Shown piece after piece: positions 1 to 64,000 of a DNA stretch of 64,000 nucleotides. A program made the translations under genes and the position numbers. The notes under the pieces are model-generated. The model saw nothing but the letters and a program-made list of their open reading frames with translations. It was not told the DNA's origin and did no database searches. Origin of the DNA: a virus; the IMG/VR virus record IMGVR_UViG_3300037882_003357, positions 6,255 through 70,254 of that record. One strand, 5' to 3'. Within the stretch, counting starts at the first letter, position 1. Every line of letters starts with the position of its first letter.

Positions 1-42
1 AAGTACAAGCACTCTTAGCCAAACTTAAGCCTATTCTTTAGC

Positions 43-72
43 TTGACAAAAGCCTGTTCTTTAACTTAGACT
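43..72 (+). promoter_or_regulatory. sigma70-type (early) promoter
   Basis: TTGACA (43-48), 18 nt spacer, TAGACT (67-72), upstream of ORF 101. Confidence 0.6.
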
Positions 73-100
73 AAAAGAGCATAGTTAAAGAAAAATTCAA

Positions 101-541
101 ATGACCACAGCAAGACAGCTTTACTCTCTTCCTTCTGAAGACCTCCCTTATGAATGCACTGTTTTCTCCATAGCAGAACACCTCTATGAAGTTCAAAATG
201 ACATTCCTTACGACTTAGATACTGAAAGTCTTCCTTTTGAAATCAAAGTGCTTAAAGACCATTGTTTTGATGGTAGACGCACCTGGACACTTAAAACGGT
301 GTGGTGGGAAGATAAGCCCTTCATGATTGTTCAGAACGCAGGAAGAGAAGGGCGTGACCACGTGGACAGATTCATCACAAGTGTTCCTCAATATAAAAAG
401 TTCATTGCAGCACTTCAAGACTTAATTGGTCAAGACGATGACCAAATCTCCAGAGATATGCTAGGATTAGATGAAGAGCGTCCAGACTTGGATTCCTTCT
501 ATTCCTACAAGCTTGATAAACCTTTTGAATTTTGGAGCTAA
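101..541 (+). CDS. hypothetical phage protein
   Basis: 146 aa ORF downstream of a sigma70-like promoter. Confidence 0.75.
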   Translation: MTTARQLYSLPSEDLPYECTVFSIAEHLYEVQNDIPYDLDTESLPFEIKVLKDHCFDGRRTWTLKTVWWEDKPFMIVQNAGREGRDHVDRFITSVPQYKKFIAALQDLIGQDDDQISRDMLGLDEERPDLDSFYSYKLDKPFEFWS

Positions 542-545
542 AAAC

Positions 546-863
546 ATGACATCCACCAAACCTGTGCTACTTGTTGAATGTGACGATTCTTACTATCTTC
601 TAATTAGCGATGATGCTCGCATAACATATGTCGCAAACGAATCTTTGTTTGATTACTATTGGGGATATGAATACGAGCCTGGTGATGTGCCACAAGCACT
701 AAATAAATATGTGGGCTACCGAACTAGAGCAATACGTGACTATGAGCTAGGAAAATACAAGCAAATCGCTAGAATCCTCACAGAGCTGTTTGAAGTGCTT
801 AGTCCTTCAGATGATGATGATGAATATGAAGATGATGCTGCTGTGAGGGAAATCGACTTCTAG
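546..863 (+). CDS. hypothetical acidic protein
   Basis: In-frame ATG at 546 just after the upstream stop is preferred over the track start at 471. Confidence 0.7.
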   Translation: MTSTKPVLLVECDDSYYLLISDDARITYVANESLFDYYWGYEYEPGDVPQALNKYVGYRTRAIRDYELGKYKQIARILTELFEVLSPSDDDDEYEDDAAVREIDF

Positions 864-889
864 CACAAACAACTTGAGCTAAACCATTA

Positions 890-934
890 CCTTCCAGCGC
901 TTCCCTTTGGGCAAGCTTGTGTGGAGGGCTTTTT
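890..934 (+). terminator. Rho-independent terminator
   Basis: CCTTCCA...TGGAGGG stem followed by a T run. Confidence 0.5.
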
Positions 935-955
935 GTTGTGCATCGAAGCGAAGCA

Positions 956-966
956 AGATAATGAAG
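956..966 (+). promoter_or_regulatory. putative late promoter motif AGATAATGAAG
   Basis: Copy of the recurrent GAWAATGAA motif, upstream of ORF 992. Confidence 0.6.
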
Positions 967-991
967 AGGTAATTCACTGGAACATCCTGCT

Positions 992-1192
992 ATGGCTTCA
1001 TTGTTACCTCCAAAAATTGAAAGTTATATTTCCACTGCACTCATTGTGGCAAGACAGGAGAAGCTATATTTTCAAGAGCTTATCTTGAAAAATCCAGGTG
1101 CCAGCAGTGAGGAGATTGTGTACTGGAATTTAGCAGTAACTCAATACACTGCTGCCATCACTGAACTGCTCACTCTACTCACTCTTCCTTAG
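992..1192 (+). CDS. small hypothetical protein, probably late-expressed
   Basis: 66 aa ORF preceded by the late motif. Confidence 0.6.
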   Translation: MASLLPPKIESYISTALIVARQEKLYFQELILKNPGASSEEIVYWNLAVTQYTAAITELLTLLTLP

Positions 1193-1242
1193 AGACTAAA
1201 CGGTGCTGGCTGCGCTTTAACATATTCAATAATCTCGTCAAA

Positions 1243-1890
1243 CTAAGCTTCTAGCAGAGGACACATTTTGTCTGACTTTCTGCCGTTGTCTGATTTGGTT
1301 AGAACTTGAAGATTCCACAGACCGTTAACAATGCTAGGTTCTAGCACATTTTTCTTAATGAAGAAATTTACTGGTATTATCTGGTCTATTGCAACTTCTA
1401 TTTCTTTTCTTTGGTGCCATATAGGAAAGGTGTGTAAATGCGCGACCAACTCTTCAGTGGAATACTTTACTAAGTATGATGAGCGCATACCTGCCTTTGA
1501 ATCTTTAGTATCATTTAATAGCTGATGCAGCGTGTTGCGTAGTCTCGTCCGTACTGACACAAGTTCAGCGAGAGCCTCTCTGTCGGGTTTATACTTGTGA
1601 CTATTAGCACGTGCATTTGCTTCAGCAGTTCTTAGCAACCTGCAAGCTTTGCATCCGCTACCTTTGAGGTGTTCGTGAGGCTCTTACCTACAGCCGCAGA
1701 ACCCCACTTTCGACATCCTCTACCTCTAAGATGCTCATGAGCATCTTGCTGAAAGTCTCCGTGAATGGGACAAGTTATTGTTACGTGGCTAGCTGCCTTA
1801 GTGAAACGTGTTTTTCTGGTATGAGTACTTACCTGGATGTGCTTCTGAAGCCCTAGCAATAAAGTCTTTTTTTGTGATTTGAGGTGCCAT
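1243..1890 (-). pseudogene. degenerate HNH homing endonuclease with DUF723-like N-terminus
   Basis: ATG at 1890 reads MAPQITKKDFIARASEAHPGKYSYQK. The frame shifts in an A run near 1812 to TRFTKAASHVTITCPIHGDFQQ..HLRGRGC and shifts again near 1635. The HNH core reads IDQIIPV..NLQVL...DNGRKS, with His replaced by Gln. Confidence 0.7.
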
Positions 1891-1901
1891 AGAAAATGAA
1901 T
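1891..1901 (+). promoter_or_regulatory. putative late promoter motif AGAAAATGAAT
   Basis: Motif copy 25 nt upstream of the terminase ATG. Confidence 0.55.
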
Positions 1902-1925
1902 GTAGGAATAATACTATAGTGTAGC

Positions 1926-3884
1926 ATGACAACTAAATCAACGTCTACCAAGCGTCGCAGTGCATCAAGTATTGCTGGGGCAAGATTAGCTGCATTAGAC
2001 GGTAAAACAAGAAAAAATGCTTCAACAATCCAAGCTCAGGTTGCATCCGGTGAGCTAGTTGAGCAGATGATAATAGAAATGAAGACTTATGGAGTAAATG
2101 AGTTTGGAGAAAGACTTGATTTTTCAGAACCTTGCTTTGAAGAGTGTTTGCGACTTGTGGGTGACTTACGTGTTGCAAGAGTTTACGTGAGCGGCTGCTC
2201 TCAAAGATTTAAGTCTGCAAGTGTCATTCAAGTTAACGCCTGGATGAGCCAGAGAGCAGGTCTTGCAACTCTTTTCAGTTGGCCTAAAGCAAGAATGCTT
2301 GAGTTGTTGCAGCCTCGCCAGCATCTACCAGTTTTGAAAAACTGGAGCAAAGTAAGTGGTATTACTACCATTACAAGAGAAATGAGAACTTCCACTACTA
2401 CTTATGATGTGGGGGTCGCTCCTGCAACTTTTACTCACGTCAACAGCCAAAAATCCGATTCTGAAATTGGGGCAGGAACAAGTAGTGTTGCCGTTACAGC
2501 ATCACTGCTAACTTGCGATGAAAGCTCTCAAAGCCCTCTGTCTGCACAGCAAGCGTTATTTAGACGCTTAGACGCAGGAAAAATTAAGACTCACCCTGTG
2601 AGGCTTACAGGAACTCCGTCAGGAGGTTCTGGCATCGAAAGTAGTATTGCAGACGCTGATTATGAGTTCATTCCTCACGTCATCTGTAACCACTGTGGTA
2701 AACTAGCATCACTTCACCCTTTCGGTGCTCTATTTAGACCTGAAATGGTGCGCAGCGAAGATGGTACCTTGCTAAAGAGTTTTTGCTATGAAGATGGAAT
2801 GCCCCGAAAATTATTTTGTCATGACCCTAATAATAGCTTTGAAACTGCGTTTGTAGGATGTGAGTATTGTGAACAAGAGCTTTCGGATGAATCGCGCTAC
2901 GAAGCAAGATTCTGGTGCGTCAAGAATAAAATCAGTCTTCAGGACTTTTTGCAAAATGTTGTTCCCGAACAGTGGGAGAAAAAGCAGCTCCGTGTAGGTC
3001 TCTGGGTGGGTGCGCTCTCCAGACAACGAACAAATATAGCTGCTGAGATAATGGCAGACTGCACACTTGAGAATATCTCTGACTTTTACCAGCAGCGTTG
3101 CGGAACACCTTCAACCTTTGCTGCAAACTGCATTACTTCAGAAGCTCTTATAAACGCCTTAGAACGCAAGTTTTTTACTAAGGATAGTTTCTATCAAACT
3201 CACAACTTAACAGACACTCCTGAGGCTGCTAGGCAGGATAGAATACGTTCTGTTAAACTCTGCGGTATTGACCAAGGAAGAAGCTCCAACTACTTTGCCG
3301 CGATTGAGTTTATTTTCGATAGTCATCTCCCTCCTAACCTTGCTTTCTCTACTGCCAAATGGAACATCCTAGCTTTAGAGTGTTTTCCTAGTTTTGCTAC
3401 TGGAGAGCTTCTTGCAAAATACGATATTGATGGAGGGTTTATTGACAACGAACCTTCTATAGCTTCCGCAGCTAAAATCTGTTCTGAAACAGGGCTGACA
3501 CTCGCTGACCAGCAAGCTAAACAAAAAGACGATTTCATCATTAAGCAGGTGCAAGACGGCGGGGAGTTCTTTGATTGCGTAAAAATCAAACATAAAAAGT
3601 TTGCTAAGCACCTTTTTGCATTGTTTTCTGGAGCTAACATAGCTGTTAATCGAGATTATTTAAGGTTTGCTGGAGGTAAGAGTAAGGAATCTGGTGACAT
3701 TTTTAAGCATCTTACGAGAGTTAGTTGGGACAGCGATTCAGGAGATTTAGTCAGGGCACCAGACAAAAGCGATGACATCTTTTTTAGCGCTGTTTTCTGC
3801 TGTGCAGCATTTGCAATGTATTTAGTTGACCCCTCACACATTGCTCTTAATAAAGCGGATTGGTCGTGGATGGACAGCTTTTAG
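1926..3884 (+). CDS. terL: terminase large subunit (lambda GpA-like)
   Basis: Degenerate Walker A (SGCSQRFKS), Walker B (LTCDE), GTP coupling motif, CNHC and CEYC zinc pairs, RNase H-like GIDQG and C-terminal DD. Confidence 0.85.
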   Translation: MTTKSTSTKRRSASSIAGARLAALDGKTRKNASTIQAQVASGELVEQMIIEMKTYGVNEFGERLDFSEPCFEECLRLVGDLRVARVYVSGCSQRFKSASVIQVNAWMSQRAGLATLFSWPKARMLELLQPRQHLPVLKNWSKVSGITTITREMRTSTTTYDVGVAPATFTHVNSQKSDSEIGAGTSSVAVTASLLTCDESSQSPLSAQQALFRRLDAGKIKTHPVRLTGTPSGGSGIESSIADADYEFIPHVICNHCGKLASLHPFGALFRPEMVRSEDGTLLKSFCYEDGMPRKLFCHDPNNSFETAFVGCEYCEQELSDESRYEARFWCVKNKISLQDFLQNVVPEQWEKKQLRVGLWVGALSRQRTNIAAEIMADCTLENISDFYQQRCGTPSTFAANCITSEALINALERKFFTKDSFYQTHNLTDTPEAARQDRIRSVKLCGIDQGRSSNYFAAIEFIFDSHLPPNLAFSTAKWNILALECFPSFATGELLAKYDIDGGFIDNEPSIASAAKICSETGLTLADQQAKQKDDFIIKQVQDGGEFFDCVKIKHKKFAKHLFALFSGANIAVNRDYLRFAGGKSKESGDIFKHLTRVSWDSDSGDLVRAPDKSDDIFFSAVFCCAAFAMYLVDPSHIALNKADWSWMDSF

Positions 3885-3893
3885 CATAAAAAT

Positions 3894-3919
3894 TCTCCCT
3901 TAGTTAAAGCTAGGGGAGA
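3894..3919. terminator. hairpin terminator between convergent genes
   Basis: TCTCCCTTAG / CTAGGGGAGA inverted repeat. Confidence 0.55.
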
Positions 3920-3974
3920 GAACAACTAAACAAATAAGGTAAAGAACAAATTCTACCTCAAGTTGTAGTCTAAG

Positions 3975-5096
3975 TTATTTTGCTTTGGGAGTCAACAAAT
4001 AATCCACACCGTCTAAGGTAATTGTTCTAGGCGCGGGAGCTTCACAAGGAGTCTCAGAGAAGCTCATAGAGCAACCTTCTTCTAGCTTAACCACGTTTCC
4101 TTCAGCTAAGACTGCTTCAAACTTGTCGTTATCACACCACAAGCCACCACCAAAGTCTGACGTAGGAAAAGTGAGAAGACTATATGAATTAGTACGTCCC
4201 TCCTTACGGTCAATTATGAAATTGGTTCCTTCTTCAAAAATTACTCTAACATTGGCAATGTCAACGTCTCCGTGAAGAACCTTGAAAGTGTCACCCACTT
4301 CAAATCTGTCGTAGAAAGGAACTGAAGGTTCTTTCTTTTTAGGAGTGGGAACAAGAAGACTCGCAAATCCTTTTTCAAAAGCTTCAATCACAAGTTCTTC
4401 TTTGTAGTGCCAGGAATAACCGTCAACACACGACTCTATACATAATGTTTCTCCTTCGATGTTAGGAGCATGAGTGCGTTCAATGAATGCTTTTCCTTCT
4501 GGAAGACCGTACCTTCCATACCCCACAAGCTCTTCCCAAGCTTCTCCGTCAGTGATGTAGAACTCAAATCCTGCTTTAAGAACATCTTTGAAGAGAGCAA
4601 TAGCTCCAGATTCCAAGTGCCCCTTGAACATAGCGTTCCAAACCCACAGACCATCAGAGAAATCTTCACTGCTCAGGCAGTAGTTCATTCTATCTTCTAC
4701 ATCTGTAGTGTCATGTACAACTGTTGTCACGTAGCCTATAGGCAGCTTTAAGTCACGATAAAGAGGACAATCTGAAATGTCCTTCAGGATGATGAACTTG
4801 TCCCCTATGTTGTAGCGTAGGTGAAAAGGTTTTTCTGTTTCTTCGAGGGCTTTTCCAAACAAGTATTCTTCGTAGACCCCTTGTTTTTCGTCGTAGTTAT
4901 AGACTGCCTTTCCACCTTCTAGTTTTGCTTCGATTATTTCACGCGCATCCGCAGTGTCGTAGTATTTGTCTGAAGCCCCAATGATAGGACTAATGTTGCC
5001 TCTTGCAGTTATTAAGAAAAAGCTTTGTTTGTCCGAATCATTTAAGTGTGTTTGAACTGCAAAAAGCGCGTCATGTAGAGAAATTTCAAGGGTCAT
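3975..5096 (-). CDS. hypothetical protein with an internally repeated domain
   Basis: 373 aa; PFHLRYNIGDKF...DFSDGLW resembles PFYDRFEVGDTF...DFGGGLW. Confidence 0.8.
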   Translation of the reverse strand: MTLEISLHDALFAVQTHLNDSDKQSFFLITARGNISPIIGASDKYYDTADAREIIEAKLEGGKAVYNYDEKQGVYEEYLFGKALEETEKPFHLRYNIGDKFIILKDISDCPLYRDLKLPIGYVTTVVHDTTDVEDRMNYCLSSEDFSDGLWVWNAMFKGHLESGAIALFKDVLKAGFEFYITDGEAWEELVGYGRYGLPEGKAFIERTHAPNIEGETLCIESCVDGYSWHYKEELVIEAFEKGFASLLVPTPKKKEPSVPFYDRFEVGDTFKVLHGDVDIANVRVIFEEGTNFIIDRKEGRTNSYSLLTFPTSDFGGGLWCDNDKFEAVLAEGNVVKLEEGCSMSFSETPCEAPAPRTITLDGVDYLLTPKAK

Positions 5097-5151
5097 GAGA
5101 GAAAGTCCTTTTGAATTTTGTTGTTAGGAGCTTATCTGTTGCTCTAAAGCT

Positions 5152-5180
5152 AGTTTAGCAGAGGCTTAATAAGATTGCAA
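5152..5180 (-). promoter_or_regulatory. sigma70-type (early) promoter
   Basis: Minus strand TTGCAA-N17-TAAACT upstream of ORF 5096. Confidence 0.6.
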
Positions 5181-5227
5181 GAGCAATAAGCGAAGACGCT
5201 AAGCGCTGGAGCGCCCGCGACTATAAT

Positions 5228-5809
5228 TTAGTAAGAATCTAAATATTGCTCCAAACGACTTGGATAGAACTCTTCCATGTACGCTATCGCGGCAGGTACC
5301 ATATAGACGCTGAAAGAATTGAACAAAGCTGCTGTCTCTTCAAGCTTCCCAAGCTCTTCAGTGTTACCTTCTTCTTGCTGGAGAAGGAACATGGCAGTTT
5401 CTGCTGCCACTTCTTCAGCAATCTTCACTTGAAACACCAATGCCATGACGTACTCAAATAGCACTAGGAGGGTGTCATCAGGTTTTTGAAAAGCTTGTAA
5501 AGGCATTCCAGCATTCAGAGCATTCTGCTGATTTAAGTAGGTTGTTATAGCATCCCTTACAAACACTATTAAGTCGGATAGGATGAGAAGTCTACTTAAA
5601 TCAGCTCTCACTAGAGCACTTTGGAAGCACACGTTAGCCAACACACTTTGATAGACGTATTGGCTTTTGCGTTCTGAAAGAATGTCACGACTGTGAACAA
5701 ACTCTTCTGCAAACGTGCGTATGGCTGCTTGCCTAGAGAGAGGAATGTGTTCTCCGTAGGCAGCATTGATTTTGAATTGCTCTAGAAGGTCGTCTGTGGG
5801 CATTGTCAT
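5228..5809 (-). CDS. hypothetical helical protein
   Basis: 193 aa ORF with a 4-nt overlap with the upstream gene. Confidence 0.7.
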   Translation of the reverse strand: MTMPTDDLLEQFKINAAYGEHIPLSRQAAIRTFAEEFVHSRDILSERKSQYVYQSVLANVCFQSALVRADLSRLLILSDLIVFVRDAITTYLNQQNALNAGMPLQAFQKPDDTLLVLFEYVMALVFQVKIAEEVAAETAMFLLQQEEGNTEELGKLEETAALFNSFSVYMVPAAIAYMEEFYPSRLEQYLDSY

Positions 5810-6255
5810 AGATTACTCAAATCTAGCTTTACAGTTTCTATTGTAGTCCAGATTTCCACAGGATTACCAGTGAGGAAAGATTCTTTTAGAACTTTCTCGT
5901 TAAAGCTAATCACTGCAATGGAATCATTACGACTAGGATAGTAGCTCACAGAAGCATAAAAGTCATGGTAGGCAAAGCATGTGAATAGAAAGTCTCCGAA
6001 CCACACATCTTTAGAATCATCTAAATTAGTGTCTCGTTCCAAGAACCATGAACGAATGTAGGTCTTAATCTGCTTAGCGTTAGATGCTAAGAACTCTGTC
6101 TGCTCTTTTGTATAGATTCGGTCTTCGTTCACGCCTAATGCTTCTCCTGCTGCCATGATTTTATCTCGAAACTCTGCTTCCGCTAAGAAGTTTTGTTGTC
6201 CTAAAGCAGAGGTGAGGCTGCTCAGTTCTTTGTCCCAGCTAAATTCTTCAGTCAT
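5806..6255 (-). CDS. hypothetical protein
   Basis: 149 aa ORF with an AGGAG ribosome binding site. Confidence 0.75.
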   Translation of the reverse strand: MTEEFSWDKELSSLTSALGQQNFLAEAEFRDKIMAAGEALGVNEDRIYTKEQTEFLASNAKQIKTYIRSWFLERDTNLDDSKDVWFGDFLFTCFAYHDFYASVSYYPSRNDSIAVISFNEKVLKESFLTGNPVEIWTTIETVKLDLSNL

Positions 6256-6264
6256 GGTTTTCTC

Positions 6265-6936
6265 CTAAAAAGGTTTTTCTTCAACCAAAGGTAACTTTTG
6301 CAAACTAATACCGTCTACAGCATCATTGTACCACTCTACAATCTTTGTCGCAATGTTGATGCTATCGTAAGGTTTTTCGTAACTAAAGATGTTGTCATAG
6401 TGACTAAGCTTTCCTCGACTATCATCTCCTCCACCTTCCGCAGGTTCTGCACACACTAAGCCAATTGGAAACACGTAGTCGTACTGACGACGAAGAATGT
6501 TGTATTCTCCCCGATTTAGAATCTCACCAAAGGCGACTTGTCCTTCCACGTAGAAGAGTTCTTTAGCCAGCTTACACCAAATCTCAGGATAGAAAGCTCT
6601 CCACATCTCAGCAAAACCAATAAGGTAATGACGAAACTCTTGGCCTAAGCCCAGGCTGATGTGATGCGCTTTTTGCTCCTCGTAGTATGCAAGAAGACCC
6701 GCAGCATCTTCTTGCATAACTTCTCTAAGCTTAGAGTAGCATTCGTGTTTGAAGTACCAATTTCCTGCTGCTTGCTGCCACAAAGGTCTTTGAGAGAATG
6801 CCCACATAACCTTAAGAGCTTCCCCTGGATTACAGTTTGTAACCTCGTAATTTGTGGTGAGCCACTTGAGCATTGTTGTCTTTCCAATGCGGTTCTGGCC
6901 TGAAAGACCAATGAAAACAGACGGTTTACTTTTCAT
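6265..6936 (-). CDS. deoxynucleoside monophosphate kinase-like P-loop protein
   Basis: N-terminal FIGLSGQNRIGKTT P-loop; R..LIGFAEMWR..YPEIW segment typical of phage dNMP kinases. Confidence 0.7.
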   Translation of the reverse strand: MKSKPSVFIGLSGQNRIGKTTMLKWLTTNYEVTNCNPGEALKVMWAFSQRPLWQQAAGNWYFKHECYSKLREVMQEDAAGLLAYYEEQKAHHISLGLGQEFRHYLIGFAEMWRAFYPEIWCKLAKELFYVEGQVAFGEILNRGEYNILRRQYDYVFPIGLVCAEPAEGGGDDSRGKLSHYDNIFSYEKPYDSINIATKIVEWYNDAVDGISLQKLPLVEEKPF

Positions 6937-7273
6937 TATACCAAACCTTCAAGATTGTGTTTATTGTTTTCGCGACACTCTTAGCATCTGCTAGTGTAAC
7001 ACCAATTGAAATAGTATTATCTACGAAAGGGTGTGATAGCTGGTCGTGCCTACCAAAAGCTACAATGAGCTTATTAAGCGCATAAGCGTAGCCTAATTCC
7101 CACATTGTACCAGGACTAAAATGTGGAGCATTGAAATTAGCTACAACAAGGTCACTCTCATTAATCCAAGCCACATCACGATTGAAGATGTCTTCTCCCG
7201 TAATTCCTTCTGGACAATCAGTATGACTAATGATTCGTCTGTCATCCAGCGCTTTGTCTGGAGCAAGCAACAC
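6926..7273 (-). CDS. nucleoside 2-deoxyribosyltransferase / nucleotide N-glycosidase-like protein, N-terminally short
   Basis: IFNRDVAWINESDLVVA...SPGTMWELGYAYALNK signature. Confidence 0.75.
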   Translation of the reverse strand: MLLAPDKALDDRRIISHTDCPEGITGEDIFNRDVAWINESDLVVANFNAPHFSPGTMWELGYAYALNKLIVAFGRHDQLSHPFVDNTISIGVTLADAKSVAKTINTILKVWYNEK

Positions 7274-7442
7274 AAAAAGCCTTAAACACCTTAGTATAAC
7301 CTAGCACTGCTGCTTCTGCTTCAGGACGAGTATTAAAGCGTCCAATGTACCAACCTCTGTGACGAGCGAGCCACTTGCTTTCGGTTTGGCTGAAGCTCAC
7401 CCCCTTCACTTCTGATTTCATTCGTTTGTTTTGAAGTCGCAC
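7242..7442 (-). CDS. stand-alone AP2 DNA-binding domain protein
   Basis: SEVKGVSF...KWLAR....YIGRFNTRPEAEAA matches the AP2 pattern of HNH-AP2 endonucleases. Confidence 0.65.
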   Translation of the reverse strand: MRLQNKRMKSEVKGVSFSQTESKWLARHRGWYIGRFNTRPEAEAAVLGYTKVFKAFCVACSRQSAG

Positions 7443-7615
7443 TAGTTGTTCTCCAGATAATCTTTTAGGTCTTGTTGCATCTTATCATATTTTGGCTGCT
7501 GTCGGGGAGAATATTTTCCTATCCCTTTGGTTTGTCGTTTTCCGCACACATCGCACTTTTGCCCATCCCATACTTTGTTTGCGTCACACCCCAAGCACCA
7601 ATTACTTTTTGGCAT
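7442..7615 (-). CDS. small zinc-ribbon protein (not in ORF track)
   Basis: 57 aa, MPKSNWCLGCDANKVWDGQKCDVCGKRQ...; TGATG and TAGTG coupling with both neighbours. Confidence 0.65.
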   Translation of the reverse strand: MPKSNWCLGCDANKVWDGQKCDVCGKRQTKGIGKYSPRQQPKYDKMQQDLKDYLENN

Positions 7616-7860
7616 CAGTTTAACTTCGCAAGGTGTCTATTTACCTGCACAATCGTTTTAGGTGCATGGTGTCCATCCTCTAAATGCTGCTGCACAAAAG
7701 AAGCTTTAGCGGTTTCATCATATTCTAAGGTGCGCTTATTTAGCTCTTCAGCAAGAGTTTGTGGGAAAAGACCTGAATCTAAGGTAAAATACCAGTAACA
7801 ACTTTGACTGGCTTTAGTTTGAGGGTCTTCTAAGTAGAGAAAGTAGTAGTACGTGTTCAT
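7615..7860 (-). CDS. hypothetical protein
   Basis: 81 aa ORF with an AGGAG RBS, first gene after a promoter. Confidence 0.7.
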   Translation of the reverse strand: MNTYYYFLYLEDPQTKASQSCYWYFTLDSGLFPQTLAEELNKRTLEYDETAKASFVQQHLEDGHHAPKTIVQVNRHLAKLN

Positions 7861-7883
7861 AAAAAATCTCCTGAACTAAGAAA

Positions 7884-7913
7884 AGCTTAGCGCAGGAGAA
7901 AGGAGATTGTCAA
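7884..7913 (-). promoter_or_regulatory. sigma70-type (early) promoter
   Basis: Minus strand TTGACA-N18-TAAGCT. Confidence 0.6.
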
Positions 7914-7922
7914 GTAAAGACT

Positions 7923-8426
7923 TTATTTGTCGTCTTGGTAAACACTCAAAAAGACAGTGCCTTGGCTATATAGTGGCAAGATGTAATCTTCTAGGTCAGC
8001 GTTATACATACGCAAACAGCCAAGAGTGGGTACAAGCCTCTGGTACGGAGCAAAGGGGTCAGCAAGACCACTTCCTCCACCGTGTAGTCCTACGCCGCTA
8101 CGTCCATTAGTGTTTTCACCACTTTCTCGTCTGCTTACGTCGCAATCAATCATGTCGTAGAACATCCAGCCATAAGCACGTTCCATAGTGCCATTAGCCT
8201 TATCGTTGTAGAAAGTGCCTAGCTTGTAGACGCTAGGAGGAGTGTCGCCACCAACTAATCGCCAATTGGGGTCTTGCCCCATTGCAAGGCAAGGACGCTC
8301 CCAAAGAAGCTTTCCAGAGAAGGTGTAAGCCTTCATGGTTTCTGAAGTTGCATTGACAACCAGGTGGTAGTCGCCAGATTTGAATCCATAATCTCTGGGA
8401 TGAGTCCGTGGTGCGTGAAGTGCCAT
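7923..8426 (-). CDS. YkuD-family L,D-transpeptidase/peptidase, putative endolysin
   Basis: DTPPSVY and GLHGGG...TLGCLRM catalytic His/Cys motif; start moved to ATG 8426 (AAGGAA RBS), about 30 nt downstream of the late motif. Confidence 0.75.
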   Translation of the reverse strand: MALHAPRTHPRDYGFKSGDYHLVVNATSETMKAYTFSGKLLWERPCLAMGQDPNWRLVGGDTPPSVYKLGTFYNDKANGTMERAYGWMFYDMIDCDVSRRESGENTNGRSGVGLHGGGSGLADPFAPYQRLVPTLGCLRMYNADLEDYILPLYSQGTVFLSVYQDDK

Positions 8427-8456
8427 TTTGTTCCTTATGTGATATTCTTGGTACAT

Positions 8457-8467
8457 ATTCATTATCT
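8457..8467 (-). promoter_or_regulatory. putative late promoter motif AGATAATGAAT
   Basis: Minus-strand copy upstream of the endolysin candidate. Confidence 0.6.
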
Positions 8468-8523
8468 CGGCTCACGCCTCAAGCGTAAGTTGGGAGGCTC
8501 ACCTTACTTATCGAAAATCACGT

Positions 8524-11307
8524 ATGACCAAGCTTTTACTTCCAAAGAAAATCAAGGCTGAGAATCTATTGTACGTAGTTAAGCTGCCAGAAGTGCCTAC
8601 TTGGATTGCCACTTACAAAGACAACACTGCAATGGTGTATAGCATTCCTGTGCTACCTAGTGATGATGAGCTAGACCAATGGCTTAACACACTTGTGCTT
8701 AGACTTGTGGAAGCAGCTATTTTTAGCAGACATGATGAAGAGCATTACCTTGAGCTATGCAAAAAGTTGCATAAGCCAAGCACTGCTTGGATGGAGTTCG
8801 TGGCTCACATGACCACTGAGCCTGGAGTTTGGGTGGCAGGGAAGAAAGGAGACTTCTCTTTCTCTAGCAGCGACACTAGCTTGTGGAAGCTTCCTGAAAT
8901 TGATGAGGAAACTAGAGAGACTAAGGAATATGACAAAATTACTGGAGCTGAGCTTGGAGATGCTTTAGGCTTTCCTGCACGTTTGCGCTATAAGCAGAAG
9001 CTACAAATCACCACGACAGATGACTTTGCTTTTGTTCAATACCTTCACGCATCTCACTACTATTGGATTAAGCCTTTAGACAAGAGCATTGGGGTGCTTC
9101 ATGCAGTTACGCAAAGCACTTTAGATTCCAGCATCACTGTAGTAGACGCTGCTGACCCTAGCGTGTTTGGTCTCATTGACGTGTGGACGCGCAGTTCTGA
9201 AGTGCTTGCTATTGACACTGAAACATTTGACGAAGATGAACCTAATGGCTGGAAAGCTCTTGTGGGCTGGTTAGGGAAGATTCGTTTGCTTCAGATTTAC
9301 TCTCCAGTGCTGGATACGACGCTTATTATTGACTTTGGAGGAAGGCATCAAAACGTTTCTGACAGTGTGCGTTTTCAGCTTGGTAGCTACATCCAAGAGC
9401 GGGTTGAAGGGAAGACTATTAAATTTCAGAACGCTTTGTTTGACCTGCTGTTCCTTGATTATCAGCTAGGACTGACTTTCTATGGTTGTCAGATTAAGGA
9501 TTCAATGCTCATGAGTAAATCACTTTGGGCAGGAATTGGAATGCTTGCTCACAGCTTAGAAGCAATTAGTACAAGGCTTGGGCTAGGCACTCCAGACAAG
9601 AGCTTGCAGAAGAGCGACTTCGGTGTGAGCTTAGTTCCTGCTCAGCTCAACTACGGTGCTGATGACACTAAAATCACTCACAACGCAGTGGAAGAGCTTG
9701 AGAAGCGACTTGACCGAGTAGGGGAGAATTGGGAGTTTGCAGCCATTCTGAATGACTATGTTCATTGCTGCCACATGATTCGTAAGCATGGAATGCCCAT
9801 CAGTTTGCAGACTTTGAGAGAAGTGGAAACCGTAACTCAACAGTACTACTCAAAGAAGGAAGCTCTGTGGCTAGAAGAAAGTGGCTTGTCTGCCACTGCT
9901 AGTTCTCAAGCCATTGTAGGGTGGTTAGATGGGCAAGGAATTAAGGTGACTAATGCTCAGGCAGGAACTCTTAAAGAACTTGCTCTCACTTTCCCTAAGC
10001 TGCAATCTCTTCTTGATGCTAAAGCAGCTTTCAAGCGCTTGGGCTACATCCAAGGACTTAGACGCGCAGAGGGTTATCGAGAAGACTCTTGCGTCACTCC
10101 TGGCATTCAAGTGCAAGCTCGTCAGTGTATGGGAAGGACGAGTCAAGGTGACTTGGTTAGAGGCAAGAACGTGGGTACAAACTGTCAAAACCCTGCGAAA
10201 GAATCTAAGCTGTATCCTGAACTTCCTGATATTCGACAAGTGTTCTGCGCTCCTCCCACTCACAAGCTGATTGGTATTGACTTAAGCAGCTCTCACCTTC
10301 GATTTGCTGTGCATTATTCAGGAGCCAAACTTGCTCTTGCCACCATGCAACCAGGAGAAGACATTCACCTCGCAAACGCTGCCTACATCATTAAATCTTG
10401 TGAGCCTATTGATAGCGCATTTTACAAGGTTCTCTGCTCTTACAAGCAGCTTCTACGCATTAAGGCCATTGGCCTTGACCATAGTGAGGAGCCTTCCGAA
10501 GGGATGCTTTTGTGGGCAAGTCAGCAGCTTATAAAGACTAAGTATTATACTGTCGAGGCTCTCCTTGAGAGCCTCTTCAAGACTGCTAAGTACTACCGGA
10601 ACATCTCAAAGACCGCCATCTATTTAGCAATCAATCTTGGAGGCGCTGCAAGGCTCCAGAACAGCTTGAAGCAAGTGGGAATCATTGTAGACCTTGAAAC
10701 CTGTAAGGTCATTCTTGCTGCTCTGTGGGAAGCAATACCTGAGATTAGAGAGTATGTGAAGCGTAAGCAGAAAGAAGTGAACACTACAACTAGCATTCTC
10801 AAGCCTGATGAAATCACTCTGCTAAGTCCTGACGAAGTTGATTGGGAAGAGCTTGACGAAGAACAAACTAAGGAGGCTCGTAAGAAGCCTGTGGAGTTTG
10901 CTAAGCTTCTCTGTGCTTCTGGATTCTCTCGCTACGTGCCGAAGTATTACCAAACAGGTTTCTACGGCAATCAGTACGTTAGCTGCTCCATCTCAGATGT
11001 GAGCGCTACAGAGTGGATGAGTAGCGAGGGAATCATGATGATGCGCTCTCAGATACGCTTTGTGCAGGAATACATCATTCCTAATGAATACAACATTGCA
11101 GACGAGACAGGTTATGCAAAGGTGTGGCTGGCAAACAACTGTCATGATGAAATCCTTGTCTGCGCTAAGGATGAACTAGCCGAGGTCTCTTATGATGTGC
11201 TAGAATCCATAATGAAAGAAGAGTGGCATCGAATGAATCCTTCAGTGGAAGGTATTGAGTCTACTAAAGAGAAAAGCATTGGATTAGCATGGAGCCAAAT
11301 CAAATGA
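8524..11307 (+). CDS. polA: family A DNA polymerase with 3'-5' exonuclease
   Basis: ExoI DTET, ExoII NALFD, ExoIII YGADD; GRT, NCQNP; motif A DLSSSHLR, motif B RNISKTAIY, motif C HDE. Confidence 0.9.
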   Translation: MTKLLLPKKIKAENLLYVVKLPEVPTWIATYKDNTAMVYSIPVLPSDDELDQWLNTLVLRLVEAAIFSRHDEEHYLELCKKLHKPSTAWMEFVAHMTTEPGVWVAGKKGDFSFSSSDTSLWKLPEIDEETRETKEYDKITGAELGDALGFPARLRYKQKLQITTTDDFAFVQYLHASHYYWIKPLDKSIGVLHAVTQSTLDSSITVVDAADPSVFGLIDVWTRSSEVLAIDTETFDEDEPNGWKALVGWLGKIRLLQIYSPVLDTTLIIDFGGRHQNVSDSVRFQLGSYIQERVEGKTIKFQNALFDLLFLDYQLGLTFYGCQIKDSMLMSKSLWAGIGMLAHSLEAISTRLGLGTPDKSLQKSDFGVSLVPAQLNYGADDTKITHNAVEELEKRLDRVGENWEFAAILNDYVHCCHMIRKHGMPISLQTLREVETVTQQYYSKKEALWLEESGLSATASSQAIVGWLDGQGIKVTNAQAGTLKELALTFPKLQSLLDAKAAFKRLGYIQGLRRAEGYREDSCVTPGIQVQARQCMGRTSQGDLVRGKNVGTNCQNPAKESKLYPELPDIRQVFCAPPTHKLIGIDLSSSHLRFAVHYSGAKLALATMQPGEDIHLANAAYIIKSCEPIDSAFYKVLCSYKQLLRIKAIGLDHSEEPSEGMLLWASQQLIKTKYYTVEALLESLFKTAKYYRNISKTAIYLAINLGGAARLQNSLKQVGIIVDLETCKVILAALWEAIPEIREYVKRKQKEVNTTTSILKPDEITLLSPDEVDWEELDEEQTKEARKKPVEFAKLLCASGFSRYVPKYYQTGFYGNQYVSCSISDVSATEWMSSEGIMMMRSQIRFVQEYIIPNEYNIADETGYAKVWLANNCHDEILVCAKDELAEVSYDVLESIMKEEWHRMNPSVEGIESTKEKSIGLAWSQIK

Positions 11308-11423
11308 GCAGCTATAAAACAACTCACGAAGTCAAAGAAGAAGCTAAGGAAGGGAAACCTAATCCTTATCTGCAAGGTACTTGGGCTTGGATAGAATATC
11401 AAAAAGCAATGGAGCAAAAATAG
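11304..11423 (+). CDS. small hypothetical protein (not in ORF track)
   Basis: 39 aa, MSSYKTTHEV...NPYLQGTWAWIEY; ATGA overlap with polA, fills the gap to the next gene. Confidence 0.5.
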   Translation: MSSYKTTHEVKEEAKEGKPNPYLQGTWAWIEYQKAMEQK

Positions 11424-11424
11424 A

Positions 11425-11766
11425 ATGAGCATTATTATTCCCGACTTTGTTGAAGACCTTATTAAAAAAGGACTTCAAGTAGAAGTTTACTACAGAGAAT
11501 ACCGAGAAAGTAAAGGGATTGTGTTTGACCTCCAGCTAGGAGCTAAAAGTGGAATGCACTTATTCCAAGATGCTTTAGGTAAGTATCATGTTTATATGAG
11601 GTATGATGAAACGTTTCCTGTGGAGGACTTGGATGACCTCTTAAGCTGTGCTTTACATGGAATGCATGGAAGAGACTACATTAATTCTTTCTGGGCAGAT
11701 TTGCTTGTGGAGCATGGCTACTTAAAAAGAACTAGCACCACTACAACTACATTGGAGAGAGCATAA
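11425..11766 (+). CDS. hypothetical protein
   Basis: 113 aa ORF in the polA operon. Confidence 0.7.
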   Translation: MSIIIPDFVEDLIKKGLQVEVYYREYRESKGIVFDLQLGAKSGMHLFQDALGKYHVYMRYDETFPVEDLDDLLSCALHGMHGRDYINSFWADLLVEHGYLKRTSTTTTTLERA

Positions 11767-11767
11767 A

Positions 11768-11986
11768 ATGAAAAACGTAATTCTAAGTCTATTACAAAGC
11801 ATCTATGAATTGCTGTGTGAAGGGTTGCCTCCTGCACTGCTTTTTATTGTGATGCTCTTTGGTATCTTTACTTTTCTTATCATTGAGCTGTACTTAATTA
11901 GTTGGAGCATTTATGGACTGTTTATTGCAATTGTTTTATTCACTCTAGTGCTAGCTCTGTTTTTTGGGAAGATTAGTAAAGGCTAA
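11768..11986 (+). CDS. small two-helix membrane protein
   Basis: 72 aa with two long hydrophobic segments. Confidence 0.65.
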   Translation: MKNVILSLLQSIYELLCEGLPPALLFIVMLFGIFTFLIIELYLISWSIYGLFIAIVLFTLVLALFFGKISKG

Positions 11987-12003
11987 ATCAATACTTATCG
12001 TCG

Positions 12004-12014
12004 AGATAATGAAG
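12004..12014 (+). promoter_or_regulatory. putative late promoter motif AGATAATGAAG
   Basis: Upstream of the capsid block; overlaps a terminator hairpin. Confidence 0.65.
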
Positions 12015-12039
12015 AGGACGCACTAGCATCCTCTTTTTT
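12012..12039 (+). terminator. Rho-independent terminator of the polA operon
   Basis: AAGAGGA...TCCTCTT stem followed by a T run. Confidence 0.6.
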
Positions 12040-12053
12040 ATTGGCTATTCACT

Positions 12054-13430
12054 ATGAGCATTGACAAAATACTTGATAACCTTGAGCTGAACAAGCCAAT
12101 CAAGGACGAGGCCACAGGTTACTGGTTTATCACTGGTGTGGCTGCTCGTATGGGCTGTCAAGAATATCCTGAGTATGGCTTCACAGCGTTCAGGGATGCT
12201 GCATTCATTGAAGAGATGACGAAGCTGCTACTCTTCAAGCCTGTGACCATGCAGCACTTTGAGCAGAGTCCCACTAAGAATAGAGATAAGAAAGTAGGAC
12301 TCATTGTAGATACAACTTTCAAAGATGGGCTGGCACTTGTAAGAATCTGCGTGGATGACCCTTTTCTTTGTGGGTTATTTGACAGTGGCAAGGCTGCTGA
12401 GATGCACCTTGGTCTCAGCGTAGGATATTCAAGTCCCATGAAGAATAAGATGGGAAGCTGGAAAGATGTCGCAGGAATTGCTGGACAGAAGAACAGACAG
12501 TACCCTTACCAGAAGCAGCAAGTTACTCCCATTACAGTTAATCATCTTGCTTTCTGTGAATTAGGTAGAGGCGGGGAAGTTGTGAAAGCAATTACAGACG
12601 AAGCTCCTGCTTCTGAAGACTTTGTATTTAATGATACTTTCCCTCTAGAAATTGAGGTCATGGATAAAAAAACGAAAGACGAAGAACTGGAACTGACAGT
12701 TACTGCAACAGCAGAAGCTGAACCTAGTGAAAATGAAGGAGAAGAACAGGAAGAAGACGCTTCAGCCCTTTTTCCCTATCCCGAACAACATTCATCCGCA
12801 AGAAGGAAACAAAACGACATGGCAGAAGATTCGTCTGCAATGCTAGACAAGATGGGCGCGGTTTGTGACAAGATGAACAAAATGTGTGATGGCTTGGCAG
12901 CAATGGCTGACAAGTATGGCGCTACTTGTGATTCTATGACCAAAGTTGCAGACAATCTCTCTGCGTCCATAGACTTCATCTCCGCAATTAAATCTGCATT
13001 TGAAGACCCCGCTCGACCTTATAATCTACTCACCAAGAATCCCTCTCCTGATGCAATTGCTGACAGTGCAAAGAATGCAGAAGTTTTTTCTGCTCAAGTC
13101 GCTGATGCCGTTGCATTGTGGCTAGAGTTCTCTGACTCTCTTAAAGAGAAGGTCACGGACTTTGGACAAACTGCTTCTCAACTAAAGCGAGTGCTACTTG
13201 CTGACAGCGAAGTGTTTGAAATCTCTGATTCCACTTCTGACGCTGAAATTAACGCTGCTTTCTCGGTATTCCGCAACGTTCAGAATCAAGTTAAAGCTAC
13301 TAAGACTGCCAAATCTTCTCAAGTCGAACAAGTCTTCAAGAAGTTCAAAGATGCTTCTGTAGAGACGGTGGATGTGGAAGATGGTGCAGGGTTCACACGA
13401 CAAGCCAACGGTGGCTTGGTCTTCAAATAG
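12054..13430 (+). CDS. prohead protease/scaffold (DUF2213-like)
   Basis: ARMGCQEY, KPVTMQH, LSVGY and NHLAFCELGRGG motifs, acidic linker, helical C-terminus; precedes capsid genes. Confidence 0.85.
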   Translation: MSIDKILDNLELNKPIKDEATGYWFITGVAARMGCQEYPEYGFTAFRDAAFIEEMTKLLLFKPVTMQHFEQSPTKNRDKKVGLIVDTTFKDGLALVRICVDDPFLCGLFDSGKAAEMHLGLSVGYSSPMKNKMGSWKDVAGIAGQKNRQYPYQKQQVTPITVNHLAFCELGRGGEVVKAITDEAPASEDFVFNDTFPLEIEVMDKKTKDEELELTVTATAEAEPSENEGEEQEEDASALFPYPEQHSSARRKQNDMAEDSSAMLDKMGAVCDKMNKMCDGLAAMADKYGATCDSMTKVADNLSASIDFISAIKSAFEDPARPYNLLTKNPSPDAIADSAKNAEVFSAQVADAVALWLEFSDSLKEKVTDFGQTASQLKRVLLADSEVFEISDSTSDAEINAAFSVFRNVQNQVKATKTAKSSQVEQVFKKFKDASVETVDVEDGAGFTRQANGGLVFK

Positions 13431-13443
13431 GGAGCTAAAGTAA

Positions 13444-14043
13444 ATGCCTATTCCAGTTCTAGCTAATTTCCGTGCCCGTGGCATGGCTCCTAACGTTGTT
13501 GGTGGTAAGCGTACTGCTGAGAATTTCTCTGCTGAATACACTGACACTGCAACAGGTGTGATTGCCCCTGCTTCTCTTCCTGCCACTCCTGGTCGTATCC
13601 TCATGTACGACACTGCTGGTGACACTGACGCAGCTAATGCGTATCGAGGTAAGCGTCGTGGTGTGAAAGCCGTCACTTCTGCTTTTGTTGCTGCTGACTT
13701 TGCAGGTATTCTGATTCGTCGTTACGCAAGTCCTGTGTACGGTGCTATCCCTAGCGCTAACACTGTTAATGATACTACAACCAACGCTAGCGTACTTCCA
13801 GGTGAAGTAGTTAGTCGTGCAGTAGCTCGTACTTGGTATGTTGAGTTTGATTCAGCAACTCCGCCTACTGAAAGTGCCGCGGTGTTTGTAGACAACAGCT
13901 CTGCTGTTGCTAACTACGGTCGCGTCTCTGCTTCTGTGGGAGTAACTCTCACCACTGCTCGTCTTGTCTTCACAGGTGAGCATGAACAAGGGTGGGATGG
14001 TAAATATTATGCTGGTGTACGTTTCGTCGCCACAGTTAACTAA
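13444..14043 (+). CDS. head decoration / minor capsid protein
   Basis: Ala/Thr/Gly-rich 199 aa protein between protease and major capsid; FAGI motif. Confidence 0.7.
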   Translation: MPIPVLANFRARGMAPNVVGGKRTAENFSAEYTDTATGVIAPASLPATPGRILMYDTAGDTDAANAYRGKRRGVKAVTSAFVAADFAGILIRRYASPVYGAIPSANTVNDTTTNASVLPGEVVSRAVARTWYVEFDSATPPTESAAVFVDNSSAVANYGRVSASVGVTLTTARLVFTGEHEQGWDGKYYAGVRFVATVN

Positions 14044-14058
14044 GGAGATTTGTAAGAA

Positions 14059-14982
14059 ATGGCAATTTCAATTTTAATGCAGCGCCAGATTGAGCAAATC
14101 TCGACTCGCGCCGTCGTTCAGAAACGGGCAGAACGCCTGTTCTCTGAAGATAAGGGCATCATCCCTCAGTCTCCCGACATTGTAGCAGGAAAGCGCTACT
14201 ACACCTACCCCATCGTCAACATGCAAGGCCGCGCTGCCTTGATTGCTAACTCGTCTTTCGACGTTCCTGGTGTGGACGCATTCGTTGAAGAACGCACACA
14301 GAAAATTGAACTTCTGTATCAGCCTTGGAGTCTTCCTTTCCCTGATGAGATTGAAGCCTCTGCTGCTGGCGTAAACATCAACGGTATTCAAATTGAGCTT
14401 GCTGCTCAGTCCATCTACAACGCTGTGGATGACCTTGGTTACAATGGCTCTCCTAACATTGGTCTCTTTGGTATTGCTAACCAGCCTAATGCGCTAAGCT
14501 ATACGCTTCCTGCTGATGGCACAGGTGCAAGCACTCGTTGGATTAACAAGACTGCCGAACAAATCCTACGTGATATTCAAGGCATGGCTTATTACTCTAG
14601 CAAGGTCACTGTTCACGCCTATCGCACCACTCACATTCTCATTCCTCCTTCTGCTTTTGAGCCGCTAACTCAAAAATGGTTATCTGATTCTGGTGTGGCA
14701 GAAACGCCTTATGTGCGTTATCTGATTAATCAAGGTCTCACCATTGATGGTGGAAGCAAAATCATTCATGTGGCTCCTGGTCTAGAAACTGCTGGTGCTG
14801 GTGGAACACCTATTGCCATCTGTTATAATCCTCGTCCTGACTACATTGAAATGCTTGATACAGCTACTCAGCAGAGACCCATGTTTGAATCGGTTGAAGG
14901 CGTTCGCTCAGCGATGTTTCGTTATTCTGGAGCAGTGTTAGCACGCCAGCCGTTGTCCATCGTTGTAATCCCAGGCATCTAA
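14059..14982 (+). CDS. major capsid protein (DUF2184 / HK97 fold)
   Basis: YNG....GLFGIANQPN, W..KTAEQILRDI and ILIPP motifs, C-terminal PLSIVVIPGI; strong AAGGAG RBS. Confidence 0.88.
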   Translation: MAISILMQRQIEQISTRAVVQKRAERLFSEDKGIIPQSPDIVAGKRYYTYPIVNMQGRAALIANSSFDVPGVDAFVEERTQKIELLYQPWSLPFPDEIEASAAGVNINGIQIELAAQSIYNAVDDLGYNGSPNIGLFGIANQPNALSYTLPADGTGASTRWINKTAEQILRDIQGMAYYSSKVTVHAYRTTHILIPPSAFEPLTQKWLSDSGVAETPYVRYLINQGLTIDGGSKIIHVAPGLETAGAGGTPIAICYNPRPDYIEMLDTATQQRPMFESVEGVRSAMFRYSGAVLARQPLSIVVIPGI

Positions 14983-15039
14983 GGTACCTTGGTCGCACTT
15001 CAAAACAATTTAAGCTATAATTAAGGTAGTGTAAGCAAA

Positions 15040-15069
15040 AGAAAGTCCCTCAATCATGAGGGACTTTCT
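15040..15069. terminator. strong hairpin terminator after the capsid gene
   Basis: Perfect 13-bp inverted repeat AGAAAGTCCCTCA / TGAGGGACTTTCT between convergent genes. Confidence 0.7.
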
Positions 15070-15095
15070 GCTAAAAGATGAGCAACGCGAGTCTT

Positions 15096-15449
15096 TTATG
15101 CAACTGCAACCACATGCAGCAAAGCAAACGACTCAGAACTTTCGTCTGCTTGCTGTTTAAACAAAGCAACAGCTTCTAGCAGATTGCTTCCTAGAGAGTC
15201 GCCAGCTTCTCCTGTGTCCAGGTTAAGCATCACGTAGTTACCTTCTTCCATGAAGGCTTCTCCACCAAATTCTTCATCCTCGGCAGTAACCAAGTTAGCG
15301 TGCTCAATAGCGCCTTCCTGAAGGGCAAAATCTTCAGTAACAGGAGACCAACTCCAATTGTCCGATTCAAAATAGTCATCATCAAAATAATTACTTACCC
15401 CTGTGTAGCGGGTTAAAGCTTGTGCGTCTAGAATGCGAAATAAAGTCAT
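15096..15449 (-). CDS. hypothetical acidic protein
   Basis: 117 aa ORF with a GGAGG RBS. Confidence 0.75.
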   Translation of the reverse strand: MTLFRILDAQALTRYTGVSNYFDDDYFESDNWSWSPVTEDFALQEGAIEHANLVTAEDEEFGGEAFMEEGNYVMLNLDTGEAGDSLGSNLLEAVALFKQQADESSESFALLHVVAVA

Positions 15450-15466
15450 CTTGCGTGTCCTCCGAG

Positions 15467-15477
15467 AGATAATGAAC
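15467..15477 (+). promoter_or_regulatory. putative late promoter motif AGATAATGAAC
   Basis: Upstream of ORF 15511. Confidence 0.6.
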
Positions 15478-15510
15478 GTGAACTAACTTAATCATATTAA
15501 CCTACTTATC

Positions 15511-15936
15511 ATGGCAGTGTCAAACAATGTTTCTACACTTTATGTCGTCAATTGGTCGGGCTATGGATTCCCTAAGCTTATTCCTAATTCGCAAGGGACT
15601 ATGGACATCCATAACGTCACTTTTGGCTCAGGTCTAACAGAAATCCACGATGACGAGCTTCTAGACCAGATGCTTTCTCATCCAACTGTTGAGATGCACC
15701 TAGATTCAGGACAGCTCAAGATTTATGATGGTCGCGTAGCCAGCCTTGAGAGTGACTTAGGACTTCAGCTCACTGACCTTAAAGGCGAAGCTGACGGAGT
15801 TCCTGTGGGAGAACTCAAAGAAGGTGATGCTAAGACGCAGTATCGCAAAAGTGATAACGTTTCTGGCACTAAAGCTAAGACTACTAAGAATGCTCATGCT
15901 CACGGTAGCCAACCTCTTCCTAAAATTGAGAGCTAA
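15511..15936 (+). CDS. putative virion assembly protein
   Basis: 141 aa, between capsid and adaptor genes, late motif upstream. Confidence 0.55.
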   Translation: MAVSNNVSTLYVVNWSGYGFPKLIPNSQGTMDIHNVTFGSGLTEIHDDELLDQMLSHPTVEMHLDSGQLKIYDGRVASLESDLGLQLTDLKGEADGVPVGELKEGDAKTQYRKSDNVSGTKAKTTKNAHAHGSQPLPKIES

Positions 15937-15944
15937 TTACTTCT

Positions 15945-16322
15945 GTGAATCTTTCACTATTTCTAGATTACTTCCCCGAATTTGCTAATGCAAATGTCTC
16001 CGAGATGCAATTTGCAGGGCTTCTGCTGCTTGCGGATAAGTTTCTGTGCTTTGTACCTCTTGCCACAGATGACCCCGCCTACGAGTACTTCCAGGGGCTT
16101 GTGCTTGCTCATGTGCTAAGCCTAAGTCTGAATGGTGGCAATCCTGTCACTAAGGTGGATAGTTTAGAAAGTTCCATGACTTTCCAAATTCCAAAATCCT
16201 CAGTAGCCTTCACAAGTTTTGGACAAACAATGTACGGAAGACTAATTGAGGATTTTGTGAACCTGAGTTATGGTGGTGGCTTTAGCTGGAGCTTTCTTGC
16301 TGTGCCGTACACAAACTGCTAA
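15945..16322 (+). CDS. head-tail adaptor (DUF4054-like)
   Basis: F...FPEF, LVLAHVLSL and QTMYGR motifs. Confidence 0.75.
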   Translation: MNLSLFLDYFPEFANANVSEMQFAGLLLLADKFLCFVPLATDDPAYEYFQGLVLAHVLSLSLNGGNPVTKVDSLESSMTFQIPKSSVAFTSFGQTMYGRLIEDFVNLSYGGGFSWSFLAVPYTNC

Positions 16323-16333
16323 AGCAGCTTGTC

Positions 16334-16522
16334 TTAGCTTCTTTCTCCTAGCGTGAGTTCTTTCACTTCCCAAAATCCGTTCATGCACATATCATTAATA
16401 ACTAACTCAGCAGCTAGGGGCGATAGGTAGAAATGACCGTATTCCAGAATAGGACTACCATTGTAGCCTCGTTGTGCGTCAACAATAACCCAAACTTTAG
16501 TAATCATAGCTTTAGTCTCCAC
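16334..16522 (-). CDS. hypothetical protein
   Basis: 62 aa ORF between two + strand structural genes. Confidence 0.55.
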   Translation of the reverse strand: METKAMITKVWVIVDAQRGYNGSPILEYGHFYLSPLAAELVINDMCMNGFWEVKELTLGERS

Positions 16523-16665
16523 ATTCTAGTTCTTCGATGTAACCTTTGAGGTTTCTGTCAATCATGTAGTCTTCAGCAAATTCTCTACAAGTGAAATATT
16601 TGCCATGAGCAATTTCATTGTGTCGAATATCAATAATTACAAAAAGTTCACAACGGCAACTTATT

Positions 16666-17094
16666 ATGGTTCCTCTTTACTATAAACCTAACGGAAAGAT
16701 ATTCTGGAAAGAGAAGCTTCCCATGCCTTCATCCTTTGATGGAGAAAGTGGAAAGCCCATCTTTGACTATGTTACCACAGAAATTCCTGTATGGCTAGAA
16801 ATCCCTAAATCCATTGGCAGCTCCGCTGTTTGGGACAGAGACGAAAGCAGTGAGTTCTTAAAGATTACCCTCATAGGGCGAGCTTTTAAGCCTCTCCCTG
16901 CTAACATCACTCAGCTTTCTGTGGTGGACATAGAACTATATTTTAGTGTTGAGGGAGTTAGCAGCTTCCAAGGACAGGTATTCCCTAGGGGAACTACTGC
17001 TCTGCGCTATCCAACGCTCCTTCTAGGAGAGCCTTTGAGGGTTGAGGGCAGGAGTAAGGCAATTGCAAAGAGAGGGCTGGAATACTCTCTTTAG
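16666..17094 (+). CDS. putative head closure protein
   Basis: D.ESGKPI..Y N-terminal pattern, beta-rich, follows the adaptor; ATG 16666 preferred. Confidence 0.5.
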   Translation: MVPLYYKPNGKIFWKEKLPMPSSFDGESGKPIFDYVTTEIPVWLEIPKSIGSSAVWDRDESSEFLKITLIGRAFKPLPANITQLSVVDIELYFSVEGVSSFQGQVFPRGTTALRYPTLLLGEPLRVEGRSKAIAKRGLEYSL

Positions 17095-17224
17095 ATTCAA
17101 GAAGCTCAATAGCTTCCGCTAATAGTCCTTCTACCACAGTATGCGTAGTATCACTAAACCCGTGGAAACTGATGTAGTCACACAACCTGTCATAAGTTTC
17201 TTTAATCTCATTTAAGCTTTTCAT
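16994..17224 (-). CDS. hypothetical protein
   Basis: ATG 17224 with a GGAGG RBS; 3' end overlaps the convergent gene. Confidence 0.55.
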   Translation of the reverse strand: MKSLNEIKETYDRLCDYISFHGFSDTTHTVVEGLLAEAIELLESKESIPALSLQLPYSCPQPSKALLEGALDSAEQ

Positions 17225-17294
17225 TTCATAACCTCCAACAAATAAAGAACAAATATTGCCCAAGCAATATAAGCAAGCAAAACAATCTTAAGCA

Positions 17295-17675
17295 CTATTT
17301 TCCACCTACAACCTTACTGTTTCTGATTCCCCAAGAAGGATTTAGTTCATAGCTCATTGTCCTTGTAGTGCCACCACAAGCATCTGTGTAATCTGGTGAG
17401 GAGGACTTAGTGGTGAGCAACACATGCATTGTATCAAAATTTGCAGTGACGAGTAGCTTAGGCTCGATGTTATTGCTGTTAAGCTCCACAATGCGTTTGC
17501 TTGTAATTGCCCAGTCTCGTAACCAATGGCGCTGTTGCTGCATGATGTTGTTTACAAAAATGGCAAGCTTTGTGATGTCATCCTCAAGTCCTGATTCATC
17601 CCGTCTTGCTGAGTTTCCTCCTCCCTTTCCAGAGCCTCCAGAAGGAGGACGACGAGGAGGTTTTTGAATTGCCAT
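17295..17675 (-). CDS. hypothetical protein with low-complexity N-terminus
   Basis: 126 aa ORF. Confidence 0.65.
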   Translation of the reverse strand: MAIQKPPRRPPSGGSGKGGGNSARRDESGLEDDITKLAIFVNNIMQQQRHWLRDWAITSKRIVELNSNNIEPKLLVTANFDTMHVLLTTKSSSPDYTDACGGTTRTMSYELNPSWGIRNSKVVGGK

Positions 17676-17681
17676 GATAAG

Positions 17682-17867
17682 TTAGCTCCAAAAATCATCA
17701 TAAAGTGCATTCATCATTTCAATGATGCCAAAGCCTGTGAGAAAGAAGCCTAGAAGCATCACTAAGTCATAATCCAAATAGTCTAGCATGATTCTTAGAA
17801 AATGAACTTGTGCTTCTAGTGAGTCCACCAGATTAATCCTCCATGTCATTACAAACCATATTAGCAC
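17682..17867 (-). CDS. small membrane protein
   Basis: 61 aa with one hydrophobic segment; start uncertain. Confidence 0.45.
   Translation of the reverse strand: MLIWFVMTWRINLVDSLEAQVHFLRIMLDYLDYDLVMLLGFFLTGFGIIEMMNALYDDFWS
17797..17807 (+). promoter_or_regulatory. putative late promoter motif AGAAAATGAAC
   Basis: Lies inside a minus-strand ORF, 36 nt upstream of ORF 17843. Confidence 0.55.
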
Positions 17868-18202
17868 AAATCATTAAAGATGCAAGCGAACAGCTTGTGG
17901 AAGAATTTGCTGAGGCTACAAGAGAGGTGCAGGAGACTCCTAGAGACTGGGAAGCTTTTCAAGGACGAGTCACAGTTCGTAAGAATCCCTTGGCTCCCAT
18001 GACTATTGTAGAAGAATATCGAGATAACATCGACACTAGGCTAGCGTTAGACAACACAGATGCTGACATTCCAAACATGCAAGTGAAGGTGAATGTACCT
18101 TACGCAGCAGATTTGTATGAAGACAAGCCTCTGTTTGAAGAAATGCTGAATGAGCATTCGGTTAAAGATTTGTGGGAAGCTGCCTTAAAAAAGACGCTAT
18201 AA
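17843..18202 (+). CDS. neck / tail completion protein (HK97 gp10-like)
   Basis: RDNIDTRL..N and NVPYAA.LYE motifs. Confidence 0.6.
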   Translation: MSLQTILAQIIKDASEQLVEEFAEATREVQETPRDWEAFQGRVTVRKNPLAPMTIVEEYRDNIDTRLALDNTDADIPNMQVKVNVPYAADLYEDKPLFEEMLNEHSVKDLWEAALKKTL

Positions 18203-18793
18203 GCCAATTGTCTTTTTTACTTGTTTGCTCAGTGCTTCTATCTCAGGGATTTTACGTTGAGTTGGAGTGTCTAGAGAATACAAGGCTCGTTTGCCGTGTA
18301 AGTCAAAGAAGTCTGTTTCCTGCACAAAATCAAATCCTCCTCGCTTAACATGCCTTGCGAGTCTTGGCTGCATGACACAATAGATATAGAAAATGTGACT
18401 AGCATCCGCAAGTTCTTTAGCCGCAAGGTAGAGGCATAAAGGAATGAGAGGGTTATTACGATAGTCTTTTAAGACGCAGAGACGCGATACTTCTAAGCTG
18501 GGAACCACTAACTCTTTTTCTTTGCATTCTGTAATGCTCTCTAAAGGTAGTTTCTGAGAAGGTGTGAGCTTAGGCACTGCACGGAAAGTAGCAACGGGAA
18601 TATCTTTGATAGTTTCTCTGATTAGAAAGTGCCAAGACTTAGCATCATACTTATCTTGCTCTTTCTTTTCGGGCGTGACTTCCTCATAGCCTAGTTCTTC
18701 GCAATACACCTGATGACGCACTCGCAAAGCTTCTGAAAAGTCATTATCTAGCAGTTCCAAGTTGTAAGTGAGAAAGAAATCAATAGTAGACAT
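18197..18793 (-). CDS. GNAT acyltransferase of the LuxI / FeeM / exosortase-associated type
   Basis: RVRHQVYCEELGYE...EQDKYD..SWHFL...ATFR, EVSRLCV, MQPRLAR and HGKR motifs. Confidence 0.8.
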   Translation of the reverse strand: MSTIDFFLTYNLELLDNDFSEALRVRHQVYCEELGYEEVTPEKKEQDKYDAKSWHFLIRETIKDIPVATFRAVPKLTPSQKLPLESITECKEKELVVPSLEVSRLCVLKDYRNNPLIPLCLYLAAKELADASHIFYIYCVMQPRLARHVKRGGFDFVQETDFFDLHGKRALYSLDTPTQRKIPEIEALSKQVKKTIGL

Positions 18794-18805
18794 GATAAGC
18801 CTTCA

Positions 18806-18816
18806 GGATAATGAAG
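18806..18816 (+). promoter_or_regulatory. putative late promoter motif GGATAATGAAG
   Basis: Upstream of the portal gene. Confidence 0.6.
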
Positions 18817-18838
18817 TTGAACTAATACCAAGCTTAGC

Positions 18839-20362
18839 ATGACTGATTCAGCTCCGCAACTAGAAATTCAATCTCCCTCAGATGACGAGATGCGCGTTCT
18901 TACTTTCACAGACGGTGCCATCATGTCTCAGGCAATGAGCATGGAGACCATGTTTGCTAATGAGCTGGACTATCAATCTGGAGCTAGTGGCAACACCTTT
19001 GCTTTTGAAGTGTGGAGCAATGCAGCCTACGGACAATTTGGCATCACAAGAGAAATCGCGGACGTGATTTACAGCAGCTCCATGATTGCTCGTCGTGCCA
19101 TTGAAACCATCCCTGATAAAGCCTGGAGCCTTCTAGAAAGCTGGGAACCACCAGAAAAGAAGAATAAACCTGCTTCTAATTCCCTCATGCGCATCTGGAG
19201 AAAGAAGCTGCTCTCTCCTTTCATTGAAGCTGCTTGCATGGCAAGGAAGTATCAAGACGCTTATGTGATTCTATTTTGGGATGATACGAGTGACCTTAGT
19301 AAGCCCTTCAATCCAGAGGCCGCTAGTGAGCTTGTGGGGGCTGTTGCGAGAAGCAGATGGAGTGTGTTGCCTACTAATGGCATTCCAGGCTCCTGTGACT
19401 CGTACAGGATGACCTCAGCTTACAATGACCCTGTGCTTCCTAATGGAGTGAAAGGACGAGACGGAGTTCCTCTTGGAGAAGTGCATTCTAGCCGAGTGAT
19501 TCACGTTCCTGGCATTCTCATAGACAATGAGCAGAAGCGCTACAGACAGGGCTACAACATGAGCCTTCTGAGCTACTTACAAGAGCCTCTTGAGAAGTGG
19601 ATAACCACTCAGCAAGCAGGGATTGGAATGCTTCAAAGTCATAGCATGTTTAAGCTAGGACTTAAAGGGCTTGCTTGGAAAACACAAAACAAAGACGTGC
19701 AGAGCCTTGGCAGACGCTTTAAGAGCATTTTTCAGGGTATTAAGCTCATGGGAGGACTCATCCATGACCAAGACCAGGAGACGGCTGATTTCAGCTCTCG
19801 TTCTTATGGTGGTGTGGACAATCTCATCAAGCAGCTTGAATCTTATTTGGTGAACGCAAGCGACACTCCTAAAGACTTTCTGCTTATGAGTGGTGATGGT
19901 GCCTTTAGTGAAACTGGAACAGGAAGTAGATATGCACTTGCTTCGATTGTTGAGAAGTACCACCGTACTCATGTTAGTCCTGTGGTGGAAACCTTGTTTG
20001 GTCTTTTAGCTTCTGTGTACTTTCCAGATTTGGATGAGAAGTATTTAGAAGAATGTGAGCCGGTCTACAAATCAGCTTTGATGATGACTCGCGCTGAAGA
20101 AGCGGACATTCAATTTAAGCATGCCCAGAGCGCAACACTCTACTTGAACTCCGCAGTTCCAGTGCTAAACGCTGAATCTGTTCTAACGCATTGGGAAAAC
20201 GGGCATTACAACGATGAAATCACCCTCACAGGAAAACTCCCTCCAGAACCACCCGCACTAGGTGCAGCGGCACAAGAAGGAGCAGGGAAGGAGATGGCAA
20301 AGGCTGCTGCTAATTCTTCTAGAGGAGCTTACACTGCTCAGAAGACTAGCAAGAAAGGTTAG
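18839..20362 (+). CDS. portal protein (DUF1073-like)
   Basis: IY.SS.IARRAIETIPD, VHSSRVIH.PG, SYGGVD and P..FLL motifs; 507 aa. Confidence 0.85.
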   Translation: MTDSAPQLEIQSPSDDEMRVLTFTDGAIMSQAMSMETMFANELDYQSGASGNTFAFEVWSNAAYGQFGITREIADVIYSSSMIARRAIETIPDKAWSLLESWEPPEKKNKPASNSLMRIWRKKLLSPFIEAACMARKYQDAYVILFWDDTSDLSKPFNPEAASELVGAVARSRWSVLPTNGIPGSCDSYRMTSAYNDPVLPNGVKGRDGVPLGEVHSSRVIHVPGILIDNEQKRYRQGYNMSLLSYLQEPLEKWITTQQAGIGMLQSHSMFKLGLKGLAWKTQNKDVQSLGRRFKSIFQGIKLMGGLIHDQDQETADFSSRSYGGVDNLIKQLESYLVNASDTPKDFLLMSGDGAFSETGTGSRYALASIVEKYHRTHVSPVVETLFGLLASVYFPDLDEKYLEECEPVYKSALMMTRAEEADIQFKHAQSATLYLNSAVPVLNAESVLTHWENGHYNDEITLTGKLPPEPPALGAAAQEGAGKEMAKAAANSSRGAYTAQKTSKKG

Positions 20363-20526
20363 AACTGCTGTGTAGCTGCACTAGTGTCATAGATTTTTTG
20401 AATGAGAGACTCCTCTAAGTGAATCTCTATTTCATTTGCCATGAGGCATACACTACCATCTGTGTAGGCGTAAATTGTGATGTCGTCGTCTGCTTGTAAA
20501 CGCAGAGTAAGATTAATGCTACTCAT
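20359..20526 (-). CDS. small hypothetical protein (not in ORF track)
   Basis: 55 aa, MSSINLTLRLQADDDITIYAY...; ATGA overlap upstream, stop overlaps the portal stop. Confidence 0.55.
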   Translation of the reverse strand: MSSINLTLRLQADDDITIYAYTDGSVCLMANEIEIHLEESLIQKIYDTSAATQQF

Positions 20527-20744
20527 GATTGGTTAGTTCCGTAAAGTGCTGCAAGTTCTTCGGGGGAAGAAAAAGATTGAAGTTCTCGATAGATGCGTTT
20601 GATTTGGTCATGCGTGAGGTGAATAATTTGTTCCTCTGTATCTTCGTCTACAGTAGCAACAATTGACGTATGATTTTTGCGAGTAATAATCAGCAATTCT
20701 TCATACAGTTTGCTAGAGTAACTTAGGTCTAAAGTCTTTGTCAT
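20523..20744 (-). CDS. hypothetical protein
   Basis: 73 aa, translationally coupled. Confidence 0.65.
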   Translation of the reverse strand: MTKTLDLSYSSKLYEELLIITRKNHTSIVATVDEDTEEQIIHLTHDQIKRIYRELQSFSSPEELAALYGTNQS

Positions 20745-21295
20745 GCAATGCGCTCCTTAAGAGAGGATTTGCTGTCCTCCTTGTGAAAGATTTGACTGAC
20801 TTCTGCTATTCTTGATATTGGCACACAAAGGCTAATGCTGTCAAGATGACGATGTCCAGAAAGTCTTTGCTTCTCTAGCACTGAAGGAGAAAGGCTTCTC
20901 ACTACAATGTTTCCAGAATAATTACCAACGTTATCTAGAAAATTCTCTTTGTCCCAGAAGTCTCCCGCAGTGGTGTCTAGAATTTCCTCAATTTCACACC
21001 AGCGCACGTAGTAGAAAGTTTCGCAGTCTGCTGTGAGCATGTAGTGAGAGAAATTAGAATAGTGATTACCTTCTTTCCATCCCTCTTCTCTGTCCTTAAT
21101 TGCAATCTCAAAAGAAAATCTTCCAGTACACAAAGCAGTTTTCTGCTCTTTCACTTGAACTTTGCCGCTTCCAATGTGGAAATCCGTGCCAGCGATGTCT
21201 TCTTGTTGAGTTGCCTTACGCATAGTTGCTTTAGGAAACTCTCGTTTTAGAATGTCGAAAGCGAGTTGTTCGGAGCGTCTACATTCGTTGTACAT
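20741..21295 (-). CDS. PD-(D/E)XK-type endonuclease-like protein
   Basis: SE...QEDIAGTDF....VQVK....TGRFSFE motif. Confidence 0.6.
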   Translation of the reverse strand: MYNECRRSEQLAFDILKREFPKATMRKATQQEDIAGTDFHIGSGKVQVKEQKTALCTGRFSFEIAIKDREEGWKEGNHYSNFSHYMLTADCETFYYVRWCEIEEILDTTAGDFWDKENFLDNVGNYSGNIVVRSLSPSVLEKQRLSGHRHLDSISLCVPISRIAEVSQIFHKEDSKSSLKERIA

Positions 21296-21321
21296 GAGGA
21301 AGATTCTCTAATGAAGGTTAT

Positions 21322-21993
21322 TTAGAACGGAATTTGGTCGAAGTCTACGTCATCTAAAAGAGTTGTGTCAACCTTAGGAGCAACATTCTTTTTAGCTGGA
21401 GCCGAAGGCTTAGGAGCGTCAATGTTCTGCTGTTTGGGAAAAGCAGAAGGTTCACCAGTGATTTTAGAAAGAAGTTGGTCTACCGCTTGTTCAATGGAAA
21501 TCTCACGGTTAGCGGCTTTCCAGCTTCCGTCAGGAAGGCTTACTTCAGCATACACTGTTTTCTTGTCGTCGTCTTCTCCAGGCTTCCATCCTAGCACAAT
21601 ATCTTTGAGTTCTTCAGCAGAGAAAGCATTTAGAGAATAGATTGCTCCCTTACCAAACACAGATTCGTAGCCTGTGCGGATAGCAAATTTCTGTCCGTCA
21701 GGTGTGGTAAAGAAAAGGTCAAGCTTAACAGTGTCCTTGTATTTAGGATTAGCCGCTTTCTTTTCAAACACTTTCAAGTCAACCAAAGCTCCTCGTAGAG
21801 CAAGGTCATTGCTCACATAAACGGGCTGAGAATCGACATCAAGTGTGTGCACAAGTTCATCAAGCAGACGATTTACAAACAGGTATTGCATTCCTGCAAC
21901 CTTCTTAGGCTTTTGGACTAGACCATATTGTGAGCCTCCTTCACAGAAGACTTTGAGTTCGGAATATAGGGCAGCAAGTTGAGAAGTAGACAT
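21322..21993 (-). CDS. putative single-stranded DNA-binding protein
   Basis: Beta-rich core, flexible linker, acidic tail ending DDVDFDQIPF. Confidence 0.6.
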   Translation of the reverse strand: MSTSQLAALYSELKVFCEGGSQYGLVQKPKKVAGMQYLFVNRLLDELVHTLDVDSQPVYVSNDLALRGALVDLKVFEKKAANPKYKDTVKLDLFFTTPDGQKFAIRTGYESVFGKGAIYSLNAFSAEELKDIVLGWKPGEDDDKKTVYAEVSLPDGSWKAANREISIEQAVDQLLSKITGEPSAFPKQQNIDAPKPSAPAKKNVAPKVDTTLLDDVDFDQIPF

Positions 21994-22024
21994 AGAAAAG
22001 AAAGTTCCTCAGTAAATTGTAATT

Positions 22025-22498
22025 TCATTGTAACACACGCTCTTGAGAAGACGCAAGCTTCAGTTCTTGCTCTAGCCACGCCGCAACTTTGCGAAGTTCT
22101 GCTGGTGATGCGTTGCTTTTGATTTGGTTCGCTCGATTACTAATGACTCGACAGTTCTCAGGGACGTAGCCAAGCTCAGGAATTAATCGGTCTACAGAAG
22201 GGCTATTATCTCTAGACTCGCAACCTCTCATTAGCGTAATGCCCAGCACTGGACATTTTTCAGGAGTGTTTTCAAGAATCCAACCATAGGTAAGAGTTAC
22301 AGGAAATTCACCATTACTTTTTTGATGGTATTTCCTAATACGGTGTTTAGCAGCTTGTTCAGAAGACCTTCTATGTTCTAAATGGCATTGACAGCAATTT
22401 CTGTTAGAGCGGTATCTTAAAGACTTTCCCGTGTTTTCATGCTCATGTCTACGCTTGCAAAGTTTTCCTAAAACTAAGTTATCACCAAGCTCCGGCAT
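22025..22498 (-). CDS. HNH endonuclease
   Basis: CPVLG...SPSVDRLIPELGYVPENCRVISNRANQIK; ATG 22498 with RBS. Confidence 0.8.
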   Translation of the reverse strand: MPELGDNLVLGKLCKRRHEHENTGKSLRYRSNRNCCQCHLEHRRSSEQAAKHRIRKYHQKSNGEFPVTLTYGWILENTPEKCPVLGITLMRGCESRDNSPSVDRLIPELGYVPENCRVISNRANQIKSNASPAELRKVAAWLEQELKLASSQERVLQ

Positions 22499-22985
22499 CC
22501 TCGTCCTCCACAAAGGCATCGAACTCGCTGGCATAAGGCACTTCTTGAGCAAGGAGGACGTGCTTGCGTCTGTTGAGGGTGCTAATCAAATAGGTGAGAG
22601 GTTGTGCTTCACTTCCCCACTGATAGTTATACATGATGCGAAGACTTTCTAAGAATAGAATATTAGCCAGCTCATCAACTTCGTAAAAACCGCTACTCAA
22701 CATTTTGTCATTCTTGTTAAGCACTTTCTTCACCATAGAATAGAGTGCTGCTTTATTCTTCCACACCCAACCAACCACTGTGGTGGATGCTTTTTCTAGC
22801 TGTCTTTCTAGCTCTGGACTCACTTGTTGAATTTCTTTCAGCTTTGCAATTCGATGTTTTGTAGTGCTTGGAGCAGGTACTTTTAATTCTGCGTGATGAA
22901 GTAAACTTTGAAGAAGCTTTAATGCAATTTCTTCATGCTCTGTGAACGTTGGGCATTGACTATTGTTTTCTCTTCGTTTTGGCAC
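22482..22985 (-). CDS. truncated sigma70-like factor (regions 1.2 and 2 only), candidate late sigma
   Basis: TFTEHEEIAL resembles region 1.2; LYSMVKKV..GFYEVDELANILFLESLRIMYNYQWGSEAQPLTYL resembles regions 2.1-2.4; no region 4. Confidence 0.6.
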   Translation of the reverse strand: MPKRRENNSQCPTFTEHEEIALKLLQSLLHHAELKVPAPSTTKHRIAKLKEIQQVSPELERQLEKASTTVVGWVWKNKAALYSMVKKVLNKNDKMLSSGFYEVDELANILFLESLRIMYNYQWGSEAQPLTYLISTLNRRKHVLLAQEVPYASEFDAFVEDEDAGAW

Positions 22986-23267
22986 TTAGATTAAATCCTC
23001 TGTGTTGTATTTTCTGTTTCTCTCCACTGACTTTATTAGAAGGTCTCTTGCTTCATCTGCAAAGAAAAGCTGTTTTTCTCCTGGTAATTTGCAGAAGCGC
23101 TGAATGGCGCGTAGCACTGCCACATGACAGATTGGTTGTCCTTTTTCTCCTCTCACTCCAAGAGCTGTGAATCGTGCTGCAATCTCTCGATAAGAAAGCA
23201 AAAGTTCTTTGTGCATGATGTATGCAACACTCTCTAAATGTGGTGGGATAACTCGTTTTCTTCCCAT
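22986..23267 (-). CDS. helix-turn-helix DNA-binding protein
   Basis: LSYREIAARFTALGVRGEKG..I.HVAVLRAI; abuts the sigma-like gene. Confidence 0.65.
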   Translation of the reverse strand: MGRKRVIPPHLESVAYIMHKELLLSYREIAARFTALGVRGEKGQPICHVAVLRAIQRFCKLPGEKQLFFADEARDLLIKSVERNRKYNTEDLI

Positions 23268-23334
23268 GATGAAATTTAGTCCTCAAGATATATCGTTTAA
23301 TCTCCTGACTTGCCTTGTCAGGTTTTCTTCACAC

Positions 23335-23363
23335 ATCGTAACATAAGAAAAACTAATGTGCAA
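23335..23363 (-). promoter_or_regulatory. sigma70-type promoter (leftward)
   Basis: Minus strand TTGCAC-N17-TACGAT. Confidence 0.55.
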
Positions 23364-23383
23364 GGATAATTTCAATAAATAAC

Positions 23384-23412
23384 TTGCCAAATTCTTAATA
23401 GGCTGTTAAACT
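23384..23412 (+). promoter_or_regulatory. sigma70-type promoter (rightward)
   Basis: TTGCCA-N17-TAAACT. Confidence 0.55.
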
Positions 23413-23450
23413 CGTAAAGAATAAGTGCTAAAAATCAATTATGAAGAAAA

Positions 23451-24185
23451 ATGAAGACTAAGCCGACTAAACTAGAGAAGAAGCTCATTCCTGTTGACGA
23501 CTCTCTAATATCATCACCATGTTTGTTTGTAGAAGACCGCATTGACGACGAAGAAAGCGGCAAACGACTTTACCAAGTAGCTAACCTAAATGATGAGAGA
23601 AGACTCGTAGGAAGCGTTACCACAAGCCTTCCCAATCCTCCTGCTTTCGTCCTAGACAAGTGGAAGAAGAAAGTAGGTCATGAGTACAGCAAGCAGAGCT
23701 TAGACGTGGCGGGACGCTTTGGAGACCGCATTGACCAATCTGTTGACCGCATCATTAAGAATCAGGAATGCTATAAGTACCACTTATTTGAAAGGTTCTT
23801 TGACGAACTTGCTTACGTGATTGGCACTCAGGTGGGAGTGGTGAGCTTTGAGTATGGTTATGCAGGAACTCTAGATTTGCTTGCAATGACAAAGGAAGGG
23901 AAGCTCAGACTTGTGGACATTAAGACTCATGGACGAGTTCATGCTCCAGAAGACGAGAAAGAGAACTACCTCACGCTTCCTCAAGACATTCAGTACCACA
24001 AGAAGAAGAAATGGCAGCTTCAGCTTGCTGCATACACTCAAGGGCTTCTAGAGACTTATGAGCTTGTGGTGGAGGAAGCAGAAATCTGGTGCTTAAACAT
24101 TGGATTAGGAAAGGTTGTCAGACCCGTGGAAATGGACTGTGATGAACTTCAGAAGCAATTCTTGAAATTTAAGGAAGGAATCTAA
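23451..24185 (+). CDS. PD-(D/E)XK exonuclease (Cas4/RecB-like)
   Basis: SVTT, YAGTLDLL, LVDIKT and QLAAY motifs. Confidence 0.8.
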   Translation: MKTKPTKLEKKLIPVDDSLISSPCLFVEDRIDDEESGKRLYQVANLNDERRLVGSVTTSLPNPPAFVLDKWKKKVGHEYSKQSLDVAGRFGDRIDQSVDRIIKNQECYKYHLFERFFDELAYVIGTQVGVVSFEYGYAGTLDLLAMTKEGKLRLVDIKTHGRVHAPEDEKENYLTLPQDIQYHKKKKWQLQLAAYTQGLLETYELVVEEAEIWCLNIGLGKVVRPVEMDCDELQKQFLKFKEGI

Positions 24186-24370
24186 TGGCACTGCATGACA
24201 ATGCTAACCTGGCTAAAGATGTTCTAGTTTACCTAGACACGCATGGAATTTTTGGAATGATTAAGCAGTATGAGAGAATGGAGCTTTTTGATACTGCTGA
24301 CCAGCTTAAAGCATTAGTTGCAACCTGCGATATCATTAGTCGCAGGTATGGTGAACTTGGTGCAGCATAA
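24185..24370 (+). CDS. hypothetical protein
   Basis: 61 aa, TAATG coupling. Confidence 0.6.
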   Translation: MALHDNANLAKDVLVYLDTHGIFGMIKQYERMELFDTADQLKALVATCDIISRRYGELGAA

Positions 24371-24450
24371 CATAAACTAGCAGTGGTGGAAGATAGAGTA
24401 CGAGACTCTTTGCGCTACAATGAATTTGGTGATTTTAGAGAAGGAATATA

Positions 24451-24657
24451 ATGCAGCAAGTATACGCTAACACAGAAAGATTTGAAGAAGCTTACGAAAT
24501 ACTCCGTCAGCTTGACTGTAAAAATGCTTTTGGCAAAACACCTCAAACATATAAAGAAGAGGAAGCACAGGTAGCTTTGATTAACAAATGTGCTTCCATC
24601 GCTCTAGAATACTGGGAGGGAAGTAACGGGGAAATTCTTCAGGTAGAGCCGCACTAA
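24451..24657 (+). CDS. hypothetical protein
   Basis: 68 aa, AAGGA RBS. Confidence 0.6.
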   Translation: MQQVYANTERFEEAYEILRQLDCKNAFGKTPQTYKEEEAQVALINKCASIALEYWEGSNGEILQVEPH

Positions 24658-24674
24658 CATACAATGATTTTTAT

Positions 24675-25184
24675 TTACGTTGAAAGCATTGTACACTCTC
24701 CTCGCTTCGCTGCGGGGGAGCTTTCAAACAAATGAGCTAAGCTCCACACCGAATGAAATCTTCGTCCTTCTGCCCATTCTCCACTGAGAGGATGGGCTTT
24801 TACTGCGCGATAGGCTGCACTACTGTGAATCATCCACTTTTCTCCTACGTCCGTAGGATTGGGGTACACTAATCCGCTGTGGTGGCTAGTTCCACTGTAG
24901 TCAAAGAACAAAATATCCCCTGGAAGGGCTAAATCCAAAGTTATCCGCTGAGCGTTATATTTGCGGATGTAGTCCGTCATGCGCGTGTCTGTGAAACACA
25001 CTGGAGTGCCTTGAATAGGCACATTCATGTCGTACCCTAAAGCCTGAGAGTAGCACCACGCAACATACTGCACACAGTCAAAAGCACAACCAGGGAGCTT
25101 TGCGTCCTTAGCATATTTAACGTTTAGCTGACTTGCTGCTGCGTCTATGATTGTTTGTCGCCACTGAGGAAGTTCAATAGTCAT
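24675..25184 (-). CDS. NlpC/P60 tail-associated peptidase
   Basis: FDCVQYV catalytic Cys, PGDILFF, HHSGL and MIHS motifs. Confidence 0.85.
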   Translation of the reverse strand: MTIELPQWRQTIIDAAASQLNVKYAKDAKLPGCAFDCVQYVAWCYSQALGYDMNVPIQGTPVCFTDTRMTDYIRKYNAQRITLDLALPGDILFFDYSGTSHHSGLVYPNPTDVGEKWMIHSSAAYRAVKAHPLSGEWAEGRRFHSVWSLAHLFESSPAAKRGECTMLST

Positions 25185-25923
25185 AAGATTTTGCTTTTTG
25201 CGTTCTGCGGTAGGAATTAACGAAGGTGCCAGGTTCCCAAGTTACATCTTCATATTCCGTCATGCCGAGTAAGTCCATACTGTAAAAAGTATCTCTTTCA
25301 GAACGAGGATTCTTTCCATGTCTTTTTGCCCAACCTGTAAGGGTAAGCTTTTCACCTGTTAGTTTAGCAATTACGTAAGTACTGTCACGCTTATTGCTTG
25401 CTTGTTCTGCGGTGGTAGACCATTTACAGTTTTCTTTGCAATAGTGACTTTCTACCTGGATTCTGTCTAAGGTGCAATCATTTGGAATATCTCCCATGTC
25501 AGCATAGAATGCTTCAAAAGATTCTTGCCATTCTGAACACACCGAAATACCTCTTCCTCCATAACTAGAGTAATCTTTATGCTTAGGATTAGAGCATCTT
25601 TCGCGCATGTTTGTCCAAACACTATAAATTTTAGTGCCTGATTTACCATGGGTTCTATGACTAGGGTTATTTTTGTGGTATTCTGTCATTACTTCGCGCA
25701 TCACTTCTGTTCGATAACACCCACAACTAATAGTTTTGCCTGTTTTAATCGAATAAGCAAGACTCCATTTAGTATTAGAGCCGCAAGAACACTGAACTAA
25801 AAATCTTTTGTTGCATTTTTCATCAACTGCATAGTTTAGAATTGTTAAAAGACCAAAAGTTTGACCAATAAAATCTCTATTGCGTGCCACAATAAACTCA
25901 CGATAATGAAAAGGATATCCCAA
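25174..25923 (-). CDS. HNH homing endonuclease
   Basis: GQTFGLLT..CSCG..SCGC, THG.S....Y.VW.NM..RC, YGGRGI.VC.EW, TLDRI....HYCKENCKW.T..EQ..N; start uncertain. Confidence 0.85.
   Translation of the reverse strand: MGYPFHYREFIVARNRDFIGQTFGLLTILNYAVDEKCNKRFLVQCSCGSNTKWSLAYSIKTGKTISCGCYRTEVMREVMTEYHKNNPSHRTHGKSGTKIYSVWTNMRERCSNPKHKDYSSYGGRGISVCSEWQESFEAFYADMGDIPNDCTLDRIQVESHYCKENCKWSTTAEQASNKRDSTYVIAKLTGEKLTLTGWAKRHGKNPRSERDTFYSMDLLGMTEYEDVTWEPGTFVNSYRRTQKAKSYDY
25901..25911 (+). promoter_or_regulatory. putative late promoter motif CGATAATGAAA
   Basis: Upstream of the tail tip gene. Confidence 0.55.
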
Positions 25924-26001
25924 TTATAGCAACGCGCTTGAAATAGCGCAAATGCAAGGCAGGTCGTTATTCCACCGAAACTCGCGCTAGCCCTTGGCCT
26001 A

Positions 26002-29000
26002 ATGGTCGTCAGCACTTTGCTGAGCCTTTTGATGCCAAAACCGAAAAAAGGAGCAAGTCCAGATGCAACATCAATCAACGTTCAGAGCGGTTCCCCGCTA
26101 ACGCGCATTTTCGGAACTGCTGTAGTTGGAGGTACTGTAGTGGATTCAGTAACTCCTAGTCCAACCCGCAGTGGTGGAAAAGGAGGTAGTCTTGGTGGAG
26201 GTAAAAATAGGCAGGAGGTAAAAATAGGGTCGTGGTTGGCAATTTTGGGAGAAGGTGAACGTCCCTGGAACTCCATTATGAGAGCAGGTTCCACAGTTCC
26301 TATCAGTGTGACGATTCCTAATGGCGTCCTAGCCACAGGATTACAAGAAAAAGGAAGACTAGTATCTGCTGGAAGTGGTTTACAATCTCGCTTCTCTTTT
26401 ACAAGAACTTACAGTAGCACCACAAGCATCCAAACAATGCGGGTGCTAACAGATATTTCACTTCTTCAGAGCGGCTATGGTACAGGAACACAATACATTC
26501 TCGTTGCGTTAGGAAACAGTTCTTGGGTAATTCCTAACAACATCATCGACAACACTTCAAATATCGACTATGCACTAGATTTTAAGTACACTCCTGCTGT
26601 GGGTGTTAGCACCTTTCTGGGTGACTGCGTAGGAGTGCAGCTTGCGCTCATTCAAGATGGCTTTCTGTATCGCACAACAGCCTCTGAGTTTATTCTTTCT
26701 CCAGTAACCCATCCAGGCACTAACGGAGCCTTTCAGACTTTTTCTGGAAGCACACTTTTTTCTAGTTTCACGCTGAAATACAACTTAGCTTCCCAGGAAC
26801 TGACTTCGACTACTGGAAGTGTGAGTAGCTTAGGCGGTGCCATTAGTGTGGTGTATCTCATATCTGTCCAAGATGGTGAAATCACAGGAGCACTTTCAAA
26901 ACCCACAGACATTAACTTTGCAATTAAGGAAAATTCTCTAGCCTACAACTATCTTCAGGAACAAAACGGAGAACTTGCACTGAAGAAAATCTGGATGAAT
27001 GACCAGCTTTGGTACGATGCAACTACAACTGACAGCGAACAACTGACCAAGAACGGCGAAAGACTTCCATACTTTACCTTTTATTCCGGTAGTCTCGCGC
27101 AAACACAAGACGCTACGTTTGTGGCGCTTCGTGGTGCTAACAAGATGCCTGGATATCAAGGGTACTCTTACATCACTTACAACAATCTTCCTCTCAATGA
27201 CTGGGGAAACAACTATCCAACAAGTAAATATTTGGTAGAAAGTACTCTTCCCGCAACTCCTGAAGTCATTGTAGAAGATGCCATGTATCGCAGTGGTGCG
27301 ATGTACAACAAACCTCTTTTAGAAGGGAAAGATTGGGCATGGGCAACTAACCCTGACACTGGAGCTAGACTCGTTACAGGAGCTACTTATGATGGCGTGG
27401 GCATTGACGGCTACACGGTGTCGTTTGACAGCAACGACCTTAAGCGTGTGTGGAATGAAATAGGACAAATGTTCCGCATTGCAGTGGTGAGTAATCCCAC
27501 TCTATCTTATGAGCAAGCTCCACAACGAGGATTTAACCAGCTCAATCCTCCAATGTACAAGATTGTTCCACTTGTGGGAGAACGCACCATTGATGTGGAA
27601 GCAATCAACTTAGGGATTGAGGATTCCAGTCAGGAACTTCCTTGGGCTACAGGATTGGAAGATAAGAAGAGTGAAGAAATTCCTGGGAGTGTGGAAGTTC
27701 AATATTACAATAACAACAAAACGGGAGAACGTGAATCGGTAAGTGTGGATAGAAGCACTTATCAGATTGCGGGTACCTACACGTTTGCCACTAACTACTT
27801 TGCAAATAGACGAGAATCCACAGCTAATGCCATTGCTAATTTCATTCTGTTTCAAGGACTTGAGAGAGCGCGTCAAATCAACAGTGCGGTGCTTCCTAAC
27901 ACCTTGCTAGGAATGCAAACGCTGGTTAAATGGAAAGACACATCAGGAAATGAGACTCTTTCCTTGCGTCCTCAGAAGATAGTGCTAGGAGCTAATGGGA
28001 AAACCGAAATCATTGGTATTTCAGTGAATCCTGCACCTCCTTCTGGAAGCATTACCACGGATGGAATTGCTGATGGAAGCAGACCGCTTTATGTAAGCAC
28101 GAATCCTGAAATACTTTGGATTGAAGGGTATGCTTTCACCACTCCCACTTCAGGAAACAAAAACGTAGTAAACATCTGGAGCGTTAACAAGTTTGGTTCT
28201 CCCGTAAGTGACACTGCTTCTATCCTTATTAGTGCTGACAGTGGTGCAACGTTCAGCACAACAAGCTTAAACTCAATTAGCTCAAATGCTCAGCGAGTTA
28301 AAATTGATGCTTTTGTTCCCACTGCTCGTAAAGAGCATCGCTATTACGAGATTGACAGAGGCACTCACATTGATGTGGATGTAGGGCAATACACTACTCT
28401 CAATTCAGTCGATGAAGTGTATTTGTATGATGCAACTAAGAATATTATGTACATCGAAGGTGTTGGTGTGGTGGGATTTGCCACTGCAACGCTGATTGGC
28501 ACCAACAAATACCGACTCACCAATCTATTATTCAACCTTGGGCAGAGTGGTTTGGACAGCATTACTCCTCCTAGCTCTTGGAGTGTTCCTGCTGAAGCAG
28601 TGATTTTCTTAGGCGCTCCTTACGAGCTGATAGTGCCGAGCAGCTTCAATCAAGGAGATGCTCTCACTCTCTCTGCCGTGACTGCCACAGCAAGTTCTGG
28701 CAACCTCACAAGAGCATTTAGGAAGGCAAATGCTTCTCCCCGTCCTCCTCTTCTTCGTCACATTCAATTTGCGGCTGCTGACAATGCTGTAGAGGTGGCT
28801 TGGAGTCCAAGTGTGAGTCAAAGCACTCTCATCGTTCCTGACCTGTTTAACGACCCGCTACAGGCCGCGCCTGAAAGCTACACGATTAGATTCTGGGAAG
28901 GCGTGACTTTGCGACGGAATTTCTCAGGAATTACCGCAAGATTTGTGTCATACAGCGAAGCGCAGCAAACCACCGATGGAGTGGTCAGCCGCGCTGCTTT

Positions 29001-29085
29001 AGAAGTGGAGATTATTCAGGAAGGGAATGTGGCTACTCTCCTGAGTGTCCCGCGAATTTCTTTGGTTTCTGGACTTTTGGTTTAG
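26002..29085 (+). CDS. tail tip / central fiber protein (GTA megatron-like)
   Basis: G.PLTRIFGT..VGGTV, KKIWMND.L.YD, PGYQG.SYI.Y..LPL.DWGN..P and YRLTNLL motifs; 1027 aa. Confidence 0.8.
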   Translation: MVVSTLLSLLMPKPKKGASPDATSINVQSGSPLTRIFGTAVVGGTVVDSVTPSPTRSGGKGGSLGGGKNRQEVKIGSWLAILGEGERPWNSIMRAGSTVPISVTIPNGVLATGLQEKGRLVSAGSGLQSRFSFTRTYSSTTSIQTMRVLTDISLLQSGYGTGTQYILVALGNSSWVIPNNIIDNTSNIDYALDFKYTPAVGVSTFLGDCVGVQLALIQDGFLYRTTASEFILSPVTHPGTNGAFQTFSGSTLFSSFTLKYNLASQELTSTTGSVSSLGGAISVVYLISVQDGEITGALSKPTDINFAIKENSLAYNYLQEQNGELALKKIWMNDQLWYDATTTDSEQLTKNGERLPYFTFYSGSLAQTQDATFVALRGANKMPGYQGYSYITYNNLPLNDWGNNYPTSKYLVESTLPATPEVIVEDAMYRSGAMYNKPLLEGKDWAWATNPDTGARLVTGATYDGVGIDGYTVSFDSNDLKRVWNEIGQMFRIAVVSNPTLSYEQAPQRGFNQLNPPMYKIVPLVGERTIDVEAINLGIEDSSQELPWATGLEDKKSEEIPGSVEVQYYNNNKTGERESVSVDRSTYQIAGTYTFATNYFANRRESTANAIANFILFQGLERARQINSAVLPNTLLGMQTLVKWKDTSGNETLSLRPQKIVLGANGKTEIIGISVNPAPPSGSITTDGIADGSRPLYVSTNPEILWIEGYAFTTPTSGNKNVVNIWSVNKFGSPVSDTASILISADSGATFSTTSLNSISSNAQRVKIDAFVPTARKEHRYYEIDRGTHIDVDVGQYTTLNSVDEVYLYDATKNIMYIEGVGVVGFATATLIGTNKYRLTNLLFNLGQSGLDSITPPSSWSVPAEAVIFLGAPYELIVPSSFNQGDALTLSAVTATASSGNLTRAFRKANASPRPPLLRHIQFAAADNAVEVAWSPSVSQSTLIVPDLFNDPLQAAPESYTIRFWEGVTLRRNFSGITARFVSYSEAQQTTDGVVSRAALEVEIIQEGNVATLLSVPRISLVSGLLV

Positions 29086-29440
29086 GGAGAACTTCTGCTA
29101 GTTCTTCCTCTGTAGGCCAGTGAAAGACTGTAGTATCTTCAACATTCACCACTGCTTCTAGAGTCTCGGGCAGAGCTTCAGCCAATTGTGCAGACATTTT
29201 TGGCGAAAGACTCAGGTAGTCAGTAACGTTGAAGATTGCATTATTCACAGTAAGCTTTCCTAAAGAACTACTTACGTTTCCTCCCTCCACTTGCCAATCT
29301 AGGATTAGCGTAGGGTCGAAGTGCTGTTTGATAACGAACATCGCTGCTTCGTCTACTGTCTCTGCTGATGCAGCGAAAGCAGTTTCACAAGTGGTTGCAT
29401 TGCAGACTTTGGGTTGCCATTTGAATTGAAATAGTGTCAT
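29033..29440 (-). CDS. hypothetical protein
   Basis: 135 aa, coupled to the upstream gene, overlaps the tail tip 3' end. Confidence 0.65.
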   Translation of the reverse strand: MTLFQFKWQPKVCNATTCETAFAASAETVDEAAMFVIKQHFDPTLILDWQVEGGNVSSSLGKLTVNNAIFNVTDYLSLSPKMSAQLAEALPETLEAVVNVEDTTVFHWPTEEELAEVLPKPKVQKPKKFAGHSGE

Positions 29441-29934
29441 TAAGTTGTTTCCTCTAATTTAGATTCATTTTCTTCGTAGAAATCTCGAGGCTTTGTAGCT
29501 GCGATGAACAGACTGGTTAGAATTGATTGGTGCTGCTCAGCACTAAAGCCTAGCAAAGCTTCTGTAATCCTGGTGTCAGCAGAATAGAGTGAAGCAATCT
29601 CTGCAAAGGTGTCTACCACTTCAGCAGGAGTTAAAGGAGGTAGCATTTTTCGTGGTTGCCAGCCTCCACCAGCAGGTTTGTAGCCAGAGCTAGTGGTGCC
29701 CGCTCCTGAAGCCAAAGTGATTGGTGTTCCTTCTGGAAGCACGATGCGAAGATATGTCCTTCCATCGTTAGTGGCAGCAGTCTCGTAGGTAATGGTGTCT
29801 CCTTCTTTAGGAGAAAAGCCTCTAGAGAAGATGCTTTTTTCTTCATCTTGCACGTACACCTTATAGCTTACGCTATCTGGGTACTTAGAATTGAACGCGC
29901 ACTGTTCAACAGCAGTAACGATTGATTGAGGCAT
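29440..29934 (-). CDS. putative OB-fold ssDNA-binding protein
   Basis: Beta-rich N-domain (PKEGDTITYE), Gly-rich linker, helical C-domain. Confidence 0.4.
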   Translation of the reverse strand: MPQSIVTAVEQCAFNSKYPDSVSYKVYVQDEEKSIFSRGFSPKEGDTITYETAATNDGRTYLRIVLPEGTPITLASGAGTTSSGYKPAGGGWQPRKMLPPLTPAEVVDTFAEIASLYSADTRITEALLGFSAEQHQSILTSLFIAATKPRDFYEENESKLEETT

Positions 29935-30107
29935 GATTAAAGATTCCTGTAAGCGTCAACAATTTCATCGTAACCAAAGAGGTCTAAAGCATCTCCTAAG
30001 ATGTCAGCAGCTTTGATTTGTGCTGCAATCCCAATCATCCAGGGAAAGTGACCGTAAGTCTTTAATTCGGTCTATTAGTTCATCGCGGGCTGATTGTGTT
30101 CTTTGTT

Positions 30108-30767
30108 TCATACAGGGCTTCCTTGTTCTTGGACTCGTTGTTCTAGTTTAGCACGATTTGAAGCACTTAAGCTTTCAATGTAGTTTTCAGGAGTATTACC
30201 TACAGACAAGCTTACACACCCAGAATATGTTTCTAGCGCATTTTCAAATATGATATCCGCAGTAGCTGCAACATGCACAGAAAACTTGAGGATAGACTGC
30301 TCATCTAGTTTTCTGGAAAGTTTTTCTGCCCAACCCGCAAGCTTTCCTTCTGTCAAATATTCATCAAGGTTAGAAGGAAAGCTGAAAAGATTAAAAACGT
30401 CCGTTTCTTCCGCAGCAACAAAAATAGGCGAAAAACAGTTCTGAATGTTGGCATACCAAAACAGCACATCTCCCATTTCTGCATCAAGGTCTGATAAGGA
30501 ACTTATTGCCTCATCAGTGTCGAGAGTGCCGTCAAATGAATCTACAGTGTAACAAGCTTCTCTGAACTCATGCAGTTCTGCAATAAAACCCATCACCGCA
30601 CGAAGCATCCTCACTGCAAAAGCAGGTTGTGAGTCTTCATCTTTATTTATGTATTTGGGAAAACTTGCGTTTTCCACAAATTCCAAGTAATCAGCGTCTA
30701 GTGTGAACGAGAAAATTAGTGGTTTATTTGAATTAATATGCGCATCGTCGTCATAAATGAGTGACAT
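30108..30767 (-). CDS. MazG-like nucleotide pyrophosphohydrolase
   Basis: GFIAELHEF...AEMGDVLFWY and C-terminal NRAKLEQR; ATG 30767 preferred. Confidence 0.7.
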   Translation of the reverse strand: MSLIYDDDAHINSNKPLIFSFTLDADYLEFVENASFPKYINKDEDSQPAFAVRMLRAVMGFIAELHEFREACYTVDSFDGTLDTDEAISSLSDLDAEMGDVLFWYANIQNCFSPIFVAAEETDVFNLFSFPSNLDEYLTEGKLAGWAEKLSRKLDEQSILKFSVHVAATADIIFENALETYSGCVSLSVGNTPENYIESLSASNRAKLEQRVQEQGSPV

Positions 30768-30913
30768 AAGGCTACCTAACGAGACAACATGTTCAGCATA
30801 ACACAGAAAATACGCAAGCCGCAATGCATAAAAGAGAAATTAGCCTGACATACACAAAATAAGCACATTTACGGGTAGTACGCGATATTGCATACTGTTG
30901 TGGTCAAAATCTA

Positions 30914-31043
30914 CACATGCTGCATTATGTGCTACCTTGCTCTTATTTACTTGGTTATGCTGCCTTGTCAACCTTCTCTTATATAATACTCTTATAGCCA
31001 GGGTTGACAGCTTGCATGTGGCGGCAGAATGTGTTGGGTAGCA
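30914..31043. repeat. nested inverted and direct repeats, candidate replication origin or divergent control region
   Basis: TGTCAACC/GGTTGACA, TGCTGCC/GGCGGCA and TGCTACC/GGTAGCA around an AT-rich core; CTCTTAT three times. Confidence 0.5.
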
Positions 31044-31047
31044 GATA

Positions 31048-34000
31048 TTGAAAAGTGATGATAAGATAATTGTTAATGAGAAAGAATTAATGCGTAATAT
31101 GCAATCACAACAAGAAACGAGTCTGCTAAGACAGTGTGAAACATTCAAATCCTTAATGGAAGATTGCCCTGTTTGTGGAGAGAGATGCAGCGGTAAACCT
31201 GTTAAGTGGGTACGTGAAGACGAAACACTAATTAATCGGGGCGTTTGGTGTTTTAAGGCAGACATGAACCATCCTCCAAATGGTTGGTCATTAAAGCAGA
31301 GCGTAAAAGGGTTCATCACGGCAACCGTGACGAGCGAAGAGGCTAAGACGCTCTGGGATACTATTGTCAAGGACGCAAGATGGGGGGCAAAATCATCAGG
31401 AGCTTCCCGCCATCCTCAAGGAATGGGCAAAAAGACTAAAGCAGTTTCAGCACAGTATTTCATTTCTCAGAAAGCAAAGAATGCTTTTGTGGAGCAGCTT
31501 GTGCAGTATGGGTATTATGCACATCGAAAAGATGCTGCGGCAGCAGACTTATTTGCTAGAGGACTCACTGAGGAGCAAATCATTAAGCACAAGATTTTTG
31601 ACCTTGAACAGCAAGGTCACACGCCGTCACGCATTGACGCAGAGCAGCGCACAACTGCGTTGGAGTGGTTAGGCCGTAAAGCGTTTCGCGGTTTGGAGAA
31701 AGGTGACACTTGGAAGCTTTCCCACAGACTCGATGGCTACTTAGTGCCTATTTTCAATTACAACCAGGAAATCACAGGATTCCAAATTCGTACTTACCCT
31801 CATGTGATTAAGCAAGCCGAAAGCAATCAGCGAGAAATGAAGCGACTGTTGAAAGAAGGCTACACGGTGCACAACAGCGAAGAGGAGATTGTAGAGCGCT
31901 TCAAGAACAAAGGTGTGTATGTTCCACCTAAGTACTTGTGGGCTAAGGGAATCACACAGGCAGGAAAGGAGGTCAGCTCACATTTGTCAATGGGACATGA
32001 ACTTCCCTTGCAGACATTGAAGGCTGCTGTGCCCTCTAAGACGCTTCTCTTCGTCGAAGGTACTTTGAAGCCTATTGTGGTTTACGAGAGGCTTGGAGGT
32101 CAATTTCATGTGCTTGGAGCAGCAGGTGGAAGCTTCACATCTAGTCGCACAATTCTACTACACACTCTTCAAGCTTTCGTGCAAGAATACGCCATTCAAA
32201 ACGTTGTGTGGCTTGCTGATGCTGGTTCCTACGCTCGTACTACCCAAGTAGCCGAGACTCAAGCTGAGTACCGAGAACGCAGAGAACGAGAGCTGCATCT
32301 GAAAGACTACACAGAAGATGCTTATGGACGAGTGCCTACGCTGAAGTCAGAAGCACGTAAGGCTGCATGGGCAATCATTAATGCTGAGATGCGCGAACTT
32401 AGCGGTAAGTGGGCAGATGTGAAAATCACTAAAGAGCGTCCCTACAAGCGTTCTAATGTGGTGAATAACATTGCCTATGCCAAAGACTTTGTAGAGCGAT
32501 GTGGACTGAGCTTCTCAGTTGCAGATTGGGGGCAGTTAGAAGTTGAGGGAGAGAAGGATTCTCTAGACCCTGACGTGGTAGACACTGGAAAGATTCTTGC
32601 TGCACTTCCTCCAAAGCTACAGCAAGTAGATGAGAATGCGCCATTTAAGCAAGCTAGACTGAATGCCTTTTACAACAACCACCACAGAACAGTTGCTTTT
32701 AACTTTCCCAGGCAGCAGTACAACACCGTTAAAATTGAGTCCAGTGACGAAATCGTATCTGCCATTGCTACTCATCCTGAAATAAAAATTAAGATGATTG
32801 GTACTCCAACAGGTATTGGAAAGAGTACTGTTGTGTCTTCAATTCCCTTTCAAGAAATGGGATACGACAAGCTTATTTACGTTTCTCAGACCACTCGCAA
32901 TCCTGTGACTGCTGAGATTGAAAGTTTATTTTATCCTGTGGAAGGTAGGCATGACGGTCTTGTGCGTGTAGAAGGGCAGCTAACTCCTAACGGTCATTAC
33001 GTAAACAGACGAGCTAATGGTAACGAAGAAAGACAAACAGAGCCTAACTGTGCAAGGTTTGCCGAGCATAATGCTGCTAGAGAAAATCACTTAGACACTC
33101 AGGGTATTTGCCATTCTTGCCCATTTTTGAAGGATTGCCGCAGCGGTGAGCATGAACACTACAATTACCTTTACCAGCGAGCGCAGTCTAGGCAGCATCC
33201 TATGCTACGCGCCACCACAGCGGTGCTGAATCCTGCGGACATTAACGAGAAAACTATGATTGTCTTTGATGAAAACTATCAGTGCGCTCCACCTTCTGAG
33301 GAAGTTAGTTTTTCTGCTGGCGACTTTGCGGAGTACATTAGTCTCATAGATAGAAAGTTTGGTGTTGAGCAGGGTGGTTTAGTGGTTGACAAATTGGGAA
33401 ACATCCAGCCAGGAAGCATTCCTTTTGAAATGTTGCCTAGCATTGCCGAGCAAGTAAATCAAGACCTCATCGAAAAGAGAAAGCGCTTAAGCCAGTGCAA
33501 CTCAAAACAGCGTATACTTCCCGCTAAGGCTGTAAAGTTCGTGAATTTATTGCTTGCCAAAACTCGATGGAACTTTAACGAGTATTCACAAACATTCACT
33601 GCGACCGTTCGGAATGAACACGTACTTTCATTAATTGAAAATGCTGGTACGGTCGTCTTAATGGACGCTACATGTATTCCTGAAATCTTCTGTGTTGAGT
33701 ACGGACTAAATCCTGAAGACTGTTTGTTCGTTACAGCGGACGATAAAGCCACTGAAAACGTTACTGTTGTTCCGCTATTAACAGAGCACTGGAATGGTCG
33801 TCAGTACAGCACTGACAAGCAGACGATTCTTGACAGGACGCGTAAAGGTGCTGAAGAACTTCACGGCGAGGGTAATGTAGGAACAATATCTTTTAAGGCT
33901 AATATTGCTCCAGGAGACATGAAATGGGGTGGTGAAAGCCGAGGAAGTAACCGCTTTGCTCAAAAGACTGCTGTTATAGCCGCAGGGCTTCCTTTCATAA

Positions 34001-34797
34001 ACATTGATGCCATGTCTAGACGCTACATGCTGCATAAGGAGAAGTATGAAGAACTTGGAATCTCTGAAGAAAACTACCAGAACACTCTTCTACATGCGGA
34101 GATTAAGCAAGGGATGGGAAGGCTTCGTGGCTTTCACCGTACAGAACCGCTTAAATTCTACATTTTGTGCAACGCCAGCTTCCCACAACTAGAAGCCGAA
34201 GGTTACAAAGTGGAGCCTGAGCTTCTTGCTGATTGGGGTGTTACGGAAGCCTACACTACTCAACTTGAAAGCATTGATGCTCTGATTCCTGCTCTTAAAA
34301 AGCTTTGCAGGGAAGGAGTAAAAATGACTCAACAGGCATTGGCGAATGCTGCGGATAAGAGCAGACAATCGGTCAGTAAACAGCTTAAAAAACTTGGCGT
34401 GACTCTTGCTGATTTGGCAGAGTTAGCTAAGCAAAGCGTTGCAAGTGCTCTTCCTGTCCCTGCTGCGAGATTTTTTGGTCTCACTCCTGAACTTAAAGAA
34501 GACATCAAGAAGCGTAAAGAGCGCGTAGAAGCAGGACAGATTGACGAACTTGCTCAGTACCAGGAACTTGCTTCACAAGCTGAGGTAGTGAGAGCATTAC
34601 AGAGCATTCAGGAGGGTTGGTATCCTAAAGGGATAAGGCGAACAGACTTGTTCTATCTTCAGACCACATTGCTCAGCAACATTACAAGAGACATAAGATT
34701 TGCAAGTGGTAGACAAAACATGAGTGTGTGGGATACAATCGTAGATGAATGGGAAACAGAACAAATTTTGGAAGATATTTATGCATGCACTGCATAA
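31048..34797 (+). CDS. primase-helicase fusion (Zn finger, TOPRIM, SF2 helicase, HTH); CyRepA1-like replication protein
   Basis: CPVCG..C; VEGTLKP, GAAGG and LADAG (TOPRIM); GTPTGIGKS; FDE; DAT; QGMGRLR; C-terminal TQQALA HTH. True start may be ATG 31090 or 31099. Confidence 0.8.
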   Translation: MKSDDKIIVNEKELMRNMQSQQETSLLRQCETFKSLMEDCPVCGERCSGKPVKWVREDETLINRGVWCFKADMNHPPNGWSLKQSVKGFITATVTSEEAKTLWDTIVKDARWGAKSSGASRHPQGMGKKTKAVSAQYFISQKAKNAFVEQLVQYGYYAHRKDAAAADLFARGLTEEQIIKHKIFDLEQQGHTPSRIDAEQRTTALEWLGRKAFRGLEKGDTWKLSHRLDGYLVPIFNYNQEITGFQIRTYPHVIKQAESNQREMKRLLKEGYTVHNSEEEIVERFKNKGVYVPPKYLWAKGITQAGKEVSSHLSMGHELPLQTLKAAVPSKTLLFVEGTLKPIVVYERLGGQFHVLGAAGGSFTSSRTILLHTLQAFVQEYAIQNVVWLADAGSYARTTQVAETQAEYRERRERELHLKDYTEDAYGRVPTLKSEARKAAWAIINAEMRELSGKWADVKITKERPYKRSNVVNNIAYAKDFVERCGLSFSVADWGQLEVEGEKDSLDPDVVDTGKILAALPPKLQQVDENAPFKQARLNAFYNNHHRTVAFNFPRQQYNTVKIESSDEIVSAIATHPEIKIKMIGTPTGIGKSTVVSSIPFQEMGYDKLIYVSQTTRNPVTAEIESLFYPVEGRHDGLVRVEGQLTPNGHYVNRRANGNEERQTEPNCARFAEHNAARENHLDTQGICHSCPFLKDCRSGEHEHYNYLYQRAQSRQHPMLRATTAVLNPADINEKTMIVFDENYQCAPPSEEVSFSAGDFAEYISLIDRKFGVEQGGLVVDKLGNIQPGSIPFEMLPSIAEQVNQDLIEKRKRLSQCNSKQRILPAKAVKFVNLLLAKTRWNFNEYSQTFTATVRNEHVLSLIENAGTVVLMDATCIPEIFCVEYGLNPEDCLFVTADDKATENVTVVPLLTEHWNGRQYSTDKQTILDRTRKGAEELHGEGNVGTISFKANIAPGDMKWGGESRGSNRFAQKTAVIAAGLPFINIDAMSRRYMLHKEKYEELGISEENYQNTLLHAEIKQGMGRLRGFHRTEPLKFYILCNASFPQLEAEGYKVEPELLADWGVTEAYTTQLESIDALIPALKKLCREGVKMTQQALANAADKSRQSVSKQLKKLGVTLADLAELAKQSVASALPVPAARFFGLTPELKEDIKKRKERVEAGQIDELAQYQELASQAEVVRALQSIQEGWYPKGIRRTDLFYLQTTLLSNITRDIRFASGRQNMSVWDTIVDEWETEQILEDIYACTA

Positions 34798-35029
34798 TCA
34801 AAATCGTACAGACGCAGAAGTTCTTGCCAAATATTTTGAAAAGCATGGCGCTAGAGCTTATGTGGTTTCAGGAATACTAAAAGAAAACGGTGATGTCGGT
34901 GTATATCTGTGCAGCTCACTTCCAAAAGCTGTCGCGAGATTGGATGATTTTCATTCTCCAGCATTTGTATACTTACAGACTTTGAAAGGAGAAATTATTC
35001 CACTAAGCGAGTTATCGCGACATGTCTAA
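34745..35029 (+). CDS. hypothetical protein
   Basis: 94 aa ORF between primase and nuclease. Confidence 0.55.
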   Translation: MNGKQNKFWKIFMHALHNQNRTDAEVLAKYFEKHGARAYVVSGILKENGDVGVYLCSSLPKAVARLDDFHSPAFVYLQTLKGEIIPLSELSRHV

Positions 35030-35780
35030 ACGTAAAACACCTAAACCAAGGAGCAAAGAAAAGCTTGATGCCCCTGATGCACCAGCTACGCATCACCCTA
35101 ATTTGGAGAAACCGTTCGGTGAGCTTTGGAAGAAGCTTGCCGAGCCTCTAGAAAAGGAACACAGCATTGAACTGAGCTTGCAGCACGAAGTCTCCATCTG
35201 CAAGCTCATTGCTTTTGATGATAGAAGCATGACCAAGCACCACGTTGACTTCTACTGTTCTGAGCTTAAACTCACCATTGAGATTCATGGCGCTACTCAC
35301 AAGGGACGTAATGGCGCACACAGTAGCGCATTAGGCATTAGGCGTGACATGCACAAGCAGCGCCTGCTCACGCTCTCAGGATACAAGCACCTGGAACTAG
35401 ACGCTCCTATGAGCAGAGATGCTCAGCTTATTCAAGACACTTTGGACGTGCTGGTTAAGGAATACCTTGGCTACCCAACCATTTCTATACCCAATCCCAT
35501 CCATTACTCGTCTTGGGCTAACAATGCTACTGAAGCTAGAAAACTCATGAGGGAGACTAAGCGACTGGAGAAATGGTTAGAAGCTAATCAGCATTTAGAC
35601 ATTATAGGCTCCACTCAAGAGGTGAGAATTGGTAGTGCCATACGGTCTAGTACAGCGTTGAAGCTCTTGCCAAAAATGGGATACGAGAAATACTTGAGAA
35701 GATTCTTGCGTGATTGCAAATATGGTGATAAGATAATACAGAAACCTGCCACTCAAACTGTTTGGAGGAAAGCAAGATGA
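35022..35780 (+). CDS. Vsr/DUF559-like endonuclease
   Basis: HVDFYC..LKLTIEIHG..H...RD..K..L....GY motif. Confidence 0.75.
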   Translation: MSKRKTPKPRSKEKLDAPDAPATHHPNLEKPFGELWKKLAEPLEKEHSIELSLQHEVSICKLIAFDDRSMTKHHVDFYCSELKLTIEIHGATHKGRNGAHSSALGIRRDMHKQRLLTLSGYKHLELDAPMSRDAQLIQDTLDVLVKEYLGYPTISIPNPIHYSSWANNATEARKLMRETKRLEKWLEANQHLDIIGSTQEVRIGSAIRSSTALKLLPKMGYEKYLRRFLRDCKYGDKIIQKPATQTVWRKAR

Positions 35781-35877
35781 AAGTATTAGTGGGTGCAATT
35801 TTCTTTTGGATTGTTGTGCAGATTTCAAACATCTATCTTCAATCCGCAGCCGACAATAATAACCCCGTTGCTAAGCA

Positions 35878-36390
35878 ATGGGAGCAACAACTTTACAAAG
35901 GAAAACAATGACATTAACTTATCAAGAACAAGAAATCAATAAGATTGCAGGACGCATTGCTATTCGTGGAGAAAAGTATCTTCGCAGTGATGGTAGCCAC
36001 GCTTTCCAAGTGCTCCAACCCATCTTCCGTCAGGCGTATCTTGAAAGCTTGCGTATGCGTAAAGGTCAGTACGTTTCAACCAATCTAGTTGAAATGAGTT
36101 TGTATGCTTCACTAGCACCTTTCCTTGCAGACTACTCAGACACCACAATCTACTTTAACGAGATTCCTGGTGAGCTGGGCAAAGCTCTTACGCGAGTAGC
36201 TGAAGACAGATTTGCTACAAACATCATTGTAGTGAACTCTCAGCTCATTGACAGATTAGAAGTCCATCGCTTTCCAGAGTTTAAGATTATCCGCTATCTT
36301 GGAGAGCTACATGCCTTTGAGCTAAACACTGAACGCTGCAACGCTTCGATAGAAAATGAAGGAGCAATAACAAAAACAAAAAATAAATGA
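35878..36390 (+). CDS. hypothetical protein
   Basis: 170 aa ORF; start may be the second ATG. Confidence 0.65.
   Translation: MGATTLQRKTMTLTYQEQEINKIAGRIAIRGEKYLRSDGSHAFQVLQPIFRQAYLESLRMRKGQYVSTNLVEMSLYASLAPFLADYSDTTIYFNEIPGELGKALTRVAEDRFATNIIVVNSQLIDRLEVHRFPEFKIIRYLGELHAFELNTERCNASIENEGAITKTKNK
36351..36361 (+). promoter_or_regulatory. putative late promoter motif AGAAAATGAAG
   Basis: Upstream of the terS / distal tail / hub cluster. Confidence 0.6.
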
Positions 36391-36743
36391 AGTCCAAAGA
36401 ACTTGTAATTCCTAAAGTCCTAGATGCCTTAGCTTCTAGCGCTCCTCGTAGCGCTGCGGCTAAGGCTGCAGGCATTAATGCAAGAACTCTCAGCCGTTGG
36501 ATGGCTGACGATGAGAGTCTTAAAGAGAAAGTAGAGCAAGCAGAAGCTCAAGCAGTGGTAGAGCTGTACCGTAATCTGCATTATATGAGCAGCACTCAGA
36601 ACTTTGCTGCTCTCAATAAGCTCATCGACTTGCAAAACAAGAATGATGACACCGTTGACCGGATTTGTGACCTTCTTGAGAAAGCACTACCCGCTGAATG
36701 GTATGCCTTAGCACTGAAGGCAATTGAAGAAGGTGACATTTAG
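36387..36743 (+). CDS. terS: putative terminase small subunit
   Basis: N-terminal HTH (AAAKAAGINARTLSRWMADD) followed by helices; late motif upstream. Confidence 0.6.
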   Translation: MKSKELVIPKVLDALASSAPRSAAAKAAGINARTLSRWMADDESLKEKVEQAEAQAVVELYRNLHYMSSTQNFAALNKLIDLQNKNDDTVDRICDLLEKALPAEWYALALKAIEEGDI

Positions 36744-36760
36744 TGAAAACCATTCCTTAA

Positions 36761-37489
36761 ATGATTAACGACATTCTTTTTGAGAAGTTCCAGTTTCCTG
36801 TGGGAGTAGGATGGGACACTAAACTAACACCCCCGAGCAGCAACTGGCTTCGCACAAGCGAGGCTAAAGCTGCTTTGGCTCAAGGAGGGAACATTGCAAA
36901 GCACGTGTTCACTACATCTAATCAGCCTTTAAGCGCATCAGATGTTACATACTTACGCGACCTGGAAAATCGAGCTAATGGCAGACCTGTGCTGGTGCAA
37001 AACCCCTTCCACAATTCCGTCACGCATTGCGGCACCGTAAACGAGTTTGGTAGCCTAAGTGGAGGTTGCATTGTTCGTCCTAGAGGAAGCATCCTTTGGC
37101 AACCTTGCTTATTTTTTACAACTCTTTCATTAGAAAAACTTATCTTGAGGCCAGTGGCTTATGCTGAAAATATCCTTGTTAATGGCACGACTGCACTTAA
37201 TTTTGACTTTGTTACTAAAAGCTCCAATTCCCTCGCCGTACCCACAATTACCAATACCGACTCTGAAGTGGAACTCGCCAGCTTCGATTTCTGGCTTGCG
37301 ATGAAAATTACGCAGCTAGAGATTAATCCAATCAGAAATGAAAGGACGCTAAATCTCAGCAGCACTGAACAAGATTACGTGGCAACCATCACTCTGGAAG
37401 AAGATGTAGAAAGAACCCTTCCAGTCATCTTCTCCTGGGCTTCTCTAGAAAACGTCAAGAAAACAGTGGGTGGAGGAACAATATCTTAA
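36761..37489 (+). CDS. distal tail protein (DUF2460-like)
   Basis: FP.GVG N-terminus and ASFDF..AM / ITLEE C-terminal pattern. Confidence 0.5.
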   Translation: MINDILFEKFQFPVGVGWDTKLTPPSSNWLRTSEAKAALAQGGNIAKHVFTTSNQPLSASDVTYLRDLENRANGRPVLVQNPFHNSVTHCGTVNEFGSLSGGCIVRPRGSILWQPCLFFTTLSLEKLILRPVAYAENILVNGTTALNFDFVTKSSNSLAVPTITNTDSEVELASFDFWLAMKITQLEINPIRNERTLNLSSTEQDYVATITLEEDVERTLPVIFSWASLENVKKTVGGGTIS

Positions 37490-37491
37490 TC

Positions 37492-38259
37492 ATGTTTAGT
37501 TTAGCTCCGACAATTCTTAGCGATAGCGCTGCTCCTATTTCTCCAGCGGTGGCAATCATTGCTGCAATTCTTACTGCTGGTGGTTCGTTGTCAAGTCCTG
37601 AACAAGCAGCACTCACTACTTATGTAGATACACTTGTCGCAGCAGGAATCTGGAGTAAGCGCATTCTGCTTTATGGAATCATGGGAGGAACTGATGCTTC
37701 TCACGCAATAAACTGGGCTAATCTGGGTGTGAACACCTTATCATACGCAGGTAATTTTCCAACAAGTACAAGTAATGGGATTCAATTTAACGGGGGTTAC
37801 GCTGCTACAGGATACTTTGCAAGTGCGGGTAACTTTGCATTGACTACTTATAGCCGAGATACTGATGCCCGATTAGGAACAATTGACACAGGGCCATCTG
37901 CACCTCGCTTTTATTCAGGACAAACCACCACAGTCAACTTTAATGCTGTAAATTCTACCTTTGAGAACTATCCAACCTTCACAGTACCTGTGAAACATGT
38001 AATAAATCAACGAGCTAACTCTACAACTCTAAAATCTTACGCAGAAGGAGCTTTAATTAGCACTATTACGGATAGTGCTGTGGTAGCAAGTTCAGAAGTT
38101 TTGATTGCTATTCTAAGAAGTGCTGGGACTCCTGCTTTCCCTCAAGGAAGCTCGTCAGTATGCCAACACTACGGAATTTGGCAAGCACTTTCGGACGCAG
38201 AAGCGCTTGCGCTTTACAACGCGGAGTTAACACTTCAGACAGTATTAGGAAGAAATTAG
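37492..38259 (+). CDS. tail-associated beta-sandwich (lectin-like) protein
   Basis: L.AAGIWSK...LY.IMGGT..SHAIN and ALSDAE..ALY patterns of virion fiber proteins. Confidence 0.55.
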   Translation: MFSLAPTILSDSAAPISPAVAIIAAILTAGGSLSSPEQAALTTYVDTLVAAGIWSKRILLYGIMGGTDASHAINWANLGVNTLSYAGNFPTSTSNGIQFNGGYAATGYFASAGNFALTTYSRDTDARLGTIDTGPSAPRFYSGQTTTVNFNAVNSTFENYPTFTVPVKHVINQRANSTTLKSYAEGALISTITDSAVVASSEVLIAILRSAGTPAFPQGSSSVCQHYGIWQALSDAEALALYNAELTLQTVLGRN

Positions 38260-38260
38260 C

Positions 38261-41221
38261 ATGTTTCAGCTCTCAGGAAGTCTAAGCAATCTTAAATCAA
38301 AAATTCTTCAGGTGATTAATTCTCCTGAAGAAACTTTTGTTAGCCTGGTTCCTTTAGAGCTTCCTGAAGAACTCATTCCTGACTTTATGGATAAGCAGCT
38401 TCAACTTACTCGTAAGGGACAAATGCAAGTTCAAGGAACACTGCTTCCTGCGCTGCATTCTGTGGACTTTAGTAGAGGAAATCAGCTTTCTCCAGAACTT
38501 AGCAACCACCTCTACAACATCTTCCATCTCTGTGCTTGCTCTGGAACCCTCCTGCCAGAGGCAGTGACCAATCATGCCGACTCTGCACATAGGATTTATC
38601 ATTTCACCCCCGAAGGGGTCTCCTTCAGCCTCACAGCAGCCTTTCAAGAGAAAGCTGATTTCCTCTACTACAGAGCTAACCTAGCAGCTCCTGAAGAGCT
38701 TCTTCCTTCACTTCCCACCATTAAGCTGTCAGGCTTTGCTCTTGAACAGGGAAGTAGCCTGGAAAGTCCAGACAACGTATTCTTTAATAACCGAGAAGCA
38801 TTCACTTTGTCTTCTGGGCAAGTGCTGCTTGATTCTGCTTTCTGGGGAACTTGCAGCGCAGCTAACGACTTACTAGCAATTAATGATGCAGGAACAATTA
38901 AGCTGTTGGCAATCAATCCAGTGGCTCAGACCATTGCAGATACAGTGACACTAGGAGCAATCAATACAAATTTCTCCACAAGGATTGTTTTAGCTGAGGA
39001 ACTGCTGCTGGTGTTCAACGGAACTTCTGCATGGATTCTCAATCGTGACTTAAGCATTCTCTATTCGCGAATCACAAATGCTCCTATTCTTGCTGCTGCG
39101 GAAAGCGGCTTCATGGGCAACGTTGGATTCATTCTAGCTACTGGGGGTAGTGCCACGGTGCTAACCTCTGGAGCTGCTGCTGGAGGGAAGCTAGAATTTC
39201 TAGCACCAGGACTACAGCTAGAACTTAAGAGCTACGATAATTCCGCTCCCACAGCTCTAATGAAAGACGGGAGCAATTTGTTTGTAGGGATTAGTTTCAA
39301 CACTAGCTTGTCCATTGGATATGAGCTGTACGATGCAGCAATTAAGCTGTGCGATAGAGGAACTACTATCACAAGCATCTCTGATGCTGCCTTTGCCAGC
39401 TTCTACGTTCGCAGCGGGAAAGTGTATGGCTTAGCGATTGGTGTGGACGGAAGCACTTATTCTCCTAAGTTGATTGACTTAGAACTCGAACAAGAAATCA
39501 GCATCTCCTCCAGCACCTTCACAGCACCTACCAATTGGACACCTACAATTAAGAAGCTTTTGTGTGAGCTTCCTATTTTTGATTTTGAATCTGCTCAATC
39601 AGGGACTACTTTAACTAATGATAAGTTCTGGAGTGTGAATGGTGCTGCTCCCATAACCGCCAGTTATCAGAGTAGTTCTCGTCTGTTCAGCTTAACTTAT
39701 GATTCAAGATATTCTCTTAAGCCTATCAAACTTAAATCCTCTTCTCAGGTTGGACTGTTAGGTACAGGAAGTGTTCAAGGACAGTTAATCATTCAGAATG
39801 CGCTGACAATAAAAAAGCTTACTCTCATTCCTTCCCACAACTGCGTAGTGCCAAATCTACGCATGGTAAGGATGCAGACAATGCGTCCTTACCAGTGCCC
39901 ATTCATTGAGACAGATGGCGCAACTAGCGCAGGTAGTGTTGACGTATACAAAGACGGATTCAAACACACTTTCTTTCCAATTAACTACTTAGCAACAGGC
40001 TACGACAGTCTAGGAATTTGGGACGTAATCCGCCGCGATGATGAAGTGTTTGGTGTGGAAGTGATGACAAGCAGAAACACTAGCTTTATTACTTCGCCCA
40101 CAACCAGATTAATTCGTCCTTCAACAATTGTTGCCAGTGCAAGCTTTCCAGGGCAAGCAAAATACGACTCACCAAATCGCAGAGTCTCTAGAAGCATTTC
40201 AGGAACTAACTATCTGCATCTAATAGGTGAGAACTTCTTCAATGTAGAACTTGCTCACAGAAATACAATGCTCTCAGGAAACCAAAGTTGGTTCAAAACT
40301 GAGTGGTTGTCTAAAACACTTACTTCTTTTGATTGCGGCATTGTACTTTGGCAGAAGAATTTCACACCAGGCAATCCTAACCAATTCTCTGAATCTTATC
40401 TTCCTTCTGCGGAAGTGAGTGCTATTGAATTTCATTCAGACATAAGTGCTGATAACTGCACAATAAGTCTTGCTCGTTACGATGCAAACAACAGAGCCGA
40501 GCTGCTCATCACAGCTCTTGGTACTAGTGACTTTGAAGACAGCTTTGAACCTGCAACCAACTCGCAAATTGACATTCTCTCGTTTGGAGATGTGTTTCTC
40601 ACCAATCTAGACGATAGCGCAACCAGAGGTGGACTTCCTGCTTTTGAACAAGGAATCAGTAAAATCTTTAGTGGCTTCCTGCAAAGTGTGAAGGTCACAG
40701 ATTCGCAGTCTGAAGCAAGTGCTGTGGGAATGCTAGAAAACCTCGCCACACCTTACAAGGATGTGACAGGGCTGCTGTGTCCTTATGCCTTTGGTGGAAT
40801 CAAGTGTGGTGTGGCTCTCACTAAATCCTATGGCGTGGTTGTGAGTGCTACTGCTGGAGCAATGGTAGTAGACTTTGGAGCAGCACTTCCGCTAGTGCTC
40901 AATCGTTATCAGCAAGGAACAGTGCGCTTCCTTGCTGCTGGATTCCAGAGTGTGGAGAAAGACGTGAGTTCTGTGACTCTTGTAAGCGGAAATCAATTTC
41001 AGATTAACTTGTTTGGAAGTTTCAACTACAGCCTACCGAAGGCAGGAACGCTCTTAGTGCTTGCTAACGGTTGCACAAAGACTCTTGCTAGATGCAATGA
41101 CTACAACAATCTCCCCAGAGGACGACAAATGCCATATCTCCAGGGAGCAAGAGTTTATTCTGCTAGTGGTGAGTTAAACTCAGGAATCAACTATGATGAG
41201 GACGGGAATCTTATTCCTTAA
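38261..41221 (+). CDS. baseplate hub protein (BR0599/DUF2163-like C-terminus) with long N-terminal extension
   Basis: CPYAFGGIKCGV...GCTKTLARC..YNN....MPYL cysteine motif at the C-terminus; 986 aa. Confidence 0.75.
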   Translation: MFQLSGSLSNLKSKILQVINSPEETFVSLVPLELPEELIPDFMDKQLQLTRKGQMQVQGTLLPALHSVDFSRGNQLSPELSNHLYNIFHLCACSGTLLPEAVTNHADSAHRIYHFTPEGVSFSLTAAFQEKADFLYYRANLAAPEELLPSLPTIKLSGFALEQGSSLESPDNVFFNNREAFTLSSGQVLLDSAFWGTCSAANDLLAINDAGTIKLLAINPVAQTIADTVTLGAINTNFSTRIVLAEELLLVFNGTSAWILNRDLSILYSRITNAPILAAAESGFMGNVGFILATGGSATVLTSGAAAGGKLEFLAPGLQLELKSYDNSAPTALMKDGSNLFVGISFNTSLSIGYELYDAAIKLCDRGTTITSISDAAFASFYVRSGKVYGLAIGVDGSTYSPKLIDLELEQEISISSSTFTAPTNWTPTIKKLLCELPIFDFESAQSGTTLTNDKFWSVNGAAPITASYQSSSRLFSLTYDSRYSLKPIKLKSSSQVGLLGTGSVQGQLIIQNALTIKKLTLIPSHNCVVPNLRMVRMQTMRPYQCPFIETDGATSAGSVDVYKDGFKHTFFPINYLATGYDSLGIWDVIRRDDEVFGVEVMTSRNTSFITSPTTRLIRPSTIVASASFPGQAKYDSPNRRVSRSISGTNYLHLIGENFFNVELAHRNTMLSGNQSWFKTEWLSKTLTSFDCGIVLWQKNFTPGNPNQFSESYLPSAEVSAIEFHSDISADNCTISLARYDANNRAELLITALGTSDFEDSFEPATNSQIDILSFGDVFLTNLDDSATRGGLPAFEQGISKIFSGFLQSVKVTDSQSEASAVGMLENLATPYKDVTGLLCPYAFGGIKCGVALTKSYGVVVSATAGAMVVDFGAALPLVLNRYQQGTVRFLAAGFQSVEKDVSSVTLVSGNQFQINLFGSFNYSLPKAGTLLVLANGCTKTLARCNDYNNLPRGRQMPYLQGARVYSASGELNSGINYDEDGNLIP

Positions 41222-41421
41222 TTAAATAAAATCTTTCCTAACTCAAAGTGAATTGCTTTGGCAAAGTCCACACTCATTGTTATCTCGTTAATGACCTTAC
41301 TGTTTTCTGAGTATTTAATTGAAATCTCAGGAATGTCATCAAATCTGCGAGTAACAGAATATTCAAATCCGTCAGTGCTCACTAACTCTGAAGTTTGGTT
41401 TCGATATATTGTTTCTTCCAT
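41218..41421 (-). CDS. hypothetical protein
   Basis: 67 aa, AGGAG RBS, stop overlaps the hub stop. Confidence 0.65.
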   Translation of the reverse strand: MEETIYRNQTSELVSTDGFEYSVTRRFDDIPEISIKYSENSKVINEITMSVDFAKAIHFELGKILFN

Positions 41422-41431
41422 TATTTTCTCC

Positions 41432-41863
41432 TTATTCTGGGAAGTCCGTTAAAGATTCTGATAAATAGTCCTTACCGTTGTAAATAGCTCCACTGCCGTC
41501 ATCATAAATGTCAATGGTGTATTTTGCCATGTAGTCAAAACTATGCTCATCGCTACGATACTGTGCATTGATGAGTGCAAGCTGACGCACAACTTCTTTG
41601 AATTCAGGACTCTCAGTGAGAATAAGGAGTTCTGCCATTTCCAATCGTTTGTTACGCGTATTCATTTTTGTCTTCTCCTCTTTGAATGATTGTTTGTAAA
41701 GCTCGTACACTTGAATTAGATGCGAATGACAAGCTGCCAGATGCTCCCAAGAAGCTTCTAGGCGCTGTTTTTCTTTGCGTTTCTCCCAATCTTCGATAAA
41801 CTCAGGGCGAAGTCCCCAGGTAATGTCCATAAGTGCTAATGAATTTGTACTCTTCCGTATCAT
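41432..41863 (-). CDS. hypothetical protein
   Basis: 143 aa ORF; start may be ATG 41830. Confidence 0.6.
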   Translation of the reverse strand: MIRKSTNSLALMDITWGLRPEFIEDWEKRKEKQRLEASWEHLAACHSHLIQVYELYKQSFKEEKTKMNTRNKRLEMAELLILTESPEFKEVVRQLALINAQYRSDEHSFDYMAKYTIDIYDDGSGAIYNGKDYLSESLTDFPE

Positions 41864-41866
41864 ATC

Positions 41867-42370
41867 ATGGCATTAGGAAAAGCGCCAATACTTTCTGAAG
41901 ACCAAAGGCTGGGGCTTGTTAGAGCTAATGGACTAGACTTCGTGAATCTGTTTAAGCATTGGTTAGGAGACAGAGCAGAGCAATGCGGTGTGGAGATTCT
42001 TGCTAAGTACAAGCACACCGAACAGTATAGTGAATGGGCAGTGACGCTAGACAACGCTGAAGACGCTTTAGAAGTGGTAGGTGATGGTATTGAAATCATT
42101 GTGTCTCCTGTGCCTATGCCTCTGCCCAGTGACAGGTTTGAGTACAACTATAGATGGCGTTGTCTAGTCAAAGACCACAGCAAGAGTCAGAACAAGCTGC
42201 ACCTAGCTTACACAATTGTTCAGAACTACATGTTCCCATTCTCTCAGCAGATGCCGTATTCAAAAGATGCTGAACTCCAGATAAGCCAAGCAATATGGCG
42301 CATTGATAGAGCAGAAGTTCCCATCATTCAGAACGGAAAGCGGAAGGTTGGCTATTTCCTAGAAGAATAG
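41867..42370 (+). CDS. putative tail terminator / tail completion protein
   Basis: 167 aa directly upstream of the major tail gene; positional inference. Confidence 0.45.
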   Translation: MALGKAPILSEDQRLGLVRANGLDFVNLFKHWLGDRAEQCGVEILAKYKHTEQYSEWAVTLDNAEDALEVVGDGIEIIVSPVPMPLPSDRFEYNYRWRCLVKDHSKSQNKLHLAYTIVQNYMFPFSQQMPYSKDAELQISQAIWRIDRAEVPIIQNGKRKVGYFLEE

Positions 42371-42408
42371 CCTTCTCGTTTATCGTACCAAACCTCCATC
42401 TCTTTTCC

Positions 42409-42419
42409 AGAAAATGAAG
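42409..42419 (+). promoter_or_regulatory. putative late promoter motif AGAAAATGAAG
   Basis: Intergenic, upstream of the major tail gene. Confidence 0.6.
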
Positions 42420-42499
42420 AAGAAAGACTGAGCCAAGCACTTTGTTTGTGCCTCATGTGCCAGTCGCTTTTACTATTCTTCAGAAAGGACTGCACATAA

Positions 42500-43309
42500 A
42501 TGACTCTTCCACAATATTTAGCCAACGTCAAAGAGTTTGAAAAGACTCTTTTGTCTTGCGAAGAAATCCTCGGCGAAGGACGCTTGCTCGTAGCACCTCT
42601 TGATGGTTGCGCCAAGTTCCCCACCTTCTACACCGTAGAGGTCACGGCTGCTCTCACCACTACTTCTGTCACCGCTTCCTTGCAGCTTGTAGCACCTGTT
42701 CCTGGCTCCCTCAAACTCAATCCAGGTGACGTTCTCAGCTTCTCGGTCTCTTCAGCTTTTGTTGAAGTTACTATTGCTGCTGCTGCCACCATCACTGACA
42801 CCGCTCCAGTTGTTGTAGCTATTGAAGCTCCTGCTGCTGCTGTGACCATCAATGCTGAAGCAGAGGCTTACCAGCGCTTTGAGTTCATTGGTCTCAAGAC
42901 TCTTCCTCTTGACTTCCAAATCGGAACAGAGGATGTCAAAATCCTTCGTGATGGTATCCAAGGGAAGACCACGAAGACGAACATCTCTCCTCAAATGGGG
43001 GTTGAGTTCTTGCTTCGTATTGATGACCTTGGCTTCTGGGAAGCTGGCTTAGTCTACGACTCTGCTACGACCAACCAACGCTTCTACGGTCTTGCTCTTC
43101 GCTTGAATGAGCAGCATTTCATCACTGGCCCAATGGAGACGACTGCTTTGTCGTTCCAAGACCAAACCGCACAGATTCAGAAGGCTACTTCGACCATCGT
43201 GCTTCAGCCTACTTGGTATGAAGGGCGTATCTATGCTTTGCAGTCCGTTGCTCAGAAAGCTGCTTACAACGCCATTCGTCGCTTGTGGTTGCTTCCTGCT
43301 CTTGCTTAA
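42500..43309 (+). CDS. major tail (tube) protein
   Basis: 269 aa, Ala/Thr/Val-rich inserted domain, strongly biased codons, AAGGA RBS, late motif. Confidence 0.65.
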   Translation: MTLPQYLANVKEFEKTLLSCEEILGEGRLLVAPLDGCAKFPTFYTVEVTAALTTTSVTASLQLVAPVPGSLKLNPGDVLSFSVSSAFVEVTIAAAATITDTAPVVVAIEAPAAAVTINAEAEAYQRFEFIGLKTLPLDFQIGTEDVKILRDGIQGKTTKTNISPQMGVEFLLRIDDLGFWEAGLVYDSATTNQRFYGLALRLNEQHFITGPMETTALSFQDQTAQIQKATSTIVLQPTWYEGRIYALQSVAQKAAYNAIRRLWLLPALA

Positions 43310-43325
43310 GCTAAGATAGAAATCT

Positions 43326-43563
43326 AGGGAAAGGGCTATTCACTTGGGCTGAGCATTCTGCGCTGTCTCAAGCATCTTTCCCTCCGCGACTGGTTCATTC
43401 GTGTGACTAACCAGCGCAGCAATTACCCAGAGAATAAAATTCCTGGTTGCTGATTGCATTTCTCACAAAGACGTTCTTACTAAATGTGCTGCTACCAACA
43501 GCATTGACTAAAACAAAATTTGCCGCTACTATGAAATGACTAACCTCTAGTGGCGGCTTTTTT
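43326..43563 (+). ncRNA. candidate structured non-coding RNA
   Basis: TTGCTT-N17-TAAGAT promoter (43289-43317), several consecutive hairpins, ends in a terminator. Confidence 0.45.
43522..43563 (+). terminator. Rho-independent terminator
   Basis: GCCGCTACTA / TAGTGGCGGC stem followed by TTTTTT. Confidence 0.7.
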
Positions 43564-43586
43564 GTCGCAAAAATTAAAAAAGTATT

Positions 43587-43868
43587 ATGAAACAAGCAAA
43601 CCCGAAGGCAACAATTGACAAGCATCTACTAGGTGACTTCATTAAGCAGCAAGTGCTTTCAGCATTCCTCACTGGCGCAGTGTATGCAAAAGGTGAAACA
43701 TTGGAGCAAGCACAAGATTCAAAGTCTTTAGAAGCAGCGCTAGATATGGTGGAAGAAGGACTCATTAAGCAGCTTCCCATGCTAAATGCGTTCGTAGTAT
43801 TATCTCTTCAAAGCAAAGGCTACAACGCCACACAAATCAACGAAGTCTACCAGGAGCTTCTTGCGTAA
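43587..43868 (+). CDS. hypothetical protein
   Basis: 93 aa, TAATG coupling to the RNR gene. Confidence 0.65.
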   Translation: MKQANPKATIDKHLLGDFIKQQVLSAFLTGAVYAKGETLEQAQDSKSLEAALDMVEEGLIKQLPMLNAFVVLSLQSKGYNATQINEVYQELLA

Positions 43869-45643
43869 TGACTTACGACTTAAGCACCTTTAAGACTAAC
43901 AAATCCACTCCTCCAGGACGCATTCGTAACTACTTGGCTGAGCAAGAAGCAGGGAAATCAAATCTCTTGCCCTTTAGCTGCAAGCTGCGTGTCTACAAGA
44001 ACAGTCTCATTGAAACTCTGATAGCCTCCAGCAAAGACCTTCGCTGGGGCGCTGGAGTGAAGCTCATTCTTGACCAGTACAAAGCAGAGTCTCCTGTTCC
44101 TAACAAGGTTAACTGGTTCTTTTATTTACCTGAATCACATCCCGATTACAATAAGCTAACAGAATATCAGAAAACGTTTGTGGTTAATAGTCGAGAATCC
44201 GAAGCTCTAAGCTACTATCTAATTGTTGTAAAAGACAGTATGGAGGATGCAAGGACTTCTCAAGGTGTTAGCATAGAACAAAGTTGGGAGCTTTTTTACG
44301 AATATATCTTAGATGGAAATGATGTAGAACTCCCCATTGTTATTGACTTATCTGCTCTTCGTCCATGCGGAACTACAAATTCTCAAGGACTTACAGCAAC
44401 AGGAGCAATCGGTGATGGCTCAGAAGAAAGCAACATCGCAAGCTTCTTTGCGATATATGATTACATCGCAAGATATGCAGCAGCCCCGTCCATTGGTGCG
44501 TTGTTGCAGCTCTTCGGAGTTCTCAATAACACTATTAGACGAGGGGGACTTTACAAAAACGGAATTATCACTTCCTCAATGTGGTATGAATCATCCGAAA
44601 TACACAATTACCTGGACTTTCCTTTAATTGAAATTCCTGGCTCCCACAAGAAAGGAATCAGCTTTGATAATGGAGTGCTGGCTGAGAAAGAACTTGTCAC
44701 AAAGATTCTCAAAAAAACTATGGAAGAAAGTCTCTTCCATGAGAAACGAGAAAAAGACTCGAACATCTACAAAAATGTTTGTATTGCGCTCGACATCGCA
44801 GATAATGGTACTTGCTTGCTTTGGAGAGTAAACCTTGGTCAGTGCTTAACGCCTCAAGACATCATTGCTGCGTATGTGGAAAGCACTTTACACCTTTGTG
44901 AGATTCACACCACTTGGAGACTTCTCAATCCTGAGAAAGCTCTAAACTCAGCTCCTTTAGAAGATGACCGTCAGATTGCCATTGATGTGATGGGACTTGC
45001 AAATTGTTTAAGAATTTGGGGAATCAATTATGAGCAGTTTAATATTGCTCTAAAGGATTTTCTAGGACAGTCTGACGGAGAGACTGTAAGTGTTCGCGCA
45101 CTAGAACTTGTCTACGCCCTTGCTGACGGTATGGAAACAGCTACTGAAGCAGCAGACCAGTACATGATTAAACGAGGACTTCCTCTACTTGAGCGCATCT
45201 TCTGTGTGGAACCTGCACAATCACATTCTTACGAGACAGTGGATGCTGAGGGCTTTACTACCTGCCGTGCTATCTTCCCTCCAGTAGGTAAGCGTGTGAC
45301 TCGCGTAAGTGACACTCAGAAGAACAAGACCTACAGACACGGCAATGTGGAAACCACTAAAGAAGTTAGTGGAGAGACCTATCAACTTACTTGTGAACTG
45401 TTTCAAAAGCTGATGAACCGCACAGGACGCGCTCACGGCATTAGCTATGACTTACGAGTTCCTGCTACTGAAGAATGGTTTGAAGACTTCGTGTTAGATT
45501 CCAGTCTCAAAGGTAAGTACTACACTGAAGTACAAAGTGCTGACCAGAGCTATCTTGAAAAGAAAGCGGGAAGTGCTAGTATGGAGGAACAGGAAGCTTG
45601 TAGCCTTGCAAACCCTGGAAGTTGTACTCTTTGTGAGGAATAG
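43868..45643 (+). CDS. ribonucleotide reductase catalytic subunit, cyanophage minimal clade (class O-slash)
   Basis: LPFSC, LRWGAGV, DSME..IEQSW, LS.LRP.G, RRGG.YKNG, NVC, GTCLL..VNLG, DRQ, C-terminal cysteines. Confidence 0.85.
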   Translation: MTYDLSTFKTNKSTPPGRIRNYLAEQEAGKSNLLPFSCKLRVYKNSLIETLIASSKDLRWGAGVKLILDQYKAESPVPNKVNWFFYLPESHPDYNKLTEYQKTFVVNSRESEALSYYLIVVKDSMEDARTSQGVSIEQSWELFYEYILDGNDVELPIVIDLSALRPCGTTNSQGLTATGAIGDGSEESNIASFFAIYDYIARYAAAPSIGALLQLFGVLNNTIRRGGLYKNGIITSSMWYESSEIHNYLDFPLIEIPGSHKKGISFDNGVLAEKELVTKILKKTMEESLFHEKREKDSNIYKNVCIALDIADNGTCLLWRVNLGQCLTPQDIIAAYVESTLHLCEIHTTWRLLNPEKALNSAPLEDDRQIAIDVMGLANCLRIWGINYEQFNIALKDFLGQSDGETVSVRALELVYALADGMETATEAADQYMIKRGLPLLERIFCVEPAQSHSYETVDAEGFTTCRAIFPPVGKRVTRVSDTQKNKTYRHGNVETTKEVSGETYQLTCELFQKLMNRTGRAHGISYDLRVPATEEWFEDFVLDSSLKGKYYTEVQSADQSYLEKKAGSASMEEQEACSLANPGSCTLCEE

Positions 45644-45645
45644 AA

Positions 45646-45939
45646 ATGGACGAACTCTTTTATGACACTCAACGCATGGGTGATGAGCGCATTGCTCGTC
45701 CTCCTGTGATTATTACTGTAGGTACTCCAGACCCCTTTGACAGGGCTAAATTAGAAAAATGGATGGAGAATATTTTACCCAACGAAAGTGTGTTAAAAAC
45801 ATTCCCAGCATACCGACAATTAAAGGAAGAAGATAATGACAAGCTACGCAACACTACTTCAGAAACGCTCAACCCAGGACGGCAAACCGACCTTCTGGAA
45901 ACCTCAGCCAATGAACCTGACTCCCTTAACGCTTTTTAA
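45646..45939 (+). CDS. hypothetical protein
   Basis: 97 aa with a GAGGA RBS; overlaps the next gene by about 100 nt. Confidence 0.45.
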   Translation: MDELFYDTQRMGDERIARPPVIITVGTPDPFDRAKLEKWMENILPNESVLKTFPAYRQLKEEDNDKLRNTTSETLNPGRQTDLLETSANEPDSLNAF

Positions 45940-46675
45940 TGATGAAGACATTCCAGTACTGCCTGAATGGGGAGTGGAGCAAGCAATTGAGCGCACTCTA
46001 GCTCTTGCTTGTGAGCTGGAGATTCCTGTGGGTGGCTGGTTAGGAGAAGCGAGCAGAAAAGAAAAGACTTTCTTTGATGAGAATCCTCTCGTTAAGCGCT
46101 TATGCCTCACCAACATCTCTGACGAAACCTTCCACGACCAAGGTGTGCAAGACGCAGCCAGAGTTTACCAAATAGGTCAGGAAGCAAAGCAAGAAGCAAT
46201 GCTCATCAAAGATGAGTGGTTCCACACTTGTAAAGCACATCCATTACAGAAAGCAGCATGGGCAGAGGTGGCAGTGTTCCTCATCTCCCTGGCTATCTTA
46301 CGTCTTGCTGGTGGAAGTGAACTAGCCGCCATGAGTGAGCAGATTAGCATGGATGAATCGCGGCATGTGGCAACCAATCGTGGTTTGCTACGAGACTTAG
46401 AGCTAGGGAATACTGCACCGCCACATGCTATTCAAAGGATTATAGACGACACTCTAGATTGGGTAACTCAAGGACTTTGCATTCCTGCTGATGAACTCTG
46501 CACGGACTTTGATTTCAATGCTGAGTTTCTTAAGGAAAGTAGCGAAGAGCTTGTGTGGAAAGGTAAAGCAGAAAGGCTAAACGACTTGCTCAGTTACCAA
46601 TCGCACGTGCTTCCATTTGAGGTCAGCAATATAAAGAATTATACGCGATTCTCTGAGGAGCTTGTGGTAGCTTAA
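45836..46675 (+). CDS. ferritin-like RNR small subunit (class O-slash type)
   Basis: LE.PVG, DETFH, AE..VF and DESRH di-metal ligands; no Tyr four residues after the first ExxH. Confidence 0.85.
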   Translation: MTSYATLLQKRSTQDGKPTFWKPQPMNLTPLTLFNDEDIPVLPEWGVEQAIERTLALACELEIPVGGWLGEASRKEKTFFDENPLVKRLCLTNISDETFHDQGVQDAARVYQIGQEAKQEAMLIKDEWFHTCKAHPLQKAAWAEVAVFLISLAILRLAGGSELAAMSEQISMDESRHVATNRGLLRDLELGNTAPPHAIQRIIDDTLDWVTQGLCIPADELCTDFDFNAEFLKESSEELVWKGKAERLNDLLSYQSHVLPFEVSNIKNYTRFSEELVVA

Positions 46676-46685
46676 GGCTTTCTGC

Positions 46686-46714
46686 TTGACTTATTTCTTT
46701 TCCTCGTCTAGACT
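46686..46714 (+). promoter_or_regulatory. sigma70-type (early) promoter
   Basis: TTGACT-N17-TAGACT followed by AAAG, like the promoter at 43-72. Confidence 0.6.
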
Positions 46715-46741
46715 AAAGAAAGTTTAGACGAGGAATTTTGT

Positions 46742-46942
46742 ATGAAAGACAACACTCTCAGCACCACAGCCAAGCAACTGCTTTGGACATTCATTGTAGG
46801 CTGCGGCAACGCTGGCTTAATTTTTTGGCTACAGCCTGTGGGATACTGGCAAATTGTGGCAACATTACAAATCATTCCTTGGTCTGTGTTTGCATTTATG
46901 ATTGTCATAGTTGGCTTAGCGTTTCTGGCGAGTGGTAAATAA
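46742..46942 (+). CDS. small membrane protein
   Basis: 66 aa, two hydrophobic segments, GAGGA RBS. Confidence 0.65.
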   Translation: MKDNTLSTTAKQLLWTFIVGCGNAGLIFWLQPVGYWQIVATLQIIPWSVFAFMIVIVGLAFLASGK

Positions 46943-47205
46943 TGAAATGTTCTGAAGAAGCTCCCCGCAGCACAGCGAGGAAAGCGTATGGAATACAGAC
47001 GCAGGAGATGCGTATCTACATCTTCCCTTGCAAAGCAGACCGAGAGGCTTGGTTGCAAGAAGATTCTGACAACCGCTCACATTTAGGAAGCAACACCTTC
47101 GTTTCTGACATGAGACTTCATGCGATTCATCATGGAACTGCGGCAGCTAATGAAGCGTTTGTTAGTCCAAAGAGTCCATTACAATTTCAAGGAGGACTTG
47201 GATGA
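46942..47205 (+). CDS. hypothetical protein
   Basis: 87 aa, TAATG coupling. Confidence 0.6.
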   Translation: MKCSEEAPRSTARKAYGIQTQEMRIYIFPCKADREAWLQEDSDNRSHLGSNTFVSDMRLHAIHHGTAAANEAFVSPKSPLQFQGGLG

Positions 47206-47351
47206 GATATTTTTTACGTGCCAAAAGCTTTAGTAGTAAGCCTTTGAAGGTAGAAGCTTCTTCAAAAGAACACGCTGAAATACTTATGGGATTACTAGAC
47301 GGTGTTGGCTACTACGATTTCTCCATTGAGGAGCAGAAAGAAAATGAATAA
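47202..47351 (+). CDS. small hypothetical protein (not in ORF track)
   Basis: 49 aa, MRYFLRAKSF...; GGAGG RBS, overlaps both neighbours. Confidence 0.55.
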   Translation: MRYFLRAKSFSSKPLKVEASSKEHAEILMGLLDGVGYYDFSIEEQKENE

Positions 47352-48090
47352 GCCACTATCAGCAAAAGAACTTCTTGAGCTAGACCCGTATTTTCGAGTG
47401 CAGAAACTAGCTGCAATGGACAGTCCTCAGAAGGTGTGCTGGCTTGCCATGCACCAGGACTACAGCGAGAACTTTGTTCTAGATGAACTGCATCACCTAA
47501 ATAAGCCAGAAGCTACTTACGGTGAAAGCTTAGTACGAAACTGTTTAGAAAAAGGACATTATGGAATACTGGAACATCCACAACTTGTCATTGCCACCGC
47601 TGGATTCCCTCACAGTGTTATGCAGCAGCTTCGTACACACAGACACCTGAGCTTCGATTGCCAAAGCAGTAGGTACAGTGGTAAAAGATTTGCAGATGAC
47701 TCTAGAGAAATTGAGGAACTTATCTACCTACGTCCAGTGAATCAGGTCTACAGCGACCGACAAGGCTCTCCTTATACTTATACTCCTGAAATGCGACAAA
47801 GGCACCTTGCTAAGGCAATGAGAAGCCGCTGGGAGTATGTAGAGGACTTGAAGGAAGGTCTTGCTGAAGAACATGCAAGAGGGAACAACTTCTTCGATAT
47901 TCGGCAGAATTTTGTTGTAAGCGGCAACCTTCGTTCCTGGCTGCATATTCTTCAATTAAGAAATAAGCGGGACGTTCAACTTGAATGCCAAGCTTTCTGT
48001 GAAGGACTTCTACCAATTCTTAAAGATTGGACACCAGAAGTACTTGACTATTGGGAAACAAAAGGAACGAGGCTAAAGCTAACACCGTGA
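47344..48090 (+). CDS. thyX: flavin-dependent thymidylate synthase
   Basis: GHYGILEH, QLRTHRHLSFDCQSSRY, EEHARG, NLRSWLH.L.LR...VQLEC. Confidence 0.92.
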   Translation: MNKPLSAKELLELDPYFRVQKLAAMDSPQKVCWLAMHQDYSENFVLDELHHLNKPEATYGESLVRNCLEKGHYGILEHPQLVIATAGFPHSVMQQLRTHRHLSFDCQSSRYSGKRFADDSREIEELIYLRPVNQVYSDRQGSPYTYTPEMRQRHLAKAMRSRWEYVEDLKEGLAEEHARGNNFFDIRQNFVVSGNLRSWLHILQLRNKRDVQLECQAFCEGLLPILKDWTPEVLDYWETKGTRLKLTP

Positions 48091-48323
48091 AAATTAAGTC
48101 TTACCATGTTCATTCATTTGACTTTGAAGGAGATGAGTACATTGCTCGGTTTGACTGGAAGACACAAGAATGTTACATTTATAAGTTTTTTCAATCATCT
48201 TATGAACAAATAGCTGTCTCAGATGACTTGCAAGAATTTAAGGACTGTGCTATTCTAAAAAAACACTTAGATGATTGGTGCAAAGATAAAATCATCAAAT
48301 TAAAAACATTAGAGGCTAAATAG
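48087..48323 (+). CDS. hypothetical protein
   Basis: GTG start overlapping the thyX stop. Confidence 0.6.
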   Translation: MKIKSYHVHSFDFEGDEYIARFDWKTQECYIYKFFQSSYEQIAVSDDLQEFKDCAILKKHLDDWCKDKIIKLKTLEAK

Positions 48324-48326
48324 TTT

Positions 48327-48659
48327 ATGGCAAACGTGCAAGAAGATATCTGGACTCCTGGTGAAGAAGTAGCTGAATTACCTATTTCTTACGAAACTTC
48401 AGCAGGTTATGCAGAGGCAGAAGACTACCCACTTTCTCAAGAAGTGCTAGACTTCTTTGAAGGTACCTACGACAACTTGGACAATCTGATGTCTATTGAC
48501 GGACACCTTCTAGCTTTCCTTGGAGTGACGTATCACGACCCGTTGGTGTGGCTCATTGGAGCAGCAACAATTCTGCTTCGTTCCACTCTTGGGCGTGAGA
48601 CAATCTCTCTAGGGATTGCTAAGTTTCAATCCCTAACTAAAGGAGGTAAAGTAGCGTAA
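48327..48659 (+). CDS. hypothetical protein
   Basis: 110 aa ORF. Confidence 0.65.
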   Translation: MANVQEDIWTPGEEVAELPISYETSAGYAEAEDYPLSQEVLDFFEGTYDNLDNLMSIDGHLLAFLGVTYHDPLVWLIGAATILLRSTLGRETISLGIAKFQSLTKGGKVA

Positions 48660-48886
48660 TGGAAATCTTTAGCTTGTGGACAGTAGAACTCAGAAATAAC
48701 AAAGCATCTCTCAAACGCTTTGTTAAATTTGTAGAAACACATGCTCTACAAGCTGCACCTTACGGACAGGACGATTCAACCCAAGCTTACAACGTACTTC
48801 TAACTAATTCGCTTGCTGAGCGAATGGAAGAAGAAGTCAACCCGTTTGAGATGAATCCTTTTGAAGAAATAGGAGGTGCTACCTAA
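48659..48886 (+). CDS. hypothetical protein
   Basis: 75 aa, GGAGG RBS, TAATG coupling. Confidence 0.65.
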   Translation: MEIFSLWTVELRNNKASLKRFVKFVETHALQAAPYGQDDSTQAYNVLLTNSLAERMEEEVNPFEMNPFEEIGGAT

Positions 48887-48923
48887 CTTTTACGCGACAC
48901 ATTATCTCCTTCTTTTTGACCCT

Positions 48924-48953
48924 GGACTCCTTATTTATTAAGGAGTCTTTTTT
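48924..48953 (+). terminator. Rho-independent terminator
   Basis: GGACTCCTTA / TAAGGAGTCT stem followed by a T run. Confidence 0.65.
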
Positions 48954-49350
48954 GTTCTTGTTGAGCAATATCTAGCCTATCACTCAATCCATCTAGTTGA
49001 TATTTGTAAATTTCCATGTGCTTCTGAGCGTCGTAACTTGTTTTTAGTGCAGTGTCTATTTTAACTGAGTTGTTTGTCACACTTGCAGCCACTGCTGAGA
49101 ACCCAATAGGAATCAGCACCGTGAGAACAACTAAAAGAACTCCCATAAACTTGTTATAAGTCTCTGCAACGCTCTGCATTTTTCCTAGATGCAAGTTTAG
49201 GTTTTGCACTTGCTGACGTGTTTCGTCCAGAACTCCCTCAAGTTTCCCAATATTGTTGTGAACACCTGAGAGTTTCGTGACCTCTAATTCAATTGCGTCA
49301 ATCTTCTCTTCCATCTTGCTCAGTGCGTCTGGATTGCCGTACATACTCAT
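48931..49350 (-). CDS. single-TM coiled-coil protein, holin-like candidate
   Basis: Coiled coil, TM segment GVLLVVLTVLIPIGFSAVAASV, coiled coil; late motif upstream. Confidence 0.5.
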   Translation of the reverse strand: MSMYGNPDALSKMEEKIDAIELEVTKLSGVHNNIGKLEGVLDETRQQVQNLNLHLGKMQSVAETYNKFMGVLLVVLTVLIPIGFSAVAASVTNNSVKIDTALKTSYDAQKHMEIYKYQLDGLSDRLDIAQQEQKRLLNK

Positions 49351-49403
49351 TATCTTGTGTGCCTATCTAAGCTTCGTTGACGCTTCAAATATCCCCCAGC
49401 CAA

Positions 49404-49414
49404 CTTCATTATCG
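49404..49414 (-). promoter_or_regulatory. putative late promoter motif CGATAATGAAG
   Basis: Minus-strand copy upstream of the holin-like gene. Confidence 0.55.
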
Positions 49415-49503
49415 CCAGAAACACGGCAATTTGGTTAAATATTATTTCTAGAAAGGAAAACTGAAGATACTTAGATAAGTAGCCTCTAGTTTTGAGCGGA
49501 GCT

Positions 49504-49514
49504 AGATAATGAAG
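49504..49514 (+). promoter_or_regulatory. putative late promoter motif AGATAATGAAG
   Basis: Upstream of the tail chaperone cluster. Confidence 0.6.
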
Positions 49515-49539
49515 AAGAACTTACAAAGAGCTTAGAGAA

Positions 49540-49815
49540 TTGATTTTAGTGAATCGCAGTCAGACAGCGCTTTTTGCTGGCATTGCTCTTTACGGAGAAA
49601 GCCAGGAAGGGGTGCTTAAGGCTGAGATAGGCTTCATCTTCCCCTCGGCTCCTGCACGATTAGAGCTTTATCTGTGGCCTATGAAGCATGATTCCAGACC
49701 TTTTGGAGTCTACCAGCTTAAAGAACGCCCAAAGCTCATGACAACCTTGATAAACACCCTTCTATTTCAATTTCAAGAGGCACAAAATGACAGTATCAAC
49801 GAAAGCAGCGCTTAG
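49540..49815 (+). CDS. hypothetical protein, probably late
   Basis: 91 aa, TTG start, late motif upstream. Confidence 0.5.
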   Translation: MILVNRSQTALFAGIALYGESQEGVLKAEIGFIFPSAPARLELYLWPMKHDSRPFGVYQLKERPKLMTTLINTLLFQFQEAQNDSINESSA

Positions 49816-50446
49816 TGCGCGTGACCAGCTCATCAGCATGGCAAAGGAAGAATTTGGCATCTCTTACGGCCTGAATTTCAAACTTCCAGAAGAAGTTCCT
49901 TACACTCGTAAGAACATTGGCACCGAAAAGGTGAAAGTATTTGAAGAAACTCCAGCAGGTGAGCTAATCCTGCGCAATCTAGCCATTCGTGGCAACGAGC
50001 GCCTACAAGAGAAGCAAACTTCCTTTATGTTTGAGAATGCAGCAGAGTTGTTCTCAGCATTCCCTGAAGAGTTTCCTTCCTTTGAAGAAGCGTATGCAAG
50101 TTTAAGCGCTATTCCTGATGCCGCTATGAAGAACCCTAAGCTGATGCTGCGCTATCGTGATATTCGCCGTCAAGCAGATAAGAACATTAGCGAGTATGTC
50201 GAGAACATGCGCTTGCTAAGTGACCTCATTTTCTGTTTCTTTCTGTCTCTTCACACAGATGAAGAATGGGAACTGGAGAAGCTTTATTCGTTAGGAGAGA
50301 AAACCAAGAGCGAGCTTACAGAGTTCATGGCTGAACAAATTGGTCTCAAGACTCTTGCAGAACCTTCTGAGGAAGGAGATGCAGAACCAGAAGCTGAAGA
50401 AACTGCTGAGGGAAAGGAAAAGAAACCAGCCAAGGTGACTGGCTAG
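49787..50446 (+). CDS. tail assembly chaperone (gpG-like)
   Basis: Upstream of the tape measure gene; contains the GGGAAAG slippery site near its 3' end. Confidence 0.75.
   Translation: MTVSTKAALSARDQLISMAKEEFGISYGLNFKLPEEVPYTRKNIGTEKVKVFEETPAGELILRNLAIRGNERLQEKQTSFMFENAAELFSAFPEEFPSFEEAYASLSAIPDAAMKNPKLMLRYRDIRRQADKNISEYVENMRLLSDLIFCFFLSLHTDEEWELEKLYSLGEKTKSELTEFMAEQIGLKTLAEPSEEGDAEPEAEETAEGKEKKPAKVTG
50410..50416 (+). other. programmed -1 ribosomal frameshift site
   Basis: G GGA AAG in the correct frame, identical to the lambda G/GT site; the -1 frame is open to 50814. Confidence 0.8.
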
Positions 50447-50814
50447 AAAGCCTTCTCACTTCCGCTAAAGAGGTGCAAGCTGAACTAGACTTTAGAAATT
50501 TCTTTGGGTATCCAGTAAGCTTTATTGTTAAGGAAATACGTCATGCCCAAAGAAAAGTTAATTACTTGAATTGGGGAGGAGCACAGCAATCATTTCTTTT
50601 CTACACCGCAAATCAAGACCCTGAGAAACCAGGAAAGAAACTAAGTCCTATTGATTTTCTTCCTTTTCCTGATGCTATGGCAGACGAAGGAAACAAGGTA
50701 GTCAACAAATTAAGTAGTAAGACTAAAGCTGAACTGGACAGAATCATTCATTCTCCAGGAACGCTGAACCCTCAAATGCATCTACAGATTTATTCTGTGC
50801 TTTACGATAGTTAG
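50410..50814 (+). CDS. -1 frameshift extension of the tail assembly chaperone (gpGT-like)
   Basis: Frame reads GKGKETSQGDWLESLLTSAKEVQAELDFRNFF... into track ORF 50473..50814. Confidence 0.7.
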   Translation, partial: GKGKETSQGDWLESLLTSAKEVQAELDFRNFFGYPVSFIVKEIRHAQRKVNYLNWGGAQQSFLFYTANQDPEKPGKKLSPIDFLPFPDAMADEGNKVVNKLSSKTKAELDRIIHSPGTLNPQMHLQIYSVLYDS

Positions 50815-50879
50815 GAGAGTCTTCAAGAGTGGCAAAACGCAGTCCTCGCCAGAGGCTGCGGGCTGCTCTATTTGTTTAG

Positions 50880-50890
50880 AGAAAATGTAG
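50880..50890 (+). promoter_or_regulatory. variant late promoter motif AGAAAATGTAG
   Basis: One mismatch to consensus, 43 nt upstream of the tape measure start. Confidence 0.4.
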
Positions 50891-50932
50891 TTAAAAAGCT
50901 TCAAAAATAGTGAGAACTTAGGGAAGAAGACA

Positions 50933-53900
50933 TTGAGCATTAAAGAGACTGTTGAATTAAAAGTTATTGTCACTCCTGAGTTCTCTAGACTGACTAATCT
51001 TGAGCAGAAACTTTCTGCTGGGATGAAAACTCAATTAGACCTCGATGTTACTAAAGCCACTCAAAAGTGGGAAACTCTTAGAACAAATCTTTCTAGAGGA
51101 ATCTCCCCTAAGATTGATGTTAGCAGCTTACACAATTTCAACAGTGTCATTGACCTCAAACTACGTCATTGGGGAGTTCTTAAAGCTGAGTTAGAGCGGG
51201 GAATTGTCCCTAAGATTGATGTATCTAAGCTTTCTTCCACCCCCATAACTATTCCAGTAAAGATTGATTCTTCAAGTCTTCAGCGTGAATTGCGTCAGCT
51301 AAAACAAGCTGCAATTCTAGATGTGAAGATTAAGCAAGATGTGAATGTTCATCTAAGAGGTGAAACATCTAATGCGCTTTACCACGCGATGCGTAAAGCA
51401 TTGGAAAGTCAGAAAGCAAATCCTTTAGAAAAACTCATTGGACTTGCAGTAAGTCCTTTCAAGGCAGCAGCAGATGAGTTCTCTCGTAGCGCTTCACGAC
51501 AGTTCTATCGTGGCACAGGCTTTGGTGAAGGAGCGCAAAGTGCTGGACGAACTGTGGGTGATGTCACTGGAATGGTGGCTAAAAGCTATGGTGATGCGAT
51601 TGCTAAGAAATTATTCGACCTACGCGATTTTGATGCACTTATTGGAAAACTAAACACTGCTGCATACTCTTTTGGAAAAGCAGCAAGCTTTGAAAATGTC
51701 GCTCCTAAATTTAACAAGGCACAAGAAGATTCTGCAAAGTACTTCAAAGAAATTCTAAACGGTAATGGAGTGATGGAAGCTGCTGGAATGGCAGCAGAAG
51801 ACCTCGGTGACTCTTTAACTAAGCTCTACCAGAAACTCAAGTTAGCAGCAGACCCTAAAGAAACTCTCACAGTTATCACTCAAAGCAAAACAGATGGAAC
51901 AAAGCTGCCCAACTTTGCGTTAGATGAGCTTAATAAAATCCTTGTTGCGAACCAAGAGAAAGAGATTCAACGTGGTGCCGACGACTACAAGAAACGTGTA
52001 CAGACGGCTGTAAGAAAGTACGACAAAGAACTTGCAATAGCCATTGCTCAGCCTCTAGCGGATGTGATGCAAAACAGTTTAACCACTGCTGCAATTCGTC
52101 TCACACAGACGGCTCTACGTCCCGTCAGACTTGCGGGGATGCAAGTTGCTTATGACGATGCAATTGCAAACCTAAAATCGCTCACAGCGTTCATGGACGA
52201 CGCTGAGAAGGAATTGTCAGAGCAGGGACTAAAGACCATCTTTGCTTCTGGATTCAGTGATGGTGAGCAAGGCTGGCAGAAGCTTATTGCCGCCATAATT
52301 CCTAGCAGCCAAATCATCACTCCTAAACCTAATGCTCTTTATGGTGAAGGTCAAGGAGTCCAAGGACAGCGACCCACTGACGTAATCTCTGGAGTGCTGT
52401 CTAAAATCTTTGGTACCACAGGGAAAGATGCTTTCTCTAGTGATAACGTTGCAACTGAGCGTATCAGCAATGCATTATTTGGTTACAACAAAACACTTGT
52501 TACTTACCTTGCAGTGTTTGCTCGTCTGTTAGAACTGCAAGAGGGTGATGCCAGCAACATTCAGGGGGTAGGCTACTCCATTGGTAGTGAGTCTATGCGT
52601 CAGCTTTCTGAAGCTCTTCGTGCTTTAGGACTTCCTGAAATTCAAACTGCTGGTTTAGGATACTCTAGCTTAGGAACAACTGCAACTCCTCAAGGTAATT
52701 TAGGCAACAACCGCACAATTCTTCAAAACACAGATGCTTTTGGTGAGAATCTTTATCGCCTGAGCATGTTTGTGGACAAGAGCTTGCGGCAACTCTCATC
52801 TGAAAGCATTGTTCAAGGCGCAGGAAAGTTCGGCATTAAGTCACATGAACTTGAGTCTTACGCTGCTAATCCCAAAGTACTAGAAGAACTAGGAAAGCAT
52901 CTTCAAGGTGTGCTTCCTGCTGGTGTTGTGCAAGGCATGACGGAACCGCAGTTGAAAAGCACTTTCATGCATTTGATAAGTAGTGTTACTGCTCCTGAAA
53001 CATCAATTGCAAGAGCACTTGGTAACAAGAATAGTAAGATTCCTTTGCCCTTAGGAGATAAAGAAGAGCAGCAGGAATTTAGAAAAACAGAAGCTTATGA
53101 CCTTCCAGGCTTACTGGAACAGCTTAATGCGCTATATGAGCTACTTAAAGACAAGAATGCAGAGTTCCTTCCAGTAGCTAAAGACCGTAGAGGCCGCAAG
53201 GCTAAGGAACAACCAGACACCTCTGACCTTAGAGGACTCGCTAAAGAGATGAATAAGGCAGACTATCAGGAAATGCTGAAGTCTGCCACTCCTGCTCTTG
53301 CTCAAGCAGGGTACGCGCCTGAAGATGGTTCCATCAATGGTGTTCTCAATTCAATTGATGCTTTAGCAGAAAGCTTCAATCTGCTAGATACTGCGTTTGA
53401 AAAGCTTGACGCACAAGGACAGCTTTCAGAAGCTGATTTAGCAGAACTTATCAGTGAGTTTGCTAAGCTTGATTTAGCTACTGAAAATTTATACCCTGCA
53501 ATTCGCCAAATCAATTCCATTTTAGGCGACTTAGAAGTTGGCTGGCTTGATGCTGCCACTGCGATGAAGCAGCTTCAGAAGTTCATGACTTTTGAGGAAG
53601 TTAAGTTTGCTGACACTCAAGGACGTGGTGAAGGCTCTCTGCGCACTCAGACAATGACTGAGGCCAGCATTAACAAACTTGTCTATGCTTTAGATAAGAA
53701 TGGTCAAGGAGTGCTCCGTTCTGTTGAGCGAGTAGGAACTAAGAGCGGAAACTTTAATTCTGCCGTACGAGAAGCCGGAGGAGTCTCTCAAGCTGTTGAC
53801 GATGGTAGCCGTCAGCTTGAACTTAGCTTTCCAGCAAAGAGCAGTCAAAAACTTGCAACGTTAAGAGAAAAGATTGCTCAACGCTTTAATCTTTCTCTTG

Positions 53901-56900
53901 AACAGATGGGAGAAATGAGTATTGCAGACCTTCTAGCAATTTCTAAAGAAGCATCTGCTTCCACAGTGAATCAACTAGATAACATTGTGGACACAGTTAA
54001 AGACACCGCCACTGGCGTAGGAACTGTTCTACAAGCAATAGAGAACGCTATCATTCCTAGAAGTGAAATCCTTCAGCAAATTAAGCAGAAAGGTGTTGCA
54101 GATATTAGTAATGCCAAAGAAGCAGCAACTAACTTTGTCACTGGAAACAAGGAAAGAAAAGCCACTAACTTCCTAACCAAGGAAGCAGTGAACATGCTTA
54201 AGAGTAGTCTCAATGAGGCTGACTTTGCTGCACTCTTAAAACAGAGTGGAGGAATGGGAAATCTCTCTAAGCTCATAGCTTCCTACGTGATTTCTCAAGC
54301 AAAAGCAGCAGGAGTCAGTGTTGAGCAGCTTGCTAAGAATTACAAAGCTACTCAGACAGGAGATTCACCAGAAGCTAGTAGCGCTATTGCTACTGCAAGC
54401 TCTGGACTGGCTGCGTTTGCCAATGCTCTTACTAAAGGCGGGGCTGCTATTGAGCAGTTTGTTGCAGGTCTTGCTGCTACTAGAAATGAAGCAAATACTG
54501 TGGCTGCTGCACAAGCTTATGCAGGGCTTACAAAACTCACGCAAGAAATTCTTGAGCCTACGTCAAGAGTAGAAAGAACTCAAAACAAAATAGCACAAGC
54601 TTCTGCTTCTTCTTTAGGAAGCATGATGATGGAGGATGCGCGTAGTGGAGAAGCACTTCTTTCTAAAGCAGAACTACGCAAGGTTGCTAACTTCTTAGGC
54701 ATCAGCGAACGTCAGCTTAGAGAGATGCGGCTATCTTCTAAGCAAGCAATTACTTCGTACCTCATGAGTCAAGTGGAAGCAGGTACACAGTCACTTCCTG
54801 CGGTTAAAGGTGCTATTGAAAACGTAGTAGGGCAGACGGAAGCTCAAAAACAAGGAGGGGATGCTTCAGCACAAAAGATTCTAAGAGACGAAGTTGCAAG
54901 AGTAAGAACACTTGCAACTCAATCTGTTAAGACTTTCCAAGAGCTTGTAAACATCAACAGCGTAGGACTTGGTGAGAAAGGAAGTTCTTCCAACTTAGAT
55001 GCGGCTCTTGCTCAACTACTAATCACTCAAAAGCGCGTACAAGACCTTAGACGCGCTCCTGACATTTCAGCTTCACAAGCAAGAACCCTTGCAGGTTTGC
55101 AAGGTTTTTTAGAACAGCAAATGAAATCAGTTCCTAATGGAAAAACTAGAGCTGAGACAACGTTGGGAACTGTCATGAATGTTTCCTCAGGGGCTAAAGC
55201 AATTGTAGAAAGTGCCGCTTCAGATGTGGAGCAGAACAAAGATAAGTATTTAGAAGCCGTGCGAAACATGGCACAGGAAGGCAACGAAGAACTTTCCACT
55301 CACCAGTATAAAGGTGAGATGTTTTCTGTTGAGAATAATGTGTTTGATAAGCATCAAGAGCTGCTATCTGACATGTACGGCTCAAGTAACGTAAGAGATT
55401 CTTCAATACCTAAGCTAGAAGCTATTCTTCCTAATGTGAATAGCACATTCGGAGCAGTGATTAAGGAATTACTGACAACACTGCATTTTACAGAAGAAAC
55501 TTTTGACACGTTCTTTTCTGAAGTTCAAAAATCTGCTTTAGAACACCTTAATGTGCCTAACACAGGAGTAGAAGCTAACAACAAGCGTTTTGAGTTCAAT
55601 CCTGCTAAGTTTTTTGGTGAACAAAACAAACCACTACCTTTTCAGCCTAATAAGCACACTGACGCAAGTTTTTCAGATGATTTTAGACTTTTACATAGTG
55701 TTCCTGACGTTGGAACACTTGTTTCTATTCTCGAAAAAGGATACCAAAGCAAGTCACAAGGTTTTGACTATCGGCATAAAGAAGTGTTTGGTCAGGATGA
55801 CGTACTCTATGGGACTATCGCACAATCAAAACAAAACTCTAAGTATCCTCACATAAAACCTGTGAATGATAGCTTTTCTCCTGAAACGGGCAACCCTTTA
55901 GGAATGTCAACATATGGAAGAATTACCGTTGAACTTGATTATTCTAAAATTAAAAACAATACTTTGTGGTATCCAGGGGACACTTTAACCCCTAGAGACC
56001 GCATGAGAAGTTCAGGCAAGAACGAACATTTGCTACCTCTTGCTGACTATACACCAATGAAGCAAACTCCTGAGGTTGCTAATCTCAGCATTTTGTGGAA
56101 TGAATTTATCCTTCTAGGTGATGCAGTAAAAAATCTTAGAAACATTATTACTAGAGTTGAAATTAGCGCTTCAGACAATACCACGGTTAGAGATGGTAAC
56201 GATTTTTCCCAGGAGTCTTGGGAAAAAGTTAAACAAATGCTTCCAAATGCGTCTTTTTTTGGTGAGCAGCACTTATTTAAGATGGAATCTACGCGTGTGC
56301 AAGATGGCACAAAGCCTATTGTCCCAGGCAGTGTGCTGCATGAATTAATCGCTCCAATCAAAAGCCTTGTTTCGCAAGAAACAGGTGTTCCTGAATGGTA
56401 TCTACAATCAGTTAATAGCACTCAAAAGCAATACAAGAGTCCTTACGCTGCGGGAAGTTTTACAGAAGACACTAATAGTGTAAACATTGCAGAACCAAAA
56501 GCAATCGCCGCTAAGTACGGCATCATGGTGGATGATTTCATCACCTTGTTGGGACATGAGCTATTTCATAGCACTCAAGCATTTGCTGAGCAGATGGGAA
56601 CGACTCTTCCTGAGCAAGTTCCTTCTCCAGAACATGCTGCTGGCATTCTTCGTTCTGCTAAAGCAAGTACGGACATGGCAGGGATTAGCAATCCCCAAGA
56701 GTATGCTAAGAGACTGGAATACGAGAAGCAAGCCTACACGTTTGAGAAAGCGTTCTACGAGAAGTATGCTGCTGAGCTGAAGCAACTGTTTGGTAAGCAC
56801 GGTAGCCCTGAAGAGAAGTTTGCAATCAAAGAAAGCAGTGCTTCACTTGCTCAACTTAAGCTCGACAGCCAAGTTAAAGCAATTAGTGGACAGAAGCTAG

Positions 56901-59900
56901 GCACAGAAGATATTGTGGCGGCCTACAGCCGTGTCATCAACGCAATGGAGGGAGTTAAGAATCCTTCCAGAGAGTTTGTTGAAGACTTGCAAGGGATGCT
57001 ACGTGCTATTAGCGCAATGCATCCTGAAGCACGTAAAGGAACTCAACTGTTTGAGGGAATGTCTAAGCTTCTTCCTAAAGCCAATGGAGAACATTTCTCC
57101 ATTGATAGCACCAAATCTGTAGCAGATTTGGAAGTGCTTAAGGCTTCCTATGACGACTTAATCATCAAGAGCAGAAAGTACTTTGAGGAAGCTCAAAAAG
57201 CGGGTGATGATGCAGGAATTAAGCAACTTGCTCAAGATTTACAGGTAGTTGCTAATCACTATTTAGACATTTATGGAAGCATCAAGTTACAAGGAGGAAC
57301 ACCTTCTCCAGACTTGCTCACACCTTTAAGAAAATCTGTAACAGGTGACATTGCAGGGAAGCGAGGAGCCGCCTTCGCTGAGAATGTTGGTGCTGAAGGA
57401 ATGAAAGATGTTGCAGCTCATGCAGGAGCAACTGTTGCAACATCTCTAGAAAATGCTGGGAAGAAAGCCGAGAATCTGTTTGCTAACCTTCAAGCGCTTA
57501 GAGAACCTTTCCATCAACTAATAGACGTTGCACAGGCATTTGCAGGGCCAGTGATGGGTCAGATGCTTTTCGGTGTGCAAACTGTAATGCAGAACTTAGG
57601 AATACTTAAGTTCGCTGGACAAGCTGCGTTTGTGACGATTGGATTAGGAGTGGCTGCTTACAGCATTGCACAGCTTGGACTTGCTCAAGAAATTAAAGCT
57701 TTAAGGCTTCAATTTGAATCGTTAGGAAAGAGCGGTTCATCTAACTTAGAGAACATTGGTAAGTTAGCACAACGTACTGGTAGTGACTTCAGAGAAACAG
57801 CTAGACTTGCTGCTGCTATTCAAGGTGGATTAATTAGTACTCCTCTTGAAGACGATGCTCTTGCCATCACTGAGAAGATTACTAAAATCAATCAGGCAAT
57901 GCAGCTAAGTCCTGAAATCTCTCAGCGATTTGAGACAGCAATGACTCAAATGTTTGCTAAGGGCGTGGTGAGCATGGAAGAACTGCGTCAGCAAGCTGCT
58001 GAAGCAGTTCCTGCCATCATTCCTGCTTTTGCCAAGTCTCAGAATCTTAGCGTAGGTCAACTAACTCAGAAGATTAGTGCGGGGGAAGTGAGTTCCTACA
58101 CGGCTGTTCCTAAAGCACTAGATGAACTGGTTAAGATGAGTAGTGGAGCCTACGCAGAAGGACTTAAGAGCCTTCCTGCTTCCATGAATCGCCTTGGCAA
58201 CTCCATGCTGGAAGTGAATGTGGCCTTCGGTCAGTTTCCTTTAGGTATAGTGAGTGGAATGCTTTCTGGTCTTGCTGACCTTGCGGAAGGTCTCACTCCG
58301 GTGGTGAAGGGTCTTGCACCCTTTGCTGGAATCATTGCCACTTTAGGAACAATTCAAGTCTTTGGGATTGTGAGCAAGTTAGGCTTGGTCACTGGAGCAT
58401 TTAGTTTGTTTGGTAAAGGGCTGCAATTCTTTGCTGCACAAACTCTTGCTTCTGCCACCATGAGCATTGCAAGTCTCATGCCTAAGCTTGCTGGAAGCCT
58501 TGTGATGCAGACAGGAGGAACTACTGGTGGTAGTTTACTTGCTGGTGCGTTAAGCATGCCTGTCGCAATTCCCATTGCAGTGGTGGCTGGCTTTGCACTG
58601 ATGATTAACAGTGCAGAGCAATATCGCAAAAAAGTTGAAGACATTCAAAAGATTGGTAAAGATGGCTTTAAGTCCAGTGTAACAGCATCTGCTGCATATG
58701 ACCCTACTGCTGTAACTAGCCTAGGACAAATTCTGGATGTTACGCCGAAAGCAATCAACAGCACTAGAATCTTTTCTGTAGAATCTGAACTTGAGAATAC
58801 GCAAAAAAGACTCGATGCGCTGAGACGAGGTGAATTTGTTGATGTTAGCACTTGGATTACTGGTGAGAAGGGACTAGAAACCAAAGTAGCTAATTTGAAA
58901 AAGACTCTCGGTGAGCTGAAGGAAGGTAGTGGCTTAGGAACTTATGGCAAGAGTGATGATGCAAATCTTGCGGTAGAACAGAACACAGCTCTTAAGCGCG
59001 TATACACTCTCACTGATAGGTTTGCAAATCAACCTCAAAAAAATAGAGAGTTTGCAGGAAGTGAAGTAAGAAGACTTCAAGCTGAGATAGCTTCGAGAGA
59101 AACCGCGCTCACTATTGAAGGTATTAAGCCCAACAAAGACGAGAATAGAATCAACTTACTTAAAGGGCAGGTTTCTGATTACAAGAAAGCTTTAGAAGGA
59201 CTTAATGCAAGCATTGTGCCTTCAGATTCTGATGGGAATGGAGGACTCGCAAGGTTCCAAGCCGAACTTGAAAGAGTTCAGGCTCAAATTGCAGAAGCTA
59301 AACGTACTGGTGGAGAATTTAGCTTACAACTTCCTCCTCTAAAAGCTGCTGAAACAGAGCTGAAAAGACAGATTAGAGAACTTCAGAAGCTCACCAGTCA
59401 GAATCCTCTTAAGATTTCTTTAGCTGTTGCTGAAGGTAGTAATGCAGATACTTCTCAATTGCTAGAGAGACAGTACAACAACAAGCTTGCTTCATTTGCT
59501 AAGCTTCGTTCTCAATTCAAAATAACGTCAGAAGACCAAGGCTATCAAGAAGCCAAGGTAGAGAAGATTAATGCTGACGAGAAGCTAAAGAATCTTAGTT
59601 CCTACATTGCTAAACGATATGAAATTCTTAAGTCTCAGCCTGAAGCTAAAGGAATTGCTTATGGGCTAGGTATTGATGAAAGTACTTTTAACAAGAGTGG
59701 TCTTGAAACTGCTAACTTAGAACAGATTAATGGACAGATTGCTGCCATTGAAGCAGGAGGACAAGCAGCAGAAGCGCTTAAGCCTCAACTAGAACTACTG
59801 AAAGAACTTCGACAGGCACTTGTCAATAAGAGCGCTGCTCACTTAGACTCCGCTAGAGCCGCTCAGAGAGAAGCAGAAGCCAATCTCACCTACTTGAACA

Positions 59901-62900
59901 GCCTCAAGAACGTGCTAAACGTGATTGAGCGCATTAATGCTGCAAATGCTGCTGCTGCATTCGGCTTTGAGAGGTCTAAGCTACAAGCACAAACAGCAAT
60001 TAGTCAAGATGTTGTGTCAGGAAGAGGAAGTTTAGCTGAAGCTGACAAAGCTACTCAGTTACTCGCTCCTGAACTTCTTCAGGAAGAAATAAACAAGAAC
60101 ACTGCTGAACTTGCTCGTAACACTGAAGCGTATTCAGCACTCAGTGGAGACCAGCAGAGGTTCGTGGAAGCTCTCACAGGTACCAATCTTCAGAATCTAG
60201 ACTTTGAGGGCGTGACGAAGGCGCTGAACGCCTTTGATGAAGCTGCTAGAAACCAGAAGCCTTTAGTTGCTGGAGGACTCACAGGAGATTCAGATGTTAA
60301 AGATGCTCTAGGACAGCGCAAGAAGAACCTTGAGCTAGAACAAGCCACTAGAGGGCTGCAACTACAGAAGCTTGACGCAATCAAGCAGAATGTGGTGGAA
60401 GTGACTCAAGCACAAATTCGTCAGATGAAAGAAAGTCTTATTGCCTTTAACGAAAGTGTGAGAGACTACTTCACTCGTTTGAGTGACAACTTAGAAGACT
60501 TGCAATATGACATTGTGAGCCTCAATATTAGTACTGGTGCATTGGAAGCCAAGAACAAGATGCGTCAGGCTATGCTTGGCATGACTGAATCTCTCGACCG
60601 TCAAGTGTTCCAGGTTATCCTTGATACCATCAACGGTATTAACGACATTTTGAACGATGGTGCTTTGCGGCAGAACATGAGAGCTGCTAGAGACTTGTTC
60701 CGTTCAGACACTACTCAGCAGCGTCAGTTTGCCAACTCTCAGAAAGACCGTCAGGAAAGCATCAATCAGATGCTCAAGATTCCTGAGCCTTCCACTCGCA
60801 TTAATGTTGACCAATATGGGCAGAATGATAGTCAACAGAAGCTTGATAAGTTCAACGATTTGATTCAAGGTACTGGTGAGAAGTTTAACTCAGCACTTGC
60901 TGCTCCTTTAAGTGGAATTGTAGATGCTATGACAGTGGCATCTAACCTCATGGCACAAGGACTTGGTAATCTACCTGTTCCTAATGCTCCTACACGTAGC
61001 CAAGGCACTTTACCTCCTCCCCCTGCGCTCTCCGCGCCGGAGGGAACGGGTGGCTTCCTTCCTGTACAACAAGCACCTGAAGGCTACAGTGAGAAACGCG
61101 CTGCTCATGAAGAAGCTATTGAACCATTCAAGGAAGCTTTAAGGAAGGCTACCGGAAGCGTTGGAGTGTTTGACACAGGCTTAGGAAACGTGCTTAGTGG
61201 TGGTAATCCTTTCGTTAAACATATTAACGAGCGAAGTCCTGGTGGCATTGCTGACTTTGGTAAAGGCAATGTACTTAACAACGGGAACTCTGGGCAGTAC
61301 AATCCTTTTGTCAGTTACTTGAGAGAAGTACTGGCTCCAGGAAGCATCATTAACCTTGGAAAGGGGAACGTTCTTGCTCCTCAAGACCGAGGGGGAGAAA
61401 GCTTCAGCAGCCCTGCACAAGCACAGGGGGGCTTCCCTCTAGCTGCTCCTGACTTCGTTAAGGCAGTGAAAGCAGCTTCTCCTGCTGCCTCTTATGGTGG
61501 AAATGAGAGTGCTTCTTCTCCTAGTGGTGGAACTTTTGTCCAGACCGCAATCTTCTGGAATCAAACTCAGCAAGACGTTCTTAGAAAAGAATACGAACTC
61601 ATTCAGCGTAGAGCTGCATTGGGACAGAGTTCTGTACAAGAACTTGCTAGAGCTGCTTCTATCTACAGCGCGTTTGCTGGCAACAACAAGGGAAGAGACC
61701 ATAATGCTTCTGCCATTAGTAATTTCAACCAGGTCACTGGTCAGAACTTTGCACTTCCTACTTATAACAATGGGAAGGCAAGTCAAGATGCAATCAGTGC
61801 TGACTCTTATTCTGCCATTGGTACAAGGGGTGAGAAGTACGATGACTCTACCCTGGCTCAGATGGCTCAGGATGGCCTTGGTAAGTTCTTAGGACACTTT
61901 GGACTCACTCTAGACTCTGGCCTGTCTCATATTGGTTACAACACGTCTGGTAAGGCTAAGGAAGTACTCGCTGCTTACGCGGCTAAAGGCGAAGCCATCA
62001 CTCGTAACAACATTGCTAAGGTGATTGATAGACTTTATGATGGGCTTGAAGGACTTAAAGGAATTTCTGACAAAGCCCTTCAGGTTAATCAAAGTCTGCG
62101 TAATGCTGGAAGAAGCATTGAGCAGAGCATTATTAGCTTGGGTCAAATGTTCAGTACGTTGTCTCCTGGTCAAGAAGCTGCTGCAAGACAGCGGCAGATT
62201 GACGATGCTTCCTTCTCTCTCACTGATAGCATTGCTAACCAGAAGCAGACTCTAGAGAACTCTCAGAACTTCAGTAGCAAGGGACAGTTTGAAGAAGCTT
62301 TGAAGAAGATTGATAGCTTAGATACTAGCAAGCTGCCAAGCTCTGAAGTGCAGAACATCAAAAAGATTGCTGACGTATTCAAGGCCGCTATTCTAGATTG
62401 GGAAGACCCTCAAGGAATGACAGGTGCTAAGCGAGATGTTATCAGCAAAACAATTGCTGCTGAGCTTGCTCTCACTGAAGCTAGAGAACAAGGAGCCATT
62501 GCTGCTAGAAGTGCTGCTCAGGCGAACGCTGCTGACCTTGCAAGACGCGAACAGAACAACAAAAATGCTTCTGTGATGAGTACTCTCGGAGGAGCTATCC
62601 AGTCTGCTGCTCAATCTGCTCCAATCTCTAATCTAGATAAGAGTCGCATTGATGCAGTTGTTGCTTACAACACAGCACTTGTGCAAGCCAAGGTTGACTT
62701 AGATAACTTCAATGAGCAGCTTAAGGCTAGTGGCGATTATGGACAAGAAAGTGGAGACAAGCTACTTCAAGCGTTCTCTCAAGTGCAGAAAATTAAGTTG
62801 ACGGGCTTGAAAGACCAGCTTAAAGTGATTCAGAAGCAGATGAAGGACACCTTCAGCAGCTCAATTAGTACAGGCTTGAACTCAGTGTTAGATGGGATTA

Positions 62901-64000
62901 TGAATGGTAATCTCAATCTGGGTCAGATTGGTCTAGAAATGGCTAAGTCTGTACTGAAAGGTATGGCTGCTCCTGGCATTGATATCATCTCCAACGCTCT
63001 TGGAAACTTCATGACCACTGGAAAGTTTAAGCGCAAGGGACAAGATACTGGAGACTTCAAGGGGGCAATCAAAACGCTAGGGGGCTTTGGCGCAGAGCAC
63101 GGGATGACAACACCTTTAATGAACGTCTCAGCTTCTGTGGTAAACCTAGAAGGTACTGGCTTAGGAGACTTGCCAGGTGGTTCAGGAATTACCGCAGATT
63201 CTCTAGGACTTAGTGGAAGCTCTGGAGCAGAAGGTGGAGGCTTCTTTAGCAGTCTTGGAGGACTTGGTAGCCAAGGCGCTACAGATTACGGCATTGGCGC
63301 TCAGCTTGACCCTCTAGTGGGGGGCTTTGATGCTCTTGGTGCAGCCATGGGAGGGCTACAAGGCATCTTCCCAGGCTTGCTAGACGGTTTTGGTGGGCTG
63401 TTACAAACTTTGCCTCAGTTGCTGAACAGCCTACTTTCCTCTTCAGGAGGCGGTGGAGGAGGACTTGGTGGGATATTAGGAAGTCTGCTAGGAGGTTTAG
63501 GTGGAGGGGGTGGAGCAGGTGGAATAGATGCTGTACTACCTCTACTGTTTGCAGGTGGAGGTACTGTGGGAAGCAGCGTGATTCCTAACTTTGCGGATGG
63601 TGCTTTTGCTGGTGGTGGCACAGTACCAAACTATGCAGGAGGCTCTAATCCCATTGCAGCAGCCATGAGCAGAGAAAGCGCACAGAGCGGCAGGAAACCT
63701 TTTGTGGCAGTACTTCATGAAGGTGAAGAAGTCTTGACAACCAAGAATGGTGAGGCAGACACCATGAGACGCTTGAAAGCTTCTGGTGCTTGGAATCTCA
63801 TCAATCAGAAACGAGGAAACTTCGCAGAAGGAGGTACTGTCACAGGTGCTGGAGCGTACCTCATGGGAGTAAATACTCGACGGGACTCTGCTCTACAGAA
63901 CAGCTCTTCTTCCACTACTTTCGTACTCCCTCCTAACACGGATGCCCCCTCCCTTCGTCGTTCCATTCCACAGCTTGCCTCAGCCTCTGCTCAAGCTCAA
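50933..64000 (+). CDS. giant multidomain tape measure protein, 3' end beyond window (>=4356 codons)
   Basis: TTG start reading MSIKETVELKVIVTPEF. No in-frame stop was seen, which explains its absence from the ORF track. Tape measure signature QMFAKGVVSMEELRQQAAEAVP near 57950; Gly-rich C-terminus with FAGGG / LHEGEEVLT; follows the G/GT chaperones. Confidence 0.88.
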   Translation, partial: MSIKETVELKVIVTPEFSRLTNLEQKLSAGMKTQLDLDVTKATQKWETLRTNLSRGISPKIDVSSLHNFNSVIDLKLRHWGVLKAELERGIVPKIDVSKLSSTPITIPVKIDSSSLQRELRQLKQAAILDVKIKQDVNVHLRGETSNALYHAMRKALESQKANPLEKLIGLAVSPFKAAADEFSRSASRQFYRGTGFGEGAQSAGRTVGDVTGMVAKSYGDAIAKKLFDLRDFDALIGKLNTAAYSFGKAASFENVAPKFNKAQEDSAKYFKEILNGNGVMEAAGMAAEDLGDSLTKLYQKLKLAADPKETLTVITQSKTDGTKLPNFALDELNKILVANQEKEIQRGADDYKKRVQTAVRKYDKELAIAIAQPLADVMQNSLTTAAIRLTQTALRPVRLAGMQVAYDDAIANLKSLTAFMDDAEKELSEQGLKTIFASGFSDGEQGWQKLIAAIIPSSQIITPKPNALYGEGQGVQGQRPTDVISGVLSKIFGTTGKDAFSSDNVATERISNALFGYNKTLVTYLAVFARLLELQEGDASNIQGVGYSIGSESMRQLSEALRALGLPEIQTAGLGYSSLGTTATPQGNLGNNRTILQNTDAFGENLYRLSMFVDKSLRQLSSESIVQGAGKFGIKSHELESYAANPKVLEELGKHLQGVLPAGVVQGMTEPQLKSTFMHLISSVTAPETSIARALGNKNSKIPLPLGDKEEQQEFRKTEAYDLPGLLEQLNALYELLKDKNAEFLPVAKDRRGRKAKEQPDTSDLRGLAKEMNKADYQEMLKSATPALAQAGYAPEDGSINGVLNSIDALAESFNLLDTAFEKLDAQGQLSEADLAELISEFAKLDLATENLYPAIRQINSILGDLEVGWLDAATAMKQLQKFMTFEEVKFADTQGRGEGSLRTQTMTEASINKLVYALDKNGQGVLRSVERVGTKSGNFNSAVREAGGVSQAVDDGSRQLELSFPAKSSQKLATLREKIAQRFNLSLEQMGEMSIADLLAISKEASASTVNQLDNIVDTVKDTATGVGTVLQAIENAIIPRSEILQQIKQKGVADISNAKEAATNFVTGNKERKATNFLTKEAVNMLKSSLNEADFAALLKQSGGMGNLSKLIASYVISQAKAAGVSVEQLAKNYKATQTGDSPEASSAIATASSGLAAFANALTKGGAAIEQFVAGLAATRNEANTVAAAQAYAGLTKLTQEILEPTSRVERTQNKIAQASASSLGSMMMEDARSGEALLSKAELRKVANFLGISERQLREMRLSSKQAITSYLMSQVEAGTQSLPAVKGAIENVVGQTEAQKQGGDASAQKILRDEVARVRTLATQSVKTFQELVNINSVGLGEKGSSSNLDAALAQLLITQKRVQDLRRAPDISASQARTLAGLQGFLEQQMKSVPNGKTRAETTLGTVMNVSSGAKAIVESAASDVEQNKDKYLEAVRNMAQEGNEELSTHQYKGEMFSVENNVFDKHQELLSDMYGSSNVRDSSIPKLEAILPNVNSTFGAVIKELLTTLHFTEETFDTFFSEVQKSALEHLNVPNTGVEANNKRFEFNPAKFFGEQNKPLPFQPNKHTDASFSDDFRLLHSVPDVGTLVSILEKGYQSKSQGFDYRHKEVFGQDDVLYGTIAQSKQNSKYPHIKPVNDSFSPETGNPLGMSTYGRITVELDYSKIKNNTLWYPGDTLTPRDRMRSSGKNEHLLPLADYTPMKQTPEVANLSILWNEFILLGDAVKNLRNIITRVEISASDNTTVRDGNDFSQESWEKVKQMLPNASFFGEQHLFKMESTRVQDGTKPIVPGSVLHELIAPIKSLVSQETGVPEWYLQSVNSTQKQYKSPYAAGSFTEDTNSVNIAEPKAIAAKYGIMVDDFITLLGHELFHSTQAFAEQMGTTLPEQVPSPEHAAGILRSAKASTDMAGISNPQEYAKRLEYEKQAYTFEKAFYEKYAAELKQLFGKHGSPEEKFAIKESSASLAQLKLDSQVKAISGQKLGTEDIVAAYSRVINAMEGVKNPSREFVEDLQGMLRAISAMHPEARKGTQLFEGMSKLLPKANGEHFSIDSTKSVADLEVLKASYDDLIIKSRKYFEEAQKAGDDAGIKQLAQDLQVVANHYLDIYGSIKLQGGTPSPDLLTPLRKSVTGDIAGKRGAAFAENVGAEGMKDVAAHAGATVATSLENAGKKAENLFANLQALREPFHQLIDVAQAFAGPVMGQMLFGVQTVMQNLGILKFAGQAAFVTIGLGVAAYSIAQLGLAQEIKALRLQFESLGKSGSSNLENIGKLAQRTGSDFRETARLAAAIQGGLISTPLEDDALAITEKITKINQAMQLSPEISQRFETAMTQMFAKGVVSMEELRQQAAEAVPAIIPAFAKSQNLSVGQLTQKISAGEVSSYTAVPKALDELVKMSSGAYAEGLKSLPASMNRLGNSMLEVNVAFGQFPLGIVSGMLSGLADLAEGLTPVVKGLAPFAGIIATLGTIQVFGIVSKLGLVTGAFSLFGKGLQFFAAQTLASATMSIASLMPKLAGSLVMQTGGTTGGSLLAGALSMPVAIPIAVVAGFALMINSAEQYRKKVEDIQKIGKDGFKSSVTASAAYDPTAVTSLGQILDVTPKAINSTRIFSVESELENTQKRLDALRRGEFVDVSTWITGEKGLETKVANLKKTLGELKEGSGLGTYGKSDDANLAVEQNTALKRVYTLTDRFANQPQKNREFAGSEVRRLQAEIASRETALTIEGIKPNKDENRINLLKGQVSDYKKALEGLNASIVPSDSDGNGGLARFQAELERVQAQIAEAKRTGGEFSLQLPPLKAAETELKRQIRELQKLTSQNPLKISLAVAEGSNADTSQLLERQYNNKLASFAKLRSQFKITSEDQGYQEAKVEKINADEKLKNLSSYIAKRYEILKSQPEAKGIAYGLGIDESTFNKSGLETANLEQINGQIAAIEAGGQAAEALKPQLELLKELRQALVNKSAAHLDSARAAQREAEANLTYLNSLKNVLNVIERINAANAAAAFGFERSKLQAQTAISQDVVSGRGSLAEADKATQLLAPELLQEEINKNTAELARNTEAYSALSGDQQRFVEALTGTNLQNLDFEGVTKALNAFDEAARNQKPLVAGGLTGDSDVKDALGQRKKNLELEQATRGLQLQKLDAIKQNVVEVTQAQIRQMKESLIAFNESVRDYFTRLSDNLEDLQYDIVSLNISTGALEAKNKMRQAMLGMTESLDRQVFQVILDTINGINDILNDGALRQNMRAARDLFRSDTTQQRQFANSQKDRQESINQMLKIPEPSTRINVDQYGQNDSQQKLDKFNDLIQGTGEKFNSALAAPLSGIVDAMTVASNLMAQGLGNLPVPNAPTRSQGTLPPPPALSAPEGTGGFLPVQQAPEGYSEKRAAHEEAIEPFKEALRKATGSVGVFDTGLGNVLSGGNPFVKHINERSPGGIADFGKGNVLNNGNSGQYNPFVSYLREVLAPGSIINLGKGNVLAPQDRGGESFSSPAQAQGGFPLAAPDFVKAVKAASPAASYGGNESASSPSGGTFVQTAIFWNQTQQDVLRKEYELIQRRAALGQSSVQELARAASIYSAFAGNNKGRDHNASAISNFNQVTGQNFALPTYNNGKASQDAISADSYSAIGTRGEKYDDSTLAQMAQDGLGKFLGHFGLTLDSGLSHIGYNTSGKAKEVLAAYAAKGEAITRNNIAKVIDRLYDGLEGLKGISDKALQVNQSLRNAGRSIEQSIISLGQMFSTLSPGQEAAARQRQIDDASFSLTDSIANQKQTLENSQNFSSKGQFEEALKKIDSLDTSKLPSSEVQNIKKIADVFKAAILDWEDPQGMTGAKRDVISKTIAAELALTEAREQGAIAARSAAQANAADLARREQNNKNASVMSTLGGAIQSAAQSAPISNLDKSRIDAVVAYNTALVQAKVDLDNFNEQLKASGDYGQESGDKLLQAFSQVQKIKLTGLKDQLKVIQKQMKDTFSSSISTGLNSVLDGIMNGNLNLGQIGLEMAKSVLKGMAAPGIDIISNALGNFMTTGKFKRKGQDTGDFKGAIKTLGGFGAEHGMTTPLMNVSASVVNLEGTGLGDLPGGSGITADSLGLSGSSGAEGGGFFSSLGGLGSQGATDYGIGAQLDPLVGGFDALGAAMGGLQGIFPGLLDGFGGLLQTLPQLLNSLLSSSGGGGGGLGGILGSLLGGLGGGGGAGGIDAVLPLLFAGGGTVGSSVIPNFADGAFAGGGTVPNYAGGSNPIAAAMSRESAQSGRKPFVAVLHEGEEVLTTKNGEADTMRRLKASGAWNLINQKRGNFAEGGTVTGAGAYLMGVNTRRDSALQNSSSSTTFVLPPNTDAPSLRRSIPQLASASAQAQ

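Follow-up and report, generated by a model that had tools for sequence, protein, structure and literature searches.

Textbooks treat E710, Y766 and Q849 of DNA polymerase I-type enzymes as 'invariant', and accounts of how such enzymes select sugars, gate nucleotides before insertion and proofread via the minor groove build on them. In the canonical sugar pocket, E710 of motif A is hydrogen-bonded to Y766 at the end of the O helix, and motif 6 reads the minor groove. The sugar-selecting roles of E710, Y766 and F762 in the Klenow fragment were reportedly established by Astatke in 1998 (cited in PMC10201439) and by Tabor and Richardson in 1995. In T7-type enzymes, F762 is replaced by a Tyr, which tolerates ddNTPs. 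The positions of E710, F762 and Y766 are referred to below as A2, B3 and B4, respectively; A2, B4 and motif 6 are among the conserved positions of Czernecki et al. (2023).

According to the accessible part of the paper by Yutin et al. (2024, Virol J 21:200, PMC11348598), the divPolA1 proteins are about 440 aa long, have a truncated thumb and a dead exonuclease, and accompany a regular polymerase. DpoZ (clusters #18 and #19) has the only B4 substitution reported, Tyr to Phe, which is called unique in the available text of Czernecki et al. (2023, PMC10201439). The polymerase of Thermus phage Tt72 has the canonical Glu at the gate, as given in the accessible part of PMC9324360. No description of a His substitution in a full-length polymerase was found in the literature searched, which included the available portions of PMC6302109 and PMC9069017, nor did the labels E710H, E615H, E658H, E480H, E2335H and E895H occur in the accessible text of this literature.

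The gene described here (P0001) lies in a 64,000-nt window, i.e., the whole stretch of DNA analyzed, of the 70-kb viral record IMGVR_UViG_3300037882_003357. It occupies window positions 8524..11307 on the plus strand, as do all features given below, and encodes a family A DNA polymerase of 927 aa, with the stop codon included and no internal stops. The product has the complete layout of such an enzyme (exonuclease, thumb, palm and fingers) and matched the PHROGs DNA polymerase family phrog_17 with an E-value of 5e-44. The Pfam model DNA_pol_A (PF00476) recognized a sole stretch, residues 568-624, with 32.6 bits, below its gathering cut-off of 34.3, and in a six-frame search the same model scored the gene 25 bits. 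The low score is attributable to the limited sensitivity of the model. More typical members of the clade defined below pass the threshold, such as P0044 with 129 bits.

The AF2 model of P0001 (pLDDT 91.3, pTM 0.89), together with Foldseek, VIA-align and hhalign, revealed a Pol I-type fold with palm, fingers and thumb, the thumb helices aligning to those of Klenow in both hhalign and the model. Foldseek gave TMt values of 0.77-0.83 against Klenow, Bst, apPOL and Aquifex Pol I. In VIA-align, the PolA large fragments matched model residues ~200-927 with Z of 27-31 (7r0k, 31.3; 8jrb, 29.6; Klenow 1kfs, 27.5), and the Bst ternary complex 4dqp reached a Z of 30.4 with an rmsd of 3.0 over 555 residues; for the Pol I large fragments Klenow, Bst and KlenTaq, Z was 27-30 and the rmsd ~3 Å over 520-577 residues. 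The VIA-align matches span residues 199-927. The preceding N-terminal region (approximately residues 1-199; 8524..9120) is specific to the close family, lies outside all PDB, Pfam and PHROG matches and was modeled with a pLDDT of 52-90; within the eight-row close-family alignment, an insertion at residues ~45-97 is limited to P0001 and P0002. P0001 differs from Pol I in having this unrelated region of ~200 aa in place of the 5' nuclease domain, as well as two insertions, one of ~60 aa separating motif A from motif B and one of ~35 aa preceding motif 6. Look-up in the ESM Atlas returned generic viral PolA clusters only, and a BFVD fold search many phage PolAs, none of them a clear named close relative. 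Scanned for promoters and terminators, the surroundings of the gene gave nothing above the shuffled background.

The 3'-5' proofreading exonuclease domain (approximately residues 224-400; 9193..9723) aligned to Klenow in hhalign and to 8jrb and NrnC in HMMER. Its sequence has the complete DEDDy signature: ExoI (DxE) is DTETF at residues 231-235 (9214-9228) with D231 and E233, ExoII (NxxxFD) is QNALFDL at 302-308 (9427-9447) with N303, F306 and D307, and ExoIII (YxxxD) is YGADD at 377-381 (9652-9666) with Y377 and D381. In the 120-row clade alignment, Y377 and D381 are invariant, and D231, E233, N303 and F306 each reach at least 90% conservation. The polymerase domain likewise retains the catalytic Asp pair (Klenow D705 and D882) as D586 and D875, so the earlier note was right to describe catalytic aspartates and exonuclease motifs as intact. 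D875 belongs to motif C, CHDEI (11140..11154), in which H874, D875 and E876 align to the HDE of Klenow, 8jrb and 7r0k (HMMER, hhalign). The TGR-like motif MGRTS (10129..10143) supplies R538, aligned by hhalign with Klenow R668. The Asp pair, the HDE, the equivalents of R754, K758 and R668 and the DEDDy motifs are therefore common to P0001 and Pol I.

The two enzymes part at the nucleotide pocket, where E710 is replaced by His, F762 by Tyr, Y766 by Asn and G767 by Leu. Motif A, DLSSSHLR (10279..10302), is read from the codons GAC TTA AGC AGC TCT CAC CTT CGA, and it contains the catalytic D586 and, at the steric gate, His591. HMMER aligned IDLSSSHLR to DYSQIELR of Klenow, DFSQIELR of Aquifex 8jrb and DYASMELV of phage G20c 7r0k. 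Both HMMER and hhalign put His591 opposite Klenow E710 (A2), where the canonical Glu is absent, in agreement with the initial reading of this motif; an alignment placing Glu at the gate would have spoken against it, and it is His591 that stands there. A single base error cannot explain the residue, because turning its codon, CAC (10294-10296), into either codon for Glu takes two substitutions.

Motif B, RNISKTAIYLAINLGG (10597..10644), was identified by hhalign, from the sequence and from the model helix. Comparing a 57-row alignment of the His clade with a 15-row canonical alignment that included E. coli PolA and T7 gp5, hhalign reported a probability of 100 in both global and local mode and paired R692 with R754, K696 with K758, Y700 with F762, N704 with Y766 and L705 with G767. 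The Arg and Lys of motif B that bind the triphosphate (R754, K758) are thus present as R692 and K696, Tyr700 (10621-10623) takes the F762 position, and Asn704 (10633-10635) stands where B4 is normally Tyr, or Phe in DpoZ. In the AF2 model, helix 677-703 stops just short of N704, which is where an O helix should end. The proposed Tyr at 762 and the NL in place of Y766-G767 were accordingly recovered by profile alignment.

The motif 6 (helix Q) region, SISDVSATEWMSSEGIMMMRSQ (10987..11052), is remodeled too and lies in helix 823-851 of the AF2 model. The segment VSATEWMSSEG (826-836), which the note had aligned by hand with N845 and Q849, proved well placed: in hhalign, N845 falls opposite A828 and Q849 opposite M832, two residues of this segment, with an approximate residue-level register. 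The canonical Asn/Gln pair is absent under any register, since neither N nor Q occurs anywhere in residues 820-840, nor does any H, R or K. R841, N845 and Q849 are not kept, and the clade-conserved Trp831 and Glu835 are found there instead.

The distribution of these residues was followed in 153 proteins, comprising the query and its best database relatives (the best 150 of 2141 database matches). The gate residue is His in 135 of them and Glu in 8, with 10 unaligned. At B4, the 135 His rows have Asn in 101, Pro in one and no aligned residue in 33 (Asn in 101 of the 102 aligned); at B3, the His rows have Tyr in 99, Phe in four and Leu in one. In the eight-row close family (alignment A1), which extends down to 41% identity, His591, Y700, N704, W831 and E835 do not vary. 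Across 120 His-type rows (alignment A2), down to ~20% identity, Y700, N704, W831 and E835 remain at least 90% conserved; this set was chosen by His at the gate, so conservation of His there is a selection criterion. R538 is invariant in both alignments, K696 is at least 90% conserved across the 120 rows, and D586, D875, R692, K696, R538 and the three exonuclease motifs are retained across the clade alignments. Conservation over both the eight close rows and the 120 rows places the residue pattern beyond chance.

In a tree of 69 rows, a single branch with an SH-aLRT of 99 splits 55 His rows from 14 Glu rows, and P0001, carrying all five clade residues, nests among the former. By the His/Tyr/Asn set (with Trp/Glu), a deep clade can be recognized, which comprises at least 135 clusters (50% identity) and consists mostly of uncultured viral members. 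The divergent subfamily foreseen from the single sequence is therefore supported and larger than had been thought. Its changes had also been called 'co-varying'; on the tree, however, the exchange of Glu-Tyr for His-Asn is a single switch, not a repeated one. The genomes that carry clade genes are diverse, ranging from this 70-kb phage to 146-kb Nodularia phages and cyanobacterial chromosomes. When genome contigs were searched with a 14-row alignment (A3), a clade gene was found on the chromosome of Chlorogloeopsis fritschii PCC 6912, just downstream of a DnaB-like helicase fragment. An IMG/VR scan with A1 gave 108 pattern stretches, of which tblastn confirmed none.

Among structures, 8jrb (an Aquificae-like/apicoplast PolA, 'Hot Spring 1', cluster #8) was the top PDB match by profile (E 6.9e-15) and also by Foldseek (E 1.5e-22), followed there by apPOL (9qsc/5dku). 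It differs from P0001 in its canonical DFSQIELR, and a special kinship between the two is not shown, because VIA-align ties 8jrb with all other PolA structures. T7 gp5 (cluster #5) shares Tyr at B3, and the R-x3-K-T-x-I-Y spacing of P0001 resembles its RDNAKTFIY; unlike P0001, it retains Glu (DASGLE) at A2 along with a B4 Tyr, and the SH-aLRT 99 branch places it with the Glu rows. With His at A2, Asn at B4 and a place on the opposite side of the tree, P0001 does not belong to the T7-like PolAs.

The closest cultured relative is gp069, 'DNA polymerase A', of Nodularia phage vB_NspS-kac65v151, with 23% identity over 79% of the query. Its pocket is the same (DLPAAHLAI, CKNVVYSGLNCG and ANVWLKTES), and in the tree it clusters with the family of the query (support 85). 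It differs from P0001 in its length of 778 aa, in having no counterpart of the N-terminal region and in its setting, a 146-kb siphovirus genome. This Ravarandavirus polymerase is present in nine Nodularia phage records; 50 kb of the Nodularia phage genome held a clamp-loader-like gene and no primase annotation.

The divPolA1 protein gp1 of Flavobacterium phage immuto_3-5A has His at the gate as well (DFDGYHLR). In P0001, unlike in divPolA1 and divPolA2, the thumb is complete and the exonuclease intact, and no other polymerase was detected in its record. Moreover, immuto gp1 gave no match to the HMM of the His-gate clade by default and 1.3 bits with filters off. With thumb and exonuclease intact, no companion PolA or PolB and no significant HMM match, P0001 is a member of neither group. 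DpoZ differs by Phe instead of Asn at B4 and, by implication of the published text available, by a retained Glu at A2. P0001 matched neither of the NCBIfam DpoZ models (NF038380, NF038381) at an E-value of 0.01 or better, and no adenylosuccinate-synthetase-like (PurZ) match occurred among the ORFs scanned; P0001 is therefore not assigned to DpoZ.

Several other phage enzymes were set aside. Gp19 of Phormidium phage Pf-WMP4, which the BFVD search brought up, does not belong to the His type: it had no family-HMM match and no D-x4-[EH]-x-R motif, and it has Tyr at the B4-like spot. The polymerases of T5-like phiR2-01, Pseudanabaena phage Pam2, Yersinia phage P744 and Rhizobium phage RHph_Y1_11 have the canonical Glu at the gate.

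A six-frame search of the whole 70-kb record detected no second PolA besides P0001 and no PolB. The models Prim-Pol, DnaB_C, Toprim_2, DNAG_N and D5_N had no match in the record, the only helicase found in it is UvrD-like, and no clamp or clamp loader was recognized; the record is possibly incomplete, which bears on the absence of primase, helicase and second polymerase alike. It encodes RNR-alpha-like and RNR-beta-like proteins and ThyX. Among 50 ORFs annotated by PHROGs, 30 of them also by Pfam, there were no PurZ-like, hydroxymethylase, glycosyltransferase or deazaguanine genes. The window's unannotated ORFs of 652 and 1249 aa found no match in PDB sequence searches.

Taken together, P0001 is probably an active, proofreading, DNA-dependent family A polymerase, most likely the replicase of its phage, with a His-Asn pocket that would still exclude rNTPs. 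His591 and Asn704 would take over the pocket floor from Glu (E710) and Tyr (Y766): the imidazole of His591, held by Asn704, might lie under C2' of the incoming nucleotide and there still exclude ribonucleotides, so that the enzyme would copy ordinary DNA from ordinary dNTPs, which the RNR-like proteins and ThyX of the phage would supply. Since the record has no recognizable primase or replicative helicase, the replicative role, most likely as it is, rests on the absence of alternatives. The evidence leans towards an ordinary dNTP-using proofreading polymerase on account of the intact DEDDy exonuclease, the RNR-like proteins and ThyX, the lack of base-modification genes in the scanned ORFs, and the Nodularia phages, which are cultured and have the same pocket in an annotated DNA polymerase A. 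Gene content does not support the altered sugar or base selectivity that the earlier note had suggested. Still, it would be unsafe to assume that selectivity and fidelity are unchanged, since the joint loss of Y766, N845 and Q849 exceeds a conservative swap.

Of the other explanations, the first is that the pocket accepts rNTPs or sugars modified at 2' or 3' far better than Pol I does, perhaps allowing chains to be started or extended with rNTPs, which would partly replace a primase. All three sugar-selecting residues of Klenow (E710, Y766, F762) differ in P0001, the Tyr at B3 is of the ddNTP-tolerant type, and neither primase nor replicative helicase families were found in the record. The bulk of His, however, equals that of Glu, and a 2'-OH could be blocked just as well; the intact DEDDy exonuclease and a dNTP supply from RNR-like proteins and ThyX also weigh against it, as does the clade member that adjoins a DnaB-like helicase fragment. 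The missing primase may be encoded in the large unannotated ORFs, supplied by the host or located off the record. We therefore regard relaxed sugar selection as unlikely. The broader proposal, that the whole clade chooses its sugars by a different rule (e.g., efficient rNTP use, or chains extended and started with rNTPs), with the histidine beside the two catalytic aspartates perhaps shifting the preferred metal, seems rather improbable. If it were true, phages with no detectable primase could begin or bridge DNA synthesis by the polymerase alone, and the clade would offer a natural proofreading family A enzyme with a non-canonical substrate range.

An accessory enzyme for repair or gap filling, with the phage genome copied by the host replisome, is an unlikely alternative. 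It would agree with the lack of a recognized primase, DnaB-type helicase, clamp or clamp loader and with divPolA1, an accessory enzyme with His at the same position in the portion of PMC11348598 available. P0001, however, has the full thumb and intact exonuclease that divPolA1 and divPolA2 lack, the clade HMM finds no significant similarity in divPolA1, P0001 is the one polymerase detected in the record, and the phage invests in dNTP synthesis.

It is very unlikely that the pocket is fitted to a non-canonical genome chemistry, with a modified base or sugar in the virion DNA. The rebuilding of motif 6, the minor-groove reader of Pol I, would suit such a role, and the sole published B4 substitution (Phe) is that of the aminoadenine polymerases DpoZ, as far as the accessible text of PMC10201439 goes; on the other side, the 50 ORFs scanned held no base-modification genes, ThyX points to ordinary dTMP, and the occurrence of clade members in very different genomes argues against a link to one modification. 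A decaying or inactive gene, which the sub-threshold Pfam score and the missing textbook residues might suggest, is disfavored and scarcely credible given a frame open for 927 codons, a confident AF2 model, conservation of catalytic and new residues over 120 rows down to ~20% identity, and homologues with intein-like insertions in the active site.

Such intein-like insertions commonly sit in essential active sites, and here they lie exactly within motif A in two close homologues of the eight-row alignment; a third, P0011, probably has one in motif A as well.

A large natural clade with a proofreading domain has thus replaced E710, Y766 and Q849, residues that also guide polymerase engineering, which means that a second evolutionary solution exists. 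Judged from sequence, this alternative conserved residue set in a full-length proofreading PolA appears to be undescribed in the literature searched, within the text of it that was accessible. Such phages can be under-counted in surveys that search by canonical motifs or with the Pfam PolA model, as the sub-threshold score of P0001 illustrates. Cultured sources of enzymes for testing are the Nodularia phages and Chlorogloeopsis fritschii PCC 6912. In addition, the clade relatives include long fused homologues (P0091 and P0052), in which PDB sequence matches are confined to the exonuclease and polymerase part.

The query polymerase adds a new member to a large family A branch in which both the sugar pocket and the minor-groove pocket are rebuilt, and the histidine at its steric gate is a real feature, common to the whole clade. 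Its gene is a single open frame of 927 residues (8524-11307, plus strand), which matched the DNA polymerase family phrog_17 of PHROGs with an E-value of 5e-44. Likeness to the established protein models was low: Pfam DNA_pol_A scored 32.6 bits against a cut-off of 34.3, the match being confined to the surroundings of motif A, and the closest NCBIfam model, PRK14975.1-3, reached 76 of the 640 bits required. Inside the gene, the minus strand holds some short frames (e.g., 9925-10263 and 10620-10817), which were put down to chance, as expected for a gene of this length.

Motif A reads DLSSSHLR (10279-10302, plus strand) with CAC as the codon of the gate histidine, from which a Glu codon is two substitutions away. 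Since HMMER aligned this motif with DYSQIELR of Klenow, DFSQIELR of Aquifex Pol I and DYASMELV of phage G20c Pol I, His591 lies opposite E710, and the earlier note was right to place His rather than Glu at the gate. Motif C (HDE) aligned with the Klenow HDE in the same way. For the comparison, the E. coli polA and T7 gene 5 sequences were retrieved and their residue numbering confirmed, and a 57-row alignment of His-type proteins was matched by hhalign to a 15-row alignment of Glu-type (canonical) PolAs in global and local modes, both with a probability of 100. The resulting pairs (R692/R754, K696/K758, Y700/F762, N704/Y766, L705/G767 and R538/R668) bear out the Tyr at position 762 and the Asn-Leu in place of Y766-G767 that the note had read from the sequence. 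In motif 6, the profile register pairs S824 with R841, A828 with N845 and M832 with Q849, and places the clade-conserved W831 and E835 at M848 and A852. Residues 820-840 contain no Asn, Gln, His, Arg or Lys, so the canonical Asn/Gln pair is absent under any register, and the alteration of this segment, previously proposed from a manual alignment, holds. Also as noted before, both catalytic aspartates and the exonuclease motifs DTETF, QNALFDL and YGADD are all present.

An AlphaFold2 model (mean pLDDT 91.3, pTM 0.89) was built from 120 His-type rows, drawn from 124 rows with His and a length of 550-1100 aa; P0111, P0116, P0132 and P0144 were omitted by hand without a criterion. Foldseek searches with the model retrieved PolA large fragments (E 1.5e-22 for Aquifex Pol I, 8jrb; TMt 0.77-0.83 for Klenow, Bst and the apicoplast PolA). 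VIA-align gave Z scores of 31.3 for G20c Pol I, 30.4 for the Bst ternary complex (rmsd 3.0 over 555 residues), 29.6 for 8jrb and 27.5 for Klenow, which are effectively tied, all matches covering model residues ~200-927. The predicted strand 580-587 followed by the helix 590-599 fits motif A, and the long predicted helix 677-703, which stops just before N704, fits the O helix. Residues ~1-199 (8524-9120) had no match in Pfam, PHROGs or PDB; this N-terminal region occupies the place of the 5' nuclease of Pol I, and in the close-family alignment an insertion at residues ~45-97 was present only in the query and its homologue P0002.

Close relatives are few: only 7, at 44-81% identity, came out of a word-indexed search covering 5.8 billion proteins, and in their alignment H591, R692, K696, Y700, N704, W831, E835 and H874 are invariant. 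Profile searching of 1.84 billion cluster representatives was more productive, with 2141 matches at E ≤0.001, 404 at 1e-10 and 81 at 1e-30. A residue census was taken on 153 proteins aligned to the family HMM, drawing on the best 150 of the 2141 matches. Within that set, the gate column held His in 135 of 153 proteins and Glu in 8, with 10 unaligned, and all 8 Glu proteins have a DYSQIELR-like motif A. Among the 135 His rows, 101 carry Asn at the position of Y766 (B4), 33 are unaligned there and one, probably a truncation, has Pro; at the position of F762 (B3), 99 have Tyr, 4 have Phe and one has Leu, and the Trp/Glu pair occurred in 83 of the 86 rows aligned in motif 6. In the 120-row alignment the gate histidine is invariant by construction, because the rows were chosen for it; the conservation of at least 90% at K696, Y700, N704, W831, E835, H874, D875 and the exonuclease residues is not a product of row selection.

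A 'quick' IQ-TREE tree (LG+G4, 69 rows, 642 columns, root not inferred, the few trait columns kept in) included 54 hand-picked His rows of the 135 plus a Nodularia phage protein, and a small Glu sample of seven of the eight representatives (P0151 omitted) and seven named proteins. One branch with an SH-aLRT of 99 splits 55/55 His rows from 14/14 Glu rows. The divergent subfamily suspected earlier is therefore supported. The description of its changes as co-varying needs qualifying, since Glu-Tyr to His-Asn is one event on this unrooted tree, with no repeated covariation. The query groups with P0002, P0004, P0005, P0008, P0009, P0010, P0012, P0013, P0015 and P0017, and the Nodularia phage protein joins next (support 85).

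Every named clade member found is linked to cyanobacteria. Among 50,697 deposited phage genomes the closest were nine Nodularia phage records (23% identity), in which gp069 of vB_NspS-kac65v151, annotated 'DNA polymerase A', carries DLPAAHLAI, CKNVVYSGLNCG and ANVWLKTES. T5-like phiR2-01, Pseudanabaena phage Pam2, Yersinia phage P744 and Rhizobium phage RHph_Y1_11 were rejected as members, having Glu at the gate. When 185,579 species genomes were scanned by pattern, tblastn confirmed three of the 11 matching stretches: two in Symploca MAGs and one in the complete Chlorogloeopsis fritschii PCC 6912 chromosome. The latter is a 690-aa ORF with VSDLSSAHARI, AKPVFYGSLNCQG, FVWTSCEADIIK and AHDE, and upstream of it lie a C-terminal fragment of a DnaB-like helicase and a TnpB-like ORF (positions 1-4956 of the extracted locus L014), neighbours which suggest an integrated element or prophage remnant. 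In the homologues P0052, P0091 and P0100 the His-type polymerase forms the C-terminal part of proteins of 1667-1861 aa. These may be replication fusions, given their long N-terminal parts, of which at least 1000 residues in P0052 and P0091 had no PDB sequence match.

Two homologues, P0006 and P0007, carry an intein-like insert of ~350 aa exactly between L and S of motif A (DL|C...N|C; equivalent to 10285-10287 of the window), beginning with Cys and ending with Asn-Cys. P0011 (1248 aa, ~320 extra residues, DLC at motif A) probably has one too, judging from its sequence. In P0007 a further insert occurs at the N|CQN motif, and the one intein-related Pfam hit, a weak match to LAGLIDADG_3, was also in this protein.

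No published description of this large branch, and no paper on a histidine at the gate, was found in literature searches. Czernecki et al. (2023; PMC10201439) sorted PolAs into 19 clusters and, in the sections available, treat the gate (A2) and B4 as highly conserved, terming B4 Phe in two DpoZ clusters a 'unique substitution'; the His-A2/Asn-B4 clade fits none of the 19 as described there. Term look-ups in Nasko 2018 and Keown 2022 returned no mention of positions 710 or 766.

The intact catalytic set, the strong constraint that the polymerase is under, the active-site inserts of its homologues and its being the sole polymerase detected together support reading the protein as a working, proofreading DNA polymerase. 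By alignment it retains the residues for two-metal catalysis, triphosphate binding, the R538 contact to the primer terminus and proofreading, and it is probably the phage replicase, its basic job being probably ordinary. Beneath the incoming sugar, the His-Asn pair would take the place of the Glu-Tyr pair; we infer this geometry together with retained dNTP specificity. An altered sugar selectivity, to which the same substitutions could point, is unlikely. From Tyr at B3, a T7-like tolerance of dideoxynucleotides is predicted; such substrate rules are testable with clade enzymes from cultured sources.

An accessory role is quite improbable: when the whole record was searched in six frames, this gene was the sole PolA and no PolB turned up. 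Prim-Pol, DnaB_C, Toprim_2, DNAG_N and D5_N likewise gave no match, and this lack of any detectable primase or DnaB-type helicase family speaks for the accessory reading. Accessory enzymes of family A are known in divPolA1 and divPolA2, thumb-truncated and exonuclease-dead according to the portions seen of Yutin et al. (2024; PMC11348598), where no mention of a gate histidine in divPolA1 was found. The type divPolA1, gp1 of Flavobacterium phage immuto_3-5A, has DFDGYHLR as motif A, yet the His-clade HMM did not match it significantly, so a gate histidine is also present in another group that is only very distantly related. Adaptation of the rebuilt pocket to modified DNA is very improbable, no base-modifying enzyme having been found among 50 ORFs scanned with PHROGs (30 also with Pfam). 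An inactive gene is in practice excluded by the intact, constrained catalytic residues.

The polymerase gene belongs to a tailed phage (record length 70,254 bases; window, bases 6255-70254), with protease, major capsid, portal and tail genes from 12054 to ~41221 and no recognised large terminase in the whole record. The phage appears to make its own dNTPs; a clear ThyX (47302-48090) adjoins two very divergent ORFs resembling RNR alpha (43868-45643, PHROG match 6e-11) and beta (45836-46675, 5e-28), neither with a Pfam match. Nuclease genes comprise a PD-(D/E)XK exonuclease, an HNH endonuclease and an endonuclease VII-like gene, and to the left of the window 6.2 kb of the record encode PhoH, a metallophosphoesterase and a UvrD-like helicase. 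Three large ORFs are without assigned function: 1926-3884 (652 aa; no informative family or PDB match), 3975-5096 (373 aa; no informative family match) and 31048-34797 (1249 aa; weak PHROG match to a transcriptional regulator, no PDB match). What is labelled the 'inverted terminal repeat' of the record repeats bases 1-99 exactly, as their reverse complement (99 bases); this could be an assembly artefact, which makes the '100% complete' label doubtful. Immediately upstream of the polymerase gene, 7923-8462 (minus strand) encodes, in divergent orientation, a protein with a YkuD-type L,D-transpeptidase domain. At the other end, a giant open frame (50933-64000; 4355 codons or more) runs off the record end and contains a tape-measure domain at residues ~2250-2880.

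Follow-up and report, generated by a model that had tools for sequence, protein, structure and literature searches.

The 3' part of the window, meaning the whole 64,000-base stretch of viral DNA analysed here, raises the question of whether one very long reading frame encodes a single tail protein, and what the half of that protein ahead of its tape measure part would do. The features on which the argument depends are as follows; P0002 to P0005 are metagenomic relatives of the present ORF (P0001), and the modules are named B, D and E.

50933..64000, + strand: giant tape measure ORF of 4356 codons that starts at TTG and runs open to the window end
50933..52054, + strand: N-terminal region, aa 1-374, conserved in P0002, P0004 and P0005
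52220..52912, + strand: module B, putative serine hydrolase-like, aa ~430-660, from motifs
52577-52579 and 52844-52846, + strand: Ser549 (GYSIGS) and His638 (KSHELESY)
53120..55351, + strand: stretch between modules B and D, aa 730-1473 (~745 aa), 73% identical in P0002
55352..56302, + strand: module D, putative ART-fold-like insert, aa 1474-1790, modelled core aa ~1570-1778
55694-55696, 55808-55810 and 56102-56104, + strand: His1588, Tyr1626 and Glu1724
56300..57067, + strand: module E, putative zincin-like metallopeptidase, aa ~1790-2045, HExxH and downstream Glu
56555-56569, + strand: HELFH motif, aa 1875-1879
56723-56725, + strand: Glu1931 in motif ExxAYTFE
57626..58618, + strand: hydrophobic segments of the tape measure core, aa 2232-2251, 2461-2494 and 2532-2562
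57689..58213, + strand: Pfam TMP_3 (PF20155) domain, aa 2253-2427, E 1.3e-16
57749..59572, + strand: match to PHROG 2335 'tail length tape measure protein', aa 2273-2880, E 1.9e-26
63080..63652, + strand: C-terminal region rich in glycine (27% of aa 4001-4250)
63902..64000, no strand: right-hand copy of the contig's terminal inverted repeat (99 bp, perfect), spanning the last 33 recorded codons

Reading frame, contig end and tape measure half

An earlier note on this DNA had described a single frame open from the TTG at 50933 to the window end, and the translation bears it out: positions 50933-63999 give 4355 residues with zero stop codons, and the longest ORF in the other five frames of 50933-64000 does not exceed 132 aa. 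The TTG start is supported by the relative P0002, whose N-terminus reads MSIRETVELKVIV against LSIKETVELKVIV in the present ORF, and a purine-rich stretch, AGGGAAGAAG, lies directly 5' of the TTG. No stop is recorded for the ORF because the window end coincides with the contig end. Comparison with the C-termini of P0002, P0004 and P0005 (...ASRGQTNA and similar) indicates that it is short by ~10 residues plus the stop codon, giving a full protein of ~4366 residues.

At its two ends the contig carries a perfect inverted repeat: its first 99 bases, reverse-complemented, equal its last 99. A circular genome, in which the ORF would close over the junction with a stop 6 codons on (...SRG, like P0002), is rejected on account of this repeat, since an exact 99-base reverse complement means that the apparent stop past the contig end is merely the end of the ORF itself, read in reverse. 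A genuine telomere with protein-primed replication was also rejected. The repeat is probably an assembly fold-back, because the genome has no match to PF03175 and its polymerase evidence points elsewhere, with a weak match to a family A polymerase and a separate PHROG DNA polymerase match; 99 is a common assembler word size.

Judged by its sequence, the giant protein is a tail tape measure protein. The recognisable domain, which the earlier note had placed from about residue 2250 (near 57700), indeed begins there both for TMP_3 (61.4 bits, above the cut-off of 41 of the curated family model) and for PHROG 2335. Further traits of tape measures are present, namely the hydrophobic segments, a glycine-rich C-terminal part, which is followed by a conserved end segment common to the relatives, LHEGEEVLTTKN, and a genome with head and tail genes. 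By tblastn the C-terminal half hits genes annotated as tape measures in 223 phage records, each covering at most 13% of the query, and self-BLAST gave no internal repeats in the giant protein. The C-terminal part may be read as a standard ruler of ~2100 aa (TMP_3, hydrophobic segments, a long helical part and the glycine-rich end), preceded by an N-terminal extension of ~2050-2250 aa. In other tape measures TMP_3 lies elsewhere, at aa 494-675 in the metagenomic protein L051 and from ~aa 147 in L041.

The genome, 18.6% of which is taken up by the tape measure gene (13,068 of 70,254 bases), encodes a major head protein, portal, protease and tail-tip proteins. The five small ORFs upstream (48327-50814), where tail assembly chaperones with a programmed frameshift and a major tail protein would be expected, match no PHROG or Pfam family; immediately before them lie the genes for RNR and thymidylate synthase. 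The sheath family PF04984 was absent from the genome search, which fits, weakly, a non-contractile tail, and the best explanation of the source is an uncultured siphovirus-like phage. No known close phage was recovered either by megablast of window 40000-64000 or by tblastn of the N-terminal 2256 aa against known phages, and the nearest matches of the major head protein, T1-like phages, show only ~26% identity.

Candidate enzyme modules of the N-terminal half

The N-terminal half had been proposed in the earlier note to hold hydrolase-, ADP-ribosyltransferase- (ART-) and peptidase-like segments separated by helical spacers, and we do find discrete modules, with presumably helical stretches between them. 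The stretch at aa 730-1473 has no family match in Pfam and is tentatively taken as a helical spacer, and the region at aa 1-374 is possibly a head-proximal anchor. Modules D and E were modelled together with AF2, one of the five models reaching a mean pLDDT of 63 (the rest 47, 46, 38 and 35); 178 of the 592 residues of the D+E model fall below 50, and Foldseek with this model against the PDB returned nothing at E <=1e-3.

Module E, which is predicted to be a gluzincin-type HExxH...E metallopeptidase, is the best supported of the three. All five copies (one in the present ORF, two in P0002 and one each in P0004 and P0005), aligned at 25-27% identity, retain its HExxH and, 52 residues further on, a Glu (ExxAY). 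The model of this part (pLDDT 75-92) consists of a helix, three strands, the HExxH helix and the Glu helix, with H1875, E1876, H1879 and E1931 in model helices 393-415 and 448-477, and this layout is that of the zincin core as described in the main text of Iyer et al. (2017; PMC5512222). In the second look of the VIA comparison zinc peptidases occupy 18 of the 50 listed rows, over model residues 316-560 (ERAP1 Z 7.5, rmsd 3.2, 118 aligned; IrrE 6.7; 6mdx 6.7; BepA 6.1), and the wide search adds lugdulysin (Z 7.4); these values (5.0-7.5 for the 18 rows) are rated as middling, and a Z under ~8 can reflect a common arrangement. The top Foldseek row in the PDB is 3c37, a putative Zn peptidase (E 0.011). 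By sequence, a Pfam search of aa 1747-2065 with a limit of E 10 yielded only a DUF (E 0.051) and no peptidase family, and neither sequence nor profile searches of the PDB gave a match. The peptidase motif of the earlier note is thus backed by a zincin-type model and by conserved candidate metal ligands.

Module D is moderately supported as an ART-fold-like domain with an H-Y-E configuration. Its modelled core (pLDDT 64-89, with loops below 50) resembles the ART type, as had been suspected, and the motifs LLHSV (1586-1590), VLYGT (1624-1628) and WNEFILL (1722-1728) place H1588, Y1626 and E1724, model residues 115, 153 and 251, within modelled strands (111-117, 151-158 and 251-255) that are provisionally those expected of an ART core. 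The copy in P0003, the other member of a two-sequence alignment, is 38% identical and keeps the His and the Glu, the Tyr being replaced by Phe. Among structures, yeast Tpt1 (7yw4) is the only chain with Z >=8 in the 50 rows of the second look (Z 8.3, rmsd 3.8, 110 of 120 target residues aligned, model 97-305) and ranks 3 of 48,161 in the wide VIA search; a second Tpt1 entry (8tg3) has Z 6.6, in the range of the caution given above. Tpt1 is an RNA 2'-phosphotransferase and not a protein ART. DarT and SopF were not among the 50 rows listed in either VIA comparison. The first 36 PDB ranks of Foldseek include DarTG, DarT1, DarT, Tpt1 (probability 0.90), a Salmonella effector with NAD, PltA and OspC3, the rows for DarT, SopF-like, PltA and OspC3 entries having E values of 0.06-1.0. 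BFVD has three matches at E <=1e-3, among them a Nodularia phage protein with DUF3626 (E 5.9e-4). Clusters of DUF3626 and of OspC are also listed in the ESM Atlas, with scores of 0.85-0.88 (DUF3626 feature score 0.88). According to the available text of PMC6682159, DUF3626 is the SopF domain. The links of module D to DUF3626/SopF are limited to that Atlas score and the BFVD fold match, since the corresponding Pfam model was unmatched and a Pfam search of aa 1474-1746 was empty even at a limit of E 10; PDB searches by sequence or profile also gave no match.

The Tpt1 match, the best among structures, and the DarT entries in the Foldseek rows speak for another identity of module D, namely a Tpt1/KptA-like RNA 2'-phosphotransferase or a DarT-like NAD+ enzyme directed at nucleic acids instead of a protein-modifying toxin. 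We regard this as quite unlikely: the Atlas and BFVD leads favour DUF3626/SopF-type proteins, H-Y-E on strands 1, 2 and 5 is typical of the PARP, diphtheria-toxin and DarT class, and the matches are too weak for assigning a clade.

Module B is hydrolase-like by its motifs only. These are IFASGFS (436-442), QRPTD (479-483), GYSIG (547-551), NTDAFG (with Asp601) and KSHELESY, following the order GG, NPxTD, GxSxG, GxP, D, H, and the succession of GxSxG serine, acid and histidine is that of alpha/beta hydrolases. Ser549 and His638 are invariant in seven sequences, six of which are at 16-22% identity, and most rows have an Asp after a run of hydrophobic residues (Asp601 in the present ORF), in a column that is not cleanly aligned throughout. 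A module B HMM recovers L056, a sequence left out of its building, at E 5.7e-19. The alpha/beta-hydrolase proposal has the conserved motif set in its favour, the fold being a candidate one: the AF2 model is unreliable (mean pLDDT 36.5, mostly helical with two short strands), Pfam gave no hydrolase family for any of five module B sequences even with E allowed to reach 10, the PDB gave no match by sequence and coiled-coil noise only by profile, and the ESM Atlas nothing above 0.77. Profile searches, among shorter proteins and proteins of similar length, found no stand-alone module B, and its alignment gave no confirmed relative among viral contigs.

Relatives and alternative readings

Four metagenomic proteins (4233, 4168, 4251 and 3895 aa) have the same architecture as the present ORF. 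Identity in the N-terminal region is 73% for P0002 (aa 1-1473), 29% for P0004 and 26% for P0005 (aa 1-254). Module D occurs in the present ORF and P0003 only, being missing from P0002, P0004 and P0005, and module E is found once or twice in each of the present ORF, P0002, P0004 and P0005, P0003 having no HExxH at all. The comparison of homologs that had been suggested for domain gain and loss shows modules D and E coming and going among the five proteins, with the ruler kept. Another relative, L002, has a kinase-like stretch ahead of TMP_3 (aa 1081-1165, E 6.9e-6, under the Pfam cut-off). The region at ~aa 1470-2050 is best explained as a variable cassette position, filled here by the ART-fold-like and zincin-like domains. 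HMMs of modules D and E found no match in 1111 ORFs of 81 loci, and a search of viral contigs with the N-terminal half no confirmed relative.

The same relatives bear on an explanation by assembly artefact, that two or more genes were fused by misassembly or by a sequencing error that removed a stop. The inverted terminal repeat, which looks like an artefact, does reach the ORF end, but the ORF is not a chimera because four independent proteins, from other assemblies, share its part order at similar lengths; P0002 is collinear with it over aa 1-1473 and 2066-4147, and at six metagenome loci module B lies inside tape measure ORFs of 3121-3613 aa. Such an error is therefore highly improbable. 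It is also unlikely, if less so, that the protein is a ruler only, with all 4366 aa measuring an unusually long tail of ~650-700 nm and N-terminal modules that are structural or decayed and non-catalytic. Scaling from Gordonia phages (9,984-bp tape measure genes and ~540 nm tails in the available text of PMC4982279) would give ~700 nm for this gene, the modules have no sequence-level family match, and the model of module B is mostly helical and of low confidence. Against it, the candidate catalytic residues are invariant positions at 16-27% identity, two of the modules are modelled as globular alpha/beta domains and not as long helices, and relatives swap modules yet keep the ruler part.

Another reading to which we give little credence is a two-product precursor, in which the N-terminal half would be cleaved off or made separately, either as a discarded scaffold-like part or as a head-packed ejection protein, and the C-terminal half would be the ruler. 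It would agree with the location of TMP_3 near the N-terminus of ordinary tape measures such as L051 and L041, with the position of the protease module directly ahead of the ruler part, and with the processing, before or after packaging, of the MPTase-bearing polyvalent proteins in the main text of Iyer et al. (2017). However, neither an internal start nor a cleavage site was identified, and all five family members keep a single frame.

The reading we prefer, by a slight lean, is a tape measure with an N-terminal array of enzyme-like modules ahead of the ruler, the cargo being delivered to the host. To the observed ORF, tape measure identity, module boundaries, conserved candidate catalytic residues, two fold resemblances and module gain and loss, this adds three inferred steps: the protein would process itself, its N-terminal half would be ejected, and the host would be taken over. 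The protein would be assembled into the tail as a single chain. At infection the C-terminal ruler would exit first and form a conduit, and the N-terminal array would come next, just ahead of the DNA, and refold. The zincin would then cleave the chain and release the modules, the ART domain, drawing on NAD+ in the cytoplasm, could modify a protein or a nucleic acid of the host, and the hydrolase-like module may target an envelope component. Folded 30-kDa domains are generally too large for the lumen of a tail tube, so the cargo would have to move unfolded or sit elsewhere.

Known systems and implications for siphovirus tails

Tape measures bearing enzymes (M23, lytic transglycosylase) likewise join a TMP_3 ruler and enzyme modules in one chain, and the metagenomic L051, with a Peptidase_M23 match (E 3.1e-25) and a weak SLT match, is one example. 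Their enzymes follow TMP_3 in the chain and act on the cell wall, whereas the modules described here precede it by ~200-1800 residues, within an N-terminal extension of 2000 aa, and the zincin- and ART-like ones would be non-muralytic. Polyvalent proteins, too, are phage proteins of very large size in which unrelated enzyme domains are joined in one chain; in the main text of Iyer et al. (2017; PMC5512222) a zincin MPTase (HExxH and a Glu in the next helix) acts as their hub, multiple copies of it are possible, and ARTs are common, with kinases also present. P0002, with two zincin copies, and L002, with its kinase-like stretch, resemble this architecture. Polyvalent ARTs are H-Y-D in that text and module D is H-Y-E, polyvalent proteins are packed in the head and the carrier here is a tail protein, and 'tape measure' or 'tape-measure' has 0 occurrences in that main text. 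BFVD rows for a 'large polyvalent protein associated domain' are weak (E 0.014-0.096) and none of the polyvalent-associated Pfam models match. The likeness to polyvalent proteins claimed in the earlier note would hold for the architecture, relatives gaining and losing modules, provided that the module assignments are right; it is an analogy and not family membership, because no module falls in a Pfam family by sequence.

Fusion of an ART to a virion protein is also seen in actinobacteriophages, where VIP2-like ARTs are joined to MuF or to a protease (available text of PMC7302621 and of the bioRxiv Cluster AZ preprint) and, as fusions to proteins of virion assembly or structure, are predicted virion components. 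Those are sequence-recognisable, of the R-S-E type and on head proteins, unlike module D, which is an orphan, of the H-Y-E type and inside a tape measure. The Gordonia phages Hotorobo, Monty and Woes are siphoviruses with genomes of 70-77 kb and a tape measure gene of >13% (18.6% here). Their genes of 9,969-9,984 bp were described as among the longest in 2016, and their tail length tracks that of the gene (available text of PMC4982279); the present gene, of at least 13,068 bp, exceeds them by ~3 kb, half of its length being, on the preferred reading, non-ruler modules. Among the 25 phage records listed for the tape measure domain, the lowest E (5e-11) is that of Cylindrospermopsis phage Cr-LKS4 (OQ625504.1), whose tape measure has 2987 aa, a matched region near aa 995 and a gene apart from other tail genes; only the tape measure domain aligns (12% of the query), and modules B, D and E were not found in it by HMM. 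Among the papers listed from the largely open-access literature, 'polyvalent' beside tape measure proteins refers to host range or is an unrelated use, judged by titles and abstracts, and neither an ART within a tape measure nor an HExxH inside one is described in the main-text passages and listings covered.

The five proteins and the six metagenome loci with module B suggest a broader, more tentative idea, which is possible and on balance rather doubtful: giant tape measures of 3100-4400 aa might be a chassis for delivering takeover enzymes that act in the cytoplasm, with a conserved module B plus a swappable slot ahead of the ruler, in which an ART fold, a zincin (single or double) or a kinase-like stretch sits, and a zincin that would free the cargo after ejection.

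Tape measure proteins are known as rulers, sometimes with cell-wall hydrolases, and polyvalent proteins as head-packed multi-enzyme effectors. The giant tape measure presented here would combine the known kinds, enzyme-bearing tape measures and polyvalent proteins, and it supplies ART-like, zincin-like and serine hydrolase-like candidate families that are orphans, recognised by no sequence library. If the broader idea is true and a single protein does both jobs, tail ruler and polyvalent effector, described separately so far, would merge in one chain, and ~2000 residues of enzyme cargo would pass through or with the tail before the genome. How ~2000 residues of foldable domains are stored and transported in a tail is a physical puzzle, and tail length against residue count bears on whether just part of a tape measure protein is ruler. 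The range of what a siphovirus tail can deliver would then be wider.

The giant tape measure gene and its phage genome

The plus-strand frame that begins with TTG 50933 runs without an in-frame stop up to the window's final base (4356 codons in the ORF listing), just as the earlier note had read it. Translation of 50933–63999 yields a protein of 4355 residues and no stops (P0001), and the longest reading in the other five frames over this stretch is at most 132 aa. The TTG start is supported because the closest relative, the metagenomic giant P0002, starts at the same point, where the sequence is identical, and because a purine-rich stretch lies immediately 5' of it. The recognisable tape measure domain begins, as proposed, near residue 2250:

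aa 2253–2427, plus strand, Pfam TMP_3 (E 1.3e-16, 61.4 bits, cut-off 41)
aa 2273–2880, plus strand, PHROG 2335 "tail length tape measure protein" (E 1.9e-26)

From there on the chain looks like a ruler, with hydrophobic windows at aa 2232–2562 and 27% glycine over residues 4001–4250. No internal repeats were found in P0001 by self-BLAST, and the stretches between its modules matched no family; in the AlphaFold2 model of residues 1474–2065 the modules are flanked by long helices. The 4355 translated residues (window 50933–63997) contain no cysteine.

The window covers bases 6255–70254 of one 70,254-base virus record, and the source genome is that of a phage, with the following genes:

First 6 kb of the contig, helicase and PhoH (PHROG matches)
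8524–11307, DNA polymerase (PHROG match)
12054–13430, head maturation protease (PHROG match)
14059–14982, major head protein (PHROG match)
18839–20362, portal (PHROG match)
26002–29085, tail-tip protein of gene-transfer-agent type (Rcc01698_C)
38261–41221, tail-tip protein of gene-transfer-agent type (phiJL001 Gp84 N and BR0599)
43868–48090, ribonucleotide reductase and thymidylate synthase genes, before the tape measure gene
An exonuclease (PHROG match)

The tape measure gene lies outside a classic tail operon, about 10 kb beyond the tail-tip genes, and is preceded by five small ORFs without family assignment together with the ribonucleotide reductase and thymidylate synthase genes. No sheath family was matched in the genome. 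Known phages are distant: the major head protein shares about 26% identity with those of T1-like phages, and megablast with window 40000–64000 found no nucleotide match to any of them. Structural and replication genes are interspersed over 12054–41221, and ARAGORN found no tRNA genes within the 64,000-nt window. A second large unexplained protein, of 1249 aa (31048–34797), has no Pfam match and a single weak PHROG match, to "transcriptional regulator" (aa 1055–1129, E 7.4e-5).

The giant ORF has no stop codon on the record, the window end being the contig end. Contig bases 1–99 and its last 99 bases (window 63902–64000) form a perfect inverted repeat, identity collapsing at base 100, and the record carries the class ITR (inverted terminal repeats) with a rating of 100% complete. 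A circular contig, in which the ORF would reach a stop six codons past the junction, was rejected: since the 99-base ends are exact reverse complements, these six codons are the end of the ORF itself in reverse. A word size of 99 is common among assemblers. The repeat, exactly 99 bases long and truncating the gene ahead of its stop, is taken as a probable assembly fold-back and not a telomere; no match to a protein-primed family B polymerase was found in the genome, and a family A-like polymerase is present. The C-termini of the relatives extend about 10 residues past the end of P0001, so the full protein would be about 4366 aa and is essentially complete here, and the "complete" label of the record may be unsafe, as the ORF is cut about 10 codons before its stop.

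Module array and its variation among relatives

The N-terminal half of the tape measure protein consists of modules in a row, among them a conserved hydrolase-like one (B, aa ~430–660) and a variable slot at residues ~1470–2050, which in P0001 holds an ART-like module (D, aa 1474–1790) and a zincin-like one (E, aa ~1790–2045). The motif sets that the earlier note had named for these three modules were all found at the positions it gave. Against 5.8 billion proteins, residues 1–2250 had one match, P0002 (4233 aa), which its source calls a tape measure domain protein, and a full HMMER pass of residues 1440–2065 over 1.84 billion representatives recovered only P0002, P0003 (4168 aa), P0004 (4251 aa), and P0005 (3895 aa). 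Four giants of the same build exclude a chimeric assembly.

Comparison of these homologs by BLAST bears out that the content of the slot is gained and lost. P0002 is collinear with P0001 and 73% identical over residues 1–1473, lacks residues 1474–1746, is again 73% identical over 1747–2045, and falls to 49–58% in the ruler. At its aa ~1720–2125 it carries about 400 residues absent from P0001, including a second, diverged copy of module E (HELRH at 1836, 27% identical to the first copy), and protease modules can therefore occur in tandem in the cassette slot. P0003 has in common with P0001 only residues 1498–1776 (38%) and the tape measure core; for P0004 and P0005 the common parts are the N-terminal 250–370 residues, residues ~1800–2039 (25–26%), and the ruler.

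Scanning metagenomes with the tape measure domain as seed gave 80 loci, seven of them with ORFs of 3073–3613 aa, and in six of these seven TMP_3 lies 1600–2140 residues from the start. L051 has M23 and a weak match to SLT after TMP_3, where the muralytic domains of tape measure proteins usually lie. One locus (L002, 720–11555; near-identical in L060, 690–11528) encodes a 3612-aa tape measure ORF with module B near aa 409–487 and, at aa 1081–1165, before TMP_3 at 2133, a segment resembling protein kinases, with matches to Pkinase (E 6.9e-6) and ABC1 (E 2.3e-4), both below cut-off. The cultured cyanophage Cr-LKS4 (L082, OQ625504.1) has a 2987-aa tape measure protein (12019–20982; domain match near aa 995) whose gene is likewise apart from other tail genes, and a gene annotated "class 3 lipase" (23172–23774) about 2 kb downstream of it.

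Predicted folds of the three modules

For module E the alignment shows AAKYGI, HELxHxxQ, AST, and ExxAYTFE kept in P0001, P0002, P0004, and P0005, the second P0002 copy having HELRH and ELDAYNF; all five copies carry HExxH and a Glu 52 residues past the second His. AlphaFold2 was run on residues 1474–2065 with a five-row alignment, and the fold evidence for modules D and E comes from one of its five models (mean pLDDT 63.2; the other four, 35–47). In that best model module E has pLDDT 75–92 and the order helix, three strands, HExxH helix, and later helix with Glu1931, matching the zincin core in the part of Iyer et al. 2017 (PMC5512222) that describes it. Foldseek with the model of both modules gave no PDB match at E ≤1e-3, the top row being a putative Zn-dependent peptidase (3c37, E 0.011), followed by selecase, BepA, and PprI. 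Of the best 50 rows of the VIA second look, 18 were zinc peptidases aligned to model residues 316–560 with Z 5.0–7.5, values that VIA rates as middling (ERAP1, Z 7.5, rmsd 3.2, 118 aligned; IrrE, 6.7; 6mdx, 6.7; BepA, 6.1), and the wide search added lugdulysin (Z 7.4). Motif, conservation, and a consistent family of structural matches combine to make a zincin the likely identity of module E, and the HExxH peptidase motif reported earlier holds up, with conserved ligands and a zincin-type model.

Module D is an insertion relative to P0002 that only P0003 shares, and its alignment has two rows. The effectors SopF and OspC3 are enzymes of ART type that use NAD+. The best structural match was yeast Tpt1, a tRNA 2'-phosphotransferase and member of the ART fold (Z 8.3, rmsd 3.8, 110/120 residues aligned to model 97–305), rank 3 of 48,161 chains in the VIA wide search and the sole chain with Z ≥8 in the second look; another Tpt1 entry reached Z 6.6. 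Among the weak Foldseek rows from the PDB are DarTG (E 0.06, prob 0.85), Tpt1 (prob 0.90), DarT1, PltA, OspC3, DarT, and a Salmonella effector with NAD and ARF1. Predicted viral structures gave three matches at E ≤1e-3, one of them a Nodularia phage DUF3626 protein (E 5.9e-4), and in the ESM Atlas DUF3626, DUF3841, and OspC clusters appeared at 0.85–0.88, under its own 0.9 line; DUF3626 is given as the domain of SopF in the part of PMC6682159 covered here. The suggested ADP-ribosyltransferase segment is sustained in its motif positions and in an ART-type model core (core strands pLDDT 64–89), with His1588, Tyr1626, and Glu1724 falling in model strands 111–117, 151–158, and 251–255, but the loops are of low confidence (<50) and P0003, which keeps the His and Glu, has Phe for Tyr. 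We favor an ART fold for module D as the probable reading because individually weak leads converge.

In module B, a hydrophobic strand ending in GG is followed by NPxTD, then by G-x-S-x-G-G and a strand that closes with G-x-P; next come an Asp beyond the following hydrophobic stretch (Asp601 in P0001) and G-x-x-x-H-x-x-x-x-Y. In order and spacing this is, judged from sequence, the pattern of a small Ser-Asp-His hydrolase. The GxSxG is GYSIG (aa 547–551), and Ser549 and His638 are invariant, together with Pro481, Asp483, and three glycines, in P0001–P0005 and two metagenomic giants. A module B HMM found it in 6 of 81 loci, each time inside a tape measure ORF of 3121–3613 aa, including L056, from outside the training set, at E 5.7e-19; no stand-alone relatives were found. 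The proposed alpha/beta-hydrolase stands as a conserved motif set but not as a fold: AlphaFold2 reached a mean pLDDT of 36.5 with no usable fold, none of the five sequences matched a Pfam hydrolase family at E up to 10, PDB searches returned noise, and the ESM Atlas no lead. A catalytic Ser/His hydrolase is about an even call for module B, and the alpha/beta hydrolase fold in particular a slightly less probable one.

Relation to known systems and possible role at infection

The architecture resembles that of polyvalent proteins, in which a zincin serves as hub, ART domains and kinases occur, and one chain can hold several copies, their ARTs being described as H-Y-D; tape measures go unmentioned in the main text of Iyer et al. 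2017 (PMC5512222). No Pfam model matches modules B, D, or E, so the likeness is one of architecture. Known enzyme-bearing tape measures carry cell-wall hydrolases after the tape measure domain, whereas here the modules precede TMP_3. ARTs joined to virion proteins are known from MuF and protease fusions, in the portions seen of PMC7302621 and a bioRxiv preprint on Cluster AZ. In a literature search that reached few subscription journals and was judged largely from listings, no tape measure with an ART or a zincin in it came up.

The chief rivals to delivery of the modules are that the whole chain is a pure ruler, measuring a tail of ~700 nm, and that the protein is a precursor which loses its N-terminal half or has that half packed elsewhere. 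On the scale of a 540 nm tail for a 9,984-bp tape measure gene, as given in the part of PMC4982279 consulted, the portion from TMP_3 to the end would give ~340 nm.

If the modules are delivered, the giant chain would be assembled into the tail, and at infection the C-terminal ruler would exit first and the N-terminal array next, ahead of the DNA. The main physical objection concerns the tail tube, into which folded domains do not fit; the cargo would have to pass along it unfolded or be located at the head end. The zincin would then cleave the chain, the hydrolase-like module would act on the envelope, and the ART-type domain would act in the cytoplasm, where NAD+ is available.
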